Origin: Spirochaetia bacterium
GTDB taxonomy: Bacteria > Spirochaetota > Spirochaetia > CADAEX01
Direction: 5' to 3'
DNA: 64,000 nt
NCBI GenBank assembly: GCA_963662265.2
Contig: CAXXHA010000036.1
Span: forward strand, 128,001 to 192,000
The notes under the pieces: model-generated
Told to the model about the DNA's origin: nothing
Databases searched by the model: none
Seen by the model: the letters and a program-made list of their open reading frames with translations, nothing else
Made by a program: the position numbers and the translations under genes
Part shown: piece by piece, positions 1 to 64,000 of the stretch
Layout of the letters: each line of letters opens with the position of its first letter
How positions within the stretch are numbered: position 1 is the stretch's first letter

Positions 1-66
1 TCGGATAATGAGGATGACGGAGGCGATTCCGGTTCCCGCAGTGCAGGTCATAAGGCTGATGATTGA
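1..66 (+). CDS. 3' end of an unidentified gene running in from the left edge
   Basis: Frame 1 is open from base 1 (SDNEDDGGDSGSRSAGHKADD) to TGA at 64-66; too short to identify. Confidence 0.3.
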   Translation, partial: SDNEDDGGDSGSRSAGHKADD

Positions 67-172
67 GCTGTCAGCATGTTTAAAATGCAGCATGATGCTT
101 TCATATCAGGTGCCTGTAGGCAGATGTTTCAGCTTTTTCAGGTAAAAAGGTGTTTGAGGATTGGAGGAATAA

Positions 173-1180
173 ATGAGAAAAGTATTTGCAGCTGTTTTGA
201 TTTCAACTGTTTTATTAACAGGCTGCGGTATCAAGGAAAAAACTGCGGGGCTTTTCCTGTACAACAGATCAGATCCTTATGTTGATGTTTTTGCCAGGCA
301 TATAGAAGATTTTGCATCAGGCATTTTTTCAGTCGAATCAATGGACTGTCAGAATTCACAGATAATCCAGAATGAATATATTGAAAAGCAGATAAAAAAG
401 AAAAGTGATCTGATGATTATTAATCCTGTGGACAGGCTGGGTGCTTATTCTGTAATCAGGAAACTGAAATCTGTTGATATCCCTGTGATTTTCTTCAACA
501 GGGAACCCCTTGCCGAGGATCTTGATCTCTGGGAAAAAGCTTATTATGTGGGAGCAAAGGCTGAGCAGTCGGGGCGTCTCCAGGCTGAGATGATTATGGA
601 GCTTTTCGGAGGAGATCCTGAGAATCTAAATAAATATGACAGAAACAGTAACGGCTTTATCGAAACAGTCATTCTCAAGGGGGAACAGGGGCATCAGGAT
701 GCAGAGATCAGAACAGCGGAAGTTGTAAAGGCATTTAATGAGAATAATTTCCGTCTTGATATTCTTGTAACAGAGGTTGCCAACTGGAAGCGGGATGAAG
801 CCTATGAAAAGATGAAGTATCTCATTGATATTCATGGGGATAGAATAGAGCTTGTTATTTCAAACAATGATGCAATGGCGCTCGGTGCAATAAGTATAAT
901 GAGGCAGTCAGGTCTTTTCCGTGATACAAACGGAAATAATTCAATAGACAGGGATGATGATTTCTGGATACCTGTTGTCGGAATTGACGGGCTTGATGAG
1001 GCGGTTGAGATGATTAAAGAGGGGTATCTCTACGGTTCTGTTCTGAATGATTCATATTCCCAGGCAAGGGCAATAGCGGAACTTGCAGATGTTATACTTA
1101 ATAAGAGAAAACCTGATAAAATGAATTTTCCCCTGGTGGACGATAAGTATATCTGGATTGATTACAAGCCTCTCAAGTGA
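173..1180 (+). CDS. MglB-like galactose/glucose-binding lipoprotein (second paralog, possibly sensor-associated)
   Basis: GGAGG RBS at ~162; lipobox LLTGC; periplasmic binding protein motifs PVIFFNREP, LKGEQGHQDAEIRT, SNNDAMALGA, Ca-loop DRNSNG. Confidence 0.85.
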   Translation: MRKVFAAVLISTVLLTGCGIKEKTAGLFLYNRSDPYVDVFARHIEDFASGIFSVESMDCQNSQIIQNEYIEKQIKKKSDLMIINPVDRLGAYSVIRKLKSVDIPVIFFNREPLAEDLDLWEKAYYVGAKAEQSGRLQAEMIMELFGGDPENLNKYDRNSNGFIETVILKGEQGHQDAEIRTAEVVKAFNENNFRLDILVTEVANWKRDEAYEKMKYLIDIHGDRIELVISNNDAMALGAISIMRQSGLFRDTNGNNSIDRDDDFWIPVVGIDGLDEAVEMIKEGYLYGSVLNDSYSQARAIAELADVILNKRKPDKMNFPLVDDKYIWIDYKPLK

Positions 1181-1305
1181 ATTATCTTCCTGTCTAAGTG
1201 TCTTCCTTTCTGTTTACCATGTCTCTGTTTTAGTCTTTTTATAAATAACTGCTTCCAATATGCAACAGTTTTACTTCTTTCTATCTCATTTCCAGCAATT
1301 CTGAA

Positions 1306-1346
1306 GTTTTGTAAAAATCTCGAATAATATCTCCTGTTTTGTAAAA
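1306..1346 (+). promoter_or_regulatory. Direct repeat GTTTTGTAAAA x2 (30-bp period) upstream of mglB; possible transcription-factor sites
   Basis: Copies at 1306-1316 and 1336-1346 in the intergenic region. Confidence 0.35.
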
Positions 1347-1446
1347 TCGCACAAATTTTGGATAGGATATTACATTGTTTTACGGAATCAGGCTGTTAGA
1401 ATTGATAACATCGATATTTTTCATATTTTATAAAAGGAGATTTTAA

Positions 1447-2463
1447 ATGAAAAAATCAATTCTGATTGCTTTAATCATTATGATGGTTCCTGCTCTTATT
1501 TTTGCAGGCGGTAAAAAAGAAGATGACAAAATTGTAATTGGTGCCAATATCTACACTTTTGCTGATAACTTCATGAACGGTGTTATGAAACCTGAACTTG
1601 AAAGTTATGCAGCTGAAAAAGGTGTTGAAATACAGGTTGTTGACTCAGAAGGCCAGCAGGCGAAACTCAACGACCAGGTAGATGTTTTTATTACAAAAAA
1701 AGTTGATGTTCTTGCTATCAACCTTGTTGACCCTGCTGCTGCGCAGGCAATTATCGACAAAGCAAAAGCTGCTGATATTCCTCTTGTTCTTTTCAACAAG
1801 GAAGCAACAGAAGCAGGTGCTATGACTTCTTATGATAAAGTATGGTATGTAGGTACAGATTCAGCTGAATCAGGAATTATTCAGGGCCAGATGATGGTTG
1901 CTGACTGGAAAAAGAATCCTGAATGGGATAAAAACGGCGATGGAGTTGTACAGTATGTAATGCTCAAAGGTGAACCCGGACATCCTGATGCTGAAGCAAG
2001 AACAAGAGAATCTGTAAAAGCTTTTGTTGATGCAGGTATCAAAGTAAAACAGCTTGCTCTTGAAGCTGACCCCAACTGGTCAACAGCACACGGCAATGAC
2101 AAAATGGCTGCATGGCTTACATCAAGCTTCGGCAATGATATCGAACTTGTAATCTGCAACAACGACGGAATGGGATTCGGAGCAATTACTGCTATGAAAG
2201 CTGCAGGCGTAAGACTTCCTATTTACAGTGTTGATGCGCTTGACCAGGCTCTCACACATATTGCTGACGGCGAACTTGATGGAACAGTTCTCAACGATGG
2301 TGTAAACCAGGCAAGAGCTACTGTAGACCTTGCAGTTAACGCAGCTATGGGAAAAGATGTAACTGAAGGTACAGACTGGAAAATTGACGGACCAAAAACT
2401 AAAGCTGTCAGAGTTCCTTATGTAGCAGTAACTCCTGAAAACTATCAGGATTTCCAGAAATAA
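1447..2463 (+). CDS. mglB: Galactose/methyl-galactoside ABC transporter substrate-binding protein
   Basis: AAGGAG RBS; LAINLVDP, WDKNGDGVVQYVMLKGEPGHPDAEART, CNNDGMG, GTVLND motifs; precedes mglA/mglC. Confidence 0.9.
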   Translation: MKKSILIALIIMMVPALIFAGGKKEDDKIVIGANIYTFADNFMNGVMKPELESYAAEKGVEIQVVDSEGQQAKLNDQVDVFITKKVDVLAINLVDPAAAQAIIDKAKAADIPLVLFNKEATEAGAMTSYDKVWYVGTDSAESGIIQGQMMVADWKKNPEWDKNGDGVVQYVMLKGEPGHPDAEARTRESVKAFVDAGIKVKQLALEADPNWSTAHGNDKMAAWLTSSFGNDIELVICNNDGMGFGAITAMKAAGVRLPIYSVDALDQALTHIADGELDGTVLNDGVNQARATVDLAVNAAMGKDVTEGTDWKIDGPKTKAVRVPYVAVTPENYQDFQK

Positions 2464-2525
2464 TAATCTAATACCGGAGCTTTATTCAGCTTTTCAAGAA
2501 AGATAATTTAAAGTTCCGGATCAGG

Positions 2526-2555
2526 TCAGGCAGGGAAGAATGTTTCCCTGCCTGA
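2526..2555 (+). terminator. Stem-loop between mglB and mglA (mRNA-stabilising or partial terminator)
   Basis: TCAGGCAGGGAA-gaatgt-TTCCCTGCCTGA perfect 12-bp inverted repeat, no U-tract. Confidence 0.6.
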
Positions 2556-2571
2556 ATCTATAATAAGAGAG

Positions 2572-4104
2572 GTGTTCCTTTTGGAAACAGAATATCTGTT
2601 AAGTATAAAGAATGTTAACAAGTCATTCTCCGGAGTAAGAGTACTTAAAGATGTATGTCTTGATGTAAAACCCGGAACAGTTCATTCCCTGATGGGAGAA
2701 AACGGTGCTGGTAAATCCACTCTCATGAAATGCCTGTTCGGTATTTACAGACAGGACTCAGGAGAGTTTTTTCTTCAGGGAGAAGAATTTAATTTTACCG
2801 ATCCAAAGCATGCACTGGAAAACGGCGTATCAATGGTTCATCAGGAGCTTAACCAGGTTACAAAGAGAACTATTACAGACAATATATGGCTGGGAAGGTA
2901 CCCTGTAAAAAGCGTGTTTATTGATGAAAAGAAAATGTATACAGATACCATTGACCTTTTCAAACGTCTTAATATACACCTTGATCCCAGGATAAGACTG
3001 GATAAACTTTCAGTGTCCCAGAGGCAGATGGTTGAAATTGCAAAAGCTGTTTCATACAACGCAAAAATAATAGTGCTTGATGAGCCTACATCCTCGCTTA
3101 CTGCTCATGAAGTCCAGATGCTTTTCGATATAATGAAGGTCCTGAAAGAAGAGGGTGTGGGAATTGTTTATATCTCCCATAAGATGGAAGAGATTTTTGA
3201 AGTCTCAGATGAAGTAACAGTTCTCAGGGATGGCACATATATCGGAACCGAAGCAATAGAAAATCTGACAATGGAAAAGATTGTTAACATGATGGTCGGA
3301 AGGGAACTTGAAGACCGCTTCCCTCCCAAGACAAATGAACCGGCAGGAATACATATGGCAGTCAAGAACCTGACGACAAGATACAAGCCTGTTGTCCATG
3401 ATGTTAATTTTGACCTGAGAAGAGGTGAAATCCTTGGAATTGCAGGTCTTGTAGGGGCAGGAAGAACTGAGCTCCTTGAAGCTCTCTTCGGCGCAAGAAC
3501 GCTGCAGAGCGGTGAAATATATATAGACGGAAAACTGATTAATAATTCAGATCCTCATAAGGCGATAAACAACAGTTTCGCACTCCTTACAGAGGAAAGG
3601 CGTGAAACAGGAATTTATCCTATAGCAGACATTACTTTCAATTCATGTATATCAAATATCCAGTCATATAAAAACAGCATCGGCCTTCTTGGCGAGAAGA
3701 AGATGAAAGATGATACAGACCTTCAGATAAGAAATATGAGAATAAAAACTCCTCACAGAAGGGAGAAGATCCGGGCATTGAGCGGCGGTAATCAGCAGAA
3801 AGTTATCATAGGCAGATGGCTACTGACAAATCCTGATATTCTGCTTCTTGATGAACCTACCCGGGGTATTGATGTCGGAGCGAAATATGAAATCTATCAG
3901 CTTATAATCAATCTTGCCAAAGAGGGGAAATCAATAATTGTTGTATCCTCGGAAATGCCGGAACTTCTCGGTATTACCAACAGGATAATGGTTATGAGTA
4001 ACGGTTTTGTCTCAGGCATAGTAAATACAGATGAAACAACACAGACAGAAATATTTAACCTGTCGACAAAATATTTGAATAATAACAGAGAGGCGGAAGT
4101 ATGA
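2572..4104 (+). CDS. mglA: Galactose ABC transporter ATP-binding protein (true start perhaps TTG 2581)
   Basis: Walker [10 protein letters not shown], two ABC halves, LDEPT x2, LSGGNQQK. Confidence 0.92.
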
Positions 4105-5135
4105 GCGATTTAACAGATATACGAAAAACCCTTTTATCAAAAGATAAGGAATGGTGGAAAGAACAGCTGATCAATAATGCAATTTATATTGTCATATTTG
4201 CAATTATTGTATTTATAATTATAAGGGAACCTGCATTTGTTTCATTTGCAGTATTCAAAAATATTCTTACACAGTCATCTGTAAGGCTTATACTTGCATT
4301 CGGTGTTGCGGGAATTATTATACTGCAGGGAACAGACCTTTCGCTCGGGCGAATGGTAGGCTTTGCTGCAGTAGTTTCAGGATCTCTTCTTCAGAGAGTG
4401 GATTATGCAAACCGGTTCTACCCTGATATGGATCCTCTCCCGATATTTCTTCCCATGCTTGCAGCAATATTAATCTGCTCATTCTTCAGTGCGATAAACG
4501 GTTTTGTTGTCGCAAAATATAAAATACACCCTTTTCTTGCAACAATGGGTATGATGATAACCCTTTATGGTATTCTTTCAATCTATTTTGCATCCGGGGC
4601 TCCCGGTCCCCAGCCTATCGGCGGATTCGATGAGAGATATACACAGTTTGTAATCGGATCAACATTCGGTATTCCAAATCTTGTTTTAATAGCCGGCATC
4701 ATAAGTATACTGGTCTGGATTCTGTGGAACAAGACGACATTTGGAAAGAACATGTATGCAGTAGGGGGTAATCCTGAGGCTGCAAAAGTATCAGGTGTAA
4801 ATGTAATGAAGACATTTCTCCTTGTTTATATTCTTGCAGGTGTTCTCTACGGTGTCGGCGGATTTCTGGAAGCAGCACGAATAGGGAGCGCAAACAACGG
4901 TACAGGGTTCGGATATGAGCTTGATGCAATTGCGGCCTGCGTAGTAGGGGGAATTTCATTCAGCGGAGGTATCGGCAAGGTATCAGGCGCTATTGTCGGC
5001 GTACTCATGTTTACAATTATCAGTTATGGCATGACATTCATGGGGCTTGATATGTACTACCAGTACATAATTAAAGGGATAATTATTGTAGCTGCGGTAT
5101 CTCTTGATACAAAGAAATACCTCAAGAAATCATAG
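4101..5135 (+). CDS. mglC: Galactose ABC transporter permease
   Basis: [39 protein letters not shown] motifs; ATGA overlap with mglA. Confidence 0.92.
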
Positions 5136-5317
5136 TAAAATCTATATAAACGATTTTGCTATTTGGGCGCATATATAAAACCTGAAGAATGAAGGTTTTC
5201 ATGCGATTATAACAGAATTTATATAAATAATTCCGGAATTCGGGAGTATATTTTAAGAAATCTAAGCATTGCAAAGATTTATTATACTCCCCAATCCCAC
5301 CTTTTCATAATGTCTCC

Positions 5318-5357
5318 AGGCTGTCCGGCAGAAAATCCCCTTTTTTCCGGACAGCCT
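5318..5357. terminator. Probable bidirectional terminator between convergent mglC and uxs
   Basis: AGGCTGTCCGG...CCGGACAGCCT 11-bp inverted repeat. Confidence 0.6.
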
Positions 5358-5363
5358 CTTTAA

Positions 5364-6311
5364 TTAAGAATGATTTTTAAAATACCCAATTGTTTTTCTT
5401 AATCCTTCTTCCAGACTTACTTTTACTTTCCAGTTGATTTCTTTTTCTGCCAGATCAGTAACAGGACACCGCCTTTTGGGATCATCCTGAGGCAGGGGCA
5501 TAAATGTTATTTCTGATTTGCTTCCGGTTATTCTAATTACTATTTCAGAAAGCTCTTTTATTGTAACCTGATCCGGGTTTCCTATATTTACAGGACCCGT
5601 GAAATTATCCCGAGTCTCCATTAAGCTAATCATTCCAACTATTAAATCATCCACATAGCAGAAACTCCTGCTCTGGCTCCCATCGCCGTAAATTGTGATA
5701 TTTTTATTTTTAAGAGCCTGCATTATAAAATTACTTACAACACGGCCGTCATCAGGGCGCATTTTTGGGCCATAAGTGTTGAATATTCTCATTACTTTGA
5801 TTTTTACATTATCCTGTCTGAAGTAGTCAAAGAACAATGTCTCTGCGCATCTTTTACCTTCATCGTAACAGGCCCTTATTCCTATTGGATTTACAGATCC
5901 TTTATAATTTTCAGGCTGAGGATGTATTTCAGGATCTCCATATATTTCCGAAGTTGATGCCTGGAGGATTTTTGAATTTGTTTTTTTTGCAAGTTCAAGC
6001 ATGTTAACGGAACCTATTACAGATGTTTTTGTTGTCTGTACCGGATCATATTGATAATGTACCGGAGAAGCGGGACAAGCCAGATTATATATTTCATCAA
6101 TTTCCATATTCAGGGGCTCTGTAATATCATGTTGGAGTAATTCAAAATTAGGATGTTCCAGCAGAGCCTGAATATTTTTTTTATTGCCTGTTGAAAAATT
6201 ATCAACACATATTACATTGTGCCCATTATCTACAAGTTTTCTGCAAAGGTTGCTCCCTAAAAAGCCTGCACCGCCTGTGACCAGTATTTTCTTTTTCATT
6301 AAATTTCTCAT
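5364..6311 (-). CDS. UDP-glucuronate decarboxylase (UDP-xylose synthase-like SDR)
   Basis: [57 protein letters not shown] are UXS-family motifs. Confidence 0.9.
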
Positions 6312-6424
6312 TCTGTAAATTAAATATTGAATTTAATTTTATCATAAAAACAGCTGGAATTATTATTTTTCTAAATATTCAGTAATTCCTGTTTACCAGG
6401 GTAGAATAAGTCGATAATTAACAG

Positions 6425-7591
6425 ATGAAACAAAAAAAGCTGAAAAACAATATAAATATTTTTTCATTTCTAATAATCATGTCTTTCATTTTTGCTGTAT
6501 TATTGCCGGCATCTGTATCTGCAAAGGAATATTTTCTCGAAGACTGGCAGTGCTATGTAGATATGCCGCAGGGACTTGATCCGCTTGGAATGACAAAAAC
6601 AAAAGCAACATTCGGAAACAGCAAGGAAAATGTCTTTTTCCAGGTAAAGGTCTATCCTGCAGACAAGTACAGTACTGCGGATGATATATTCAGGGATATC
6701 AAAAATCAGCTGAGAGCGGAAGGGGATGGATATACGTTCAAGTACAACGGAAATGATTCAGTTTTTGCTGATATAAGTTTCAGTACAGATCTTGCATCTT
6801 ACAGGGCATACAGTGTTTTTATAAACAGCGGCAAATATGATATAGCTGTGCTTTCATTCTGCGAAAAAGAGATTTATGATGATGCCCATTTTTATATACT
6901 ATCTGCGCTTGATTCATTTTCAGATTCATATTCTGCCCTTTATTCACCGGGACCTGTAAGCAGCTTTTTTGAGCAGACCGGGAAAAAATCACCGCTTCTG
7001 GAGATTGCAGTGCCGGTTGGTAATGCAAAGTTTGTATTTGAAGCAGACGGCAGATCGGTAGAGGCTGCCGAGATAACAGCCGAGCGGGAAGCGCGGGTCC
7101 TTGCATTATTTAAACCGGAAGATACTGATGCGTGGAGCCGGTTTTACAGGATGATATACCGGGATAACTACAAGAGGATAGATGCCCTTTTTTATACTTT
7201 AAGAGATAATCTGCTCCGTGGGACTAAAGACCCTGAGGAAATATCAAAAAAGCTTCTTTCATGGCTTCAGAAATTTTCATATTCAAGAACAGGTACTATT
7301 GCGGATTTTTCCCCTCCATTGACAGCGCTTAAGGACTATTCTGCCGACTGTGATTCGCTCGGGATTTTATATATTATTCTTCTCAAAAAGCTCGGGATAG
7401 ATGCTATTCTGATGGTCTCGTCCGAGTATTCCCACTCAATGGCTGCCGTGGATGTTGGGGGTAATGGCGCCCGGTTTCCGTATAAGGGGAAGAAATATCT
7501 TGTGGCGGAGCTCACAAAGGATGTAGCTCTTGGACAGATAAATGCGAAGATGGCTGACCCTGCAAAATGGCTGGGGATTGAGTTTAAGTAG
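6425..7591 (+). CDS. Secreted protein with C-terminal transglutaminase-like (Cys-His) domain
   Basis: Signal peptide; C-terminal ADCDSLGILY...SHSMAAV...YLVAELT pattern of transglutaminase-like cysteine proteinases. Confidence 0.6.
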   Translation: MKQKKLKNNINIFSFLIIMSFIFAVLLPASVSAKEYFLEDWQCYVDMPQGLDPLGMTKTKATFGNSKENVFFQVKVYPADKYSTADDIFRDIKNQLRAEGDGYTFKYNGNDSVFADISFSTDLASYRAYSVFINSGKYDIAVLSFCEKEIYDDAHFYILSALDSFSDSYSALYSPGPVSSFFEQTGKKSPLLEIAVPVGNAKFVFEADGRSVEAAEITAEREARVLALFKPEDTDAWSRFYRMIYRDNYKRIDALFYTLRDNLLRGTKDPEEISKKLLSWLQKFSYSRTGTIADFSPPLTALKDYSADCDSLGILYIILLKKLGIDAILMVSSEYSHSMAAVDVGGNGARFPYKGKKYLVAELTKDVALGQINAKMADPAKWLGIEFK

Positions 7592-9379
7592 GGGGTATAA
7601 ATCCCCGGCCTTCCATGTTAAGCTGTCTTGCTGCTTCCCATATTTCCGGCCACCAGAAAAGCATTTCCCCGCATTTTTTGATATAATGCTGAAATAAAGT
7701 AAGAGCTTTTTTTTTGTTTTCCATTTTCCTGAGTTCAGCGGGGATTACTGATAGATCCGATAAAGCTTCCTGGATTAATAATTCTTTATAATTAAGCATA
7801 TCTTTTATCCACCATTCAGGACTTCGCTCGTGAAAATCAAACAGATAATTTATATGTGTTATTAGACTTTTTATATATCCTAACTGAATCAGCTTTAGTT
7901 GTTCTTCAAAATCTGAAATATTAAGATTTCCGAATTCCTGAAACCTCTTACCTGTTTCTTTCAAACGGTTTTCACCTGGAGGATTCAAAAACTCTGATGT
8001 CATTTTTCTGATCAAAAGTGATGAATAAACTCCTGTATCTAATGAAACATCTTTGAAAGAGCTTTCAGAAAAAGAGAGTTTTTCTGCCGGATTATGAAAA
8101 AGGGCATAGGGAATATGCATAGTCAATCCGTATTCAAAGCATCTGTTGAGAAGTATTCCAAAATTCGTATCTTCTCTTCTTCCAAGAGGCAGACATGGAG
8201 GAGGAATTCTTCTGTTATCAGTTGAATATGTTCCTCCCATGAGGAAATCCCCTCTGTCCATTATATAATCCATTGTTGAATTAATATTAAATCCGTCTTT
8301 TTTGATGTTATTGTAATCATTAATATTATCAAAGAAAATTCTTTCTTCCTCCTGTAAAAGAGGCAGATAAGGATTTTGATACCATCTTCCGCCGCAATAA
8401 CCTGCAGAGATTGTCTGAATAATAAGATTATTTTTCTCAATTAACATTGCTGTGTTTGAGGGAATATTATATAATGAAATATCATTTGGATTAATACTTG
8501 ATATGCTTTCCCTGTTATTCTTTTAAATTCATCTATCATATTATAATTACTTTTAATTTTTAATTTATCAGATAGCAGTGTAATTTCCGGAGTAAATAAA
8601 GGTTTTGATTGATATTGTTCAGTTAGTATAAACTGAAATTTACTTTTTTCTTTTTTGGAATAGAATATATATTCAATATCATCATCGCTTGAATAGATTC
8701 TATATCCTGCAGTTGCAAGAAGAAGAGCATTTCTGTTGCTGCCTGTTGATTTGGCATTAAATAATTTCCCGTTTGTTGACATTAAAAAATCTGTGAGTTC
8801 TTTTATTTTATTATTACCAAGCCTTTTTATTATCTCTTGAGACAGATTTTTCTTTTTCCCCATATCAAAATGCAATATTCTACCGGGATAATCTATGCTT
8901 CTGTCTTTTATTATTTTTGTTGTTAAATTTAATTCTTTACTGGAATCTGTATCATCACATATTATAATCGGTATTTTGTCAGCATAATAATGGGGAGAGT
9001 GTATACGGCAATCAAGCCATCTTTTAATCATGTTTGGGCGATTATAAGTAACACAACAGGAAATGAGATCATTGTTTTGATGATATGAAGTATTATTTGA
9101 ACTACCTTTTATTAAGTTATTCTCTTTTCTTAAAAAACCGAATTTTATCCATTTATTTAATATTTCTCCTAATAATGAAGAGGATATTCCGGAGAGTTCT
9201 GATTCTTTTAAAATTTCTCCATGCTGTAATAATGTTTTACATCCGGAAAGTGACATTAAGAGTTCTGCTTCAAAAGCACTTATTATATGAGTAGTATCAT
9301 CATTTAAATTTTCAGCAAAGAATCTGTTTTTACCGGCTTTGATAAAATTGAAATATGCTGAGTAATATTTTTGTTCCAA
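7584..9379 (-). CDS. RRE-like + GT-A/GT2 glycosyltransferase, paralog type B, unit 3 (frameshift near 8450-8500)
   Basis: ORFs 8441-9379 and 7584-8447 align end to end with intact paralog 12895-14706; motifs VTYNRP, IIICDDT, GSNRN, YSSDDD, GRREDTNF, CGEMLFWWPEIW. Confidence 0.75.
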
Positions 9380-9383
9380 TATT

Positions 9384-11163
9384 TTATTTTCTCCCGGATG
9401 TATTTATTTCTAATGCAGCTTTCCATATAGCTGGCCAGTTTTTTTATTAATGATCCGTAATTACTGAAAAATAATTTATATTGTTTTATTGCTTTCTCTG
9501 TTGAGTATTTTTTTCTGAATTCTGCAGGCAGTGAATTTGTTTTAATTACAGATTGTTTTTCAAGTAATTCAATATATTCTGCAGCATCAGATGCCCAATG
9601 CCGGGGCTTGTGATTATATTGTTCAAGCAGCCTTTCAATCTGTTCAATAATTTTACATACATATTCCATCCATTTTTTATGGCAGAATGCGATGAAATCA
9701 TTATCAGAAAGATTTGAAAATGTTATTAAACTATTTCCAACTTTTTCATAATTGTTTGATACTGGAAATAGATCTCCGTAGTAAATTAAACTATCGATAA
9801 TTAGATTTGTGATAAGTCCAAAATCTGCACTTGTGTCTTGATAGGTTTCATCTGACATTTTTTTCTTATTGGAAAAATCATGAAATATTGAGAAAGGCAA
9901 ATGCCCTATCAAACTGCAGTTATCCAGACCCTGAAGTAAAGATGCCCAGATGCCATCCTGATTTCTTCCGTTTGGAGGAAAAGGAGGTACCATAACTTCC
10001 AGATTAATTCCTGTAAGTGCTGCTGCATAAAACGGAAACCTGCTGAGAAGGATATTATTAGAGTGCAATGTAGTAAAAGGATTTGCTTTCAGCATGGAAT
10101 AATCAGACTTTTTTTTATATTCTTTTTTTCTTGTTGAAGAAGAATTTAAATAAATACCATGGGGGCGGCTGAACCATTTTCCTCCATAAATACCTGTAAT
10201 AACAGTTGTAATCATGCTGCTTTCTTTTACTAAAGCAGATGTCATTTCCGGGGAAGAATCTTTATATTGTACTGATTTCCCCTTTTCAATGTGGCGATTT
10301 AAAAAATCATTGGTTTTTTCCCCAAGAATATCTGATATACTTGATATCAAATCAATTTCAACAGGTTTAAAATGTTTTTTTACTGTTTCCATATTGCTGA
10401 ATATGTTTATATCCGGAATTTTGTTTTTTGCTAATTCAATTTCACTTTTATTATCATTATGCGAAAGCGGCTCAAACAATATATCATCATCAAAACAGAT
10501 TATTTTTTTCCCTGAAAGCTTTAACAGCGAATTATTTCTGTTTCCTCCTGTTGCCGGGAGGAAGGATAGATCAGGATCTCCTGATAAAGCATACTCAATA
10601 AGTTCACTGCTTATACCCTTTTTCGATGTTTGTTTTTTTAGTAAATTTAGAAAATGATTTTTTTCTGATTTCCCGAAATAAAATGTTTTTATTTTATATT
10701 CTTGTCCAATAACTCCAGTAGTTTTTCTGTTCAATGATTGAGTATAAGCGTCCTCCGAATCATCAAAAACATTAATAGTTGAATTTTTATGTCTTGAATA
10801 AATATTTTCAGCTATACTTTTCAATGCACTTTCCAGTAATTCAGGTCTATTACAGGTTATAGCTGCCAGTTCGATATCATGATTTTGATTACCGGTATTT
10901 TTTAAATCAGGCAGCTGAATAATCAGATTATTTCCTGTAATTTCTTCCAATATTTCTTTGCCAATCCCCGTATGAAGATAATCAGATATTTCACTTTTAA
11001 ATTTTTGTATTGGTTTTAATCCTGACAGGCGGGAATATATTAAAGCACTTTCTGTTTTAATAATTGAAGTTTTTTTAGATAGAAAATTATATAAAAAATA
11101 AAAATCAGGATCTGCTGCAAAAAAAGCAGCAGATCCTGGAAGATAATAGTTTTTTTTATTCAT
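9384..11163 (-). CDS. RRE-like + GT-A/GT2 glycosyltransferase, paralog type A, unit 3
   Basis: AITCNRPELL, VFDDS, GGNRN, ICFDDD, GRNQDGIW; a frameshift in the A-run near 9440 hides the true end NWPAIWKAALEINTSGRK* (TAA 9384-9386). Confidence 0.75.
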
Positions 11164-11171
11164 AAAACAAA

Positions 11172-11976
11172 TCAGCAGTAAAATGTGTAATAGGTAAAAG
11201 ATATATCTGTTTTTGTTGCACCTGGAAGGATTTCAAATGTTTCTGATACTGCTACATCTGAGCCGGCAGAGATATATTCAGAGCTCCTTGCAAGTATTTT
11301 CATTTTTCTTCCGGGAAGCATATCAATATATTGATATGGATAAGGAGAAGGTGCTCCGAATAAATATTCTTCCATTTTTATATTAGCTGGTATACTGTAT
11401 CTGTCGAAATTTATACCTGATCCGGTTATTTCAACATAGTTATTGAAAACATATTCATCAAGAAGGAGAAAATAAACTTCTGATCCAAAACTACCTGATA
11501 GATCTACTGATAGAGAAGCATTTGCAGCCTGTTTTAACATAAGTGATACATTTGTGTTTTCTCCTTCTGCTACTGTAAACGGAAAAGATAAACCAGCTTC
11601 TTTCATATACCAATCTTCGTTTGGAGTGCTGTATTCTTCAAAATATTCTGCAAGCAATTCCAGTTCTGTTTCTGAAGGTACTCCTGTTACTGTTACAGAA
11701 CCTCCTGTATCGGTATTGCTGTATGTGAATTCAACAGGACCAGAAACAGAGATCTGTTCAGGGTAATCTGAATCATATGATATTTCTGAAGCTGTTTGAG
11801 TAGTTTTCATATCAGCTGAACTGAAAAATTTTAATTTTAAAGTTATAGTCCCCGGAGCAGATGCTTTACTTACAGGCAGATTAAATGTAATTGTACCGCT
11901 TTTTGAATTTTGTATCTTCGATGTAGCAGGAAAGAAAAAGACTTGAAATTAATAATATTAACAATAATTTTTTCAT
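11172..11976 (-). CDS. Two-domain beta-rich lipoprotein, unit 3 (one frameshift near 11905)
   Basis: ATG 11976 gives MKKLLLILLISSLFLSC lipobox; removing one A joins it to ORF 11172-11810; internal repeat AGLSFPFTVAEG / AVSETFEILPG; ends YYTFYC. Confidence 0.7.
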
Positions 11977-11995
11977 AAATGATTAACCCCTTTTA

Positions 11996-12682
11996 TTATG
12001 ATGGTGCATATGTTTCCCAGTCAACCGTAACAGTTCCGGGATCCTGAGTTGTGCTTGTATTAATAGGAGGAATATCAGGATTTGTATTATTAATCTGGGT
12101 TGATGTTTCAACAGTAAATGTTTCATTAACTGTTTCCACAGCTGTAGCAGGGGAAGCATACCCGCTTCCGGAGACAGAAGAAGAATTGCCGCCGCTAACT
12201 AATGTTTTCTGTCCGATTTTGTTTTTCTGTTGTATTTTCCCTTTTTCAACATCAATATCACCTTTAGCGCTGCCTTCAAAAACCGTGCCCCGTACTGCTG
12301 CGGTTGATACAGGTGTCATCAAAGTAAAGTCATGTCTCAGCCCTGTTGAAGTTTTTACATTAGCCTTGATTCTGCCAAGTTTGAGATTCAGCCGGGTGTT
12401 TACAGTATCGCCTGATATAACAAGCTCATCGACAGACATCCTTGTTAGCGGTTTTATGAAAATAGTTGATGACCCGCTTAAATCAAGCTCTGCAGATGAT
12501 TTGAATCCTGTAGAAATAACAGAACCCTGAGGAATTGTGTTGCCGTTTACTGCTGTAACCCAATTTCTCCCCGGTTCCTTTATTTCAACTTTTCCTTTTA
12601 CTTTTGTTATTGTTATAAGATCTGCTGAATATAGAGGAGAAGAAAAAACAATAATTAAAAGTATTAACAAGAAGTACTTCAT
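11996..12682 (-). CDS. Secreted FecR-domain protein, unit 3
   Basis: GGAGG RBS before ATG 12682; signal peptide; FecR motifs ISTGFKSSAELDL, LKLGRI, TPVSTAAVRGT; Ser/Thr/Pro linker and C-terminal GTVTVDW. Confidence 0.85.
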   Translation of the reverse strand: MKYFLLILLIIVFSSPLYSADLITITKVKGKVEIKEPGRNWVTAVNGNTIPQGSVISTGFKSSAELDLSGSSTIFIKPLTRMSVDELVISGDTVNTRLNLKLGRIKANVKTSTGLRHDFTLMTPVSTAAVRGTVFEGSAKGDIDVEKGKIQQKNKIGQKTLVSGGNSSSVSGSGYASPATAVETVNETFTVETSTQINNTNPDIPPINTSTTQDPGTVTVDWETYAPS

Positions 12683-12720
12683 TCCTGCCTCCACTTTATT
12701 AATATTAAATAAATATAATT

Positions 12721-12810
12721 ATTATACAAATTTTTAAACTGTTTCAGATATGAAAATTATATAATTGTTTTTCTTAAAATGAAATGTATAAATAATTGTT
12801 TTCTTTAAAA
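12721..12810 (-). promoter_or_regulatory. Putative promoter of unit 3: TATAAT box plus a 31-bp-period imperfect direct repeat
   Basis: TATAAT on minus strand at 12721-12726; ATAATTGTTTT(T)CTT(T)AAAA at 12761-12779 and 12792-12810. Confidence 0.4.
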
Positions 12811-12894
12811 AAACACATTTTATTTATAACATAGGAGGTAATTGCTCTAAAATCCGTTAACTATGGATGTGTTAAAATAAATTACAGTATTTTC

Positions 12895-14706
12895 TTATTT
12901 TAAATTATTCAGGTTTATTATACTCCTTCCTTCCATGTTCAACGTTTTTGCAGTTTCCCAGATTTCCGGCCACCAGTAGAGCATTTCCCCGCATCTTTTA
13001 AGATAGTTCCTGTAAATACAAAGAGCTTCCTTTTTTGTTACGAAGTTTCTGAATTCCTCAGGAATAACTGAATCTGATGAAAGGGCTTCTTTTTTCAGCA
13101 AATTGCAGTAATTTTCCATATCCTCTGCCCACCAGGAAGGTTTTTCTTCATAAAGATCAAGAAGGTAATTTATATGGTTTATTGTTCTTGTGAAATATCC
13201 AATCTGTAAAAGTTTCAGCTGTTCTTCGAAATCTGGCAGGCTGAATTTTCCAAACTCCTCTAATAATGTCCCAAGTTCTTTAATACGGGTTTTCCCGCCG
13301 GGATTGATAAACGATTTTGTCAGTTTTTCAAGGATGAGAGTTGAATATACTCCTGTCTGCAATGACACATTGTTAAAACTCTCTTTTAGAAACGGCGGTT
13401 TTTCATCCGGATTATGATACAACGCATAAGGTATATGGATTGTAAGTCCAGGTTCAAGGCAATTATGCAGTATAATTGCAAAGTTTGTATCATCACGTCT
13501 CCCCCTCGGAAAACATGGCGATAGCAGTTTTTTGTTATCAACACAAAAAGTACCGCCCATTAAATAACTGTCATTGTGAATTATATAGCTGTCAGAAGAT
13601 TTTATATTTAATCCGTTATCTCTGATTTCCCTGTATTTTTCTGAATCATGAAAATAATCTCTTTCAGGTCCCTGCTGAAACAGGGAGAGGTAAGGATTCT
13701 GAAACCATCTGCCTCCGCAGTATCCGGCGCCTATTGCTCTAACAGATAACTTGTTTTTTTCCATCTGCATTGCAGTTTCTTCTGTCAGATCTTCAAGTGA
13801 TATAAAATCCTTTTTCATGATCTCAGAATTCAATAAACTGATATTGGATTCAAAAAAAGTGAGTAGTTTGAAGTCCTTATTTTGAACAGTATTATTTTTT
13901 AATGTATTCATGTCAGGATAAAAAGTGGCATCTGAGTTGAAATCCCTGGCATACTGGTATCTGTCAGGCTGAATATTTTTTCTTGAAAAGAATCTGTATT
14001 CCATATCATCATCGCTTGAATAGAGATTGAATCCTGCAGATGCAAGTATCATTGTGTTTCTGTTGCCGCCTCTTGTATTATGCACGTATAAATCGTTGTC
14101 AACTGCAAGTGTGAAATCCACTATGTACTCAGGCAGTTTATCATTTGCAGCTTCATTTATCAGGTTTGAAAACTGCTTTTTATCATCATAGTTTATAAGT
14201 ACAATTTCTCCCGGATAATCTTTATTTCCATCGAATATAATTTTTTTGTTTTTGTCTGAAATTTTATAATCTGTTGTGTCATCGCATATTATAATAGGTG
14301 TTTTCCGGTTTCTGTATTCATCGTTACTAATTCTTGACCGGAGCCATCTGTCAAGCATACCGGGGCGGTCACAGGTTATACATCCTGATACGATTTTCTG
14401 TTTTGAAGCAAGTGTATTATTGTTGTTTTCAGGTTTGAATAAAAGATTTTCACTTCTGAGAAATTCATTGTTAATCCATTTATTAAAAATATCCATTATT
14501 ACAGATTGAGATAAGTCATGACTGTCAGTTTCCAAAACACTTTCAAGGTGTTGATTCAGTGTTTTGCATCCTGATAAATTTATTAAAATGTCTCCTTCAA
14601 ATCTGCTGATTACATGAGAAGTTTTATCATTGTTATTAATTACAAAATATGTCTCTTCTCCCGCTTTTTTGTATCCCAGAAACGCCGGATAATACTTCTC
14701 TGTCAA
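12895..14706 (-). CDS. RRE-like + GT-A/GT2 glycosyltransferase, paralog type B, unit 2 (intact, 603 aa)
   Basis: N-terminal ~85 aa 3-strand/3-helix pattern (YFVINN..TSHVIS..ILINLSGCKTL..IFNKWINNEFL); ITCDRP, IIICDDT, GGNRN, YSSDDD, GRRDDTNF; TTGA overlap with upstream type-A gene. Confidence 0.8.
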   Translation of the reverse strand: MTEKYYPAFLGYKKAGEETYFVINNNDKTSHVISRFEGDILINLSGCKTLNQHLESVLETDSHDLSQSVIMDIFNKWINNEFLRSENLLFKPENNNNTLASKQKIVSGCITCDRPGMLDRWLRSRISNDEYRNRKTPIIICDDTTDYKISDKNKKIIFDGNKDYPGEIVLINYDDKKQFSNLINEAANDKLPEYIVDFTLAVDNDLYVHNTRGGNRNTMILASAGFNLYSSDDDMEYRFFSRKNIQPDRYQYARDFNSDATFYPDMNTLKNNTVQNKDFKLLTFFESNISLLNSEIMKKDFISLEDLTEETAMQMEKNKLSVRAIGAGYCGGRWFQNPYLSLFQQGPERDYFHDSEKYREIRDNGLNIKSSDSYIIHNDSYLMGGTFCVDNKKLLSPCFPRGRRDDTNFAIILHNCLEPGLTIHIPYALYHNPDEKPPFLKESFNNVSLQTGVYSTLILEKLTKSFINPGGKTRIKELGTLLEEFGKFSLPDFEEQLKLLQIGYFTRTINHINYLLDLYEEKPSWWAEDMENYCNLLKKEALSSDSVIPEEFRNFVTKKEALCIYRNYLKRCGEMLYWWPEIWETAKTLNMEGRSIINLNNLK

Positions 14707-16503
14707 AACTGAGTTTCCTTTTTCTTGTTAAATTTTAAAGCCTTATCCCATATATCAGGCCAGTTTATCAGCAGGTTCCCGTAATCTCTGAAAAAACATT
14801 TATACTGTTTTATTGCGTCATCAAGTGAATAATTTTTTCTTAATTCTTTAGGAAGAGAGTTTTCTGGAACCAGCGACTGTTTTTCAAGGCGCATAATATA
14901 TTCTTCAGTATCCCTTGCCCAGTATTTTGGTTTTCTTTTATTTTCTGCCAGTTTTTTTTCAAGGTCCGCAATTGCATTGCCGGCATACTCGAGCCAGATT
15001 TTATGGAAAAAAAATAAAAAATCTTCATCTGATATCTGTGACAGCCAGACAAGCTGGTTTCCAAGCGCCTGATATGATATTTTATTAAGCTTCGATCCTA
15101 GATTTTTTCTCAAGTGTTCAATTGCCAGGACAGTGATTATCCCGAATCCAGCTGATGTATCAGTGTAATCTTCTTCAGTGAAAAAAGATTTATTACTCAT
15201 TTCATGATAAATTGCCAGTGGTATATGGGATACAAAGGTATTCTGGTTTAAAGCAAGCATTACTGCTATCCAGATACCATCCTGGTTCCTTCCATAGGGG
15301 GGGGTAGGGGGGGAGTATTTCACCTGAATCTATCCCCATTGCTGTTGTGATAAAAAAAGGGGCCCTGCTCAGGGTAAGATGCTCAGGCAGCATCAGGGAT
15401 ATAGGATTTTCCTTTATTTTACTGTATTCTGATTTGTTTCTGAAACCGCAGTATCTGTCCGGTTTGTTGTTGAAATAAACACCGAAAGGCCGGCTGAACC
15501 ATCTTCCGCCGTAGATTCCTAAGAATGCAGCTTTAATCGAACTGTCCCATCTTTTGAGAGAAAAGAAGGAGTCCGGTCTGAAATTGTCAGTTAATAATTC
15601 ATTATTAGATGTTACTGTTTTCTCAATAATTTCTCCGACACTTTTTCCAAGGATATTATTTATATATCGTAAAGGGTCGATTTCAGAAGATATAAGATTT
15701 TTTTTCAGCCTCTGTTGTTTTACAGAAAACATGGCTTTCAGGATCTTTGAAGTTTGATATTTCAAGATCATCTTCTAAATTACTGTGGGTAAAAAAATCG
15801 TATTTAGTATCATCATCGAAACTGATTATTTTACAGCCGGCAAGTTTTAGTAAAAGCAGTATTCCTGTTTCCCCCCCGGACCTTTGAGTATTGGATTGTC
15901 ATGAGACCCCATAACTGCAAATCTGATAATGCTTTTTATCTGTGCCTGTATTTTTCCTTCATACAGTAGCTTTAATAATTGATGTTTCTCCTTAATTCCG
16001 AAGTGTGAAATATTTAATCCGTAATTATTTTTAATATTGATACATAAAATCTTATTTTGCATCGATTATTTTCTGTGAAGATGAGTCGTCAAAAACTATT
16101 ACAGGGAGGTTTTTATAATCCGAATGTATTTTCTCTGCAATGCTGTTTAATGCTGATGAGAGAAGTTCCGGCCTGTCTGATGTGATAATTGATAATGCTG
16201 ATTCCTGTTCTGTTTCTGAAAAGTGTATTTTACTGCTTTCAAGCGGATATAACAGATTGGTTTCCAGTAATGATGAAAATATATAATCAATATCTTTATT
16301 CTCTGATCCTGTATTATATATCTTTTCAAGATCAATTATATGCTGACTGATTGTTTTTATGCCGGTCAGTTGCGAGTAATATATTGGCATCAGTTTTATC
16401 TATGAATGATGTTTTTCCTGTATTGTAATTATAGGAAATAAAACAATCAGGTCCCGTGGGAAAAAATGCCGGCAGAACCTGGTATGTATTTTTTTTTGAC
16501 CAC
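14703..16503 (-). CDS. RRE-like + GT-A/GT2 glycosyltransferase, paralog type A, unit 2 (several frameshifts)
   Basis: AGGAG RBS, GTG 16503; fragments IITSDRPELL/VFDDS (16052-16390), GPGG.RN, GIYGGRWFSRP (15202-15771), GRNQDGIW...WPDIW (14703-15323) are collinear with 9384-11163. Confidence 0.7.
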
Positions 16504-16532
16504 TTTCTCTCCTGTCTGAAAATCTGAATCTG

Positions 16533-17380
16533 TTAACTTAACCAGGAAAAGCTGGTGCTGTTAGTGTATTGGTAATATGTTACAGGCACTGAATCAGACA
16601 ATCCCGGTCTGAGCTCAAATTCATCGGTTATTCCTAAATAATCGTACTGACTAATTGTTGCACTTTTACTTACAAGTGCACGTGTTTTTCCTTCCCGGAA
16701 GAATCGTCTCTGCAGCATCAAATGTAACAGTTGCAGTATTTCCTGATACAGTTCCGGGTGTTCCTGTGGGATTGTCCAGGTTGAAAGTATAATGAGAATA
16801 GCTTGTATTTATTGATGAGATTTTATTACCGCTGAAATTTACAATTAATAACAAATGATCCGGGTCATAGAGCCTGAAATGGGAAGCTGTATAGGTTGAA
16901 TGTTTGGGGTACACTCATTCCCCCTGCATAACCTGTCGGGATAAGTGGTATTACAACTTCTGTTGAATCTATTCCATTAACTTCAAACACATCGGAAATC
17001 CCTGAGTATGAGTGGAAATAAATACTTCCCTTATCAGATCTGGTGCTGTAACGGTTCTATCAGCAGGGTCAGCGCGCTTGATACAGGAACATTCATAAGA
17101 GATAAATCGCCTGAATCGCCTGTAAACGGAATATAGGAATTAGCAAGAAGCGGTGAAGGGAAATCTTTCAGATATGTTATATCTGATGTCTTCTCGAAAT
17201 ATGAATCAATATTTCCGGAATATACAGCTACTTTTAAAAATGCCGTCAAATCCTGCCGGCGCTCCTTTTGCTGTTGTAGTTAATTTGATTGATACAGTCC
17301 CTGTTGAAGATTCCGGAGCCTGGTAACATGAAAAATGTAAGGACAGAATATACTAAAATAATTATTAAATATCTTTTCAT
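16533..17380 (-). CDS. Two-domain beta-rich lipoprotein, unit 2 (several frameshifts)
   Basis: AAGGAG RBS, ATG 17380, reconstructed lipobox ..TF(F)SC-YQAP; fragments ITYLKDFP, GISDVFEV, LPGRK, GITDEFELRPG..VPVTYYQY match the unit 1 and 3 lipoproteins. Confidence 0.65.
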
Positions 17381-17398
17381 TTTATACTCCTTTACAGG

Positions 17399-18065
17399 TT
17401 ACTGTATTTCCCAGGCAACATGTACTGTTCCTGTTGTGGGCGGCGGTGGAACAATTATTGGCGGGGATATCCTGCATCAGGCTGTGTTGATGTCTCAACA
17501 GTAAAGCTTTCTGTGACTGTTTCAACTGCAGTTGCAGGTGCAGTATACCCTGTTCCTGAAACAGACGATGATTCGCCTCCTGAAACAGTTGTTTTCTGAC
17601 CTATTTTTATTTGTAAAACTTATTCTGCCTGTAACAACTTCCAGTTTCCGTACAGATGACTCGAAGACTGTACCTCTTACAGCAGCTGTTGATACAGGTG
17701 TTTTTAATGTGAAATCATGTTTAAGCCCTGATGAAGTTTTTACATCAGCCTTTATTCTTCCCAGCTTGAGGTTCAGCTTTGTATTTACCTTGTTTCCGCT
17801 TATTGCAAGTTTGTCGACAGACATTCTGGTAAGCTGTTTTATGAAAACAGTTGATGAATCCGCTCAGGTCAAGCTCTGCATTAGATTTAAAACCTGTGGA
17901 AATGACAGATCCTTCAGGGATAATTCCCCCTTTTTCAGCTTTTACCCATGCTTTCCCGGGTTCCTTGATTTCTACTTTTCCGTTTACTGTTTTTATTGTT
18001 ATAAGATCTGCCGAATATAGAGGTGTTGCAACAATAATAACCAGTATTAAGAGTATATATTTCAT
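17399..18065 (-). CDS. Secreted FecR-domain protein, unit 2 (frameshifted)
   Basis: GGAGG RBS; N-terminus nearly identical to unit 3 (PLYSADLITI); TPVSTAAVRGT; reconstructed tail DIPPIIVPPPPTTGTVHVAWEIQ* (TAA 17399-17401). Confidence 0.8.
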
Positions 18066-18120
18066 TTATCCCTCCGTCTTAATACATCTAAAGGAAATAA
18101 TTTTATAATTGTATATCACT

Positions 18121-18136
18121 ATTATAGGACTTTTTC
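18121..18136 (-). promoter_or_regulatory. Putative -10 region of unit 2 (GAAAAAGTCCTATAAT)
   Basis: 15/16 identical to the motif upstream of unit 1 at 19850-19865; ends in consensus TATAAT. Confidence 0.55.
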
Positions 18137-18237
18137 CCTATAAATAAAAATAAAATATTAATGACTGCGTTTTAAAGCCTGATGAATCAGTTGGATGGAA
18201 TTTTACTTATTTATTATTATTGCATTTGTTTTAAGTT

Positions 18238-19069
18238 TCAGTCAACTATCGGTTGGTAATAATAGTAGTTAACCGGAACTGTTACTATAACGCCGGGCTT
18301 AACTTCAAACACATCAGATATGCCGAAATATGAGCCGGGAGTAAGGACTGGAGTGTTTACAAGATCTGATACAATTAACTGCATTTTTTTCCCTGCAACT
18401 GCAGTACTGGTAAATGTCATTGTATCGGGAGAACCGTCATTCTCGGAATTCTCATTTACCATAATTTGTTGTTGTCGGTTCACTGTTGAATGTTATATTT
18501 CCTTCAGAAGGTACATTTAAATTAATATATGAGGCCATGTCTTCAGGTGAATAAGCGCTGACAAAATCTTCTCCTGTGAATCCTGAGTGTTTATTTATCT
18601 TCAGAGTAGCTTTAGCTGTTTGTAGTATTGTGATTGAAACATGCAGAGGAGTGCTGTTTTCCAGAGTAAAAGGGTATGAAAGCCCTGCATATGCAAGGTA
18701 ATAGGGGTTATCAATACCTTCGCCGTAAAATTCAGCAAGAAGATTCAGCTCTTTTTCGGGCGGGATTCCTGAAATTAATATCTCTCCTGTATCTCCATCT
18801 ACAGGAATAGTTATTTCATCATGCCCGTTAATAGGTACTGTTTCCGGAAAATCTGAAAGATATGATATCCCGTTTACCGGATCCTGATTAACTTTGAATT
18901 CTCCTGAATTAAAGAGTCTTAAAACTAATTCTGTTTCGCCTCTGACCGGAGGTATTTTGATTACATCTGTGTCCTATTATTACTGATAATAGCCCCCTGA
19001 TTAGAAAACAGGTGCCTGGTAACAGGAAAAAAGTGAGAATATCAGCAGTAATAACAGTGTTTTTTTCAC
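18238..19069 (-). CDS. Two-domain beta-rich lipoprotein, unit 1 (several indels)
   Basis: GGAG RBS, GTG 19069, MKKTLLLLLIFSLFSC-YQAP; ISYLSDFP, GIPPEKELNLLAEF, AGLSYPFTL, GISDVFEVKPG..VPVNYYYY homologous to units 2 and 3. Confidence 0.65.
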
Positions 19070-19084
19070 TATATACTCCATATA

Positions 19085-19774
19085 TTATTCCAGCGGGGGA
19101 TCCAGTTTTCCCCAGTTGAGTATTATATAACCTGAAAAGGACGAATCCTTATGATTTGAATCCGGTAGTGAACCTGCCTCTTCCGGAATGGTTGAGATGT
19201 CTGTAGTGAAATCCTCATTGTTTGTGTCATTTTCCGGTTCAGGTGAATTATAGCCTTTGCCTTTTACTTTTGAAGAGTTACCTCCCCTTACAGAAGTACC
19301 CTGGCCGATTTTATTTATAAATTTTATTTTTCCTGTTTTAACTTCGAGGTTTCCATGTGCAGAAGCTTCAAAAACGGTCCCTTTCACAGCAGCCGTGGAA
19401 ACAGGTGTTATCAGTTTAAAGTCATGTTTCAGACCTTCAGATGTTTTTACTTCTGCCTTAATCCGTCCCAGTTTCAGGTTAAGTTTTGTGCTGACTTTTT
19501 CTTTTTTTATTTCAAGTTTATCGACTGACATCCTGGTAAGCTGCTTAATGAGGATAAGCGAAGAATTTCCGAGATCCAGTCTTGTTTCCGATCTGAATCC
19601 TGTTGAAACGATTGTCCCCTCCGGTATGTATGATCCTGAAAATGCTTTTTCCCAGTTTTTCCCAGGTTCTTTTACTTCAACTTTTCCTGTTATATCCATT
19701 ATTTTTATAAGATCAGCCGGAAAGAGAGATGAGGTTGAAATGCAAATAACAAGAAATAAGAAGAAATATTTCAT
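19085..19774 (-). CDS. Secreted FecR-domain protein, unit 1
   Basis: GGAG RBS before ATG 19774 (MKYFF); STGFRSETRLDL, LKLGRI, TPVSTAAVKGT; C-terminal SGYIILNW. Confidence 0.85.
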   Translation of the reverse strand: MKYFFLFLVICISTSSLFPADLIKIMDITGKVEVKEPGKNWEKAFSGSYIPEGTIVSTGFRSETRLDLGNSSLILIKQLTRMSVDKLEIKKEKVSTKLNLKLGRIKAEVKTSEGLKHDFKLITPVSTAAVKGTVFEASAHGNLEVKTGKIKFINKIGQGTSVRGGNSSKVKGKGYNSPEPENDTNNEDFTTDISTIPEEAGSLPDSNHKDSSFSGYIILNWGKLDPPLE

Positions 19775-19849
19775 TACTGTCTCCATGGAACAGTTTGCTA
19801 TTCTGAATTTCACTCAGCTGTTTGATCGAATTGAGATATTTATGTATAT

Positions 19850-19865
19850 ATTATAAGACTTTTTC
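19850..19865 (-). promoter_or_regulatory. Putative -10 region of unit 1 (GAAAAAGTCTTATAAT)
   Basis: Shared with 18121-18136. Confidence 0.55.
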
Positions 19866-19910
19866 AGACTTTTTGGGGCAGATATCGGTTAAAAATATGG
19901 AATAATAATT

Positions 19911-20670
19911 TTATTGTTCCATACTCTTTTCATTTTCAACTTCACTGTTATAAGAATCAATCCCGGGTGTCCAGTCTTCAACTTCATTGAATGAAAATTT
20001 TTCATTCAGCATTTTGTGAAGCCACCTTATCAGGGCTTCTGTTCTCCCGTTGAAAGCGTCTTTTAGCCGTTTCCTCATGAAGAAAAAGCTGCCGGGTGTC
20101 TGCTGTTCCCAGGCCGTAGCATTCCAGCTTTCCGTTTTTTATTTCAGCGGCAAAAAGGATAAGAAGCTTCTGCTTGGTTATGACGGGAAGTATCCACCAC
20201 CTGATATTCTCGATATTTTCAGCCTTGAAGAGAATGAAGTTTTCCTTCTTTTCTATTGTGTATCTTATCTCTGCCGGTTTGAACGGCAGTATTGTCTGAT
20301 CTGCAGTAATTATTCTTTTCCCGTTATTATCGACTATATCATCAAGAACTGAAATATCTCTGAAAAGGGGGTATGTGGAATCATGTCTTCTCGAGTAATA
20401 GGGAATATTAATGAAATTTTCAACATCTGTAAGGATATTCTCTATCTTTAAAATTGAACTACTGTTGCCGGTTTCCGGTATATCAAGTGTGAATGATGTC
20501 TGCGCCTTGAAATTGATTTTTCTTTCCATGAGCCTGTCAATTTCTTTCTGTATTTCCTTCCTGTTTCCGTTGTAGAAAATATCTTCAGAGAAGGAGACAA
20601 CTTTATCTTCCTGGGCAGAAATTCCAGAAACGCATAAAAACAAAATAAGTATTAAATATCCAGATCTCAA
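19911..20670 (-). CDS. Secreted spirochaete-type hypothetical protein (DUF6675-like); frameshift near 20095
   Basis: AAGGAG RBS before TTG 20670; signal peptide; IPYYSRRH..YPLF motif; removing one C extends the ORF to TAA 19911. Confidence 0.5.
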
Positions 20671-20848
20671 ATATAGTCTCCTTAAAACAAGTCTGATAAT
20701 TGTAAGATTATAACTGTTTAAACATTCAATATGCAAAAAAAATATATAAATATACCTGATTTTGAAGCGGCATGATTTTTTCCGGTTATATGTGGTTAGC
20801 AGAATAATAAAATTTCTGCTGTTTGGTTGATATGACCGGGGAGGATGT

Positions 20849-23800
20849 ATGAAACAGGCTGCTTTATCGTTTTTGAAAAAGTTCAATCTGTTTTTTATGC
20901 TTCTTTGCTGTTTTCCTGATGCCGTTCCGGATGATTTCAGGCCTTATTCTGACTTTAATGCTTCAGACATGAAAATCTGGTATGACAGGGCAGACCTTGA
21001 AGAGACAAGGGATATGTGGATGGCCTCTGCCAATATCGGTATGTCAGTTTTAAGCCCTGAAGAACGGGATAAATCACTTCTGGTTATGAAAGAGCGTCTT
21101 GCCTCATGGCAGTGGAACAGAATTGAAGAGAAAGTATGCAGGCCTGATATCCAATCGCTTTTATCAGAAATAGAGAACAAAAAGAAGGACTATCTTTATC
21201 TTGTTGAAGAAGGAAATCTGAAATTCGATGAGAATGGTACCCCGATCTTTAAAGGGCTTTCTGGTCTTGATAGCGATTTGACTTCATGGGAAAACGAAAT
21301 CAGGTTATTTGTTGGTGATCTTTTCAATAACTGGGAGAGATGTGCAAGGATAAAATATGATGAAATTCTATCTCTGGAGAAAAGGTATTGGAAAGGGTGA
21401 AAAAGCTGTACTTGATGCATCATTCAATGAATATAAAAACAGCATAAAGAAGGAATTTGAATACCTTTATCTTGCCGGCAGAAAGAGCCTTACAGCAATG
21501 AGGAGCAAAGACAGCTTTTCAATGAAAAAGGAGAGCGAAGATAAGGGGGCTGAAGTTGAAGCTGAAAAGAGGATCGGGGAAATACAGAAAAGCTTAAAAG
21601 AAGCATCAGATACCCTGGAGAAAAACCTCACACTCATGAAAAGCTTAAATACTGAAGAAGTGGGAGTAAGGATAAACGAGTGGGAGGATGACTTTAAGAA
21701 AAGCTTTGAAAAGGGGCTCAGAAAATGGGAGGAGGCAGAAAAAGATTTTTTGAGTGAAAGAATCAGATGGGAAGAATACGGCAGGGAAGGATATCTTAAA
21801 GCAGAGAATGAATGGGACAGGGCAATAGAGAAGTTTACCGAAGCAAGGCGATCCTGGTCTGTAGAGATGAAGGGAATAATAGATGAGGGGAGAACGTACT
21901 GGCAGAAAAGAGAAGTAAGCTTTTTTGAAAGCTACAGGGAAGTAACAGAAGGTATGGAAGAGGCTTCATTGAAGGAAAAGATGAGGTTTGAAAAAGAACT
22001 CACCGGTTACCTGTCTGTTTACAGGGAAAGCAGAAACATAGAGGGGCTGGCTAAAGAAAATATTGAGTATCTTACCGAAGAAATAGCACGGATTGAAAGA
22101 TACAAGGCTGATAAGCAGAGAACTGTAAGCAGAGTTAAAAACCGGATTGATGATATTGAAGATGATATAAATGATTATGAAAGATACATAAAAAGAGCGG
22201 TTGATGAAATTGAAAATGATGATGACAGAAGAGGATTTGATTTCAGATTTCTGTTTATAAGAATATATAGACAGAAAATAGATGATCTGAAACCGCTTCT
22301 TCCCCCTCTTTATAATCAGTATAACCTTGCAGTGGAGATAAGGGACAGGAAAAACAGTGAGCTTTCTTCATACAGGACAGAACTTGCATTCTGGGAAAAC
22401 GCATCAGTTAACTACAAAACAGCCCGAGAGGCAGCAGAAAACAGCCTTATATCACTTGAAGAACAAATCAAGAGCGGAGTCTACGGTGGAAATGAGTTTG
22501 ACAGTGAGCTTAATATATTAAAAGAAAAGAGGGATATCTTAAAAAGAAAACTTGATATAGCACAGCATGTCTATGAATACTCACTTGATAATACATCAGA
22601 CAGGAGAGAAAAGCAGATACAGAAAAGAAATACAGTAAAGCACTTTCTCTTTTCAGGGGAAAAGAGGCTGAATATGAAAAAAGTGTTACCGAACTTGATG
22701 ACTTTATTGAAAATATTCTGGGCGAAAATGAAAAAGATCTTGAAGATAAGAAAAACGAGCTTGGTCTTGCTGAAAAAAAGCTTGAAGATGCGAGGATTGA
22801 ATATGAGGCTGCAATGGAGATCTTCCGGCTTAAGGATTCTAGTTTACTCGAGACAGCAATATCAAATCTTGAAGATGAAAATGAGGATTTCTTTGATGAG
22901 GAACTTGACAGCATATGGAGCGACTACTTTCTTCATATGGAAAAGCTTCTGAGAAACGAGAGAAAGTGGAGTTGTGATGAACTTCTTTCAGATATCATGG
23001 GAACTTCAGCTGAAGATAATGCAGAAGACCTGGCTGTCTATGAAGGGCGAAGTACCTACCTTGAAGATTTAAGCCCTGCCTTCTCAAATCCCGATACAGC
23101 TGATCTGAAAAATGAGTTTGTCCTTAAAGGTTTTGATACTGAAAAAGGTCTCATCCATGAGTTTTTCTCATCCCTTGAAGCCGGAGAAGAGGAAAAAGCT
23201 CAATTTTACTTTAACCTTGTGAAGGTTCAGCATAAAGGAATCTGTGCTACTGTAAACAAGGGAATAGAACTTCTTTCCCTTGATAAGAGTGAGAAAAGCG
23301 CATCAGGTCTGGTTAAGGATATAGAGGATTCTTTAAAGGAGAAGAGAACTGAGCTTTTCGGGGATGATTATGATAGTTCTGATATCCTTTATTTCCTGAG
23401 TAATAATTCCTGTGATGATCTTTCCATAGAACCTTCCGATCCTGATGTTCTTGATAAAATAAAGGAAATTGCGTTTCTTGAAGCAGAAATGATGGGAATA
23501 AATGAATACAGCCGGTACGCTGCTGCATTTACACTTCATGAGAGAAACAACCTGTTTGAAAAACTGTCATCACTTTATTTTCTGGCAGATGACGGGGAGT
23601 CTGCTTCTGTCGGCGTAAGCGCATCTTTTGAGACAAAAGAGGATTTAACCGGTTTTTATAAAGATTTAAAAACACTCAATGTGCCTGTTTACCTTGAAGA
23701 GATAACCGGAAAAGTCCTTGAAAGTGTAATCAAGGATAAGAGTTTTATATTTGATGAGGATCTCTCTTCAATGGAAAACGAACTCAATTCCTACAACAAC

Positions 23801-26800
23801 AGAATAGAAAATTTCACACCAGCAGATCATCTTACTCGTGATGAGCTTGAAGAGAAGAGGGATGAACTTGCACTTGAGCTTGATATCTGTAAAGACCTTA
23901 AAGGTTATTACAGCCTCTCGCTGGTTAATGATTATTCAAATACAGAAAAGAGTGTGTATGAAGCTTTAATTGTAAAAGCGCTTAATACACTGAAGGATGA
24001 GTCATCTGTTATTACCGGTGAGGAAACTGTAAAAGAAAAACGAGCTCTAATAGTATCAAAAGAAACTGAATATAAAGAGAGAAATACAAAACTCACAGAT
24101 CTCCGGAATAAATTAAAAGAGTGGGAGAGTGAACAGTCAGAGTATTTCAATAAAAACATCGCTGATAAAAAAGCATCTCTGGAAGATGCAAAAGCTGAAA
24201 TATCTGCCTTGAGATCTGAATATCATGATCTTTTAAATAATTTTACATCTCTTACAGACCAGTACAGAGAAAAAAAGAAAGCAGTAGATGATTTACTTGT
24301 TGAATTTATGGAGAGCAAGTGGAATCTCTATGAGGCTGAGGAGCTTAAAGATTTTGCCTATTCTCCATATCCCCTGAGGAATACCGATCCTGAGGCAATT
24401 CTTAATAGACGCAGGGCAGATTTTGAAAAGGCAGACAGCCTTTACAGTGAAGTTCTTGATATCAAAACTTCACTTTCTCCCAAACCGGTAGAAGAAAGAT
24501 TCAACTCAGAATACCTTGATACTCTCCGGGAAAAGAAACAGCTTATCAGCAGTGTAAATTATCTTGGACATGCTTCTGATACACTTTCCCGTAATGTGAC
24601 AAGAGCTCAGGAAGAGGCTGGCAGATATTATGCAGTAATGAGAGACTCGATTGGAAGTATTTTCAGCTTTACTCTGCCTTTCAAACCTGATGTTGAAAGT
24701 TACAATGCAGGAGAACTTACTGATTTTAGCAGTTATGAGGGAGAAGAGAATATAAAAGCAGCAGTTAGTGATTACTTTAACAGTATGGATGCCTCTTCTG
24801 TTTTCAGTAATGATACCCTCAAATGGGCAAAGTCTGTATCTGAGCATGGGAGTCACTGCTTAAGGGATTTCGGGCTTGCATTCTATGCCGAGTACAAGAG
24901 TAAAATAACAGTCCCTCTGTATTCTGATCAGAACTACAATGAACTGAAACGGGGTAAATATGCAGGCTGTAATCCTGAAGGATATGCAGACAGCGTGGCT
25001 AAAGGAGTTCTTGCAGGTATAAAAAACAATCCTGAACTTTACAGGCATTATTCCTTTTTCAGGGCAATGCACTTATCTGGAAACACAACACTTGACTACT
25101 CATTCATGGGAAAGGATGTAAGTAAAGTTGCACATGACTACCTGTGGAGGGAATCAAAGGATGAAGAGCGACATGTAAAGAAAAAGCACTGGTGGAGTAA
25201 TTTCTGGAAGAGAACTGCAAAGAAGATGAGAAAGATGCGCCATAACATGACAGATGTGAACGGGAGTTATGAGCGGGGGAATAATCTGGGGCGATATTGC
25301 AAAGATATTTTCTGCCCGAATCGATTTTCTTGATAAGAAAGATGAGATAAGAACACTCACTGGTGGATGCGATGGGGAAATTGTATCTTTTGATGATTTT
25401 ATTATCTCACTTGATGCAGTTTCTGGGGAACTCCCGGATGAAGCAGGATCAGGTTTCAGGGATCTTCTTGAAAGCATATATGACTCGCTTACAGACGAGG
25501 ATAAAAATACAAGCTATAACCTGTCTGTAAAGACATTTGAAAAACTCAATGAGTACTTAAGCTGTAAGATATCTGAACTCAACATAATTACCGAGAAGCT
25601 TGAGAAAGAACGGGTAAGTCGTCTCAATAATTACAGGATATCCCTGAACAATCCTGAAGTCAGTTCAGATGAGGTCAAAAATCACTTCATAAATCTCTTT
25701 TTTGAATCAGAATACTCAACTTGCGAATCGTCGCAAATATCACTCTCCGAAGTTTTATTATCATATTCAGATTCTGACGACTTAAAAGGACGGGAAAGGA
25801 CTCTCTCCTTTGCAGCGAACGATGTAATGAAATACTTCTCAACTTCTCTAGATATAAAAAAGAGTGAGAATGATGAAAAGATAAAACTTCAGTACCTTGA
25901 ACTGAAGGATAAACAGGGACTTTTTGAATCTAGAATAGCAGAACTCTATGAGACAGGCGTAATTGAATGGAAGGTTGGTTTTACAAACCTTATCGGAATG
26001 AGGAAGAAGTGGAGAGATAATTTTCAAAGGGAAGCAATTCTTAAAGAAGAACTCTGGAAGAGTAAGTATAAAATATTAAAAGAAAACAGGAATAGCTGGA
26101 TAGAACAAAGTACAGCCGCAGTACAGAGGGGGGAGGCAGGGCGTCTTTCAAGGGAAATCGGGATAAACGCGGATAAACTCCTGTCAGAGAGCGAGATGAT
26201 TATAATACCTGACATTAAGAATTCTCCAGAACTTGATAACATAATTGAAGAGGTGACAGGGGCTGAGAAATTATCCTCTCTCATATCAGCTGCTTCCTTT
26301 TATTCGGCGAAGAAGGAGTCTGATAATATAACTCCTTCATCATACCTTCCTGAGATTGGAAGTTTCGGAGGAAACGATCTCCGGCTTGAAAGCTATGCAG
26401 AGAACTTATCAAGTGAAATAAGAAAAAGGGCAGCCCTGCTTGAGGCCCTGAAAATGGCAAAGACTGTAACAGATGTAGAAGACGGGATTCTTGAGAATAT
26501 AGAATCAGCCAACAGAAGTACAGAAAAGTCACTTGCTGATACGCTTGAAGGGAAAGGGTACAGGAAAAAAGGAAATATCTTCTCCCGGAAAGCTATAATA
26601 GATATGACACTTCTGGGAGGGATAGAAGAAGAGCTTCATGAGATTGAAGCCTATCATTATTTTACAGCGCCTGAATTTAAAACAGGTGCAGACCTTACAC
26701 GGGACTCATTATCCTCAATGAGCCGAAGGGAAATTGAATTAAAGGTTGAAAAAGCTGTTGCCAACCTTAAAAGATACGGAGAGATTATATTCGGAAGCAA

Positions 26801-29378
26801 AACTTCAAAGGAAGCTTCAGACTGGAAAGGGTTTGATGAAGAGTTTAAATCCTATGCAGGAAATGCTGAAAAGTCCTTCTCTTTATCGCGTCAGGCAACT
26901 AAATACAGAGACACAAAAGGACTTTTTTACATACACCTGGGATATGCCCCGGTAATGGACAGCAAGTCTCCCGAAGTTGTTAAAACTGAAGGATACGGCG
27001 AATACGGAAGAATCTATGAGCTGTTCTTCCGGAACGAGGCAAGGCTTGGCCGAGGTATTGCAAGCCTTGATCAGCCCTGGTATTCCCAGAAGCTCTGGGA
27101 TGATGACAGGGACAATGATGGGGAATCTGACGGACTATTCGGGGCACCCAGTGTCAGAAGCATGGGAAACATTGCAATGTCAGTTGTTTCAGGCGGGGCC
27201 GGTATGTGGGCTTTCGCAGTTAATATGATTGATGATGCTGCTTTCACTGCAATGGATATCGGAAGCGGAATAACAGACTGGGATGACGGGATGATGTCTC
27301 TGGGTAAGCAGACAACAGCCGGAGCTGTGACCCAGGGGCTTGGAAACCGGTTCAAGATAGAGACAGACTCATTTCTTGCCTCAGCTGCACATACAGGACT
27401 GAAAACAGCATCCACAAACCTTGCGACTACTGCGATAAACTCATTTGACTTTAATTCCAGAGGAATCTATTTCAGTACAGACACATTTAGACGAAACTGG
27501 CAAAGTGATCTTTACGGTAGAGGAGCAGTGCCCGGGTATATAAACAGCATGGGAACTGCAGGACTTGATTCAACACTTACAGGTTTCTACGGCAAGGATC
27601 TTTCTTGCGGTAAAGCGTTAAGCTCAACAATCGCAGGCAGCGCAGCAAGTATATATGAATACAACACTCTAGGTAGTACAAAGCTCAATCTGCTGAATTC
27701 ATCTGACCTCTTTTTCCGGAACAGTGGATTAAAAGACAGATTCGGAGGAACAGGTATCCTGGAAATGGGAATCGGAGACGGGGGAAGTTTATTCGAGTTC
27801 GGGATAAATGGCCAGAATATGAGTGCTTCTCAGATAACATCAGCTTATAAGGGTATAAATACATATTATCAGAATGCACGGATCTATTCATCCGGGCAGG
27901 AAAATATAAAGGATGCTAGAGTCGCGATGAGGGCTCTTTATTCCCGCAGCACTTCAGATGCTGCTGCATCGCTATTATACCGCAACCTGCTGTCAGGTAA
28001 GGATAATCTTGAAATCGACAAGTCTCTTGAAGGAAGAGCGCAGACTGTTAAAAACAGCAGCGGAGGAAGAACTGTTAAAGTTTCATCATTGGGAAATGAC
28101 TATTACAGCCGTCTTCACCTTGGTGTGGTTTTGGGACATGAAGCATACAGGGACGGGACAGATAATGGCAGAGAAGTACAGAAATCCGAGACAGTCGATG
28201 CTGTTTACAATCATACAAAAATGGCCCTTGATATGGAAAACGACTATACCGGGTTTATTGAATCTGATGAAGCATTGATAAAAGATTTATTGAGATTAAG
28301 CAAAGCAGGTAATACTGGAGATTATGAAAAATCTGTTCTGAGCGAGTATGAATCGGGGAGCGATTACTGGAAAGTTATAAAGCATAAAGATGGGAGTATA
28401 ACAATGCTTGATGACGGAAGCGATGACGTTACTTTGGTTGATGAAGAGACAGGTGCAGAAAAAATCTTTGAATATACCGGAGGAAGCAAGACAGGTTTTA
28501 TTGCGGGTTCTCTTGGTTTAAGCAGGGACGAAGTCAATTACCAGATGGGGCCTGAAGCGGGGTGGAGTTATATTGACGGCAGGTGGGAAAACAAAACTGA
28601 TGATAAAACTGTAAGGTTTTCACAGGCGCAGATAGAAAAGATGAGTATCCGATTCAAAGAGCTGAGACGCATCAGTAAAGCTGAAAATGTTGATGAGGGA
28701 ATTTTCAGGAAAATAGAAAATGCTGTCATTAAAGGAAAAAACTGGGTTTCTGAAAAATATACTGCTGTTAAAAATGTTTTTAATTACAGAAATTATATAT
28801 CAAAGAAAGCTGTATCTGAATCGTCCGCATCTTCATATTACAGTAAAGGTAAAATCCTTCCATCTGAAATTCTTACAGAAGGTTATATCTCCCAGACTGC
28901 GCATGAGGAAGAAACCCATTTTCTTGAAAACTGGTACACAAAAGGGCATCCCGCAGTTGATATCACAGGAAAGGGGAAGGTCCGGTTCCCTTATAATCTT
29001 GAACTTTTAAAAACAGGGAAAAATAACAACCGCCTTCTCTACCGTATAGCAGGTTCTGATGATTATCTTTATTTTACCCATATAAACCCCTCAGAATCTG
29101 AAGCTTTGCAGAAATTACTGGAAAAAAGCAGCGGCAAGAGTGTATCCTATAAAGCAGGGAAAGCTTTATTCAGCTATCCGAAAGTTAAGGATAAATATTC
29201 CACTGATCTTCACATACATGTTGAAATGTACAGGAAAAAGGATGACGGCTCTTACAGTTTTGCTGATCCTCTGACCGGCGAGTTCCTTCCGGATTTTGGG
29301 TATATGCATAGTACAAAAGGTGATATATATAGTGTTTGGCGAATGAAATTACCAAAAAATCAAAAATATTGGAATTAG
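20849..29378 (+). CDS. Giant (~2,840 aa) exoprotein / polymorphic-toxin-like protein with C-terminal M23-like peptidase; three frameshifts
   Basis: GGAGG RBS; four overlapping ORFs joined near 21375, 22610 and 25280; long coiled coil, KLWDDDRDNDGESDG motif, Gly/Ala hydrophobic segment, LGHEAYRDG motif, terminal HPAVD...HIH. Confidence 0.7.
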
Positions 29379-29388
29379 AGGTTAAATT

Positions 29389-29769
29389 ATGAAATATATT
29401 TATTTTTTTATTTTATTTATATTTCTCGCAATTTACTGCAATGCTGAAAATAATGATTTAAAAGATCCTTTTGAAGGAGTCTGGGGAGATTTTCCAGGGT
29501 ATGGGAAGATAAATGATTTTCTTATAATAAATAAAATAGGGAATGATTATTTAGTGATTACTGCATTTACTGATGATGACAAATCTCAAAAAAGTATTGC
29601 TAAGAGATTAAATCACAATATTTTAAAGATCATGATTAGAGGAAATCAATATACTTTAAAATGGGATAAAGATGGCGATGAAGAATGGCTTGAAATGTAT
29701 ATCGATCCAAATGTAGAAGAATACCCATATTTTGAACGTATCGAGAAATTTTCCATAGACAAGTTCTGA
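29389..29769 (+). CDS. Small secreted protein, candidate immunity protein
   Basis: Starts 10 bp after the giant gene, GAGG RBS, signal peptide, markedly AT-rich. Confidence 0.6.
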   Translation: MKYIYFFILFIFLAIYCNAENNDLKDPFEGVWGDFPGYGKINDFLIINKIGNDYLVITAFTDDDKSQKSIAKRLNHNILKIMIRGNQYTLKWDKDGDEEWLEMYIDPNVEEYPYFERIEKFSIDKF

Positions 29770-29794
29770 TTAATAGACTTCTTCAGCAAAAGTC

Positions 29795-30529
29795 CTACCG
29801 CATCTTCCTGATTCTGACTTCTGTCCCGCTTAGTCCTTTCAGCTTATCAACAAGCAGCATCGGGTCTGTCTCGCCGTAATGGTAGGGGTAGATGATTTTT
29901 GCCTTTATGGTTTTTGCCGCATCGGAAGCCATGTCCGGGTCCATGGTATAGGGGAGGTTCATTGGAATAAATGCTATATCAATGTTTTTGAGCTGTTTCA
30001 TCTCAGGGATATTTTCGGTGTCCCCTGCAATATATATTCTCTTGTCTCCCAGTGTCAGAATATATCCGTTTCCCTCCCCCTTGGGATGGTAGGGAATTCC
30101 GTTGTCCCTTTTGTGAACAATATTATAGGCAGGCACTGCCTCAATATTTATACCCCTTACAGTTTCTGAATCCCCGTTTTTCATCACTGTTCCTGTGCCC
30201 AGTTCAGTGAAGACTTTTTCAGAAACAACAAAGTCTGTATTTGATTTCCTGATTTTATCAATTGCATCTTTATCAAGATGATCCCTGTGCTGATGGGTTA
30301 TTAGAATCATATCTGCATCAGGGAGGAGTGAGTAGTCTGCCAGTTTGCCGTAAGGATCTATGTGGATGCTTATTCCCCTGAACAGGATATGAAGAGTCCC
30401 GTGGCCTATAAAAGTGATTACGATATCTCCTTCAGAACTTTTAATAGTGTCAGATTCAAAATTGTTTTCGCTGAATGTTGAAAAGGGTGTAATCAAAACA
30501 AGTAACGGAAGTATGAATAAATATCTCAT
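29795..30529 (-). CDS. Secreted MBL-fold metallo-hydrolase
   Basis: FIGHGT, IDPY, ITHQHRDH, YIAGDT, PMNLPYTM, YPYHY. Confidence 0.88.
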   Translation of the reverse strand: MRYLFILPLLVLITPFSTFSENNFESDTIKSSEGDIVITFIGHGTLHILFRGISIHIDPYGKLADYSLLPDADMILITHQHRDHLDKDAIDKIRKSNTDFVVSEKVFTELGTGTVMKNGDSETVRGINIEAVPAYNIVHKRDNGIPYHPKGEGNGYILTLGDKRIYIAGDTENIPEMKQLKNIDIAFIPMNLPYTMDPDMASDAAKTIKAKIIYPYHYGETDPMLLVDKLKGLSGTEVRIRKMR

Positions 30530-30676
30530 TTTTATCCTCCGGATTTAAAGCTTATTAAGGAATTTTAAGCTATTTAAATTCTGTTAGCAATATACTTCTG
30601 CTGATTTTATTCAGGCTGGTATTGACCTCTTTTTTCGGTACAGAACTAATTTTTCTGTGTTTAACTGTTTTGCCTT

Positions 30677-33600
30677 TTAAGCGCTCCCCTTGAAGTCGAA
30701 GCTTATCTTTTTCTGAAGTTCCCCTATGTTGTTAACCGCATTTTTCAGCATTGCGTTTTCAAGATGTGTCAGGCTTCCCTGCTCTGCAAGGTTGTCCGGC
30801 CGTTTTTCTTCAGATACCGATGCAGCCTGCCTCTTGAGCCTTACCTGGTTCAGAAAGTCGTAGATATGGGTAATCTCTTTATGCGTTGCAGGGTGTATTA
30901 TCCCTTTTTCCATAAGCGCATCTAAGCGGGAGAATGTATTTGTTTCTTCTATTCCGTGTTTAAGCGAATAAAGCCGTGCGAAATTGACTATAGGGAGGAT
31001 GAGCTCCTTTATATCGATGATTTTTTTTGTCCCCTCTGATGAATCGAATATTATGTTTCCGAAAAGGTTTACAGGTACTTTGTAGAGGGCTGAACTGTTT
31101 GCAAGGTGCAGAAAAAACTGGGGGAATGATTTCATTGTATCTGATATGTGCTTCCCGAGATTATCTGTAAGTTCGGAACTTCCGTAAATCATCCGGTAGT
31201 CGAAAAACATATTGAAATGAAGAATCTCCTCCGGTTCCGGTTTTGTTATCCACTTTGTGAAGTATTGTTTCCATTCAGAGAGAGTGCAACACCACTTGCG
31301 GTTTTTTCCCATTATCCCGCCGCTGCAGAACGGAAAACCAGCCTTGTTAAGCTCATCTGAAATAATTTCCCCGAGGCTCAGGAAGTAGTCTCTTGCCTTT
31401 TCAATATCTTCATCTTTATCAGGCTGTTCAAAAATTATCGCGTTATCCTGGTCTGAAGAAAGTGTCTGCTCTCTCCTCCCCAGGCTTCCGGGCGCGATGA
31501 ATGCGAACCTTTCAGGGGGAGTCCCTATTTCTGTAATTGCTGTTTCAATTATTTTCTTTACAAGAATATCTGTAAATGTGGTTACTATTCTCATTATATT
31601 GAGAGACCTGTTTCCTGTTTCAATAAGTGCCTTGATAATGTAGGGGACATGGCTGAATGATTTCTGGAGTTCCCTCATTGTAGATGCGTTTTCGAGTTCC
31701 CCTGCTGTGACAGCTGCCGGGTATTTATGAAATTCAATAAGGTCTTTTGCCCTGACGACATATCCGGTTTCATGATCCCCGTAGTCCAGGATAAGATGGC
31801 GTATATTGTATGTCTTCATAATGGAAACAGCTTCGAAAATAAGTATTCTGCTGTCTGCTTTCCTGACAGGGGAGGTCATTATTGTATAAACAGCATCATC
31901 CGCATTTCTTTCCTCGGCAAGGGCTCTCGACCTGATATCCTTGTCTGTTACAATTCCCAGGATTTCTCCGGAATCAGACTTTACAAGAAAGGAACTCGAG
32001 TTGCTGCTGTTCATCATTTTTGCACCGTTTCTGATGCTTGTCCTGAAATTCATTACAGGTATCTGGCGGGATATTTCAAATGCCGGTTCACTCAGGAACA
32101 GAAGTGAACTCTGAAGCTCGCTTATAAGCCTGTTACGTCTGAGTTCAGCTTTGTGTATAGTCACCCGGCTGCTTATTTCCCTTACATTGACTATGTATCC
32201 CTCTTTTCCCGATATTTCGATACGGCCTGTTTCCATAAGGACAGAGATCCTTTTCCCGTTTTTTCCGGTTATTTCTGTCTCTGTCATGGAAGGGACAATT
32301 TCTCCCTTCTCAAGCATTTCCCCTATGACTGTTGAATCTGAATCAGAATGAAGCTCCCTGAAAAGATCGGAAGCTGTCAGCATCAGGAGTTCGTTCTCAC
32401 TGTATGAAAGCATTTTTCTTACTGATGGGTTTGAGTAGGTGCATTTCCCGTTCTGTATTATCAGTGTTCCTTCATTTGTCCTGTCAGCAAGCGCCCTGTA
32501 TTTTTCATCAGATTTCTGAAGTCTTATCCTGCTTTCCTTTAATACTTTTTCCTTTTTTATGTTCTGAAGTACAATTACCAGAAGGATTATGAAAAGCAGC
32601 ATTGTAATGAAAAGCGAAATATCAACAAGATATTTTTCAAGCCTGGCTATTTCACTCATAACATCATCAATATAAATTCCGGTCCCTACAATCCATCCCC
32701 ATTTTTTATAAAGCTTTACATATGATATTTTTGGAGCAACAATGTCTTTTTCGTCTTTCCACTGCCACTGGTACTGTACAAACCCCTCGCTGTTCTTCCT
32801 GACTGTATCGACTATTTTCAGAAATACAAAATCCCCTTCTGTATCTGTGTAGCTGCTCAGGTCGCTGCCGACAAGATCTTTTCTGTAGGGATGAGCAATC
32901 ATCTCAGGTTTTTGGTCTGTTATCCAGAAATAGTCCTTGTTTTCCTTCCCGTACCGGATGTGGCTTATTACTGCGGCTGCCCGGTTTTGGGCCTCTTCAA
33001 TTGTTATATCGCCTTTTTCATAATCGCTATTAAATTCATCAAGAATACTGACTGCTGAATGAGTCAGCTCCATTATCATCTCTTTTTTCCTGGACATTAG
33101 AATTTCCTCTGTCTTCGGAATAAAAAGATTGAATATGGAATAGGTGAAAAGGATTATACCGGCAGCAGCAGGGAGTATGATTTTTATATATGGTACTGTT
33201 TTCTGAAACCGGGTGAAAAAGCCTTTTTTCTGTACAATTTCAGGTATATATTTGATTTCATGTTCAGAATCAATATTTCCAAGGCCATTCCTGAAATTTA
33301 CCCAGTCTTCTATACTGATGTTGACAACTGCATTACTCATCTGTTTTACAGCTTTCCCGTGATAATCTGTTCCTGCAGAGATCAGAAGACTGTTTGATTC
33401 AGCAATTGATCTCAGTTTTTTTTCTGTTTCCCTGTTATATGCCGAATATATTCCTTCTATGCCGTCAAGTTCTTTCGCTTTTAGAACAGTAATTGCATCC
33501 TGAAGTATTTTATAATCTTCTGACAGGGTAAGCGGATGTGCAAGAAACACTTTTCCCCCCGCATTATGTATCAGTTCAATGACTTTCTCATAATGGGGTA

Positions 33601-33901
33601 TATTTCTGCTGCTTCCTGCTATTTCACTGTTCAGTTCAGAGTTATCAATATCAAAGTTATAGCCCAGGAGATGGATTTCGCCCCACTGTGAAAATGCTGA
33701 TATTTCAATTCCGCTTATAAACCCTATGCCCCGTTCTTTAAGAATATCTCTGAAAGGGCGGAGACCCTCGAGTGTGTCATGATCGGTTAATGATGCCACC
33801 TGTACATTTTTTTCAGAAAGAAAATTTGCCAGTTCCGCGGGACTCATCTGGCCGTCGCTCAGGTTTGAGTGGCAATGCATATTTACTGTAATAAATTCCA
33901 T
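30677..33901 (-). CDS. PHP - TM - sCache_2 - TM - PAS - CBS pair - DUF294 nucleotidyltransferase - DUF294_C fusion protein
   Basis: PHP motifs HCHSNLSDG, TDHD, GIEIS, EIHLLGY, LAHP, GTDYHG; Cache RYG..DYFWI..MIAHP..PKISYV..WGWIVGTGIY between two TM helices; CBS GIVTDKDI/IRHL; NTase GSLGRREQ..SDQDNA; DIKE..LPIV.FAR..TNTFSRL. Confidence 0.88.
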   Translation of the reverse strand: MEFITVNMHCHSNLSDGQMSPAELANFLSEKNVQVASLTDHDTLEGLRPFRDILKERGIGFISGIEISAFSQWGEIHLLGYNFDIDNSELNSEIAGSSRNIPHYEKVIELIHNAGGKVFLAHPLTLSEDYKILQDAITVLKAKELDGIEGIYSAYNRETEKKLRSIAESNSLLISAGTDYHGKAVKQMSNAVVNISIEDWVNFRNGLGNIDSEHEIKYIPEIVQKKGFFTRFQKTVPYIKIILPAAAGIILFTYSIFNLFIPKTEEILMSRKKEMIMELTHSAVSILDEFNSDYEKGDITIEEAQNRAAAVISHIRYGKENKDYFWITDQKPEMIAHPYRKDLVGSDLSSYTDTEGDFVFLKIVDTVRKNSEGFVQYQWQWKDEKDIVAPKISYVKLYKKWGWIVGTGIYIDDVMSEIARLEKYLVDISLFITMLLFIILLVIVLQNIKKEKVLKESRIRLQKSDEKYRALADRTNEGTLIIQNGKCTYSNPSVRKMLSYSENELLMLTASDLFRELHSDSDSTVIGEMLEKGEIVPSMTETEITGKNGKRISVLMETGRIEISGKEGYIVNVREISSRVTIHKAELRRNRLISELQSSLLFLSEPAFEISRQIPVMNFRTSIRNGAKMMNSSNSSSFLVKSDSGEILGIVTDKDIRSRALAEERNADDAVYTIMTSPVRKADSRILIFEAVSIMKTYNIRHLILDYGDHETGYVVRAKDLIEFHKYPAAVTAGELENASTMRELQKSFSHVPYIIKALIETGNRSLNIMRIVTTFTDILVKKIIETAITEIGTPPERFAFIAPGSLGRREQTLSSDQDNAIIFEQPDKDEDIEKARDYFLSLGEIISDELNKAGFPFCSGGIMGKNRKWCCTLSEWKQYFTKWITKPEPEEILHFNMFFDYRMIYGSSELTDNLGKHISDTMKSFPQFFLHLANSSALYKVPVNLFGNIIFDSSEGTKKIIDIKELILPIVNFARLYSLKHGIEETNTFSRLDALMEKGIIHPATHKEITHIYDFLNQVRLKRQAASVSEEKRPDNLAEQGSLTHLENAMLKNAVNNIGELQKKISFDFKGSA

Positions 33902-34032
33902 AAAGTTACCTGAAACACATTATACTATGAAAAACGTCATGAATATAAGAAAAAAATCGACTGCGTAGTCGGTAATTAACTTGACGCGAATGATGAAAAC
34001 AAGTAATGATTGAGAAAAAGGGGGTATTGTTG

Positions 34033-34323
34033 ATGGATCATGGACCAGCAATAGAGTATGGACCGGATAATGCCGCAGGTTACAAAACAAAACTTGGGCT
34101 TATTCTGTTTTTTGTCTATGCTTCAATTTACGGTATATTTGTATTGATAAATACAGTTAATCCGGTATTGATGGAAAAAGAAATTTTCGGAGGGCTGAAT
34201 CTTGCTATAGTATACGGATTCGGACTAATCATTTTTGCTATACTTCTTGGTATTGTCTACAACATTTTCTGTACAAAAAAAGAGAAAGAACTTAATACAG
34301 ATGTCGAGGGGGGTGATAAATGA
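34033..34323 (+). CDS. DUF485 (YjcH-like) small membrane protein, partner of ActP
   Basis: MDHGPA start, two TM helices, GLNLAIVYGFGLI; overlaps the start of the symporter. Confidence 0.8.
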   Translation: MDHGPAIEYGPDNAAGYKTKLGLILFFVYASIYGIFVLINTVNPVLMEKEIFGGLNLAIVYGFGLIIFAILLGIVYNIFCTKKEKELNTDVEGGDK

Positions 34324-36230
34324 TTTATTCTGCTTCGCCTTTTGCCGTCGTTATCTTTATTATGTTTGTTATCACAGTTCTCGGCCTGTCGTTTTATTTT
34401 GCAAGACAGACAGGATCATCGAAAGGCTACTATACTGCGGGGGGAACAATTTCCTGGCCTGTGAACGGAATTGCATTTGCAGGAGATTACCTGTCTGCTG
34501 CTTCATTCCTCGGTATCTGCGGAATGATTGCTACAGCCGGATATGACGGTTTTCTCTATTCGATAGGTTATCTTGCCGGGTGGGTAGTCGCTTTGTTTGT
34601 AGTTGCAGAGCCTATGAAGAGGCTTGGTAAATATACTTTTACAGATGCTCTTGATTCAAAATTCAAATCAAAGGGGATTCAGCTTGCTGCCGGTATAAGC
34701 AGTATTGTTGTTTCTGTTTTTTATCTCATTCCGCAGATGGTTGGTGCAGGTGCACTTGTAACGCCTCTTCTGGGCCTTCCCCACTATGTCGGTGTTATAA
34801 TGGTTGGAAGTATTGTAATTGTGATTGTAGCTACTGCAGGGATGAAATCAACAACATATGTACAGTTCCTTAAAGGGGGACTTTTAATCATCTTTTCAAT
34901 CATACTTGTGTTCAGTATCATTGGTAAGGGTTTAAGCAGAAAACCTTCTGATGATTACCATGATTTCAAGAAGCTTGAAGCTGTCATGGAAGGCGGTAAA
35001 GCAGTTCCTGTTGATTCAGCATATGAAGTTACAGCAGTCCAGTCTGCCGGCGATCTCGAATTTGTCAAACTTGCAAATAAAGGTATAGAAAGATGGTGGC
35101 AGGTTGAAAAGAGTGCATCATCTGTTGCTCTTGTTGAATGTCTATCTAAAACAAAAAAAGGTGACGGCTCTGTTCTTTATAACGGTAGACCAAAGGAAGA
35201 TGGTGCTTTCTTCCCTGTCGGCCATTTCAACAGCATTAAGATGGACGGCAAAGAGGTTAACAATACAGGTAAACTGGGACCGTTAAGCTTTTTCTCAGTA
35301 ATCAGGGAAAGCAAGATTACAAGATTCCCCAAAGCAGTTATTGATAATGGTAAAGACAAGGTATATATCTGGTACCAGAAGGTTACTGACGGAAGCAAAG
35401 TACTCCGTCCTGGTCTCAAGTTCAAGATTGACAAAGGCTCTTCAGCCACATCAAAACTCAATTTTGTATCTCTGATGCTTTCACTCTTTTTCGGAACAGC
35501 AGCTCTGCCTCATGTCCTTATCAGATACTACACAGTTCCAAGTCCTGCAGATGCCAGAAAATCAACAATTGTTGCTATCGGCGCTATCGGGCTTTTCTAT
35601 GTGCTTACACTCTATATGGGAATCGGAGCAATGGTTAACGGTGTTCTCGATGTGGAAAGCAGCAACATGGCTGCCCCCCTGCTTGCAAAGACATTCGGAG
35701 TATTCCTGTTTGCTGTAATTTCTGCAATTGCATTTGCAACAGTACTCGGAACAGTGAGCGGTCTTATTGTTGCTGCATCAGGCGCTGTTGCCCATGACCT
35801 CATGACTAATTTTATGGGAATAAATATGAGCGATGCGGGTAAGGTTAAGGCTGGAAAGATCGCGGCAATTTGTGTCGGCGGTATTGCAATACTGCTGGGG
35901 ATCCTGTTCAAGGGGATGAATGTTTCATTCCTTGTAGGGCTTGCCTTTGCTGTTGCTGCATCTGCAAATCTGCCTGCAATAATTATGATACTGTTCTGGA
36001 AAAAGACAACTGCAAAGGGTGTTACTGCTTCCATAGTAACAGGGATGATTTCAGCACTTGGAATTATTCTCCTTTCACCGAGCATGTATTCAAGGTACGG
36101 TCTCAACCCTGCAGATGCAGTTTTTCCGATTGATAATCCCGGAATCATATCAATTCCGCTTTCATTTATTGTTCTTGTTGCTGTTTCACTCATGACTCAG
36201 AAAAAAACTTCTGAAGTGAAAGAATCATAA
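34320..36230 (+). CDS. actP: Cation/acetate symporter (SSS family, ActP-like) with a large hydrophilic insertion
   Basis: NGIAFAGDYLSAASFLG, YLIPQMVGAG, GTAALPHVLIRYYTVP, AVAASANLP, NPGIISIP. Confidence 0.88.
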   Translation: MIYSASPFAVVIFIMFVITVLGLSFYFARQTGSSKGYYTAGGTISWPVNGIAFAGDYLSAASFLGICGMIATAGYDGFLYSIGYLAGWVVALFVVAEPMKRLGKYTFTDALDSKFKSKGIQLAAGISSIVVSVFYLIPQMVGAGALVTPLLGLPHYVGVIMVGSIVIVIVATAGMKSTTYVQFLKGGLLIIFSIILVFSIIGKGLSRKPSDDYHDFKKLEAVMEGGKAVPVDSAYEVTAVQSAGDLEFVKLANKGIERWWQVEKSASSVALVECLSKTKKGDGSVLYNGRPKEDGAFFPVGHFNSIKMDGKEVNNTGKLGPLSFFSVIRESKITRFPKAVIDNGKDKVYIWYQKVTDGSKVLRPGLKFKIDKGSSATSKLNFVSLMLSLFFGTAALPHVLIRYYTVPSPADARKSTIVAIGAIGLFYVLTLYMGIGAMVNGVLDVESSNMAAPLLAKTFGVFLFAVISAIAFATVLGTVSGLIVAASGAVAHDLMTNFMGINMSDAGKVKAGKIAAICVGGIAILLGILFKGMNVSFLVGLAFAVAASANLPAIIMILFWKKTTAKGVTASIVTGMISALGIILLSPSMYSRYGLNPADAVFPIDNPGIISIPLSFIVLVAVSLMTQKKTSEVKES

Positions 36231-36265
36231 AACCACCCTGCAGGGGCATCCCGGATTGTTATTCA

Positions 36266-36297
36266 GCAGCCTGCTTTTTGCAGGCTGCTTTTTTTTG
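36266..36297 (+). terminator. Rho-independent terminator after actP
   Basis: AGCAGCCTGC-tttt(t)-GCAGGCTGCT followed by a T-run. Confidence 0.85.
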
Positions 36298-36520
36298 AGG
36301 AAAAGATACAAGCTGGAATAAAATACATCAGGTTTAATATGCTTTTTAGCCGGTTTATACGGAATTTAACAGTATTCATCATTTTTTAGTTGTAAAAAAA
36401 ACTATCGATATAAAATTAAGTATTTAATAAAAAGGTTTTTGACAATACACTTTGTGCAGCTACCTTTGGTACTATTATATTGTCTCTCCGGATATACGAC
36501 AGCTAAATTAGGAGATTTAA

Positions 36521-37915
36521 ATGAATGAAACACACTTTTTCTCACAAGAAATTATGAAATCCGGTGATATAAGAGGTGTCATCGGAGAAGAGCTTTTCTA
36601 TGAAGATGCATATTTTATAGGAAGGTCTTTCGGAACAATTATGATGCATCGCGGTAAAAGAAGCTGTGCTGTCGGCTATGACGGGAGACTTTCATCTCCA
36701 GAACTAAGCACTCAGCTGCTCAGGGGACTGACAGATTCAGGTATTGATGCTGTTGTTTTAGGGCTTATACCCAGTCCGGTGCTGTATTTTGCAGTCTCAC
36801 AATATGGATATCATTGCGGGATTGTCATAACAGCAAGTCATAATCCTGCAGAGTATAACGGATTCAAGTTTATTACTGATGAAGGGCCGTATCATGGTGA
36901 TGATATCCAGAAGCTTGCACTTGTATGTAAAGAAGCTGATTATAGCACGGGAAAAGGTTCAGTTTCTCATCGCAATATAATATCTGACTATATAGAATAT
37001 ATAGTTTCCTTTCTAAAGCTCCCGTTTAAAAAAGAGCTTTCTGTTGTCTGGGATCCGGGAAACGGTGCATCCGCTGCTGTAATTCATCATTTTATCAGAA
37101 ATATACCGGGTAAGAACATATTGATTTGCGGTGAGGTGGATGGGACCTTCCCAAACCATCATCCGGATCCCAGCATCAGGGAAAATGTAGTAATGCTGCA
37201 GAAAGCTGTTAGTGAGTCCGGGGCAGATCTCGGAATAGCTTTTGACGGAGATGGTGACAGGCTTGGTGTGGTTGACAGTGAAGGATATCTTCTGTTCGGG
37301 GACCAGCTTTTAACAGTTTTTGCAAGAGACTTTCTAAAGGACAATCCCGGGGAAAAGGTAATGTCTGAAGTCAAGGCAAGTCGTTTTTTTTATGATGATA
37401 TTCTTTCAAACGGCGGGCAGCCTGTGATGTGGAAAGTGGGGCATTCAAATCAGAAGGAGAAGATGAAGGCAGATCATATCTGTCTTGCAGGAGAGACAAG
37501 CGGGCATATTTATTTTAAGGAAAACAGGGGATTTGATGATGCTCTTTTTGCATCAGTCAAGCTTCTGAATATTCTCTCAAATAGTGAAAAGAGTTTGACA
37601 GAGATGCGCAAGGAATTCCCTGTATATCAGGACAGCGGTGAAATCCGGATTCCTCTTGATAAAGAGGAGAGTGCAAGGATGCTTGAAAAGATATCAATCC
37701 GCCTGATATCAGAAGGGCGGGATTTTAACGATATTGACGGTATCCGGGTTCCCTGTTCCGACGGTTTCTGGATAATGAGAAGTTCCAATACTCAACCCCA
37801 CATTACTATCCGCTGTGAAGCTGTGAGCAGAGAAGGGCTTGATGAGTGTTTCAGGGAAATAGAGGAATATCTTGCTTATACAGGAAATCCGGGATTATTG
37901 GGAGAAATAAATTAA
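36521..37915 (+). CDS. Phosphomannomutase/phosphoglucomutase
   Basis: DIRG, TASHNP catalytic Ser, FDGDGDR metal loop, GETSGH. Confidence 0.92.
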   Translation: MNETHFFSQEIMKSGDIRGVIGEELFYEDAYFIGRSFGTIMMHRGKRSCAVGYDGRLSSPELSTQLLRGLTDSGIDAVVLGLIPSPVLYFAVSQYGYHCGIVITASHNPAEYNGFKFITDEGPYHGDDIQKLALVCKEADYSTGKGSVSHRNIISDYIEYIVSFLKLPFKKELSVVWDPGNGASAAVIHHFIRNIPGKNILICGEVDGTFPNHHPDPSIRENVVMLQKAVSESGADLGIAFDGDGDRLGVVDSEGYLLFGDQLLTVFARDFLKDNPGEKVMSEVKASRFFYDDILSNGGQPVMWKVGHSNQKEKMKADHICLAGETSGHIYFKENRGFDDALFASVKLLNILSNSEKSLTEMRKEFPVYQDSGEIRIPLDKEESARMLEKISIRLISEGRDFNDIDGIRVPCSDGFWIMRSSNTQPHITIRCEAVSREGLDECFREIEEYLAYTGNPGLLGEIN

Positions 37916-37960
37916 GATAAGGATTGCCGGCGGATTCCAGAATTATTCCAGTATAATTAT

Positions 37961-38722
37961 TTACATCTGTGCGAGTGTGACTGATACTGCTGAATCATCA
38001 GAATCTTCGCCGGTAAGGGATGCTTCCCAGTTGTTTGATGTTCCCTCAACATAAACATATAAATCATAGGTAACACCGAAATACCCTATACCTGATACAA
38101 TAAGCGGAAAATCATCAACTGATGCGGATGAATTGAATGGACCTGCCCCGACTCCAAGCGTAGCATTTACCATCCCGACAAGTTCGTTTACCGATGCCGG
38201 ACTTGACCTGAGTGAGGCTTTCATTGTTTCATCAAGTTTTCCCCCCACGACCCAGTAGCAGTGTGCTGTTTTATTATCTGTATCTCCTGTTCCCGGAGCT
38301 GTTACCTGGATCTGTTTATGGTTGAATGTTGAAAGAGTTCCGGATGAACCCAGTGTCACATCAGCCATGAGAGAAAAAATAGTAATCACTGTTCCCCTGT
38401 AATCATCCCCGTACTGGTTATCCCCGTCATCATCTATCCATACAAATATTGTGTAGGGGCAGTTGTCATTGTCAATATTGGGAAAATAGACAGAATTGTT
38501 ACCAGGAAGGGAGAACGGAACTGTAAGGGAAACTACTGAATCATAAATATTTGACGATGTTTTAAATGCCGAGCCTATATACTGGCCTGACGGGAGATTT
38601 AGTGATGTATCTTCCAGTGTATAGGAATAGGTCCCTGAGCTGCTTCCGCTGCCTCCTCCACCGGAACATCCAGCAAGTAAGATTGTAAAAGCCAGAAAAG
38701 GAAACATAATTTGTTTTAGCAT
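37961..38722 (-). CDS. Hypothetical lipoprotein
   Basis: AAGGAGG RBS; lipobox LLAGC followed by Gly/Ser tether; beta-rich; DDDGDNQYG possible Ca loop. Confidence 0.7.
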   Translation of the reverse strand: MLKQIMFPFLAFTILLAGCSGGGGSGSSSGTYSYTLEDTSLNLPSGQYIGSAFKTSSNIYDSVVSLTVPFSLPGNNSVYFPNIDNDNCPYTIFVWIDDDGDNQYGDDYRGTVITIFSLMADVTLGSSGTLSTFNHKQIQVTAPGTGDTDNKTAHCYWVVGGKLDETMKASLRSSPASVNELVGMVNATLGVGAGPFNSSASVDDFPLIVSGIGYFGVTYDLYVYVEGTSNNWEASLTGEDSDDSAVSVTLAQM

Positions 38723-38909
38723 TACATAGCCTCCTTTAAGCTTATATAAAAATTTTAGTAAATTATTCTGCAGATAGCAAGGAAGCTGATTGATGTTGTT
38801 TGTTCTTTTTACCGTGTAAAATGGTGGTCATGTTTTATATTGTATTGTATTATTCTGGAGATCAATATTTTAAAAATGATTATGAATAAATAGAATAAAG
38901 AGGTCTTTC

Positions 38910-39371
38910 ATGAAAAAGATATTTGCATTAATTATGGTTCTTGTTATCAGTCTTTCTTTTATTTCCTGCTCAGACAGCGGGAGCAGTTCTTCTCTTACTG
39001 ATCAGGAGAAAATGGCTATTTTAAGTGCAGCTTTTACAGGATCATCTGCAGGAATAGCAGCTGCTAATCCAACAAAGGCTGTTTCTACAGATACTTCTAT
39101 TGACGGAATCAGTGTTACCGGGGATTTCTCCACAATCAATAGTGGTGATTACACAATGACAATAACATTCAACAATTACTCTGATTCAAATGTCACACTC
39201 AATGGCTCCATTACATTCAGTCTTGCAGGCGGTACAACCTACTCAATGACCGGAAGTATCACTGCTGTATATCAGGGAGAGTCATACAGTTTCGGTATGA
39301 ATATTACAGGTACAGGATCAGACAGCATGACAGGAACAATCACAGTAGACGGAACAGTATATAATCTTTAA
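38910..39371 (+). CDS. Hypothetical lipoprotein (Ser/Thr/Gly-rich beta-hairpin repeats)
   Basis: GAGG RBS; lipobox SFISC, Ser tether; repeated (M/L)xGxIT strands. Confidence 0.7.
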   Translation: MKKIFALIMVLVISLSFISCSDSGSSSSLTDQEKMAILSAAFTGSSAGIAAANPTKAVSTDTSIDGISVTGDFSTINSGDYTMTITFNNYSDSNVTLNGSITFSLAGGTTYSMTGSITAVYQGESYSFGMNITGTGSDSMTGTITVDGTVYNL

Positions 39372-39438
39372 TCCGGCACTGCTTCATAAAACGGGACGTG
39401 AAATATCAGTTGTTTCATGATATTTATATGCGTGCAGC

Positions 39439-40975
39439 TTAAACAGAAGCATGGGTATAATGCTTAACAGGGGAGGCTTCTTCAAGTCTCCCTTTTTCAT
39501 TTATAACAGAAACAGCACCGTGTCCGCAGCAAATGAGAAAATCACCATTGCTCCTCTCTCTGTATTTCCTGCTGCATGATACTGCCAGGTCAAGAAGATC
39601 CTTCCTTTCCTTTTTTGCAAGGCTGCTGTCCACATTTACAGTTGTCATCAGGTAATCTGCAAACATGTTGTATTCAGTCCTCTCCTTTGTTATGCTTTTC
39701 AGGTTCAGAAGGCTGTCAAAGGTGAATAAAAGCCCTTCAGATTCCTCAAGCAGGAAAAGCTGCCCCTTCTGATGCCCCCCGTGGCTTTCCAGTATCCTGA
39801 ACTCAAGGCCGCACCGGCATAATTCCCCAGTCACCGGGAATTCCCCCGCTTTTTCAGCTGCCCCCTTATGGTTTGTAAAGCATGATGTATCAGCCCCTTG
39901 CGGCGGATTCCACCCCGAAAATTCAGCTATCAGTGTTGTGTAGATCTCTTCCAGAATTGAATTTTCATTGACAGAACCTATCGCCCTGTTTCCCTTCTGG
40001 ATTATTTCCATTGTTGTGTTGTGCATAACAGGAAGGGATGAATGATATCCGCCTCCGCCGCAGTGATCAGCATCTGCATGGGAGATGAAAAGACTTTTTC
40101 TTTTATTTTTCAGTCCGGGCTGGATATAGTTCAGCATTCTCGTTATATCGTCGTGGTAAATCCCATATCCTGTATCTATCATCAGGTATTCATCTTCAGA
40201 TTCAATTATATTGATATTACCGCCGCAGGGGAGCTGGTATATGTAGAGTTCAGAACTGTTTTTGAGTTTGAACTGCTGGTAGTCTGCATAGAAATTCCTG
40301 CCGGTTGTATTGTGAAGTGTTTCAGCCTTGCTGTAAATTTTTTCGAAAACAGTTTCCGGGTTTTCACCCAGCTTATTCAGTTCATGTGCTATGTTGTTGA
40401 TATCATTCAGAAATGACAGGAGAAAAATATCCCCACCGCTGTTCAGGTATTTACTCAGCCGCTCTGCATATCTGACATAAAACACAGTTTTATCCAGTTC
40501 ATTCCCCTTTTTGCAGTATTCCTCAATTTCCACCTTGAATCTGCTTTTCAGGCTGTCTATGAATTTAATAACCGGCTGGTTCTCTGTTGTGCTGACTGTG
40601 AGGCTTACTTCATTTCTGTTCTGTCCAAGCCTGTTATGGTCTATTGATTTAATATCTATTCCGTGATCATCTGCTTCAGTCAGTATTTCTGAAATAATCC
40701 TGCTTCTCTCGGGAATAAATATTTTCAGGCCTGATGAATTCCGGTTCTTTTATTGAAGTGAGAAGATAGCCGCTTTTTTCAAGCGTGTTGTATATTTCCC
40801 GGTAGCTGTTTCTGTCAGTTTTTATCTGGAAGAATACTATGTTCGGATCAAGGTCCCTGTCAAAATTTATCCTTTCGATATCTGCATAATATCTTTTTAT
40901 TACTGCAGTTACATATCTTATGTCGGATGTAGTTCCTCTTGTTTTTATTATCAGTGAGAAGCTTATGCTGTTCAT
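39439..40975 (-). CDS. Tandem ACT-like domains + MBL-fold hydrolase (frameshift near 40730)
   Basis: ORF 40676-41047 joins 39439-40533 through a second ACT-like segment after one indel; IDTGYG, SHADADHCG, GGHQKG, CGHG. Confidence 0.65.
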
Positions 40976-41231
40976 TGTATTATTTCCCTGTAAGAGAATC
41001 TGAATAATATTTATCAGTAGATTCAGACCTGTTGAAAAAGTTATCAAAAAAAATAAAACAATAAAAGTAAGGAATGTGAAAAATATTAAAAAAATTTATT
41101 TGATATCTGGTTTTTTTTAATATTTTTCATCTGCAAAGCATTTTTTCATTAACAGATAACGGATTTGCCTTCCTGTTCCGTGTAAAAAATCAATAAATTT
41201 CTGCTCCGGATATTTTTTTCTGAAAAAAATA

Positions 41232-41292
41232 TTGACAGCGTCCTGAAAATAGTATATGTTGCTGTCTGTAGAAACGTTACTATCTGTAGAAA
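41232..41292 (+). promoter_or_regulatory. trpB promoter (TTGACA -35) with LacI-type palindrome TAGAAACGTTACTA (41269-41282)
   Basis: TTGACA 41232-41237, TATGTT 17 bp later; 12/14 palindrome with central CG; TCTGTAGAAA repeated at 41265 and 41283. Confidence 0.5.
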
Positions 41293-41308
41293 TGATAAGG
41301 AGATATAT

Positions 41309-42528
41309 ATGGAAACTAAAACAAGTTTGAAAGCCCTGCCTGACCAGAAAGGTTATTTCGGTAATTACGGGGGAAGCTTTGTTCCTGAACAGCTTACAGC
41401 TATTCTTCAGGAAATTGCTGATGAATATGAAAAAATCAAGGATGATCCCTGAATTCCAGGCTGAATTAAAAGAGCTTTACAGGGATTATGTGGGAAGACC
41501 CAGTCCTGTTTTTCATGCAAAAGGGCTTTCAAAAAAGATTGGCGGTGCTCAGAATATATCTCAAGAGGGAAGATCTCAACCATACAGGGGGCTCACAAGA
41601 TAAATCATTGCCTGGGGGAAGCACTTCTGGCAAAGAAGATGGGCAAGAAAAAAATTATTGCAGAAACAGGCGCAGGGCAGCATGGTGTTGCACTCGCGAC
41701 AGCTGCAGCTCTCCTCGACCTTGAATGTGATATTTATATGGGTGAAGTTGATATAGCAAAGGAACATCCGAATGTAGTAAGGATGAAAATACTCGGAGCC
41801 AATGTTATTCCTGTTAAATCCGGGCTCAAGACTCTTAAAGAGGCTGTTGATGAAGCTTTCATAGGATACCTTCAGGATCCTGTAAACCAGCTCTATGCTA
41901 TCGGTTCTGTTGTCGGTCCCCATCCATTTCCTATGATGGTGCGTGACTTCCAGAAAATTGTCGGAGAAGAGGCCAGGGCCCAGTTTTTTGAGAAACTGGA
42001 AAAAATCTGATAACCTTGTTGCATGTGTCGGCCGGCGGGGTCAAACGCGATGGGACTCTTTACCGCTTTCCTTGATGATGAAAAAGTTAATATTTACGGT
42101 GTTGAACCTGCAGGGGTTGGATTCAAGGATGGTGAACATGCGTGTACACTTACATATGGTACTCCCGGAATGATTCACGTTTTAAATGCTATGTTCTTCA
42201 GGATGAAAACGGGGAGCCCAAACCTGTATACTCTGTTGCAAGCGGTCTTGATTACCCCGGTGTAGGGCCTCAGCACAGCTATCTCAAGGATATCGGCAGG
42301 GTTAACTATGAATGTATAAATGATAAAGAAGCTATTGATGCTTTCTTCGAGCTTTCACGTGTTGAAGGTATTATTCCTGCACTTGAAAGTTCACATGCCG
42401 TTGCCTATGCAATGAAACTTGCTGCCAAACTTTCTCCTGAAGAAACAATCCTCTTAAACCTTTCAGGCAGGGGAGACAAGGATATAGACTTTGTAGTTGA
42501 AAAATACGGAGCTGATTACGGGCTTTAA
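41309..42528 (+). CDS. trpB: Tryptophan synthase beta chain (multiple frameshifts)
   Basis: AAGGAG RBS; [73 protein letters not shown]. Confidence 0.92.
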
Positions 42529-42565
42529 ATAATTACTGAATCAGCAATAGTTCTATTGCTGTTTT

Positions 42566-42597
42566 ATCCCCGGTATATTAACCGGGGATTTTTTTTT
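42566..42597 (+). terminator. Rho-independent terminator after trpB
   Basis: ATCCCCGGT..ACCGGGGAT plus long T-run. Confidence 0.85.
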
Positions 42598-42758
42598 CTT
42601 CATATAAAAATCTCCTTCTCTTCATCCAATATTCACAAAAAAGCAGATAAAATATAAACAGCTGAATCAGTATTGTTTTATTTGTAATAAAATAAAAAAT
42701 AATACTAAAAACAGCAGTACTGTACTAAAATTATATTTGATTTATATTGATGGAGGTA

Positions 42759-43893
42759 ATGATGGCAGATCTTAAAAAAGCGGGTAAAAGAAACCGGTCT
42801 TTAAGGTTCAGCATACTTGTTTTTGTACTTGTTCTTACAACTGTTATGGGACTGATGCATACTTTCGGAAAGAAATTTAGAATTGCATCAATTGATTCCT
42901 TCTGTCCCTTTGGAGGTCTTGAGTCTATCTACGGATATTTTCAGGATGGCACATTTCTAAAGAGGACTAATTTTAATGACCTGCTTCTTTTAATAATAGT
43001 CACTGTCCTTGCACTTGTTTTCAGGAGAACTTTCTGCGGAAATATCTGTCCACTGGGAACTCTTCAGGAGCTTTTCGGGAAACTTCGTGGATTTTTCATA
43101 AAAAAACGGCTTGTTATCCCGGTACAGATAGACAGGGCGCTGAGATATCTCAAATATGTAGTGCTTGTTGTTGTCCTGGGGGCTACCTGGAAACTGGGAG
43201 TGCTTGTTATAAGGCCGTATGATCCGTGGCCTGCATATCATCACCTGTATTCTGAAGACCTGCTGGAGGAATTCCCGATCGGATTGGCAGTCCTTGCTGT
43301 TACACTTATCGGATCATTTCTCTATGACCGCTTTTTTCTGCAAATATCTCTGTCCAATGGGAGCCTTTCTTGGAATAGTCGGAAAGATCGGTTTTTTCAG
43401 GGTAAGGCGGAATTCAGAAACCTGTATAAACTGCAAACTGTGCTCAAAGGCATGTCCTGTAAATATTGATGTTGCTGTAGCAGATGATGTAAAGACCGCT
43501 GAATGCCTGAACTGCAACGAGTGTGTAAATGTCTGTCCTGTAGAAAATACACTTACAATATCGGGAAAGAAAAAGGGGAGAATCGGTTCTCTTTCTTTTA
43601 CAACTGTAACATTTATAGCAATTCTTGCTGTAGTAGGAGTGAGCACTGTTTCAGGAAGCTTCATATGGCTTATGCCTTCACTCGGTTATGAGGGATCTCT
43701 TGCAGATTTTGATCCTGATGATATAAGGGGGAAATATACCTTTGAAGAGGTCTCCCAGGCTACAGGAATTCCTGCAGAAGTTCTTAAAAGCAAATTCGAA
43801 CTGACTGATGATGAATATGTTCACCCGATAAAGGAATCCGGAAGGGAAACAAGTCTTGTCAGGGATTTTGTGCGGGAATTGCAGAATAAATAG
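42759..43893 (+). CDS. Membrane-bound 4Fe-4S protein (NapH/MauN/YccM-like); frameshift in T-run near 43335
   Basis: CPFGGLE, FCGNICPLG, FCKYLCPMG and two CxxCxxCxxxCP motifs. Confidence 0.85.
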
Positions 43894-43954
43894 CTGTCAG
43901 GATCCTATTCCGGAATAATCAGCTGATAATTACAAAGTATGTCAGTATCTGGTA

Positions 43955-43999
43955 AAAACCCCTTTTGTTGGTCAAAAATCCAATAGAAGAGGGGTTTTT
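43955..43999 (+). terminator. Rho-independent terminator
   Basis: AAAAACCCCTTTTGTTGG...CCAATAGAAGAGGGGTTTTT imperfect hairpin with A/T tracts. Confidence 0.65.
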
Positions 44000-44103
44000 A
44001 TGAAATTTACAGAACAGGAAGTTATTGATAGGGTGAACTAGTAAAGCTGGTCAGGCTTTTTTATAGGTATGTAGTGAATGTTTAATACTTCCTCAAAAGC
44101 ATC

Positions 44104-44133
44104 ACTTTACAGAACTTTTACAAAACTTTTACA
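44104..44133 (+). promoter_or_regulatory. Tandem direct repeat AACTTTTACA (11-bp period) upstream of acyl-CoA ligase
   Basis: Copies at 44113-44122 and 44124-44133, partial copy at 44104-44111. Confidence 0.4.
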
Positions 44134-44237
44134 TACAGATAACTGTGGAAATTGGATGTTAATGATGAGGGAGGTATATAATTACGGTCGCTACCTTAAT
44201 AAGCATCTTGTAATTTATACTTAAAAGGGGTCATGAA

Positions 44238-45901
44238 ATGACTGAACCAGCAGGATTAAATAAATTAACAGTACAGAACCTGATAAAAACAAGTAAAGAA
44301 AGATTTTCTAGTCTTCCCTGCCTGTCTCTTGTTGAATCAGAGCCTCTTACATACAGTGATGTTTATCAGAAATCAATCTATATAGCCCATATGCTTCAGA
44401 AGATGGGGATGGGAAAAGACAGTCATGTTGCAATATTGAGTGAAAACACACCCAACTGGGGGATTTCCTATTTTGCTGTTTCCCTCGCAGGATGTATTGC
44501 TGTACCTGTTCTTCCCGATTTTGCGCCGTCTGAGGTCAAGAATATATTGATCCATTCAGAAAGTGCTGTTTGTTTTTGTATCTGAAAAACTCAGGTATAA
44601 AATTGATAATTCAGATCTTGATATTAAAATAATAGTTATTGATGATTTTTCAATTGAAGATGATGATGTGAAAAAATCTGTTGAATCATCTGATATAAGC
44701 TTTACCGAATATGAAGCTGAAGAGGATGATGTTGCCTCAATTATATATACATCGGGAACAACCGGCCAGTCCAAGGGTGTAATGCTGACAAACCGGAATG
44801 TTATATCCAATGCTGTCGATGCAAGTCATATTCCTGAGATGGTTGAGGGAGACAGCATGCTTTCCATACTTCCGATGTCTCATACATATGAATGTTCTCT
44901 AGGATTTCTTCTTCCCGTGTATCTTGGCGCTGTTGTCTATTACCTGGGCAAACCTCCTACACCTACAGTACTTATTCCTGCGCTCTCGAAGATAAAGCCG
45001 GTTGCAATGCTTTCAGTTCCTCTCCTCATTGAAAAGATATACATGGCAGAAGATTCTAAAGACATTCCAGAAAAATATTATTTTAAAATCCCTGTATAGC
45101 ATATCTTTGTTCCGTAAAATTCTTAATAAAGCGGCAGGCCGAAAACTTTATAAACTTTTCGGCGGCAAGCTCAGGTTTTTCGGTATAGGGGGAGCGAAGC
45201 TGTCTGCTGATGTTGGAGCAGTTTCTGCTTGAAGCACACTTTCCCTATGCAATAGGATACGGCCTTACAGAAACTTCACCTCTTATTGCCGGAGACAATG
45301 CAACAAATACAATTTTCAGATCAACAGGGAGAATTCTTCAGAATGTGAATGTGAGAATAGACAACCCAGATCCTGAAACCGGGGTTGGCGAGATTGTTGT
45401 TAAAGGACCTAATGTGATGAAGGGGTATTATAAGAATCCTGAACTTACAGAAGAGGTCTTTACGGAAGACGGATGGTTCAGAACCGGTGATCTCGGTATC
45501 ATGACTGAGGGGCTACCTTTATATTAAAGGAAGAATCAAAAACCTGATACTCGGCCCGAGCGGTGAAAACATATACCCTGAATCAATAGAGGGTGTTATC
45601 AACAGCTGCGAATATGTTGAGGATTCTGTTGTATATGGTAGCAAGGGAAAGATTGTTGCCCTTGTCCAGCTTAACAGAGATGACCTGACAGCTAAATTCG
45701 AAGAGTTTAAGAAAGATGCTGCTGAAAGCACCAAGCAGCTCCAGGACTTCCTGTCATCGCATCTTACAGAAGTCAGAAAAAAGGTTAATTCCCAGCTGAA
45801 CAGCTTTTCAAGGATAAATTATCATGCATGAACAGATCGATCCTTTTGAAAAAACACCCACGAAAAAGATCAAGAGATTTCTTTACATTAAAAACCGTTG
45901 A
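44238..45901 (+). CDS. Long-chain fatty acid--CoA ligase (AMP-binding), multiple frameshifts
   Basis: IIYTSGTTGQSKG, GYGLTETSP, GWFRTGDLG, SGENIYPE, FEKTPTKKIKRFLY across consecutive fragments. Confidence 0.85.
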
Positions 45902-46034
45902 GTTAAAGACTGCAAAGGAATAACTTTTCCGGTTTAAAATTTATTACTGATGTAAAAATATCATCGGTCTGTTAGTAGTGTAATAATATATCCACAATAT
46001 TTTGGGAAAAACATATCAATGAATTTCCCCATTC

Positions 46035-46066
46035 AAAAACTGATTATCAGTAAATAATCAGTTTTT
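46035..46066. repeat. Perfect 13-bp inverted repeat (terminator or operator)
   Basis: AAAAACTGATTAT-cagtaa-ATAATCAGTTTTT. Confidence 0.45.
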
Positions 46067-46269
46067 CCCCTGTATAATTTTTATTTAACTGTATCAGCTA
46101 TTATAATAATAATGAGGCTCTTACTGTAAACAGCAGTATACGGGATATATTTTAAAAGAAATATTATTGCAACAATGGAATATATACAGTAAAAAAGGTT
46201 TATTGGCGAATATTATAAGGAAAAAAAGATTGACTGCCGAATAAACTCAGCTTACAATGAAAAGTACAA

Positions 46270-46932
46270 ATGAAGAAAGAAGATATTTATTCATTACTGT
46301 TTATTGTATTGCTCATTTTATTTTTCCTGATCCCTTCAACAAGGTCATCTTACACAGCTGCCTACCATTTTTCACCGCTTGCTGTTTCATTTATTAAATT
46401 TGCTGTTCTTGCGACTTTCGGGAGAGATGACAGGTGCAAGGGATAAGGACCGGGAAGTATCTTCCTGAAAACTTCGGTCTTTTTCCGAAAGCTCTGATAT
46501 GGGGATTCTGGGGAGCTGCAATTTTAATGGCATTCCGTATTTTTTCTAGGGGGAGTGTCCTCTTTTTCTTTCTCTTCCGCGGTGCGGAAGGACCTTATGA
46601 TGATAATTCTGAAAGCCTTTACTGTATCTTTTTTCATGAATATATTTTTTGCCCCTGTAATGATGCTTGGACACAGGATAACTGATCAGCATATACTTGA
46701 TGAGAAGGGGCATTTTTCTTTCAGCAGATTCAACACTGCAGAAATACTTAAAAAACTTGATTGGGACCTTTTCTGGGGCTTCCTGATGAAGAAGACAATA
46801 CCGCTTTTCTGGATACCTGCGCATACAGTTACTTTTCTTCTCCCTGAGGAGTTCCGAGTTCTCTTTGCAGCTCTGCTGTCAATTTTTCTTGGAGTTTTTC
46901 TAAGCCTGTCAAGCAGCCACAGGAAGAACTGA
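46270..46932 (+). CDS. Mpv17/PMP22-like membrane protein (frameshifted)
   Basis: SFIKFAVLATFGE, MNIFFAPVMMLGHR, KKTIPLFWIPAHTVTFLLP. Confidence 0.65.
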
Positions 46933-47141
46933 ATCAGAACAAAAATTTCAGCACTCATATAACAGGTGCTGGTTTGTATAGATAGAGACTTCCGTATTAA
47001 TCATCTTGCTTATTCCCTGCAAATTTCAACTGCAGGATATTGAATTCCAATGTCTGGTCAGATCAGTGCAGAACCTGAAGGTATAAATATACCTTATTTC
47101 TGTTTTCGGAAGACTTTTAAATCTTTAATCAGGAGTTAATC

Positions 47142-48756
47142 ATGCAGGAAGTATTGGTTCTTGGCGATGAAGCAGTTGCTTTGGGAGCTGTAGATGCCGG
47201 ATTATCAGTTGCTTACGGATATCCGGGTACACCTTCTACCGAAATTATGGAATATCTCATTGGTTACAGTGAGAAAAAAGATACAGGTTTAATTGCACGG
47301 TGGTGCACGAATGAAAAAACTGCCTGTGAAGGGGCCATAGGGGTTTCTTTCGGAGGAAGGAAAGCTCTTGTTACTATGAAACATGTGGGGCTGAATGTGG
47401 CAGCCGATGCTTTCATGAATTCCTCGCTAATGAAAATTCACGGCGGGCTCTGTTCTTGCTGTTGCAGATGATCCGGGTATGCATTCTTCACAGAATGAAC
47501 AGGATTCCAGGTTTTTTGCAGATTTCGCGAAAGTTCCCTGTTTTGAGCCCAGGAACCATCAGGAAGCATATGATATGGCAAGGGAAGCTTTTAAAGTTTC
47601 AGAATACTTCCATGTTCCTGTAATCCTCAAGCTTGTCACACGGCTCTCCCATTCAAGGGCAGTCATAAACAGGGGAGATACTGCAGACAGAACTGATTAC
47701 GGCAAGGCGCCTGATAAAAAAGACTGGATGGCAATTCCTGCTCTTTCAAAAGGCAACTGGAAAGAACACCTGGAGCTTCAGAAGGATTTTCTTAAATGAT
47801 TCTGAAGAAAGCAGTTTCAATCCGCTTGATATCAATGGTGAACGCAAAGATATTGCAGTAATTACAACAGGTCTTGCAGGAAACTACTACATGGAAAATG
47901 TTTCCGACATGAATCCTAAACCGTCCCATCTTCACATTGGGGTCTATCCCATACCTGAAGAAAAAATAATTGATCTTTGCGCAAGTGCGGAATAAAGTTA
48001 TTGTAATAGAAGAGGGTTATCCTTTTGTCGAGCGCTACATCAGGGGGTATTCTCCCGGGCGGTAAAGCTGTTGATGGCAAGATGAATAATGTTGTTGTTC
48101 CTGACGGGGAACTTGATCCTGACAATGTCAGAAAAGCTCTTTCTCTTCCGCCGCTTGAAGCACAGAAGCCTGTAAGCTTTCATCTGCCCGGACGGCCACC
48201 CCAGCTCTGCCAGGGATGTCCCCGACTCAGACAGCTTCTTTGCAATCAATGAGGCGCTTGAAAAGCTTGGGCGGCGGGACTGTCACAAGCGATATAGGCT
48301 GCTATGCGCTTGGCGCATATCCTCCATACAACACTGTTGAGACAATTCTGTGCATGGGTGCAAGTGTGGGAATGGCAAGAGGCGCATCCGAGGCTGGTCT
48401 TGAAAATGTTGTCGCAACAATCGGTGACAGCACATTTCTTCATTCCGGAATCACAGGTCTTATTGATGCTGTTTCAACAGATACTCCAATGACTCTTGTT
48501 ATTCTCGATAACTCAACAACAGCAATGACAGGCGGGCAGGATACCATACTCAGCTCAAGGCCAGATTAAAAATGTGGTTCTCGGCATGCGGAGTTAATCC
48601 TGAACATGTCAGGGAATTTGTCCCTCTCTCAAAGGAATCATGAAGAGAATGTGAAAATTCTCATGGATGAAATATCACATCCGGGGTTTTCTGTCGTTAT
48701 TCCTCTGCGGGAATGCATGACAGACACTCAGACAGAAAAAATCAAGGAAAGGTTAG
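47142..48756 (+). CDS. iorA: Indolepyruvate:ferredoxin oxidoreductase alpha subunit (multiple frameshifts)
   Basis: AYGYPGTPSTEI, NEKTA, MKHVGLNVAAD, HSSQNEQDSR, RPPQLCQGCP, SDIGCY, IGDSTFLHSG, TTAMTGGQ. Confidence 0.9.
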
Positions 48757-48767
48757 GAGAACAGGAA

Positions 48768-49350
48768 ATGGCTGAAAAAATAGATATTATATTGTCAGGT
48801 GTGGGAGGACAGGGTGTTCTCTCTGTAGGAGCTATTGTTTTCAATGGCTGCAATGAAGGAGGGGCTTAAAGTCCGTCAGTCTGAAGTCCATGGTATGGCG
48901 CAGCGGGGCGGTGCTGTACTGGCCCATTTGAGAATATCATCAGGCGTTATTGAGTGTGATCTTATCCCTAGAGGGGGGGCTGATGTTGTTCTGAGCATGG
49001 AGCCTCTTGAAGCGCTAAGGTATCTCGAATATCTCAGACCTAGCGGGGCTCTTGTGACTGCAGCCGAACCGTTTGAAAATATTCCCGATTACCCTGAAAT
49101 AGAGAAAATACATGAGGCTGTGAAGGCCCAGGTAAACGCAAACCTGATAGACGCGAAAAAACTCGCGAAAGAGGCGGGAGCAATGAGAGCTGTAAATATG
49201 GTTCTTGTCGGGGCTCTTTCTGTCAATCTTCCCTTGAAACCTGAATCCATAGAAGAGGCAATCAGGGAAAAATTTATTGCAAAAGGGGAAGCAATCGTAG
49301 AAACTAACCTTAAGGCATTTGCTCTTGGACGTGAAGCGGGAGGAAAATAA
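48768..49350 (+). CDS. iorB: Indolepyruvate:ferredoxin oxidoreductase beta subunit (frameshift near 48840)
   Basis: SGVGGQG, SEVHGMAQRGG, EPLEALRY, NMVLVGA, NLKAF. Confidence 0.9.
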
Positions 49351-50756
49351 TGAGTATTGAAAAAGAGCTTAATCCGCTCTTTTATCCTAAACAGATCGCG
49401 CTGATTGGTGCGACATCAAAACCTGACAAGGTGGGGAATATTATTCTAAAGCGCCTTATGACAACACGTGTCAGGCTCTACCCTGTTCATCCCAGGGAAA
49501 AGGAAATTGACGGGCTTGCAGTGATAAATGATGTCAATGATCTACCTGAAAACCTCGATATTGCGGTAATTACTATCGGGGCTCTGGGTGCGGTTGAATC
49601 GGCAGAGATCTGCGCGGCAAAAGGTACAAAGGTAATAATTGTTGTTGCAAGCGGTTTCGGCGAAGCAGGGGAGGAGGGGCACCTTCTCGAAAAACGGCTC
49701 GGTGAAATCAGGGAAAAATACGGCACAAGAGTTCTGGGGCCCAATACACTTGGTGTGTTTATGCCTGAAACAGGTGTCAATACAATATTTGTAGAGCATG
49801 GCGACCGCTCTCTTGCAGGGGGGGGAGGAGTTGCTTTCCTTACACAGAGCGGGTCTGTAGGTGCCGAAGCTCTCGGTTATGCATCGAACATCGGCTTCGG
49901 AATGAGGGTTTTTGTCGGGCTTGGAAACAAGATCGACCTTGATGAACTTGATTTTCTTAAGTATTTCGGAAATGACGGTAAAACCAAATCAATAGCAGTG
50001 TATGTTGAAAGCATTGAAAAGGGAAAGGATTTTCTCGAAGAAGCTTCCCGTATCAGCCGCGAAAAGCCTGTTATTGTGCTGAAGGCAGGAAGAACAGCTG
50101 CCGGGCAGTCTGCTGTAAGTTCTCACACAGGAAAGCTTGCAGGTTCTGACAGGGTAATAGACGGAGCATTCAGACAGCACGGTATTCTGAGGGTGCTGGA
50201 TGATGAGGAGCTCTGCGATGCTGCCAAGGTTCTTTCAATGTCATCTCTTCCAGGGGGAAACAGGATAGCGGTGGTAACTGCTGCCGGAGGATACGGTGTG
50301 ATGTGCGCCGATTATATCGAGGAAAAATCTTCAAGAGCCCAGCTTGCCATGGCCAGTTTTTCAGAAAAAACATCGGAAAGACTCAAGCAGGTTAACCTGG
50401 GTTTTGCATCATCGAAAAATCCGGTAGACATCACAGCAGCAGCAGACAGCGCGACATACGCGGAAAACCTTAAAATCCTGCTTGAGGATGACGGCGTTGA
50501 TATGGTTATCTGCATAGCATTCTTTTCCCCTGTGGGTATGTCTGATGACCTTGTGACTCATATTTCCGAAATGTCCCATAAATATGATAAGCCAGTTCTT
50601 GTTTTTACGGAATACGGTCCTTTTACAGACAGTTATCTGAAACGTTTCTACAATGAGGGAATTGCGGGATATCCTTCAATTTCAAGAGTTGTAAGAGCTG
50701 CAAGATTTCTTGTGGAAAGAAAACATCTGCTTGAAATTCCCGGAGGTGAAGCATGA
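49350..50756 (+). CDS. Acyl-CoA synthetase (ADP-forming), alpha subunit
   Basis: IALIGA, SGFGE, LGPNTLG, TQSG, LKAGRT..AVSSHTGKLAG (phospho-His), NPVD. Confidence 0.88.
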   Translation: MSIEKELNPLFYPKQIALIGATSKPDKVGNIILKRLMTTRVRLYPVHPREKEIDGLAVINDVNDLPENLDIAVITIGALGAVESAEICAAKGTKVIIVVASGFGEAGEEGHLLEKRLGEIREKYGTRVLGPNTLGVFMPETGVNTIFVEHGDRSLAGGGGVAFLTQSGSVGAEALGYASNIGFGMRVFVGLGNKIDLDELDFLKYFGNDGKTKSIAVYVESIEKGKDFLEEASRISREKPVIVLKAGRTAAGQSAVSSHTGKLAGSDRVIDGAFRQHGILRVLDDEELCDAAKVLSMSSLPGGNRIAVVTAAGGYGVMCADYIEEKSSRAQLAMASFSEKTSERLKQVNLGFASSKNPVDITAAADSATYAENLKILLEDDGVDMVICIAFFSPVGMSDDLVTHISEMSHKYDKPVLVFTEYGPFTDSYLKRFYNEGIAGYPSISRVVRAARFLVERKHLLEIPGGEA

Positions 50757-51427
50757 AGGAAATAGTAGCCGGGTGGCTTAAAAGCCTTAGAGTCGAAGGA
50801 AAGCCTGATGAATGGGAATCCAAGAATCTTCTCAGGCAGGCAGGGATAAATGTTCCCTCCGGTAAGAGAATAATGCCGGGAGAAAAAGTTGATCCGGGGG
50901 AACTTGATTTCCCTCTTGTTCTGAAGGTGTGCGACCCAGATATTCTTCATAAGACAGACAGGGGAGGCGTCAAACTCAATGTTACAGCTGAAAATTTTCT
51001 GGAAACCAAAAAAGAACTTGAGGCTGAATTCCCCTCTTCCCCGATACTTGCCGAGGCAATGTGCAAAATAAAGGGGACAGAATTTATTCTTGGAGGGCTT
51101 CTTGATCCTGTATTCGGCCCTGCTGTGATGGCTGGTGCAGGCGGGGTTCTTACAGAACTCTATAAAGATGCTGTTTTCCGCTTGTGTCCATGTTCAAAGG
51201 CAGAATCTGTAAGAATGCTTAAGGAGCTTAAAATATCTCCTGTTCTGGAAGGCTACAGGGGAAGCAAACTTGAACTTGATTCCCTTGCTGATGTAGTCTC
51301 CAGGGTCAGTCTTTTCTTTGATGCGTTTGAAGATAAACTGAGCCAGATAGATATCAATCCGATTGTATTTACTGATGACGGCTGGACAGCTCTTGACTGT
51401 GTTTTTATTCTCAAAGAGATGAAGTAA
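50753..51427 (+). CDS. Acyl-CoA synthetase (ADP-forming), beta subunit (ATP-grasp)
   Basis: FPLVLK, ILHKTDRGGV, DPVFGP, DINP. Confidence 0.88.
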   Translation: MKEIVAGWLKSLRVEGKPDEWESKNLLRQAGINVPSGKRIMPGEKVDPGELDFPLVLKVCDPDILHKTDRGGVKLNVTAENFLETKKELEAEFPSSPILAEAMCKIKGTEFILGGLLDPVFGPAVMAGAGGVLTELYKDAVFRLCPCSKAESVRMLKELKISPVLEGYRGSKLELDSLADVVSRVSLFFDAFEDKLSQIDINPIVFTDDGWTALDCVFILKEMK

Positions 51428-51451
51428 AACACTCAATATTATATTTTAAGG

Positions 51452-51471
51452 CTGACGGCGGAAGCCGTCAG
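51452..51471 (+). terminator. GC-rich hairpin with GGAA loop after the ior/acd operon
   Basis: CTGACGGC-GGAA-GCCGTCAG; weak U-tract. Confidence 0.5.
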
Positions 51472-51623
51472 GGTTTAAGATCCAGAGATCAGAATTTCAT
51501 CTTTTACTGTCAGTCATCATGATTTCTGTACAAATCAGTTTTTAACAGATATGAAGAATTGCAAATGATTGCATTTCTTTCGTGAAATGCGTTATGCGAA
51601 AAATAATATAAAGGATTCTGGAA

Positions 51624-52832
51624 ATGGGTATTTCAAAGGAAATAAAAGGTTTTATCGGAAACTCCTCATTCATCCGCAAAATGTTTGAAGAGGGAAATGA
51701 ACTGAAAAAAATATATGGAAAGGAAAATGTCTATGATTTTACGATAGGCAATCCTGACCTCAGGCCGCCTGAATCTTTCAGAAAAGCAATAATCAAAGCT
51801 CTTGAAAATAATGAGAGGGGATTTCACAGTTATATGCCGAATGCAGGGTATGATTTTGCAAGAAAGGCTGTAGCCGGTAGGGTGGCCTCTGAACAGTCCT
51901 CAGATGTGACAGGTGATAATATAATCATGACATGCGGGGCAGGTGGTGCGCTTAATGTAATTCTCCGAAGCATTCTCAACAGGGGGGACAATGTCATTGC
52001 ATCAATTCCCTATTTTGTTGAATACAAGTTTTATGCAGCCAATTTCGGCGGAGAAATGCAATTTGTGCCGTCAAAAGAAAATTTTGACCTGGATATAGGG
52101 GAAATAGAAAAAGCAATCGATAAATCTACTGCTGCTGTGCTTATTAACTCGCCGAATAATCCTTCCGGTATGATCTATCCTGAAACAACTATAAGGGAAC
52201 TCGGGAAAATGCTTGAATCAAAAAGCAAAGAGACTGGCAGGGAAATATATCTTCTATGCGATGAACCTTACAGGAAAATTGCCTATGACGGTATTACTGT
52301 GCCGCCTGTTTTCCCCCACTACAGAAATACCCTGATTGCAACATCATGCTCGAAAGATCTTTCAATTCCCGGTGAAAGGATAGGGTGGATTGCTGTTAAC
52401 CCTGCTGCAGATAATTATGAAGAACTTTCATCCGCACTTGTCATGTGCAACAGGATACTCGGTTTTGTCAATGCGCCCGCCCTGATGCAGAGGGCAATAG
52501 CAGTTGTGATAAATGATACTGCTGATATGAATGAATATCAGAGAAAGAAGGATATACTCTGCAAAGGTCTCAGGAAAATCGGTTATGAATTCAATGAGCC
52601 GAAAGGTACTTTTTACCTGTTTGTAAAATCCCCGGCAAGTGATGACCTGGGATTTGTAGATATTCTAAAGAAAAATCTGGTGCTTGCAGTGCCTGGAAGC
52701 GGATTCGGTATGCCTGGATATTTCCGTATTTCCTTCTGTGTATCAGATGATGTAATTAAAGGATCAATGGGAGGTTTTGAAGAAGCATATAAAACAGCAG
52801 TTGCAATGAGTAAAAGGGCTGGAAATGAGTAG
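51624..52832 (+). CDS. PLP-dependent aminotransferase class I/II
   Basis: INSPNNPSG, DEPY, SCSKDLSIPGERIG. Confidence 0.9.
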   Translation: MGISKEIKGFIGNSSFIRKMFEEGNELKKIYGKENVYDFTIGNPDLRPPESFRKAIIKALENNERGFHSYMPNAGYDFARKAVAGRVASEQSSDVTGDNIIMTCGAGGALNVILRSILNRGDNVIASIPYFVEYKFYAANFGGEMQFVPSKENFDLDIGEIEKAIDKSTAAVLINSPNNPSGMIYPETTIRELGKMLESKSKETGREIYLLCDEPYRKIAYDGITVPPVFPHYRNTLIATSCSKDLSIPGERIGWIAVNPAADNYEELSSALVMCNRILGFVNAPALMQRAIAVVINDTADMNEYQRKKDILCKGLRKIGYEFNEPKGTFYLFVKSPASDDLGFVDILKKNLVLAVPGSGFGMPGYFRISFCVSDDVIKGSMGGFEEAYKTAVAMSKRAGNE

Positions 52833-52947
52833 TCAGACTGATATTGCCTGCGGCAAACAGCTGGCTGGAATTTCTGCATTTTGCTTATTTGTAAAAAAAA
52901 TTTTAATAGCTTTTTGCTGAATATGCCCATATAATATACGGTATATT

Positions 52948-53409
52948 ATGAAATTTGATGAAGTAAATAAACAGATTCTTTCAATACTTCAGGAGGATGG
53001 ATCTATAACCAACTCCGAGCTGGCGAAAAAGATAGGGCTGGCTCCTGCGAGTACTCTTGAGAGGGTCAAGAAACTTGAAAAAACCGGTGTTATACGAAAA
53101 TATGTTGCGCTGCTTGATGCTGAAAAAGTGGGCCGTGATATTGTTGCGTTTGTCGAAATATCAATGAGTGAACATTCAGCAGAGGCTATAAGGCTTTTCA
53201 GCAGTGAAATAGCTAAAATACCGGAAGTTCTGGATTGTCACCACATCTCCGGGGACAAGGATTTTCTGCTTAAGGTTGTTACTGACAGTATTAAAAATTA
53301 TGAGAAATTTGCGCTTGAAAAACTGGCGGTAATTCCCCATGTAGGAAAAATCAGTACCCTGTTTGTTCTTTCAACTATTAAATCCGAAACATCACTGCAT
53401 CTTGAATAA
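52948..53409 (+). CDS. Lrp/AsnC family transcriptional regulator
   Basis: N-terminal HTH ELAKKIGL..STLERVKKLEKTGVI; C-terminal RAM domain ISGDKDFLLK. Confidence 0.92.
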   Translation: MKFDEVNKQILSILQEDGSITNSELAKKIGLAPASTLERVKKLEKTGVIRKYVALLDAEKVGRDIVAFVEISMSEHSAEAIRLFSSEIAKIPEVLDCHHISGDKDFLLKVVTDSIKNYEKFALEKLAVIPHVGKISTLFVLSTIKSETSLHLE

Positions 53410-53549
53410 ACATCTGTATTCAGTTATTTCTGGATACTGCCGAATATTATCCGGTTGTATTTCTTGACAGCCGAATCTTCAGGGAATACAATAAAATATT
53501 GTATCATTTCATTAACGAAATAAATTAAAAAATTTCAGGAGGTATTGAA

Positions 53550-54932
53550 TTGAGTAATTCAAATGAAAGAGAACAGCTTGCGAGCAGGCTTGGTTTTCTT
53601 CTGATCTCTGCAGGTTGTGCAATCGGGCTTGGTAATGTATGGAGGTTCCCGTTCATAACAGGAAAATACGGTGGAGCAGCTTTTGTTCTTATCTATCTCG
53701 TATTTCTTGTAATTCTCGGTCTCCCTGTTATGATAACAGAATTTGCTATCGGCCGTGCAGGGCGTAAAAACATTGCAGGTGCGCTTTTGGCCCTTGAGCC
53801 GGAAGGATCAAAATGGCACCTGTACGGTAAGCTTGCAATTCTGGGTAACGTCATTCTTATGATGTTCTACACTACAGTTGCAGGATGGATGCTGGCATAT
53901 TTCTTTTATATGGTGAAAGGGGATCTTTCAGGACTGACACCTGACCAGGTCGGCGGCTTCTTCGGCGGCATGCTTGGAAGTCCGGGAACACTTGTCTTCT
54001 GGATGCTGCTTACTGTAGTTCTCGGATTTTTTATCTGTTCACTCGGACTTCAGAAAGGTGTTGAAAAAGTAACCAAGATTATGATGTCAGCTCTCTTTGT
54101 AATCCTGATTATTCTTGTATTCAGGGCAGTGAGTCTTCCGGGAGCAGGTAAAGGTGTTTCTTTCTATCTTAAACCTGATTTCGGCAAAGTAGTTGAAAAC
54201 GGTCTGTGGGAAACAATCTATGCTGCAATGGGACAGGCATTCTTTACCTTAAGTCTTGGTATCGGTAGTATGGCTATTTTCGGCTCATACATCGGAAGAG
54301 AAAGATCACTTACAGGCGAATCAATAAACATCATGGTACTTGATACTTTAGTTGCGCTTCTCGCCGGTATGATTATCTTCCCGGCATGTTTTGCTTTCGG
54401 ACAGGATCCAGGTGCAGGCCCGGGTCTCATCTTTGTAACTATTCCCAATATTTTCAACAATATGGCTGCAGGAAGGCTCTGGGGATCATTATTCTTCCTG
54501 TTCCTGAGTTTTGCAGCTATGTCAACAGTAATTGCTGTTTTTGAAAATATCATGGCTTATGCAATTGATGAGTGGGGATGGACCAGAAAGAAAAGCGCGG
54601 CTGTCGGTGGTGTTGCAATGTTTCTTCTTTCACTTCCATGTGCTTTCGGTTTCAATATCTGGAGTTCATTCCAGCCTCTCGGAGAAGGATCTGCTGTAAT
54701 TGACCTGTGGGACTTTATTGTAAGTATGAACCTCCTTCCTGTCGGTTCTCTGATATTTGTTGTTTTCTGTTCCTATAAAATCGGTTGGGGATGGGACAAC
54801 TTTATCAAGGAAGCTGATGCTGGCGAAGGTATTAAATATCCTCAGTGGATCAAGCCCTATGTAAAATATGTTATTCCTGCAATTATGATTATTGTATTTA
54901 TTCAGGGATATATTGATAAATTTTCCGGCTAG
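53550..54932 (+). CDS. Sodium-dependent amino-acid transporter (NSS/SNF family)
   Basis: GCAIGLGNVWRFP, GGAAF, GQAFFTLSLG, GPGLIF. Confidence 0.92.
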   Translation: MSNSNEREQLASRLGFLLISAGCAIGLGNVWRFPFITGKYGGAAFVLIYLVFLVILGLPVMITEFAIGRAGRKNIAGALLALEPEGSKWHLYGKLAILGNVILMMFYTTVAGWMLAYFFYMVKGDLSGLTPDQVGGFFGGMLGSPGTLVFWMLLTVVLGFFICSLGLQKGVEKVTKIMMSALFVILIILVFRAVSLPGAGKGVSFYLKPDFGKVVENGLWETIYAAMGQAFFTLSLGIGSMAIFGSYIGRERSLTGESINIMVLDTLVALLAGMIIFPACFAFGQDPGAGPGLIFVTIPNIFNNMAAGRLWGSLFFLFLSFAAMSTVIAVFENIMAYAIDEWGWTRKKSAAVGGVAMFLLSLPCAFGFNIWSSFQPLGEGSAVIDLWDFIVSMNLLPVGSLIFVVFCSYKIGWGWDNFIKEADAGEGIKYPQWIKPYVKYVIPAIMIIVFIQGYIDKFSG

Positions 54933-55023
54933 AAAATTGATTGGAGAATATTAAAAAAAGGCTGTGGATCCGGTTTTCTGTTTTGCCGACGTTGCAGAAG
55001 CTGATTCAGGTCTTTTATGAAAT

Positions 55024-55055
55024 AAACCCCGGTGCTGCGAAGTACCGGGGTTTTT
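55024..55055. terminator. Rho-independent terminator between convergent genes
   Basis: AAACCCCGGTGC..GTACCGGGGTTTTT. Confidence 0.75.
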
Positions 55056-55118
55056 GTTTTCAACCATATAAATATGCGTTGTTATTTTTCTTCTGTCAGT
55101 ATTGAAGCTGGCAAGTAT

Positions 55119-57530
55119 TTATCCTTTCATCAGCTCTTCTGCTACTCTGATTGCTTCAACACCGTCTTTGGAATAGTTTGCTCCTATTGACTCTGCCCAT
55201 TCTCTTGTTACAACAGCTCCTCCCACCATAAAGGGGCAGTCAATTCCCTCTTTTTTAGCCATTTCCATGACTTCAGGCATTTTTATCATAGTTGTTGTCA
55301 TCAGGGCGGAAAGCGCGATAATCTGGGGTTTGTAATCTTTTGCAGCTTTTATTATTTCTGCAGCAGGAATATCCTTGCCAAGGTCTATAACTTCAAATCC
55401 GAAATTCTTCATCATCAGTACAACAATATTCTTTCCTATATCGTGTATATCCCCTTCAACTGTTGCAAAAATAATTTTTCCCTTGCTTGCGCCCTCTTCC
55501 TGGTTCAGCATCGGTTCTAGAAGTGTGAACCCTTTTTTCATTGTTTCAGCGCTTGCTATAAGCTGCGGCAGGAAATATTCCTTTTTATCATAGAGTTCCC
55601 CGACATGAATTATTGCAGGTATCATGATTTTTTCAAGGAGGTAGCTTGCCTCTGTTTTTTCTTCAACAGCTTTCTTTATTACAGGAAGGATATCATCCCT
55701 TATCCCCTCAATAATCCCTTTTCTTACCAGCTCTTCACTGGACAGCTTTTCCTCTGCGGGAAGTTTTTTTTCTGCTGTTTCAGCAGCATTGTTCTGGCAG
55801 AAAGATATATAGCTGAGTGCGTCCTTGTCCCTTTCGGTGAGAAGGTCTGATGCAGCTTTCAGTTCCATCAGCAGCTTGTTTGCAGGGTTTGCAATTACAT
55901 GGTTCAGGCCGTTGAAAACTGCCATTGCAAGGAAGGTTGCATTGATTCTTCCCCTTTCAGGAAGGCCGAATGAGATATTTGAAAGCCCTGCAGCAGCGCC
56001 GAATCCGTTTTCTGTTGCCCATGAGATTGTTTTCAGTGTTTCTTTGGCAGCTTCCGGTTTTGAAGAGACAGTCATTACAAGTCCGTCTACCAGGATATCC
56101 TGTTTCCTGTACCCGAGTTTTTCCGCCTTTTTAAAGACATCCTTTATTATATCGACCCTTCTCTCTGCTTTTGCAGGCAGTTCATCATCTGTCAGCGGCA
56201 GCATTATAAACATTGATCCGTATTTCGCGGCAACCGGGAGAAGCTTTTCAATCTTCTCTTTTTCCCCTGATATTGAATTGATTAAGGCTCTTCCCGGATA
56301 ATACCTGAGTGCTGCCTCGACAACTGAAATATCTGATGAATCAATAACAAGCGGAAGGTCCGTCTGGGGAGAAAGAAGGCTTATCAGATCAAGCATAGTC
56401 TGTTTTTCATCAATACCCGGCATTCCCGCGTTTACATCAAGAAAATCAGCCCCGTCATTTCTCTGTTCGAGCGCGAATTTTCTTACTGTTGTAAATTTCC
56501 CCTCTTTGAGTTCCGCCTGGAGCTTTTTCTTTCCCGTGGGATTTATCCTTTCCCCGATAATCCTGACCGGACTGTTTTTCCAGGTTATAACTGCCTCACG
56601 GGAACTTGAAAGTGAGAAGCATCCGACACCCCCTTCAGGCGGAAGAACAGGTTTTTTACCCTCCATGGCCTTACTCAGTGCATTTATATGGAGTGGAGAA
56701 GTGCCGCAGCATCCTCCCATTATGTTTACACCTGCATCGCAGAATGCATCTGCATAGGATGCGAAATCAGTTTCATTCATGGGGAATACAGTCTGGCCAT
56801 CAACAATTGTAGGCATCCCCGCATTCGGTTTTGCAACAAGTGGGATATCTGTTATATGCTTGATTCTTCTGATTACTTCCAGCATTTCCGCAGGACCTGT
56901 GGAACAGTTGCAGCCCACAGCATCTGCACCGAGGCTCTGGAGCGTAATAAGTGCTGCTTCGGGAGATGTCCCGTTGAGTGTTCTTCCGTCAGGTTCGTAT
57001 GTCATTGTGACTATTGTAAAAGCATCGGGATCGGTTTCCTTCACTGCAATAAGAGCAGCCCTTGCCTCCTGAATATCCATCTGGGTTTCAATTACAAAGA
57101 GGTCGGCTCCCCCGTCAATGAGTCCCCTGACCTGCCTCTTGCAGGACTCAACAGCTTCATCAAAATCAACTTCTCCGAAAGGCTTTATAAAATGCCCTGT
57201 CGGCCCTATATCGCCTGCAACAAGAGTGTCTTTTCCTACAGCTTCCCTTGCCATTTCCGCGAGTTGTCTGTTGACCCCCTCGACATCTTTTTCGCCGTAT
57301 TCTTCAAGCTTGTAGCTGTTTGCCCCGAAAGTGCATGTATATATTATATCTGAGCCTGCATCTGCATAGCTTTTGTATATGGATTTCTGTACTTCAGGAT
57401 TTTGAATTGCCCACAGTTCAGGACATACACCAACAGGCATCCCCTTCTTCTGAAGCTCGGTACCTGTCGCCCCGTCAAGAATAAGAATTTTATTCTCAAG
57501 CATTTTTCTTATTTCATTTCCATGTTTCAT
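55119..57530 (-). CDS. metH: Cobalamin-dependent methionine synthase (Hcy-, folate- and B12-binding domains; no activation domain)
   Basis: LDGATGT, GGCCGT, IGERINPTG, INSISGE, GLSNISFG, DIHDIGKN, SALMTTT. Confidence 0.92.
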   Translation of the reverse strand: MKHGNEIRKMLENKILILDGATGTELQKKGMPVGVCPELWAIQNPEVQKSIYKSYADAGSDIIYTCTFGANSYKLEEYGEKDVEGVNRQLAEMAREAVGKDTLVAGDIGPTGHFIKPFGEVDFDEAVESCKRQVRGLIDGGADLFVIETQMDIQEARAALIAVKETDPDAFTIVTMTYEPDGRTLNGTSPEAALITLQSLGADAVGCNCSTGPAEMLEVIRRIKHITDIPLVAKPNAGMPTIVDGQTVFPMNETDFASYADAFCDAGVNIMGGCCGTSPLHINALSKAMEGKKPVLPPEGGVGCFSLSSSREAVITWKNSPVRIIGERINPTGKKKLQAELKEGKFTTVRKFALEQRNDGADFLDVNAGMPGIDEKQTMLDLISLLSPQTDLPLVIDSSDISVVEAALRYYPGRALINSISGEKEKIEKLLPVAAKYGSMFIMLPLTDDELPAKAERRVDIIKDVFKKAEKLGYRKQDILVDGLVMTVSSKPEAAKETLKTISWATENGFGAAAGLSNISFGLPERGRINATFLAMAVFNGLNHVIANPANKLLMELKAASDLLTERDKDALSYISFCQNNAAETAEKKLPAEEKLSSEELVRKGIIEGIRDDILPVIKKAVEEKTEASYLLEKIMIPAIIHVGELYDKKEYFLPQLIASAETMKKGFTLLEPMLNQEEGASKGKIIFATVEGDIHDIGKNIVVLMMKNFGFEVIDLGKDIPAAEIIKAAKDYKPQIIALSALMTTTMIKMPEVMEMAKKEGIDCPFMVGGAVVTREWAESIGANYSKDGVEAIRVAEELMKG

Positions 57531-57642
57531 AGTGTATCTCCTGAAATACTGATTTATTGTTTTTTTACATTAAATTATGATTGTTTTCAACACAGATATC
57601 TGATGAAATTTTCCTGGTAATAATATCTGAGGCCTGAGTTTT

Positions 57643-58275
57643 TCAGATAATCCCTGTTATTGCAATTACAGATTTCTGCGGTATCATCATGAAGCTTTTT
57701 GTAAGAGTGATTCCCAGTTTATCAAGGTCAAGGATATCATATATTGTTTTCTGGATCTCGAGGCTCAAGTCCCCGTATCCCGGTGAAAAACGCTTTGAAA
57801 GCAGTTTTTTTGATTCTCTCACAAGGTTCCTGCTGTAGAGAGACATCACATAATCAAGACCTGAATCCACAATTTCACCTGCAGCAGCATCAATCACAAC
57901 AGCTTTTGTCATTTCAGATTTCTGGCATTCCTCGACAGCATCCATTACTGCTTTTCCCCCGGTAATTCCCATCAGTAATACTTCATTTGAATCTTTCAGG
58001 AACCTGGAAAGGTATTTGCTGGTTATTTTAAATGAATTGTCATCAGTATTTTTTTTATCGGCAGGAAATTCTACAGTTACAGAATCATCATCCCTATCAG
58101 TTATTTTAAGCCTTTCCGCAGATGCTTTCAGGCTTAGCAGGAATGCTGCCTCTTCAATATAGCTGTTAACTTCAGCCAGGAATGAATCAGATACTTCGGC
58201 TGTTTTCTTCTTGTATCCGAGCCGAACAAGTATTGGGTGGCTGTCAATTTTTACAGGTATACTGCTGATAATCAT
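57643..58275 (-). CDS. Stand-alone methionine synthase activation (AdoMet-binding) domain
   Basis: RFSPGYGDL, MMIPQKSV; directly upstream of truncated metH. Confidence 0.85.
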   Translation of the reverse strand: MIISSIPVKIDSHPILVRLGYKKKTAEVSDSFLAEVNSYIEEAAFLLSLKASAERLKITDRDDDSVTVEFPADKKNTDDNSFKITSKYLSRFLKDSNEVLLMGITGGKAVMDAVEECQKSEMTKAVVIDAAAGEIVDSGLDYVMSLYSRNLVRESKKLLSKRFSPGYGDLSLEIQKTIYDILDLDKLGITLTKSFMMIPQKSVIAITGII

Positions 58276-58361
58276 GGCCTATTATACCAGAAGCAAATAA
58301 GTTTATTACATAGCCATATCTGTTTAATTTTACTATTTAGGATAATTTCAATTTATTTTAC

Positions 58362-60807
58362 TTAACTGTAAAGCTCCTTTTTTACAGCAATTCCTATTTT
58401 TTCGATAGTATACGGTTTTTTTATAAACTGTCCTGCCCCGAGTTTCATTGTTTCCCTGACTCTGTCATTTTCCGCATAACCGCTTGCAATTACAGCTTTC
58501 TGGTCATGCTTTACTTCAAGGATTTTCCTGTATGTTTCCAGCCCGTCAACGTCCGGATCTTCCAGAATCATATCCAGGATAACAAGGTCTGTCCTGTTGT
58601 TCCTGACAAACTCAACAGCCTCATCCGCATCTTTTACAGAAAAAGCATTATATCCGAGACTCTTCAGTATTTCACATGAAAGCTCTCTCTGTTCCCTGAT
58701 ATCGTCAACAATGAGAATATATTCTCCGTTGCCGGAATACGACTCTCTTTCATGGGGAACAGTGCTTTCTTCCAGTGCTTCCCTGGCTGCAGGAAAATAA
58801 AGCTGGAATTCTGTTCCCCAGTTTTCTCTGGTTTGAACATTGATAGCACCGTTATGGTCCTGTATTGTTCCCCAGACAACAGCCATTCCCAGCCCTGTTC
58901 CGCTTCGCCCCCATCACTTTTTTGGAAAAAAAGGGTTCAAAAATATGCTCAAGATCATCATTGCTGATTCCCTGCCCGTTGTCTTTTATACTGAGAAGTA
59001 CATAATCTCCCTCATCTAGCTGCTGGTAACCTGTTATCGGTTTATCCGCATAGTAGTTTTCTGTTTTTAAGATTATCCTGCCTCCATCCGGCAGTGCTTC
59101 TGCCGCATTGTTTACCAGGTTCATTACAGATTTCTGAATATGTATTTCTGATCCCCTGATTTTCATCAGATCCGGTTCCAGAAAAGTTTCAATAGACACA
59201 TCAGGATGAGATGACATTGTATTTACATGTTCAGGAGAAATCAGATACTGGCTTATTATCCTGTTTATATCCAGAAGAACAGACTGCTGAACCCCTCTCC
59301 TTGCCAGTGCAAGAAGGTCTTCAACAATGGCTGCAGCCTTGTTCCCTGATGTCAGTATTGTCTGTATATATTTCCTGTGGGGGTCATCTTCTGCCATTGT
59401 CTCCAGGATAAGTTCAGGGTATCCTATAACTGCGGAAAGAACATTGTTAAGATCATGGGCAACCCCGCCGGCAAGGAGCCCGAGGGCTTCCATTTTCCTG
59501 CTCCTCAGAAGCTGCTCCTGTATCTGCCTGAGTGCTTCTTCTGCCCGGTTTCTCTCATCTGTCATCATGTTTGCAGATTCTGCAAGATTTCTGAACTCTT
59601 TGAATTTGATATTCTCTGTATCTATTTTTACTGATTTGACTGCTGATTGTTTGAAAAACTCATTGAACCTGTTGATATTCATTGTAATTGAACCTGCTGT
59701 GAATTTTGAAAACCTGAATATCAGAATAAGAGTGATGATTAGAACAAAGATAATAATTGCAATGTCCCTCGAAATATTTCCTATAAGTTCTTTCTGCTTT
59801 AAATTTATTATTTTATCAATTTCATCAACATATACACCGGTTCCGACAGTCCACTGCCAGTCATTGACATTTTTTATAAATGCTATTTTATTTCCGGGTC
59901 TTTCATTAGTGATGTATGATATTAACCTGTATTCCAGAAAATCCCCCTGTTCCTTTCTGGAAAGCCTGATCATTTCTCTGAAGATAAATTTCCTGTCAGC
60001 GTCCCGGTAATCAAGAAGATTATTGTTTATAATATCTCTATCCCTGTGAGCTAAAACTTTCCCCAGGTAATCTATCACAAAAATATAACCGTCTTTATTG
60101 AATCGTATTTTATTGATCCAGCCAAGTGTTTCATTTTTTATATCTTCTGTGAAATCCTCAATATATTCGCCTGTTCCTATGAACAAATTATAAGGGGGGA
60201 AGGATTTCAGAAAACCTATTTTCTTCATCATTCCGCCGGAATCACCCGGTTTAAACCAGTGCCATTCCATGAAACCTTCGCCTGATGATGAAACCAGTTT
60301 TATCGCTCTCTGTATTGTGTATAATCCTCTGCTGTCCTGTAAATCTATCAGGTTAGTCCCTTCAAGTTCGGGAGATGTAGGAAGCAGGATATTGTTTCCC
60401 TTCATATCATATATATAGAAATATCCCCTCCCGTTGTTGAATCTCACAGGGCGGAGAGCTTCTTTTATCAGGTTTATGATTTCGTTCCTGCTTCGCTTCC
60501 CTTTAAACCTGTTGTAAATACCTTCTGCAACAACATATGCTTCGTACACCCTTTCTTTCAGCGATGTTTCCAGTTCATTTCTCGTATGCTGCTTCCTGAA
60601 CTCAATATATTCAATCGCCCTTGATACTTCGTCTCTGGCTTTCTCTTTCTGTTGAGTAATATAATTTGCACTCAGTGATTTTCTTTCGCTGCTGAATTTC
60701 CTTATTTCTCCCGAAATCAAAATACTTCCCACGATGAAAACAGAAATAAATGAGGTGAAAAACATGGCTGCTGTTACTGATTTCTTGAAGCTGTCTAAAA
60801 ACTTCAT
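58362..60807 (-). CDS. Hybrid sensor histidine kinase with tandem Cache domains and receiver (frameshift near 58900)
   Basis: Two Cache_2-like repeats (RFN..GYF/IF..GTG.Y) between TMs; H-box GGVAHDLNN, NLVNNA, DNGQG, FEPFF, G2 box GTGLGM across the shift; receiver IVDD..ILDM..KP. Confidence 0.88.
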
Positions 60808-61083
60808 TATTGAAAGTCCTCCGTAATACAGCAGCACTTTCCCGATGCAGAAACCTGTAAAACAGATAATTTGTTTATATTGTATTATGCTGTTGTACAA
60901 CAATTTATGTATCTAAACTAAGTATAGGATTCTGAAGTTTCAGATGTCAATGTTGTGTTTTTCTCTCCCGGGTCCTGTTTGCGGGTTATCAGTTTTTTTT
61001 ACTTTTCTTGCTTTCTGCATGGTATTGAGTTAAATTTACTGCATAATGATGCAATTCAGTTACACGCGACGGGAGAAAAGTAA

Positions 61084-61995
61084 ATGAAAATAGGTTTTGT
61101 AGGGCTTGGAAAAATGGGCCTTCCTATGACTGAGCGGCTGCTTAAAGGCGGTCATGATGTTGTTGTTTATAACCGGTCCAGGGAAAAAGTGGAAAAAGCT
61201 GTTGAAAACGGTGCTGAAGGTTCTCAGTCGGTTGAAGAACTTGTTGACAGGCTTGAAGGAAGAAAGGTTGTATGGCTCATGGTCCCATCCGGCAGTCTTG
61301 TTGATGACATGATAGAAAAGGTTTCTGTTAAAATGAATAAGAACGATATAATAATTGACGGAGGGAATTCCAACTGGAAGGATTCCATGAGGAGGGGAAC
61401 TTCCCTCTCTGAAAAAGGGATTCATTATATTGACTGCGGAACAAGCGGCGGCGTATGGGGACTTGAAAACGGATACTGCCTCATGTACGGGGGGGAAGAG
61501 GAGCCCTGCAGTTATGCAGAGCCGATTTTCAGGACTCTTGCCCCTGAAAACGGGTATCTCCGCTGCGGAAAAACCGGATCAGGCCATTTTGTGAAAATGG
61601 TCCATAATGGGATAGAATACGGGATGATGCAGGCCTATGCCGAAGGTTTTGCCATAATGGAGAAATCCGAGTTTAATATTGATAATAGGGCTGTAAGCAA
61701 AGTGTGGCAGCATGGATCAGTAATAAGATCCTGGCTTCTTGAACTTGCAGATAAAGCTTTTTCCGATGATCCGGAACTTGAAAAACTTGAACCGTTTGTT
61801 GCAGACAGCGGGGAAGGGCGGTGGACTGTAGATGCAGCTGTTGAACTGGGCGTGCCTGCTCCTGTTATTTCATCATCAATATTTTCGAGATTCCAGTCCC
61901 AGGGGAACGGCGACTTTTCAATGAAAATTCTTTCAGCGCTGAGAAATCAGTTCGGTGGACATGCTGTCAGGGAAAAAGGGAAATCCGGGGGATAA
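61084..61995 (+). CDS. gnd: 6-phosphogluconate dehydrogenase (decarboxylating, short type)
   Basis: GLGKMG, DGGNS, GTSGG, KMVHNGIEYG, DSGEGRW, RNQFGGH. Confidence 0.93.
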   Translation: MKIGFVGLGKMGLPMTERLLKGGHDVVVYNRSREKVEKAVENGAEGSQSVEELVDRLEGRKVVWLMVPSGSLVDDMIEKVSVKMNKNDIIIDGGNSNWKDSMRRGTSLSEKGIHYIDCGTSGGVWGLENGYCLMYGGEEEPCSYAEPIFRTLAPENGYLRCGKTGSGHFVKMVHNGIEYGMMQAYAEGFAIMEKSEFNIDNRAVSKVWQHGSVIRSWLLELADKAFSDDPELEKLEPFVADSGEGRWTVDAAVELGVPAPVISSSIFSRFQSQGNGDFSMKILSALRNQFGGHAVREKGKSGG

Positions 61996-61999
61996 TACT

Positions 62000-63481
62000 G
62001 TGGATAATGATTCAATCCTTGTAATCTTCGGAGCCTCAGGTGATCTTTCCAGGAGAAAGCTTATCCCTGCTTTTACAAATCTTTTAAAAAACGGCTCAAT
62101 AGGCAGAAGGACAAAAATCCTTGGAGTTGGCCGTACAGATCTTTCTGATGAAGATTTCAGGCAGCTTACAGACTACAGCGGCAGGGATGATGCATTTTTC
62201 TACCAGCAGATTGATACGGAAGACCCTGTTTCCTATATAAAGCTGAAGGACAGGCTTTCAATCCTGGACAGCGGAGAAGAAAAGTGCGGCCGGTATATTT
62301 TTTACCTGGCAGTTCCCCCTGTGATGTATCCCAAAATAATTGATGGCCTCTCTCATGTTTCACTTAACATTGCCGGTGAAAAAAACGGCTGCAGAAGAAT
62401 TGTCATTGAAAAACCTTTCGGAAGTTCCCTGAAAACAGCAGTTGAATTAAACGCTAAGCTTCATGCGGGATTTTCCGAGGAGCAGATTTTCAGAATTGAC
62501 CATTACCTGGGTAAGGAGACTGTTCAGAACATCCTTGCCTTTCGTTTTTCAAACGGTATATTTGAACCTCTCTGGAACAGGAACTATATAAGCTTTGTGG
62601 AAATAACAGCAGCTGAAAGCATCGGTATAGAGAAAAGGGGCAGGTATTATGAAAAATCCGGAGCTCTCCGCGATATGGTGCAGAATCACCTGCTTCAGCT
62701 TACCGCAGTTGCAGCAATGGAACCGCCTGCCAGGTTTAACGCAGACAGTGTCAGGTCCGAGACTTTAAAAGTATTTCAGGCGCTGAGACTTTATGAAGAA
62801 GATGAAATACCTCTGAATGTTGTAAAGGGACAGTATTCGGAATCTGTCATCAGAGGGGAAAGAGTTAAAGGTTACCGTGAAGAGGATAATGTTTCCCCGG
62901 GTTCAAGGACTGAAACATTTGCCGCTCTGAGAGTCTTTATAGACAACTGGAGATGGGGCGGTGTCCCTTTTTTCATCAGGACAGGAAAAAAACTTCCTGC
63001 AAGGGTTTCTGAAATTGTGATTCATTTTAAACCGACACCTTCCCAGATATTTTCCGGACAGAACAGCAGCTGCAGCTGTGAAAATGTCCTGATTCTCAGA
63101 ATTCAGCCGGATGAAGGTGTTTTAATGACTCTTGGAATGAAAAGGCCGGGAGGCGGTTTCGAAATACAGGAAATGGAGATGGATTTCAGGTATTCAGATA
63201 TTTCCGATTCAGCGCTTCCCGATGCTTATGAGAGGCTTCTCTTTGATATTGTCCAGGGTGACCAGACCCTGTTTACACGATCTGACGGAGTAGAGGAATG
63301 CTGGAAATTTATTGATCCTGTAATCAGGTACTGGGAAAATAACAGTAGTGCCCCGGTTTTCAGTTATCCTGCCGGGACATGGGGACCTGAAGAAGCTGAA
63401 AAGCTGATAAAAGATTCAGGTTCCGGATGGAGGTATCCATGCAAAAATCTAACAGAAACAGGTACTTATTGTGAATTGTGA
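62000..63481 (+). CDS. zwf: Glucose-6-phosphate 1-dehydrogenase
   Basis: GASGDL, EKPFG, RIDHYLGKE, RDMVQNH, RIQPDEG, AYERL; likely start GTG 62000. Confidence 0.94.
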   Translation: MDNDSILVIFGASGDLSRRKLIPAFTNLLKNGSIGRRTKILGVGRTDLSDEDFRQLTDYSGRDDAFFYQQIDTEDPVSYIKLKDRLSILDSGEEKCGRYIFYLAVPPVMYPKIIDGLSHVSLNIAGEKNGCRRIVIEKPFGSSLKTAVELNAKLHAGFSEEQIFRIDHYLGKETVQNILAFRFSNGIFEPLWNRNYISFVEITAAESIGIEKRGRYYEKSGALRDMVQNHLLQLTAVAAMEPPARFNADSVRSETLKVFQALRLYEEDEIPLNVVKGQYSESVIRGERVKGYREEDNVSPGSRTETFAALRVFIDNWRWGGVPFFIRTGKKLPARVSEIVIHFKPTPSQIFSGQNSSCSCENVLILRIQPDEGVLMTLGMKRPGGGFEIQEMEMDFRYSDISDSALPDAYERLLFDIVQGDQTLFTRSDGVEECWKFIDPVIRYWENNSSAPVFSYPAGTWGPEEAEKLIKDSGSGWRYPCKNLTETGTYCEL

Positions 63482-64000
63482 TTTTTCAGTGAAAATTTTT
63501 GATAATGCTTCAGATCTTGTCATGTCGCTTTCGGAAGAATTTTTTGATGAAGTGAAAAAAATCATCGGAGAGGGAAGAAAGCTTAATGTTGCTTTATCGG
63601 GTGGAAGTACTCCTGACTTTTTTTACTCATATCTGGCAAAAACAGAAGAGGTGAAAAACCAGTTTCTTGATAATGTCAATTTTTTCTGGGTTGATGAGAG
63701 ATGTGTTCCCCCCGATAATCCGGAAAGTAATTTCAGGAAGGTTAACAGCATACTCTTTGAACCTAAAGGGATCCGGGAGGATAATATCTTCAGGATAATG
63801 GGGGAAAACCCGCCGGAAGAGGAAGCCGAGAGGTACAGAAAGGTTCTTGAGGAAAATCTTCCCCGTAAAAACTCCTTTCCTTTTTTTGATATTGTTTTTC
63901 TTGGTGTAGGTTCTGACGGCCATATCGCGAGTCTTTTTCCTGAAAGCAGTCTCCTTAAAGTGAGGAAAAAACTCACAGGTGTTGCTGAATCTCCGGAAAA
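63471..64000 (+). CDS. pgl: 6-phosphogluconolactonase (runs off the right edge)
   Basis: Not in ORF track; translates to ALSGGSTP, FWVDERCVPP..ESNF, LGVGSDGHIASLFP. Confidence 0.9.
   Translation, partial: MNCDFSVKIFDNASDLVMSLSEEFFDEVKKIIGEGRKLNVALSGGSTPDFFYSYLAKTEEVKNQFLDNVNFFWVDERCVPPDNPESNFRKVNSILFEPKGIREDNIFRIMGENPPEEEAERYRKVLEENLPRKNSFPFFDIVFLGVGSDGHIASLFPESSLLKVRKKLTGVAESPE

Follow-up and report, generated by a model that had tools for sequence, protein, structure and literature searches.

A duplicated gene pair joining an RRE-type winged helix to a GT75-like body in a locus of exported proteins of a Spirochaetia bacterium

Organization of the locus and integrity of the gene copies

The window studied here, that is, the whole stretch of 64,000 nucleotides analysed, contains two types of paralogous genes on its minus strand, A (~595 aa) and B (~603 aa), each present twice and sharing 23% identity with one another (Table 1). 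The initial annotation had described four proteins of ~600 aa within positions 12895 to 16503. The two types in two copies were indeed found, but only B is an intact ORF, the other three copies being frameshifted, and that range takes in only two of the four genes. At least three frame changes were needed to read A', which starts without an in-frame ATG and contains homopolymer runs of C7/C8 (~15300) and A8 (~15705). Paralogue A is 98% identical to a 592-aa relative through residue 585, after which it is frameshifted. In the assemblies of close relatives A (592 aa) and B' (598 aa) are intact. In addition, a neighbouring gene, a single open frame of ~2800 aa in relatives, is broken into four ORFs in the window; therefore, some of the frameshifts in the A and B copies are probably assembly errors. 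Phase variation at the C7/C8 run was also considered and was not adopted, given that this nearby gene is also disrupted. The middle module, comprising FecR2, X2 and A', accumulates at least nine frame changes within ~4.6 kb, which may reflect genuine decay.

Table 1. Genes and features of the locus, in order of position in the window.
Feature	Position	Strand	Description
NAD-dependent sugar-nucleotide epimerase/dehydratase (extended SDR)	5364..6311	-	Pfam Epimerase E 3.1e-50
Paralogue B'	7584..9379	-	two ORFs (312 + 287 aa); one frame change near 8504-8510
Paralogue A	9304..11163	-	619-aa ORF; frameshift near 9409, ~7 residues before the end
Protein X, copy 3	11172..11912	-	212-aa ORF; homology to relatives' lipoprotein continues in-frame to 11912
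FecR-domain exported protein, copy 3	11996..12694	-	232 aa; Pfam FecR E 8.2e-10; hydrophobic N-terminus
Paralogue B	12895..14706	-	603 aa, sole intact copy; RRE-like domain, GT75-like GT-A enzyme and helical C-domain
B residues ~100-590	12937..14409	-	GT75-like: GT-A core, inserted core region, C-terminal helices
H431 of B	13414..13416	-	candidate second metal ligand; invariant in A1, 99% in A5
DDD motif of B, D232-D234	14005..14013	-	candidate metal/diphosphate site; invariant in A1, 96-100% in 119 wide-family sequences
B residues 1-95	14422..14706	-	RRE/PqqD-type winged helix: three main strands, three helices
Paralogue A' (type A)	14703..16503 (start ~16503)	-	at least 4 frames; tblastn frames -3/-1/-2/-3
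Protein X, copy 2	16533..17349	-	at least 5 frame pieces
FecR-domain protein, copy 2	17464..18065	-	three frame pieces
Protein X, copy 1	18238..19081	-	frameshifted; lipobox-bearing start at ~19001-19081
FecR-domain exported protein, copy 1	19085..19813	-	242 aa; Pfam FecR E 4.2e-8
DUF6675 protein, head of locus	20002..20886	-	Pfam DUF6675 E 2.8e-24

The genes follow a conserved operon order, namely FecR-domain protein, lipoprotein X, A, B and sugar epimerase. The related genomes G011 (twice), G014 and G010 retain the arrangement FecR, X, A, B, with an epimerase adjoining B. The gaps within the operon of G014 are 19, 11, 2 and 54 nt, the last of them lying between B and the epimerase homologue. 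A DUF6675 gene is likewise located upstream in G011 and G010, and appears as cluster c40 in loci L020 and L022. In relatives, protein X has a hydrophobic leader with S-C-Y at its end, a lipobox part that was not recovered for copy 3 in the window, and it has only 15 homologues, largely on contigs carrying A/B. FecR-lipoprotein pairs occur also without the A/B enzymes (L021, 6016-7197). A role as leader peptidase was weighed for an exported transglutaminase-like protein (6425-7591) and dismissed, since this protein carries a signal peptide and was found in just one, G011, of the three relatives examined for it. Scans of positions 5000-21000 showed no excess of promoters (62 sites versus a shuffle mean of 61.5) or terminators (13 versus 10.6).

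The two domains of A and B

Secondary structure was assigned by DSSP on AF2 models (for B, pLDDT 90.5 and pTM 0.89). The first ~85 residues had been read from the sequence as three strands followed by three helices with an LSG turn. DSSP agreed with this pattern (E10-16, E19-24, E29-34, H35-42, H50-60, H67-79), adding a short strand at 5-7 and another strand at 83-85, and the turn LSG-x-K/R-T is common to A and B. Structural comparisons, Foldseek among them, upheld the proposed PqqD-type RRE winged helix, which was nearer to solved RREs than to other winged helices, and most of the structural matches were leader-peptide binders. It must be noted, as points against the RRE reading, that every Foldseek E-value was above 1e-3, that winged-helix DNA binders share the fold, at lower Z, and that Pfam PqqD (PF05402) gave no match in the proteins of the window and, among 58 family representatives, a single sub-threshold match at residues 557-585 and none at the N-terminus. 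The language-model look-alikes of the domain were MftB and PqqD-family chaperones, with scores of only 0.78-0.79. The domain is kept in 118 of 119 diverse family members. The same E-E-E-H-H-H winged helix is found in RRE-bearing RiPP enzymes (TigE, MibB/NisB, TbtB, MccB, LynD, lasso B1 and PqqD), where, as in A and B, it forms the N-terminal part of a tailoring enzyme. A and B differ from them in having neither an adjacent short precursor nor an N-terminal Pfam PqqD match, in the class of enzyme fused to the domain, and in their neighbours, which are full-size exported proteins.

With respect to the remainder of the protein, the fold matches of the B model agreed with the GT-A core previously proposed, and the GT75 layout is present in B, with a GT-A domain, a core region and a C-terminal helical domain. 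The motifs initially quoted were all located: T111-x-D/N-R114-P, D142-D143-T/S, G213-x-N215-R216-N217 and D232-D233-D234 showed either no variation or at least 90% conservation (alignment A1, n=19), and H431, D406 and W526 are likewise conserved in that alignment. Among 119 diverse members, DDD, H431, D406 and N217 were present at 93-100% and R403 at 89%. Published passages on MtdL attribute Mn2+ binding to a DXD motif and His287 (PMC9937993), and by analogy with this motif DDD is a candidate metal/diphosphate site. H431 is the last residue of strand E421-431, a location like that of His287 in MtdL in a mapping that is inferred rather than superposed, and both DDD232-234 and H431 occupy the positions expected for the GT75 metal site at the level of secondary structure, not of residue superposition.

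The nearest structural relatives do count against a transferase, since GT75 enzymes are described in the passages of PMC9937993 as nucleotide-sugar mutases in which an arginine of the enzyme itself, and no external acceptor, is glycosylated. A and B could thus be GT75-type pyranose-furanose mutases for an unusual surface-glycan sugar, with a regulatory or structural N-domain, although we consider this quite improbable. A weak language-model look-alike cluster of the body contains PF03214 in 51% of its members (score 0.83). Against a mutase, no arginine reached 70% conservation between residues 235 and 400 in the 119 sequences, the best being R349 at 67% by sequence mapping; the expected self-glycosylated arginine (R159 in MtdL, R158 in OsUAM1) has no clearly conserved counterpart at the sequence level. 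Moreover, Pfam RGP (PF03214) matched neither the proteins of the window nor the family representatives, and PDB sequence searches with B, with the 19-sequence profile and even with the 119-sequence profile returned no relevant chain. A mutase would also have no evident need for a conserved RRE domain or for a place behind carrier domains. A and B are ~230 residues longer than the GT75 enzymes MtdL and plant UAM/RGP, carry insertions and an N-terminal RRE domain, and have no detectable sequence similarity to them despite the likeness of fold. Their family further differs from GT75 in its arrangement, with two paralogues side by side or with the unit built in line into NRPS/PKS proteins.

The GT2 model PF00535 scored 15.3 bits with A (cut-off 23.3) and gave no match with B; 22 of the 58 family representatives matched it at E <= 0.05, only two of them above the cut-off. 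The GT2 glycocin S-glycosyltransferases SunS and ThuS gave a far weaker match than GT75 did. In SunS and ThuS, the peptide is read by a C-terminal helical domain and not by an N-terminal RRE.

Distribution of the family and its genomic settings

At least 3623 cluster representatives from many phyla match the family, and neither Pfam nor NCBIfam has a model for it. The loci of relatives (n=43) were retrieved with a smaller alignment (A7). Nine of the 43, from other phyla, have the N-domain and enzyme fused behind a phosphopantetheine carrier-protein domain in NRPS/PKS lines. Therefore, the N-domain is not strictly a reader of RiPP leaders and can function with a substrate that is presumably bound to a carrier. 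Other associations hint at a peptide pathway: one representative (P0153) bears an N-terminal Peptidase_C39 domain, one locus has a lantibiotic-dehydratase N-domain (LanB-N) gene directly upstream, and another has a radical-SAM/SPASM gene nearby. A metagenome contig scan with P0153 found no relative.

Fusions of an RRE to a glycosyltransferase, as in A and B, have been flagged by genome mining as an architecture outside known RiPP classes (RRE-Finder 2020, PMC7470986; 2025 update, PMC12710340), in passages that report no function for them. Those fusions are described through their PF00535 annotation, whose cut-off the proteins of the window do not reach, and they may or may not include the present family. 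The titles and abstract beginnings of the literature on GT75/RGP, RRE/RiPP and carrier-protein glycosyltransferases yielded no paper on the RRE-GT75-like family. HMW1C/NGT, TibC/AAH and EarP resemble A and B in concept only, as soluble cytoplasmic enzymes that modify a co-encoded full-size protein before its export. Their folds are different and they have no RRE, and none of them was among the listed fold matches.

The family joins two well-studied modules, namely a recognition domain of the RiPP type and a body of the GT75 type previously known for self-glycosylating mutases, in a way that had not been reported. This unit is found in three settings, namely by exported lipoproteins, by RiPP-type enzymes and behind NRPS/PKS carrier domains, which makes it possible to test what RRE-like domains recognize beyond the classical RiPP pathways.

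Candidate substrates

As the initial annotation had indicated, no small precursor gene was found: among 293 small ORFs in and around the modules of 11 spirochaete sources, only four clusters had members in two sources, and these were lipoprotein-start fragments and unrelated flank ORFs, none of them precursor-like. RiPP precursors normally adjoin their enzymes, and the G014 operon has no room for such a gene. In this regard, it is highly improbable that A and B are genuine tailoring enzymes of a RiPP pathway with a small precursor gene that was missed or lies elsewhere in the genome (completeness 90.6%), even though the RRE fold and the Peptidase_C39, LanB-N and radical-SAM/SPASM associations would fit such enzymes.

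By contrast with the products of the FecR and lipoprotein genes, which have hydrophobic N-termini, A and B have neither a signal peptide, in agreement with the initial annotation, nor a TM segment (maximum 19-residue hydropathy of 0.97 in B and 1.24 in A). In 10 of the 14 informative genomes of the phylum, the gene immediately upstream of the family member bears a lipobox, which counts for a protein acceptor; two (G366 and G369) have no lipoprotein as neighbour, and two were left uncalled. The C-terminal parts of these upstream lipoproteins differ and include an X type, an NHL-like type and a collagen-repeat type.

Taking these data together, our tentative preference is that A and B are a pair of polypeptide-directed glycosyltransferases, for which synteny points to the upstream lipoprotein X as the likeliest acceptor. 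They would be cytoplasmic, metal-dependent enzymes using a nucleotide sugar, with a metal site in the GT75-type GT-A body formed by DDD and the conserved His, and a conserved R-x-x-D nearby. The N-terminal winged helix would recruit the polypeptide, presumably through pairing of a substrate strand with its beta-sheet, and the catalytic body would move onto it a sugar possibly shaped by the adjacent SDR epimerase/dehydratase, a possible supplier of the donor. In the spirochaete lineage the acceptor would be lipoprotein X or, as the second candidate, the FecR-domain protein. Since both are exported proteins and A and B stay in the cytoplasm, the modification would have to take place before export. 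The NRPS/PKS carrier fusions, the two genomes lacking a lipoprotein neighbour and the FecR-lipoprotein pairs without enzymes count against this interpretation.

Alternatively, the N-domain could be a general docking handle for a carrier protein or partner enzyme. The enzyme would then glycosylate a non-ribosomal substrate, be it a lipid, a small molecule, or an acyl or glyceryl unit tethered to a carrier, and FecR and the lipoprotein would be mere neighbours in a surface or signalling locus. We regard this explanation as unlikely, albeit worth weighing, given that carrier-protein, NRPS and PKS genes are absent from the spirochaete modules, that a lipoprotein gene remains the neighbour even where the type of lipoprotein changes, and that leader-peptide binders make up most of the N-domain matches.

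Returning to the polypeptide-directed transferases, a more specific and rather doubtful version of RiPP-style logic would have the RRE domains read a segment of the full-size co-encoded lipoprotein or FecR protein, with the GT75-derived body glycosylating it in the cytoplasm before Sec/Lol export and the locus acting as a variable cassette, prone to duplication, for surface lipoproteins that carry sugars. The segment read might be, for example, the aromatic-rich C-terminal strand and tail of the lipoprotein, a proposal that we hold to be equally doubtful. If the lipoprotein were the acceptor, spirochaetes would have a novel way of glycosylating surface proteins, while a mutase or small-molecule transferase would be an ordinary, though unannotated, sugar enzyme. 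A and B may also cooperate. Wherever both were seen they always adjoin, and phylogenetically they form two sister clades, A with a support of 100 and B with a support of 99.

Fold and predicted catalytic site of the two-domain enzymes

The paralogous enzymes A (~595 aa) and B (~603 aa) shared 23% identity over their full length. The AF2 model of B was confident (pLDDT 90.5, pTM 0.89), as was that of its residues 1-95 alone (pLDDT 86.5), and in both this N-terminal domain comprised three main strands followed by three helices. The initial annotation had proposed an RRE/PqqD-like fold for this region, which was borne out by an all-against-all structural search (48,161 chains) in which RiPP-pathway proteins ranked first: TigE (score 10.2; 90 residues aligned, rmsd 3.1), MibB (9.2), TbtB (9.0), MccB (8.8), TbiB1 with leader peptide (7.7), the PbtF RRE and ThcOx (7.3 each), McbB and MadB (7.1 each), NisB with leader (6.9), lasso B1 (6.6), CteB (6.4), LynD (5.7) and PqqD (5.6). 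Foldseek returned the same proteins at E-values from 1.3e-2 to about 1, none below 1e-3. Language-model look-alikes (MftB and PqqD-family chaperones, 0.78-0.79) are taken as a lead only, and the Pfam PqqD model did not match the domain. It was retained in 118 of 119 diverse members of the enzyme family. We conclude that its fold is of the RRE type, with a putative role in ligand binding.

The GT-A body (residues ~100-590, B numbering) was compared with the GT75 enzyme MtdL, which according to PMC9937993 consists of a GT-A domain, a core of novel type and a helical C-terminal domain. In that enzyme Mn2+ is held by a DXD motif (D109-111) together with His287; R257 and D260 are located at the sugar, and R159 is the counterpart of the self-glycosylated arginine. 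DDD232-234, N217 and G331 were 96-100% conserved in the enzyme family, H431 99%, D406 93% and R403 89%. The R403-x-x-D406 spacing equals that of R257-x-x-D260 as reported there, and the pair lies 25-28 residues ahead of the family's invariant-type His, compared with 27-30 residues for MtdL. The proposed mapping rests on sequence and secondary structure rather than on superposition. No arginine conserved at 70% or more was found where a counterpart of R159 might be expected. A GT75-like mutase role for A and B is a possible but improbable reading. At the sequence level the family was linked neither to GT75 nor to any PDB chain, Pfam or NCBIfam model, apart from weak PF00535 matches to the first strand-helix-strand in 22 of 58 representatives (above cut-off in 2).

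Organization and gene state of the repeated module

The enzyme genes lie in a tandemly repeated module on the minus strand, at about 5.4 to 20.9 kb of the window, together with genes for a FecR-domain exported protein (FecR) and a lipoprotein (X). No further members of the family were present in the rest of the genome (3.77 Mb, 41 contigs, 90.6% complete).

Features of the module and its surroundings, in high-to-low order
Feature	Position	Strand	Remarks
Overlapping ORFs	20849-29378	+	183 + 531 + 839 + 1369 aa
DUF6675 gene	20002-20886	-	first in module
FecR copy 1	19085-19813	-	followed by X copy 1
X copy 1	18238-19081	-	frameshifted
FecR copy 2	17464-18065	-	three frame pieces; followed by X copy 2
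X copy 2	16533-17349	-	at least 5 frame pieces
A'	14703 to ~16503	-	at least 4 frame pieces
C7 and C8 runs	~15285-15325	-	in A'
B	12895-14706	-	603 aa, intact
FecR copy 3	11996-12694	-	followed by X copy 3
X copy 3	11172-11912	-	precedes A
Inverted repeat	11106-11138	-	13 bp, perfect, 7-nt loop
A	9304-11163	-	followed by B'
B'	7584-9379	-	two ORFs
Exported transglutaminase-like protein	6425-7591	+	convergent with module
SDR sugar epimerase/dehydratase	5364-6311	-	beyond the convergent gene

As to gene state, a frame change near 9409 was the sole difference between A and a 98%-identical relative of 592 aa, and B' carried a single one near 8504-8510, while intact-length A (592 aa) and B' (598 aa) were present in other assemblies of close relatives. 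A' lacked an in-frame ATG and had at least 3 frame changes, one of them coinciding with the C7/C8 runs, which encode a conserved P-P-x-P-P motif; either misassembly or a tract prone to slippage could account for it. Frameshifts are a general feature of this assembly, and probably errors in part, because the neighbouring overlapping ORFs are also broken, whereas relatives carry a single frame of ~2700-2850 aa (G011, in two copies, G010 and G014). That counterpart is a giant protein without assigned function, broken here by at least 3 frame changes; the two largest of the four ORFs matched no Pfam family. The middle module was denser in frame changes (at least 9 within ~4.6 kb) and may be truly decayed. 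In G011 a FecR fragment lies between its two modules.

The inverted repeat, at the start of gene A, encodes a conserved P-G-S-A-A-F-F-A-A-D-P stretch and may simply result from codons for AAFFAA having been chosen palindromically. The transglutaminase-like protein showed a weak core match (E 4.9e-4), conserved Cys and His, and 76% identity to its G011 counterpart; the gene checked at the corresponding position in G010 (L022) was not homologous.

The spirochaete operon and candidate acceptors

The order FecR, X, A, B recurred in G010, in G014 and in both modules of G011, with gaps of 19, 11 and 2 nt in G014, where an epimerase follows after 54 nt. The leader of X is hydrophobic and ends in S-C-Y; close to its C-terminus X has an invariant T/S-Y-Y strand, followed by a variable S/T/Y/C-rich tail, often with two cysteines, one of them last. 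Its 15 homologues were largely on contigs shared with A/B. Among enzyme-upstream lipoproteins (the X-family alignment; L012, L066, L069, L070, L065, L071) an aromatic-rich C-terminal strand (e.g. T-Y-Y, F-x-F-Y, Y-S-F-S) precedes a tail that is short and variable.

In phylum members further removed from the window's genome a lipobox-bearing gene, recognised by eye, was again directly upstream of the enzyme but of other types: NHL-like (L052, L058), collagen-repeat (L065, G397), 246 aa (G330) or 301 aa (G015). Of the 14 phylum genomes counted as informative upstream, 10 had a lipobox-bearing gene of one type or another in this position; in two the locus ended too early (G168, G381) and two had no such gene (G366, G369). 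In at least 7 of these genomes FecR came before the lipoprotein, and FecR-lipoprotein pairs without enzymes also exist (L021 6016-7197). The window's assignment to the spirochaetes is a probable one, as related "uncultured Spirochaetota" loci contain the FecR protein, at 39% identity, along with two more genes of the cassette.

A and B formed sister clades (supports 100 and 99; FastTree, 60 rows) and other lineages had local duplicates of their own, which suggests, without the tree proving it, that the enzymes may work as pairs. Our preferred, still tentative reading is that A and B are a polypeptide-directed glycosyltransferase pair. It is based on retention of the RRE-type domain across the family, on an apparently intact catalytic site in A as well as B, and on the constant presence immediately upstream of a lipoprotein gene, whose type varies. 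This lipoprotein would be the leading candidate acceptor, ahead of FecR. The data show the two folds and the operon; all that concerns the substrate is inferred. As the initial annotation had noted for a precursor, no conserved small ORF was found in the spirochaete modules; that one is encoded elsewhere, unlinked to this locus, seems very unlikely.

A recurrent spirochaete cassette, found with and without enzyme genes, encodes an exported protein of 150-163 aa and one of 442-446 aa that belongs to no Pfam family, together with a FecR-domain protein and a lipoprotein (L021 4166-7197; L052 1685-5400 and 11088-13547; L058 4303-7343); a CHASE2 adenylate/guanylate cyclase is encoded nearby in L021 and L058.

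Distribution of the family and other genetic contexts

A word-indexed search gave just 14 relatives for B and 3 for A, and 3623 were recovered at E <= 1e-3 (1640 at E <= 1e-30) when 1.84 billion representatives were searched with a profile. The family occurred in 6 of 20 genomes of the window's taxonomic family, its own included, in 7 of 401 evenly sampled genomes of the phylum, and at 43 loci of a one-genome-per-species scan, spanning Acidobacteriota, cyanobacteria, Actinomycetota, Chloroflexota, Planctomycetota, Myxococcota, Elusimicrobiota, Spirochaetota and others. We rate A and B as members of an unannotated, widespread RRE plus GT75-like family, of which the FecR/lipoprotein operon is a lineage-specific setting. 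In their accessible text, genome-mining surveys of 2020 and 2025 (PMC7470986, PMC12710340) flag RRE-glycosyltransferase fusions as an architecture absent from known RiPP classes and give no function. In the literature we found nothing linking GT75 with RiPPs or describing this family, which the supplements of both surveys may list.

A Pfam scan covered 197 neighbouring or fused proteins from the 43 loci, those of high-GC loci being less certain since genes there were called by a crude longest-ORF method. In 9 loci (L026, L027, L028, L031, L032, L035, L036, L037, L039; match at about 8001-9800 in most) the unit lies directly behind a PP-binding domain, as the C-terminal part of a 1256-1993-aa protein with a ~600-aa N-terminal part, mostly with a C-A-T(-TE) module next. 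Hosts are cyanobacterial, Chloroflexia, Cloacimonetes, Poribacteria and Byssovorax loci, and one such protein is labelled FkbH-like / HAD-IIIC by its sources. Such fusions would put a sugar-enzyme-like domain in line within NRPS lines, an arrangement of which we found no description. Since they place the unit in non-ribosomal lines, the N-terminal domain may serve more generally as a handle for proteins or peptides, a reading that we regard as rather unlikely.

Long fusions occurred in 6 of the 150 best representatives: 4 with PP-binding, with or without AMP-binding and KR, 1 with N-terminal Peptidase_C39 and 1 with C-terminal FkbM methyltransferase. RiPP-like neighbours were few among the 43 loci, namely a lantibiotic-dehydratase N-domain gene immediately preceding the enzyme gene (L045) and a radical-SAM/SPASM gene plus MacB-type exporter (L041). 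Actinomycetota loci had sulfotransferase and ABC-2 genes in common, which looks like a separate conserved setting; in L043, L046, L048 and L064 the 590-917-aa enzyme gene accompanies Sulfotransfer_4, redoxin and ABC-2 transporter genes. In Acidobacteriia loci a DUF3738 protein is encoded upstream of the enzyme gene.

Follow-up and report, generated by a model that had tools for sequence, protein, structure and literature searches.

The stretch of DNA analysed here (the window) comprises 64,000 nucleotides from a Spirochaetia bacterium, and the feature under study is a gene on its minus strand that diverges from a pair of transporter genes (Table 1). An earlier note on this DNA had described one uninterrupted 1074-aa frame and this was borne out, the gene being a single open reading frame with an ATG start and a stop-free translation (P0001). 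The domain order is PHP, transmembrane (TM) helix, sCache_2, TM helix, PAS, CBS, DUF294 (PF03445) and DUF294_C (PF10335). All Pfam matches on P0001 exceed their curated cut-offs and it is virtually certain that the gene and its architecture are real. Nine lysine or arginine residues lie immediately after TM helix 2 compared with two immediately before it, a bias which suggests that the Cache domain is outside the cell with the PHP domain and the PAS-CBS-DUF294 portion inside. Together with Pfam and hydropathy this agrees with the periplasmic sCache_2 between two TM helices that the note had proposed, and the proposed PAS domain was also recovered, by both Pfam and TIGR00229. The proposal of a CBS pair held in part. 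One repeat (residues 611-659) is the only one to clear Pfam alone, while the second repeat, and hence the pair, is predicted from an alignment of residues 620-733 with the Bateman (CBS) region of IMP dehydrogenase (NCBIfam), CBS proteins also being matched in the PDB. Pfam found no DNA-binding or RNA-binding domain in P0001, no match to the cNMP-binding domain PF00027 and neither an HD eraser nor an ACT sensor domain. The source genome contains one DUF294 match.

Table 1. Features of the receptor gene and its surroundings, with positions in the window.
Feature	Positions	Strand	Residues or length	Basis and remarks
Whole receptor gene (P0001)	30677..33901	-	1074 aa	Open reading frame list, translation, Pfam
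PHP phosphoesterase domain, cytoplasmic	33272..33901	-	1-210	Pfam, NCBIfam, PDB profile, model
TM helix 1	33119..33190	-	~238-261	Hydropathy
sCache_2, periplasmic	32645..33100	-	268-419	Pfam E 1.2e-40, 139.4 bits
TM helix 2	32549..32641	-	~421-451	Hydropathy, positive-inside count
PAS domain, cytoplasmic	32171..32506	-	466-577	Pfam; TIGR00229
Predicted CBS pair (Bateman module)	31703..32071	-	611-733	Pfam (one repeat), alignment
DUF294 nucleotidyltransferase	31229..31648	-	752-891	Pfam E 2.9e-42, 144.3 bits (cut-off 21)
Pol-beta-type motif GSLGRREQTLSSDQD	31445..31489	-	805-819	Translation, alignments
DUF294_C helical domain	30692..31123	-	927-1070	Pfam E 4.1e-32, 111.4 bits (cut-off 22.5)
Divergent control region	33902..34032	.		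Alignment of 5 related genomes, promoter scan
DUF485 (YjcH-like) small membrane protein	34006..34323	+		Pfam; likely true start 34033
SSF permease, ActP/MctC kind	34320..36230	+	636 aa	Pfam, NCBIfam
Terminator-like hairpin	36265..36289	+		10 pairs and a T run, 3' of the permease gene

The genes adjoining the receptor encode an MBL-fold hydrolase, the DUF485 protein and the SSF permease. The permease scores 222.6 bits with the Pfam SSF model, and 452.4 and 397.6 bits with the MctC and ActP models against equivalog cut-offs of 670 and 750. Hydropathy and comparison place an insert of ~176 aa after its TM6, and from hydropathy this large insert is predicted to be periplasmic. The note had put the distance to the divergent DUF485-ActP genes at ~130 bp. 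The divergence was upheld and the spacer is 131 bp if measured to the likelier DUF485 start at 34033, which is provided with a ribosome site (AAGGGGG) and agrees with the family N-terminus, but only 104 bp if the first ATG (34006) is taken. Across five related genomes a palindrome, CGAC-N6-GTCG, is conserved at 33958-33971 of this spacer and a TTGAC at 33981-33985. Of 31 related genomes, the same 5 hold both an ortholog of the receptor and a homolog of ActP, and the two genes adjoin. More widely, a carboxylate transporter of the SSF family is found nearby in 55 of 78 loci that have a Cache-DUF294 gene. An ActP-like gene accompanies 27 of the 34 loci with a PHP domain, in agreement with the suggested actP linkage; the other seven have none in the available flank, which in three of them is cut. 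The 44 loci without PHP hold 15 ActP-like genes and 13 other SSF genes, 11 of the latter with DUF4212. SatP channels occur in three loci, and the neighbour genes scanned included no acs.

In a sequence search of the PDB the Cache domain aligned with 4k08 (E 7.7e-29) and 5g4y (E 5.5e-28), and its best NCBIfam match is the model for the MctS sensor kinase. MctS is a sensor of monocarboxylates. The residues that contact acetate and propionate in PscD, given in the accessible part of PMC5062169 as Y90, W92, H103, F126, Y143, W145 and K156, map onto Y324, W326, H337, F360, Y377, W379 and K391 of P0001, so that all seven are kept, and they are identical in 77 of the 78 loci. The pocket is thus of the type found in sensors of C2/C3 monocarboxylates, as had been proposed, and such conservation suggests that the receptor very probably senses C2/C3 carboxylates outside the cell. 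The seven ligand contacts are common to PscD, McpP and Adeh_3718 (5g4y/5g4z, 4k08; E 5.5e-28 to 7.7e-29), but these proteins have an MCP signalling domain where P0001 has a nucleotidyltransferase and a phosphoesterase as output.

The Pol-beta motif takes the form G-[SG]-x(9-13)-D-x-D plus a third carboxylate. In P0001 the corresponding residues are G805, S806, D817 and D819, all invariant or nearly so, with an invariant D901 downstream, and the GlnD/GlnE-like motif described in the earlier note can therefore be regarded as intact. The model of the DUF294 module (pLDDT 91.6) gave just four Foldseek matches at E<=1e-3, all of them DrrA or GlnE (E 3e-9 to 4e-7, TM 0.64-0.71). VIA-align ranked 1v4a first (Z 26.2; rmsd 2.9 over 299 aligned residues), ahead of 6yx5_B at 26.0 and 3k7d_B at 24.3, after which Z drops to 12.9; in both searches aminoglycoside nucleotidyltransferases form the tier that follows. 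As modelled, the DUF294 module is folded like GlnE and DrrA, both of them protein adenylyltransferases. It shares with GlnE and with the DrrA/SidM AMPylation domain the two-domain arrangement of Pol-beta nucleotidyltransferase and helical domain, over 292-299 aligned residues, and the G-S...D-x-D motif, although identity is 13-15% and the sensory domains and membrane anchor differ. DUF294_C has HEPN/KNTase_C-like structural matches and is classed with the GlnD/GlnE C-terminal domains in the accessible part of PMC3710099. At the level of sequence, P0001 gave no Pfam match to the GlnE family PF03710 and the profile of the nucleotidyltransferase module retrieved no nucleotidyltransferase entry from the PDB. 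The top fold match, 1v4a, is labelled simply as GlnE's N-terminal domain, which we take to be the half that removes AMP, and the fold therefore gives no reaction direction.

The PHP domain matches Pfam over residues 8-117 with 37.3 bits against a cut-off of 26.4. Its metal-ligand set is complete, as the note had stated: H9, H11, D16, H41, E66, H77, H122, D179 and H181 are present, in two alignments (31 and 32 homologs) they are either invariant or conserved to 90% or more, and they align with their counterparts in 2yb1, 7ug9 and 3e0f. The profile matched 3e0f, 7ug9, 2yb1 and 9etk in the PDB with E 8e-41 to 1.8e-38, and the model (pLDDT 91.4) has 7ug9 as its top Foldseek match (E 3.9e-19, rmsd 1.4 over 178 columns, 29% identity). 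The nine ligands and the barrel fold are common to RNase AM (YciV/TrpH) and to the Cv1693 3',5'-nucleoside bisphosphate phosphatase (COG0613). The P0001 domain differs from these in being fused to a receptor, in scoring 100.5 and 94.8 bits, far under the equivalog cut-offs of 400 and 375, and in lacking their insertion subdomain of ~50-70 residues, which is also absent from 8 of 31 aligned relatives. That the nearest relatives in both the PDB profile search and Foldseek are a 5'-3' exoribonuclease and a pAp phosphatase speaks against a role as eraser of a protein modification. In this clade, PHP domains hydrolyse pAp as well as RNA ends with a 5' phosphate, cutting at the 3' side of the nucleotide and not at an NMP-protein bond.

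Evidence that the two catalytic domains belong together came from a census of the 78 loci by Pfam and tblastn. A PHP domain is present in 34, in 33 as a fusion and in one as an adjoining gene, and none of the 34 has a Metallophos or other phosphoesterase partner. By contrast, such a partner was found in 37 of the 44 loci without PHP: a Metallophos gene (~250 aa, within 183 bp) in 31, an AP_endonuc_2 gene for an EndoIV-like TIM barrel within 389 bp in three, and a DUF6915-like N-terminal domain in three. Of the seven without a partner two are on truncated contigs, and another (L060) has an RNase_T gene two genes away, from which a soluble CBS-DUF294 paralog diverges. A nucleotidyltransferase tree was built from 76 rows, with six loci left out because of truncation or stops, and in it the partner classes track the clades. 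PHP takes three changes, of which the starred branches force only one, and all partner labels together take 10 changes compared with a minimum of five, which indicates that the complementarity reflects a handful of events and not dozens. Pfam found no RNase_T exonuclease among the genes adjoining the receptor, as had been noted, and the idea that PHP stands in place of that exonuclease fits both the complementarity and the soluble paralog beside RNase_T. These comparisons argue that the transferase and the phosphoesterase are probably an opposed pair.

The reading that best accommodates these results is a putative system of protein nucleotidylation, reversible and gated by acetate, through which monocarboxylate uptake would be controlled, a proposal whose chances of proving right or wrong appear to us evenly balanced. 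The conserved pocket suggests that the periplasmic sCache_2 would bind a C2/C3 monocarboxylate (acetate, propionate, pyruvate, glycolate or lactate), and the signal would pass via TM helix 2 to the PAS domain and CBS pair, where the latter may bring in a nucleotide or energy cue from inside the cell. PAS-CBS would then set the activity, predicted from the fold, of the GlnE/DrrA-like transferase formed by DUF294 and DUF294_C. The N-terminal PHP domain, tethered via TM helix 1, would hydrolyse the phosphodiester that the transferase makes, so that writer and eraser would lie in one polypeptide in the manner of GlnD but with other parts, a pairing for which the comparative genomics provides backing. 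We lean slightly towards a protein as the substrate. The likeliest candidate, at a guess, would be a next-door protein of the uptake path, either the DUF485-ActP permease or its regulator, and outside acetate could in this way tune uptake in a manner independent of kinases and DNA-binding domains. That ActP or DUF485 itself is the substrate is possible but on the whole doubtful; a search for a target site yielded none, since a tyrosine before TM1 of DUF485 was found to be swapped with phenylalanine or missing in many loci and the large insert of the ActP-like permease is predicted to lie in the periplasm.

A different product would be expected if, on sensing outside carboxylate, DUF294 made a free nucleotide signal which the PHP, Metallophos or DEDDh enzyme degraded, a separate effector controlling the transporter genes. 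Such a product might be an oligonucleotide, whether cyclic or linear, or a nucleotide in modified form. Cleavage of nucleotides or oligonucleotides is common to all of the partner families (PHP of the RNase AM/pAp phosphatase type, Metallophos, RNase_T), the weak matches of the Metallophos proteins are YfcE/cAMP-phosphodiesterase-like, soluble cousins bear cNMP-binding domains and Crp-family regulators adjoin the receptor or its partner in two loci (L028, L061). Furthermore, the conserved palindrome lies between divergent promoters and the receptor has no DNA-binding domain of its own, which makes the involvement of some DNA-binding regulator likely. Set against this are the fold matches, with Z 24-26 for GlnE and DrrA compared with 6.8 for the oligonucleotide synthase 9dbh, a terminal uridylyltransferase (TUTase) that appears at a Foldseek E of 0.25 only, and the grouping of DUF294_C with GlnD/GlnE in the accessible part of PMC3710099. 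No effector is conserved in the loci examined, and we consider a free signal unlikely.

Lower in probability is a PHP domain that serves the transferase by removing pyrophosphate or a nucleotide by-product, or that has a tethered housekeeping role in nucleotide or RNA turnover. The activities given above for the families matched are in keeping with this, as is a score of 100.5 bits against the 400-bit equivalog cut-off. However, a DEDDh exonuclease or an EndoIV-like barrel holds the same place in relatives and these would be odd stand-ins for a pyrophosphatase, and the strict either/or pattern (0/34 compared with 37/44) argues for one common role tied to the transferase. In Pseudomonas putida, according to the accessible part of PMC9927547, an exonuclease mutant and an actP-I mutant do poorly on pyruvate whereas the DUF294 mutant does not; loss of the exonuclease thus has a phenotype and loss of the transferase none, a pattern that fits opposition and that, by our own reasoning, an inhibitory writer and its eraser would predict. 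A helper role for PHP seems improbable.

Slightly less probable again is a transferase whose substrate is RNA or a small molecule, for example a metabolite, with the phosphoesterase trimming or recycling the product. The partners are nuclease-like, aminoglycoside nucleotidyltransferases are the next fold tier and, in the accessible part of PMC9927547, its authors speculate that the exonuclease degrades mRNAs. Transferases of these kinds nevertheless reach only Z 5.8-9.3 or TM ~0.3, compared with Z 24-26 and TM 0.64-0.71 for GlnE and DrrA, and Pfam detects no RNA-binding domain in P0001.

An artefact of assembly or gene calling, which has in its favour only that G+C dips a little in the 5' portion of the gene (0.37 compared with 0.41-0.43), is next to inconceivable: a chimeric join unique to this assembly is refuted by the homolog search, in which PHP, sCache_2 and DUF294 occur together in 112 of 120 homologs among the matches listed (as read from the table), by the survey of species genomes, in which the fusion is present in 33 loci of other species, and by collinear orthologs (residues 1-1073 or 3-1073) in four related genomes that are full length and stop-free, the catalytic residues being conserved. 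In all, 649 homologs of P0001 were found at E<=1e-3, and relatives are encoded in 565 of the 579 candidate stretches taken from species-representative genomes, across many phyla. The membrane Cache-DUF294 receptor family is widespread and lies beside acetate-type transporters. Its output module is common, with 6636 clusters (50% identity) matching it at E<=1e-3, and a literature search found no bench study of the membrane family, no published biochemical result for any DUF294 protein and no activity assigned to DUF294/COG2905 proteins. The membrane forms make the problem tractable since the ligand is predictable with some confidence, writer and putative eraser are in one chain or operon, and a transporter is nearby which provides both a short target list and a read-out.

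Returning to reversible protein nucleotidylation, it may tentatively be suggested that DUF294 represents a third large bacterial class of signalling protein nucleotidyltransferases, in which, for the present receptor, external acetate would directly gate reversible AMPylation or UMPylation of the machinery for carboxylate uptake or of a regulator of it and the erasers would be interchangeable. PHP would fill the eraser role here; elsewhere it would fall to Metallophos, a DEDDh exonuclease, an EndoIV-like barrel or DUF6915. If true, this would be a transmembrane route without a kinase or a DNA-binding domain in hundreds of species of many phyla and a new output chemistry for bacterial receptors; it would also explain the puzzling exonuclease phenotype of P. 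putida and provide a function for a number of orphan phosphoesterase families, the phage-associated DUF6915 among them. Should the model fail, the either/or pairing of a transferase with unrelated phosphoesterases would still need explaining.

Among known systems the closest are the COG2905-type proteins, which have the order cNMP_binding-CBS-CBS-DUF294-DUF294_C and an adjoining RNase_T exonuclease, for example PP_0354/PP_0353 of P. putida KT2440. In the accessible parts of PMC9927547 and of a 2026 preprint (bioRxiv 10.64898/2026.09.07.749794), DUF294/COG2905 proteins of Pseudomonas are co-regulated with acetate and pyruvate uptake and PP_0354/PP_0353 are targets of MxtR/ErdR (CrbS/CrbR), so that these proteins, like P0001, are tied to the uptake genes actP and yjcH. 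The two reports, as far as their accessible parts go, disagree on the genetics, deletion of PP_0353 and PP_0354 in the preprint leading to merely moderate inhibition on propionate and pyruvate. The earlier description of DUF294 proteins as usually soluble and beside actP and an exonuclease has as its basis the accessible parts of these Pseudomonas papers and two loci of the present set, and not a census. P0001 and the COG2905-type proteins have in common the DUF294 and DUF294_C output module, CBS domains and a partner phosphoesterase. They differ in input, for which P0001 has PAS together with a periplasmic Cache domain flanked by two TM helices and the COG2905 type a cNMP-binding domain, and in the partner, a fused PHP domain in the one and a separate DEDDh exonuclease in the other. 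GlnD combines a sensor, a nucleotidyltransferase writer and a metal-dependent phosphohydrolase eraser in one polypeptide. P0001 likewise joins a nucleotidyltransferase, a metal-dependent phosphohydrolase and sensors in one chain, an analogy at the level of architecture only, but where GlnD is soluble with HD and ACT domains, P0001 is membrane-bound with PHP, Cache, PAS and CBS.

The receptor is encoded by a single ORF on the minus strand (window 30677-33901) whose translation of 1074 aa contains no stop, in agreement with the earlier note, which had described one uninterrupted frame of this length. The Cache domain is flanked by two membrane helices, as had also been claimed. Nine Lys or Arg residues directly follow the second helix against two ahead of it, and this excess, together with the placement of the helices, indicates that the Cache domain lies outside the cell with PHP and the PAS-CBS-DUF294 portion inside. 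All nine PHP metal ligands (H9, H11, D16, H41, E66, H77, H122, D179 and H181) are present, so that the complete set previously described is found, and the PAS domain and the NTase motif, GSLGRREQTLSSDQD at residues 805-819 of the receptor, likewise hold up. The reported CBS pair stands in part: residues 620-733 align to the Bateman region of IMP dehydrogenase but a single repeat alone passes Pfam.

Domains and membrane helices of the receptor
Feature	Position	Basis
PHP	residues 8-117	Pfam, above curated cut-off
Membrane helix 1	about residues 238-261	hydropathy
sCache_2	residues 268-419	Pfam, above curated cut-off
Membrane helix 2	about residues 421-451	hydropathy
PAS	residues 466-577	Pfam, above curated cut-off
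CBS	residues 611-659	Pfam, above curated cut-off
DUF294	residues 752-891	Pfam, above curated cut-off
DUF294_C	residues 927-1070	Pfam, above curated cut-off

The possibility that the PHP fusion is unique to this assembly, raised in the earlier note, can be dismissed because homologs are widespread and because four related genomes from two genera carry collinear, stop-free orthologs (residues 1-1073 or 3-1073, 49-77% identity). The receptor, searched against 5.8 billion proteins, had 649 homologs at E<=1e-3 among the candidates scored and, in our own reading of the table, PHP, sCache_2 and DUF294 occur together in 112 of the 120 homologs among the matches listed. With one genome taken per species, relatives are encoded by 565 of 579 candidate stretches, and the 80 best stretches come from Chloroflexota, Armatimonadota, Spirochaetota, Planctomycetota, Bacteroidota, Ignavibacteriota, Myxococcota and others. 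The receptor is neither an artefact nor rare. Among 33 further representatives of the NTase module (DUF294 plus DUF294_C), some of which are probably fragments, Pfam detected PHP in six and no other fused phosphoesterase, the rest being Cache, PAS or cNMP forms. The component families are already known, as is the puzzle posed by the DUF294-exonuclease pair; the close homologs of the receptor carry no recorded names, and no description of a membrane receptor with DUF294 output and a fused PHP was found in the literature searched.

A profile of 32 PHP domains matched 3e0f, 7ug9 (RNase AM), 2yb1 (Cv1693) and 9etk in the PDB (E 8e-41 to 1.8e-38) with every ligand position aligned, and the PHP model (pLDDT 91.4) superposes on the PHP domain of RNase AM at 1.4 A over 178 columns. 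Solved enzymes of the RNase AM/Cv1693 type have an insertion of about 50-70 residues which is, however, absent from the window PHP and from 8 of 31 aligned relatives, and the window PHP scores far under the equivalog cut-offs. For these reasons the alignments and the model assign this domain to the barrel of the RNase AM/Cv1693 clade, a family match that does not give the substrate. The sequence profile of the NTase module matched designed helical proteins only and no relative in the PDB. When its model (pLDDT 91.6) was used, Foldseek at E<=1e-3 returned DrrA and both halves of GlnE and nothing else. A second, independent structure alignment (all versus representatives) gave Z 26.2, 26.0 and 24.3 for the same three structures over 292-299 aligned residues, the next match being at Z 12.9. 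GlnE and DrrA both place AMP on a protein tyrosine, and the N-terminal half of GlnE removes AMP; the fold therefore leaves the direction of the reaction unset. A complex prediction of the NTase module with the PHP domain (score 0.00, mark 0.32) favours neither side.

Partner phosphoesterases were surveyed in 80 loci in which ORFs were called and the window domains marked by tblastn. Pfam was run on the two unlabelled neighbours closest on either flank (136, 65 and then 39 proteins) and all loci were then searched with representatives of the partner families found. L076 and L081, which have the Cache protein alone, were left out, giving 78 loci. PHP is present in 34 of these, fused in 33 (including L016, with a broken frame) and encoded by an adjacent upstream gene in L072, with no Metallophos or TIM-barrel partner found for any of the 34 in flanks of up to 8 kb either way. 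Among the 44 PHP-less loci, a gene for a calcineurin-like phosphoesterase (about 250 aa) stands at most 183 bp away in 31, often overlapping the receptor gene; in three, an AP_endonuc_2 (EndoIV/xylose-isomerase-like) gene is found within 389 bp, with scores that suit a sugar epimerase no less than a phosphodiesterase; and three encode a His-rich, DUF6915-like cytoplasmic N-terminal domain of about 145 aa. No partner was seen in the other seven, two of which are on truncated contigs; in one of the seven, L060 (Desulfobacter latus), an RNase_T exonuclease gene is found two genes off, divergent from a soluble CBS-DUF294 paralog. Such an either/or pattern would be expected of a transferase that cannot do without a phosphoesterase, with different ones recruited in different lineages. 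In L072, an actinobacterial MAG, the PHP is a separate 264-aa ORF (8001-8795) lying 45 nt upstream of the remaining receptor (8840-11782) in a different frame, the gene being genuinely split or else affected by a frameshift error.

A tree was made of 76 NTase modules, six loci being dropped for truncation or stops. Partner labels track its clades, PHP needing three changes of which well-supported branches force just one, and the full set of labels takes ten changes where five would be the minimum, so that partner switches amount to a handful. Within the PHP group fall the DUF6915-like clade and one Metallophos row, and the soluble paralog linked to the exonuclease falls within a Metallophos clade. 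Receptors of the DUF6915-like clade are without CBS and have the His-rich domain in place of PHP (L049:7557-7991, L036:7551-7985, L068:5652-6086, and L060:10484-13078 on the minus strand). The domain falls just under the Pfam cut-off for DUF6915 (E 1.6e-5) and agrees with it in 29 of 30 Atlas matches (score 0.91-0.92); its position suggests a phosphoesterase-like role. DUF6915 itself is recorded mainly from phages. A 14-kb stretch of L060 (4031-18458) holds four DUF294 genes, one of the soluble CBS form and three of Cache forms, together with a 681-aa RNase_T exonuclease fusion protein, a universal stress protein and a DUF3360 membrane protein, and DUF3360 also adjoins the receptor of L049.

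For the Cache domain, matches were obtained with the sensor domains of Adeh_3718 (4k08, E 7.7e-29) and PscD (5g4y, E 5.5e-28). According to the PscD study, the PscD domain binds glycolate, acetate, propionate and pyruvate at the micromolar level and contacts propionate through Y90, W92, H103, F126, Y143, W145 and K156 (PMC5062169). By alignment these contacts map to receptor residues Y324, W326, H337, F360, Y377, W379 and K391, and all seven are identical in 77 of the 78 related loci, the lone exception having F for W326. From this pocket, the receptor Cache domain probably senses C2/C3 monocarboxylates.

Next to the receptor in the window are genes for a DUF485 protein and for an SSF permease of 636 aa, which is closest to MctC and ActP yet scores under both equivalog cut-offs. 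An ActP-like gene (tblastn E<1e-40) is present in 27 of the 34 PHP loci, on the same strand just upstream in 18, divergent as in the window in four and convergent in five. The 44 PHP-less loci include 15 with an ActP-like gene and 13 with another SSF permease, accompanied by a DUF4212 small subunit in 11 of the 13, and SatP acetate channels occur in three loci. Among 31 related genomes the receptor ortholog and an ActP homolog are confined to the same five and are adjacent in each, although these co-occurrences represent few independent events since only two genera are involved. No acetyl-CoA synthetase was found among the neighbour genes scanned. Pat-like enzymes acetylate acetyl-CoA synthetase, and a Pat-like protein acetyltransferase (CoA-binding, ATP-grasp_5, GNAT; L055:12543-15029, minus strand) is encoded at a distance of two genes from a receptor of the PHP type. 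A conserved, roughly 420-aa protein with no Pfam family is encoded in L015 (5855-7138), L043 (5826-7127) and 22 further loci; in many loci of Bacteroidota, Chlorobiota and Ignavibacteriota its gene separates that of the transporter from that of the phosphoesterase. Because a related ORF (L068 11017-12378) exceeds the cut-off of the DcaP outer-membrane porin model (28.7 against 27 bits), this protein may be a carboxylate porin.

An AAGGGGG ribosome site lies 8 nt upstream of the second DUF485 ATG, at 34033 (window 34006-34035), and linked DUF485 proteins of other loci begin M-L/G-H-E/G-P-A, as does the window protein from this codon. The start at 34033 is thus likelier than that at 34006 and the divergent spacer is therefore 131 bp. 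Its best-conserved parts across five related genomes are a palindrome, CGAC-N6-GTCG (33958-33971), and, some 10 bp further, TTGAC (33981-33985). The palindrome sits roughly midway between the divergent genes, like a shared operator; TCGAC-N6-GTCGG showed no enrichment in its own genome (4 matches versus 11 for the reversed control). On the other side of the receptor, 148 nt downstream and on the same strand, is an MBL-fold metal hydrolase (Lactamase_B_3, PRK00685-like; window 29795-30529, minus strand). This was rejected as a further partner, being kept in two same-genus genomes, not seen within 1.5 kb of the orthologs in two second-genus genomes and without linkage in the 80 loci. A 1369-aa ORF at window 25269-29378 (plus strand) and a 126-aa ORF after it have no Pfam or NCBIfam family.

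The best-supported account of the directly observed architecture, pocket, folds, catalytic-residue conservation, partner rule and transporter linkage is a carboxylate-gated protein nucleotidylation reversed by PHP, of which we infer every chemical step and the target. The Cache domain would read outside carboxylate, PAS and CBS would relay and integrate the signal, the GlnE/DrrA-like module would attach a nucleotide to a carboxylate-uptake protein, and PHP would take the nucleotidyl mark off again. Foremost among the rivals is the synthesis and breakdown of a free nucleotide signal. The partners are all nuclease-like, soluble forms carry cNMP-binding domains, Crp-type regulators are found in two loci and a conserved palindrome separates the divergent promoters, all of which would suit such a signal; the fold evidence, with its matches to GlnE and DrrA, argues against it. 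The regulators (cNMP_binding plus HTH_Crp_2; L028:8954-9643 and L061:10855-11589, both minus strand) directly adjoin the receptor or phosphoesterase gene, both loci being from Bacteroidota.

Two candidate sites for protein nucleotidylation were set aside. A conserved Tyr before the first TM helix of DUF485 was dropped because it is replaced by Phe or missing in many linked DUF485 proteins. In the ActP-like permease, TM helix 6 is followed by a hydrophilic insert of some 176 aa (window 34932-35459, residues 205-380); hydropathy and positive-inside counts place it outside rather than in the cytoplasm, which predicts a periplasmic position. Most receptor-linked ActP-like genes have an insert of 167-244 aa, compared with about 31 aa at the same site in canonical-length permeases and about 60 in the DUF4212 type; the insert has no Pfam family and no Atlas lead at 0.9 (best 0.80).

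No biochemical study of a DUF294 protein was found in the literature searched, and the nearest comparison is with soluble cousins in Pseudomonas. According to one study, pp_0354 (CBS-DUF294) and pp_0353 (RNase_T) of P. putida KT2440 form an operon bound by ErdR, and their homologs in P. aeruginosa PAO1 adjoin actP and yjcH (PMC9927547). Growth on pyruvate is there reported to be poor in exonuclease and actP-I mutants and normal in the pp_0354 mutant (PMC9927547). In our reading, loss of the eraser would lock an inhibitory mark on the uptake path, while loss of the writer would be harmless. In a 2026 preprint, deletion of either gene is said to have only moderate effects, and its authors themselves put forward protein modification on the model of PII uridylylation (bioRxiv 10.64898/2026.09.07.749794).
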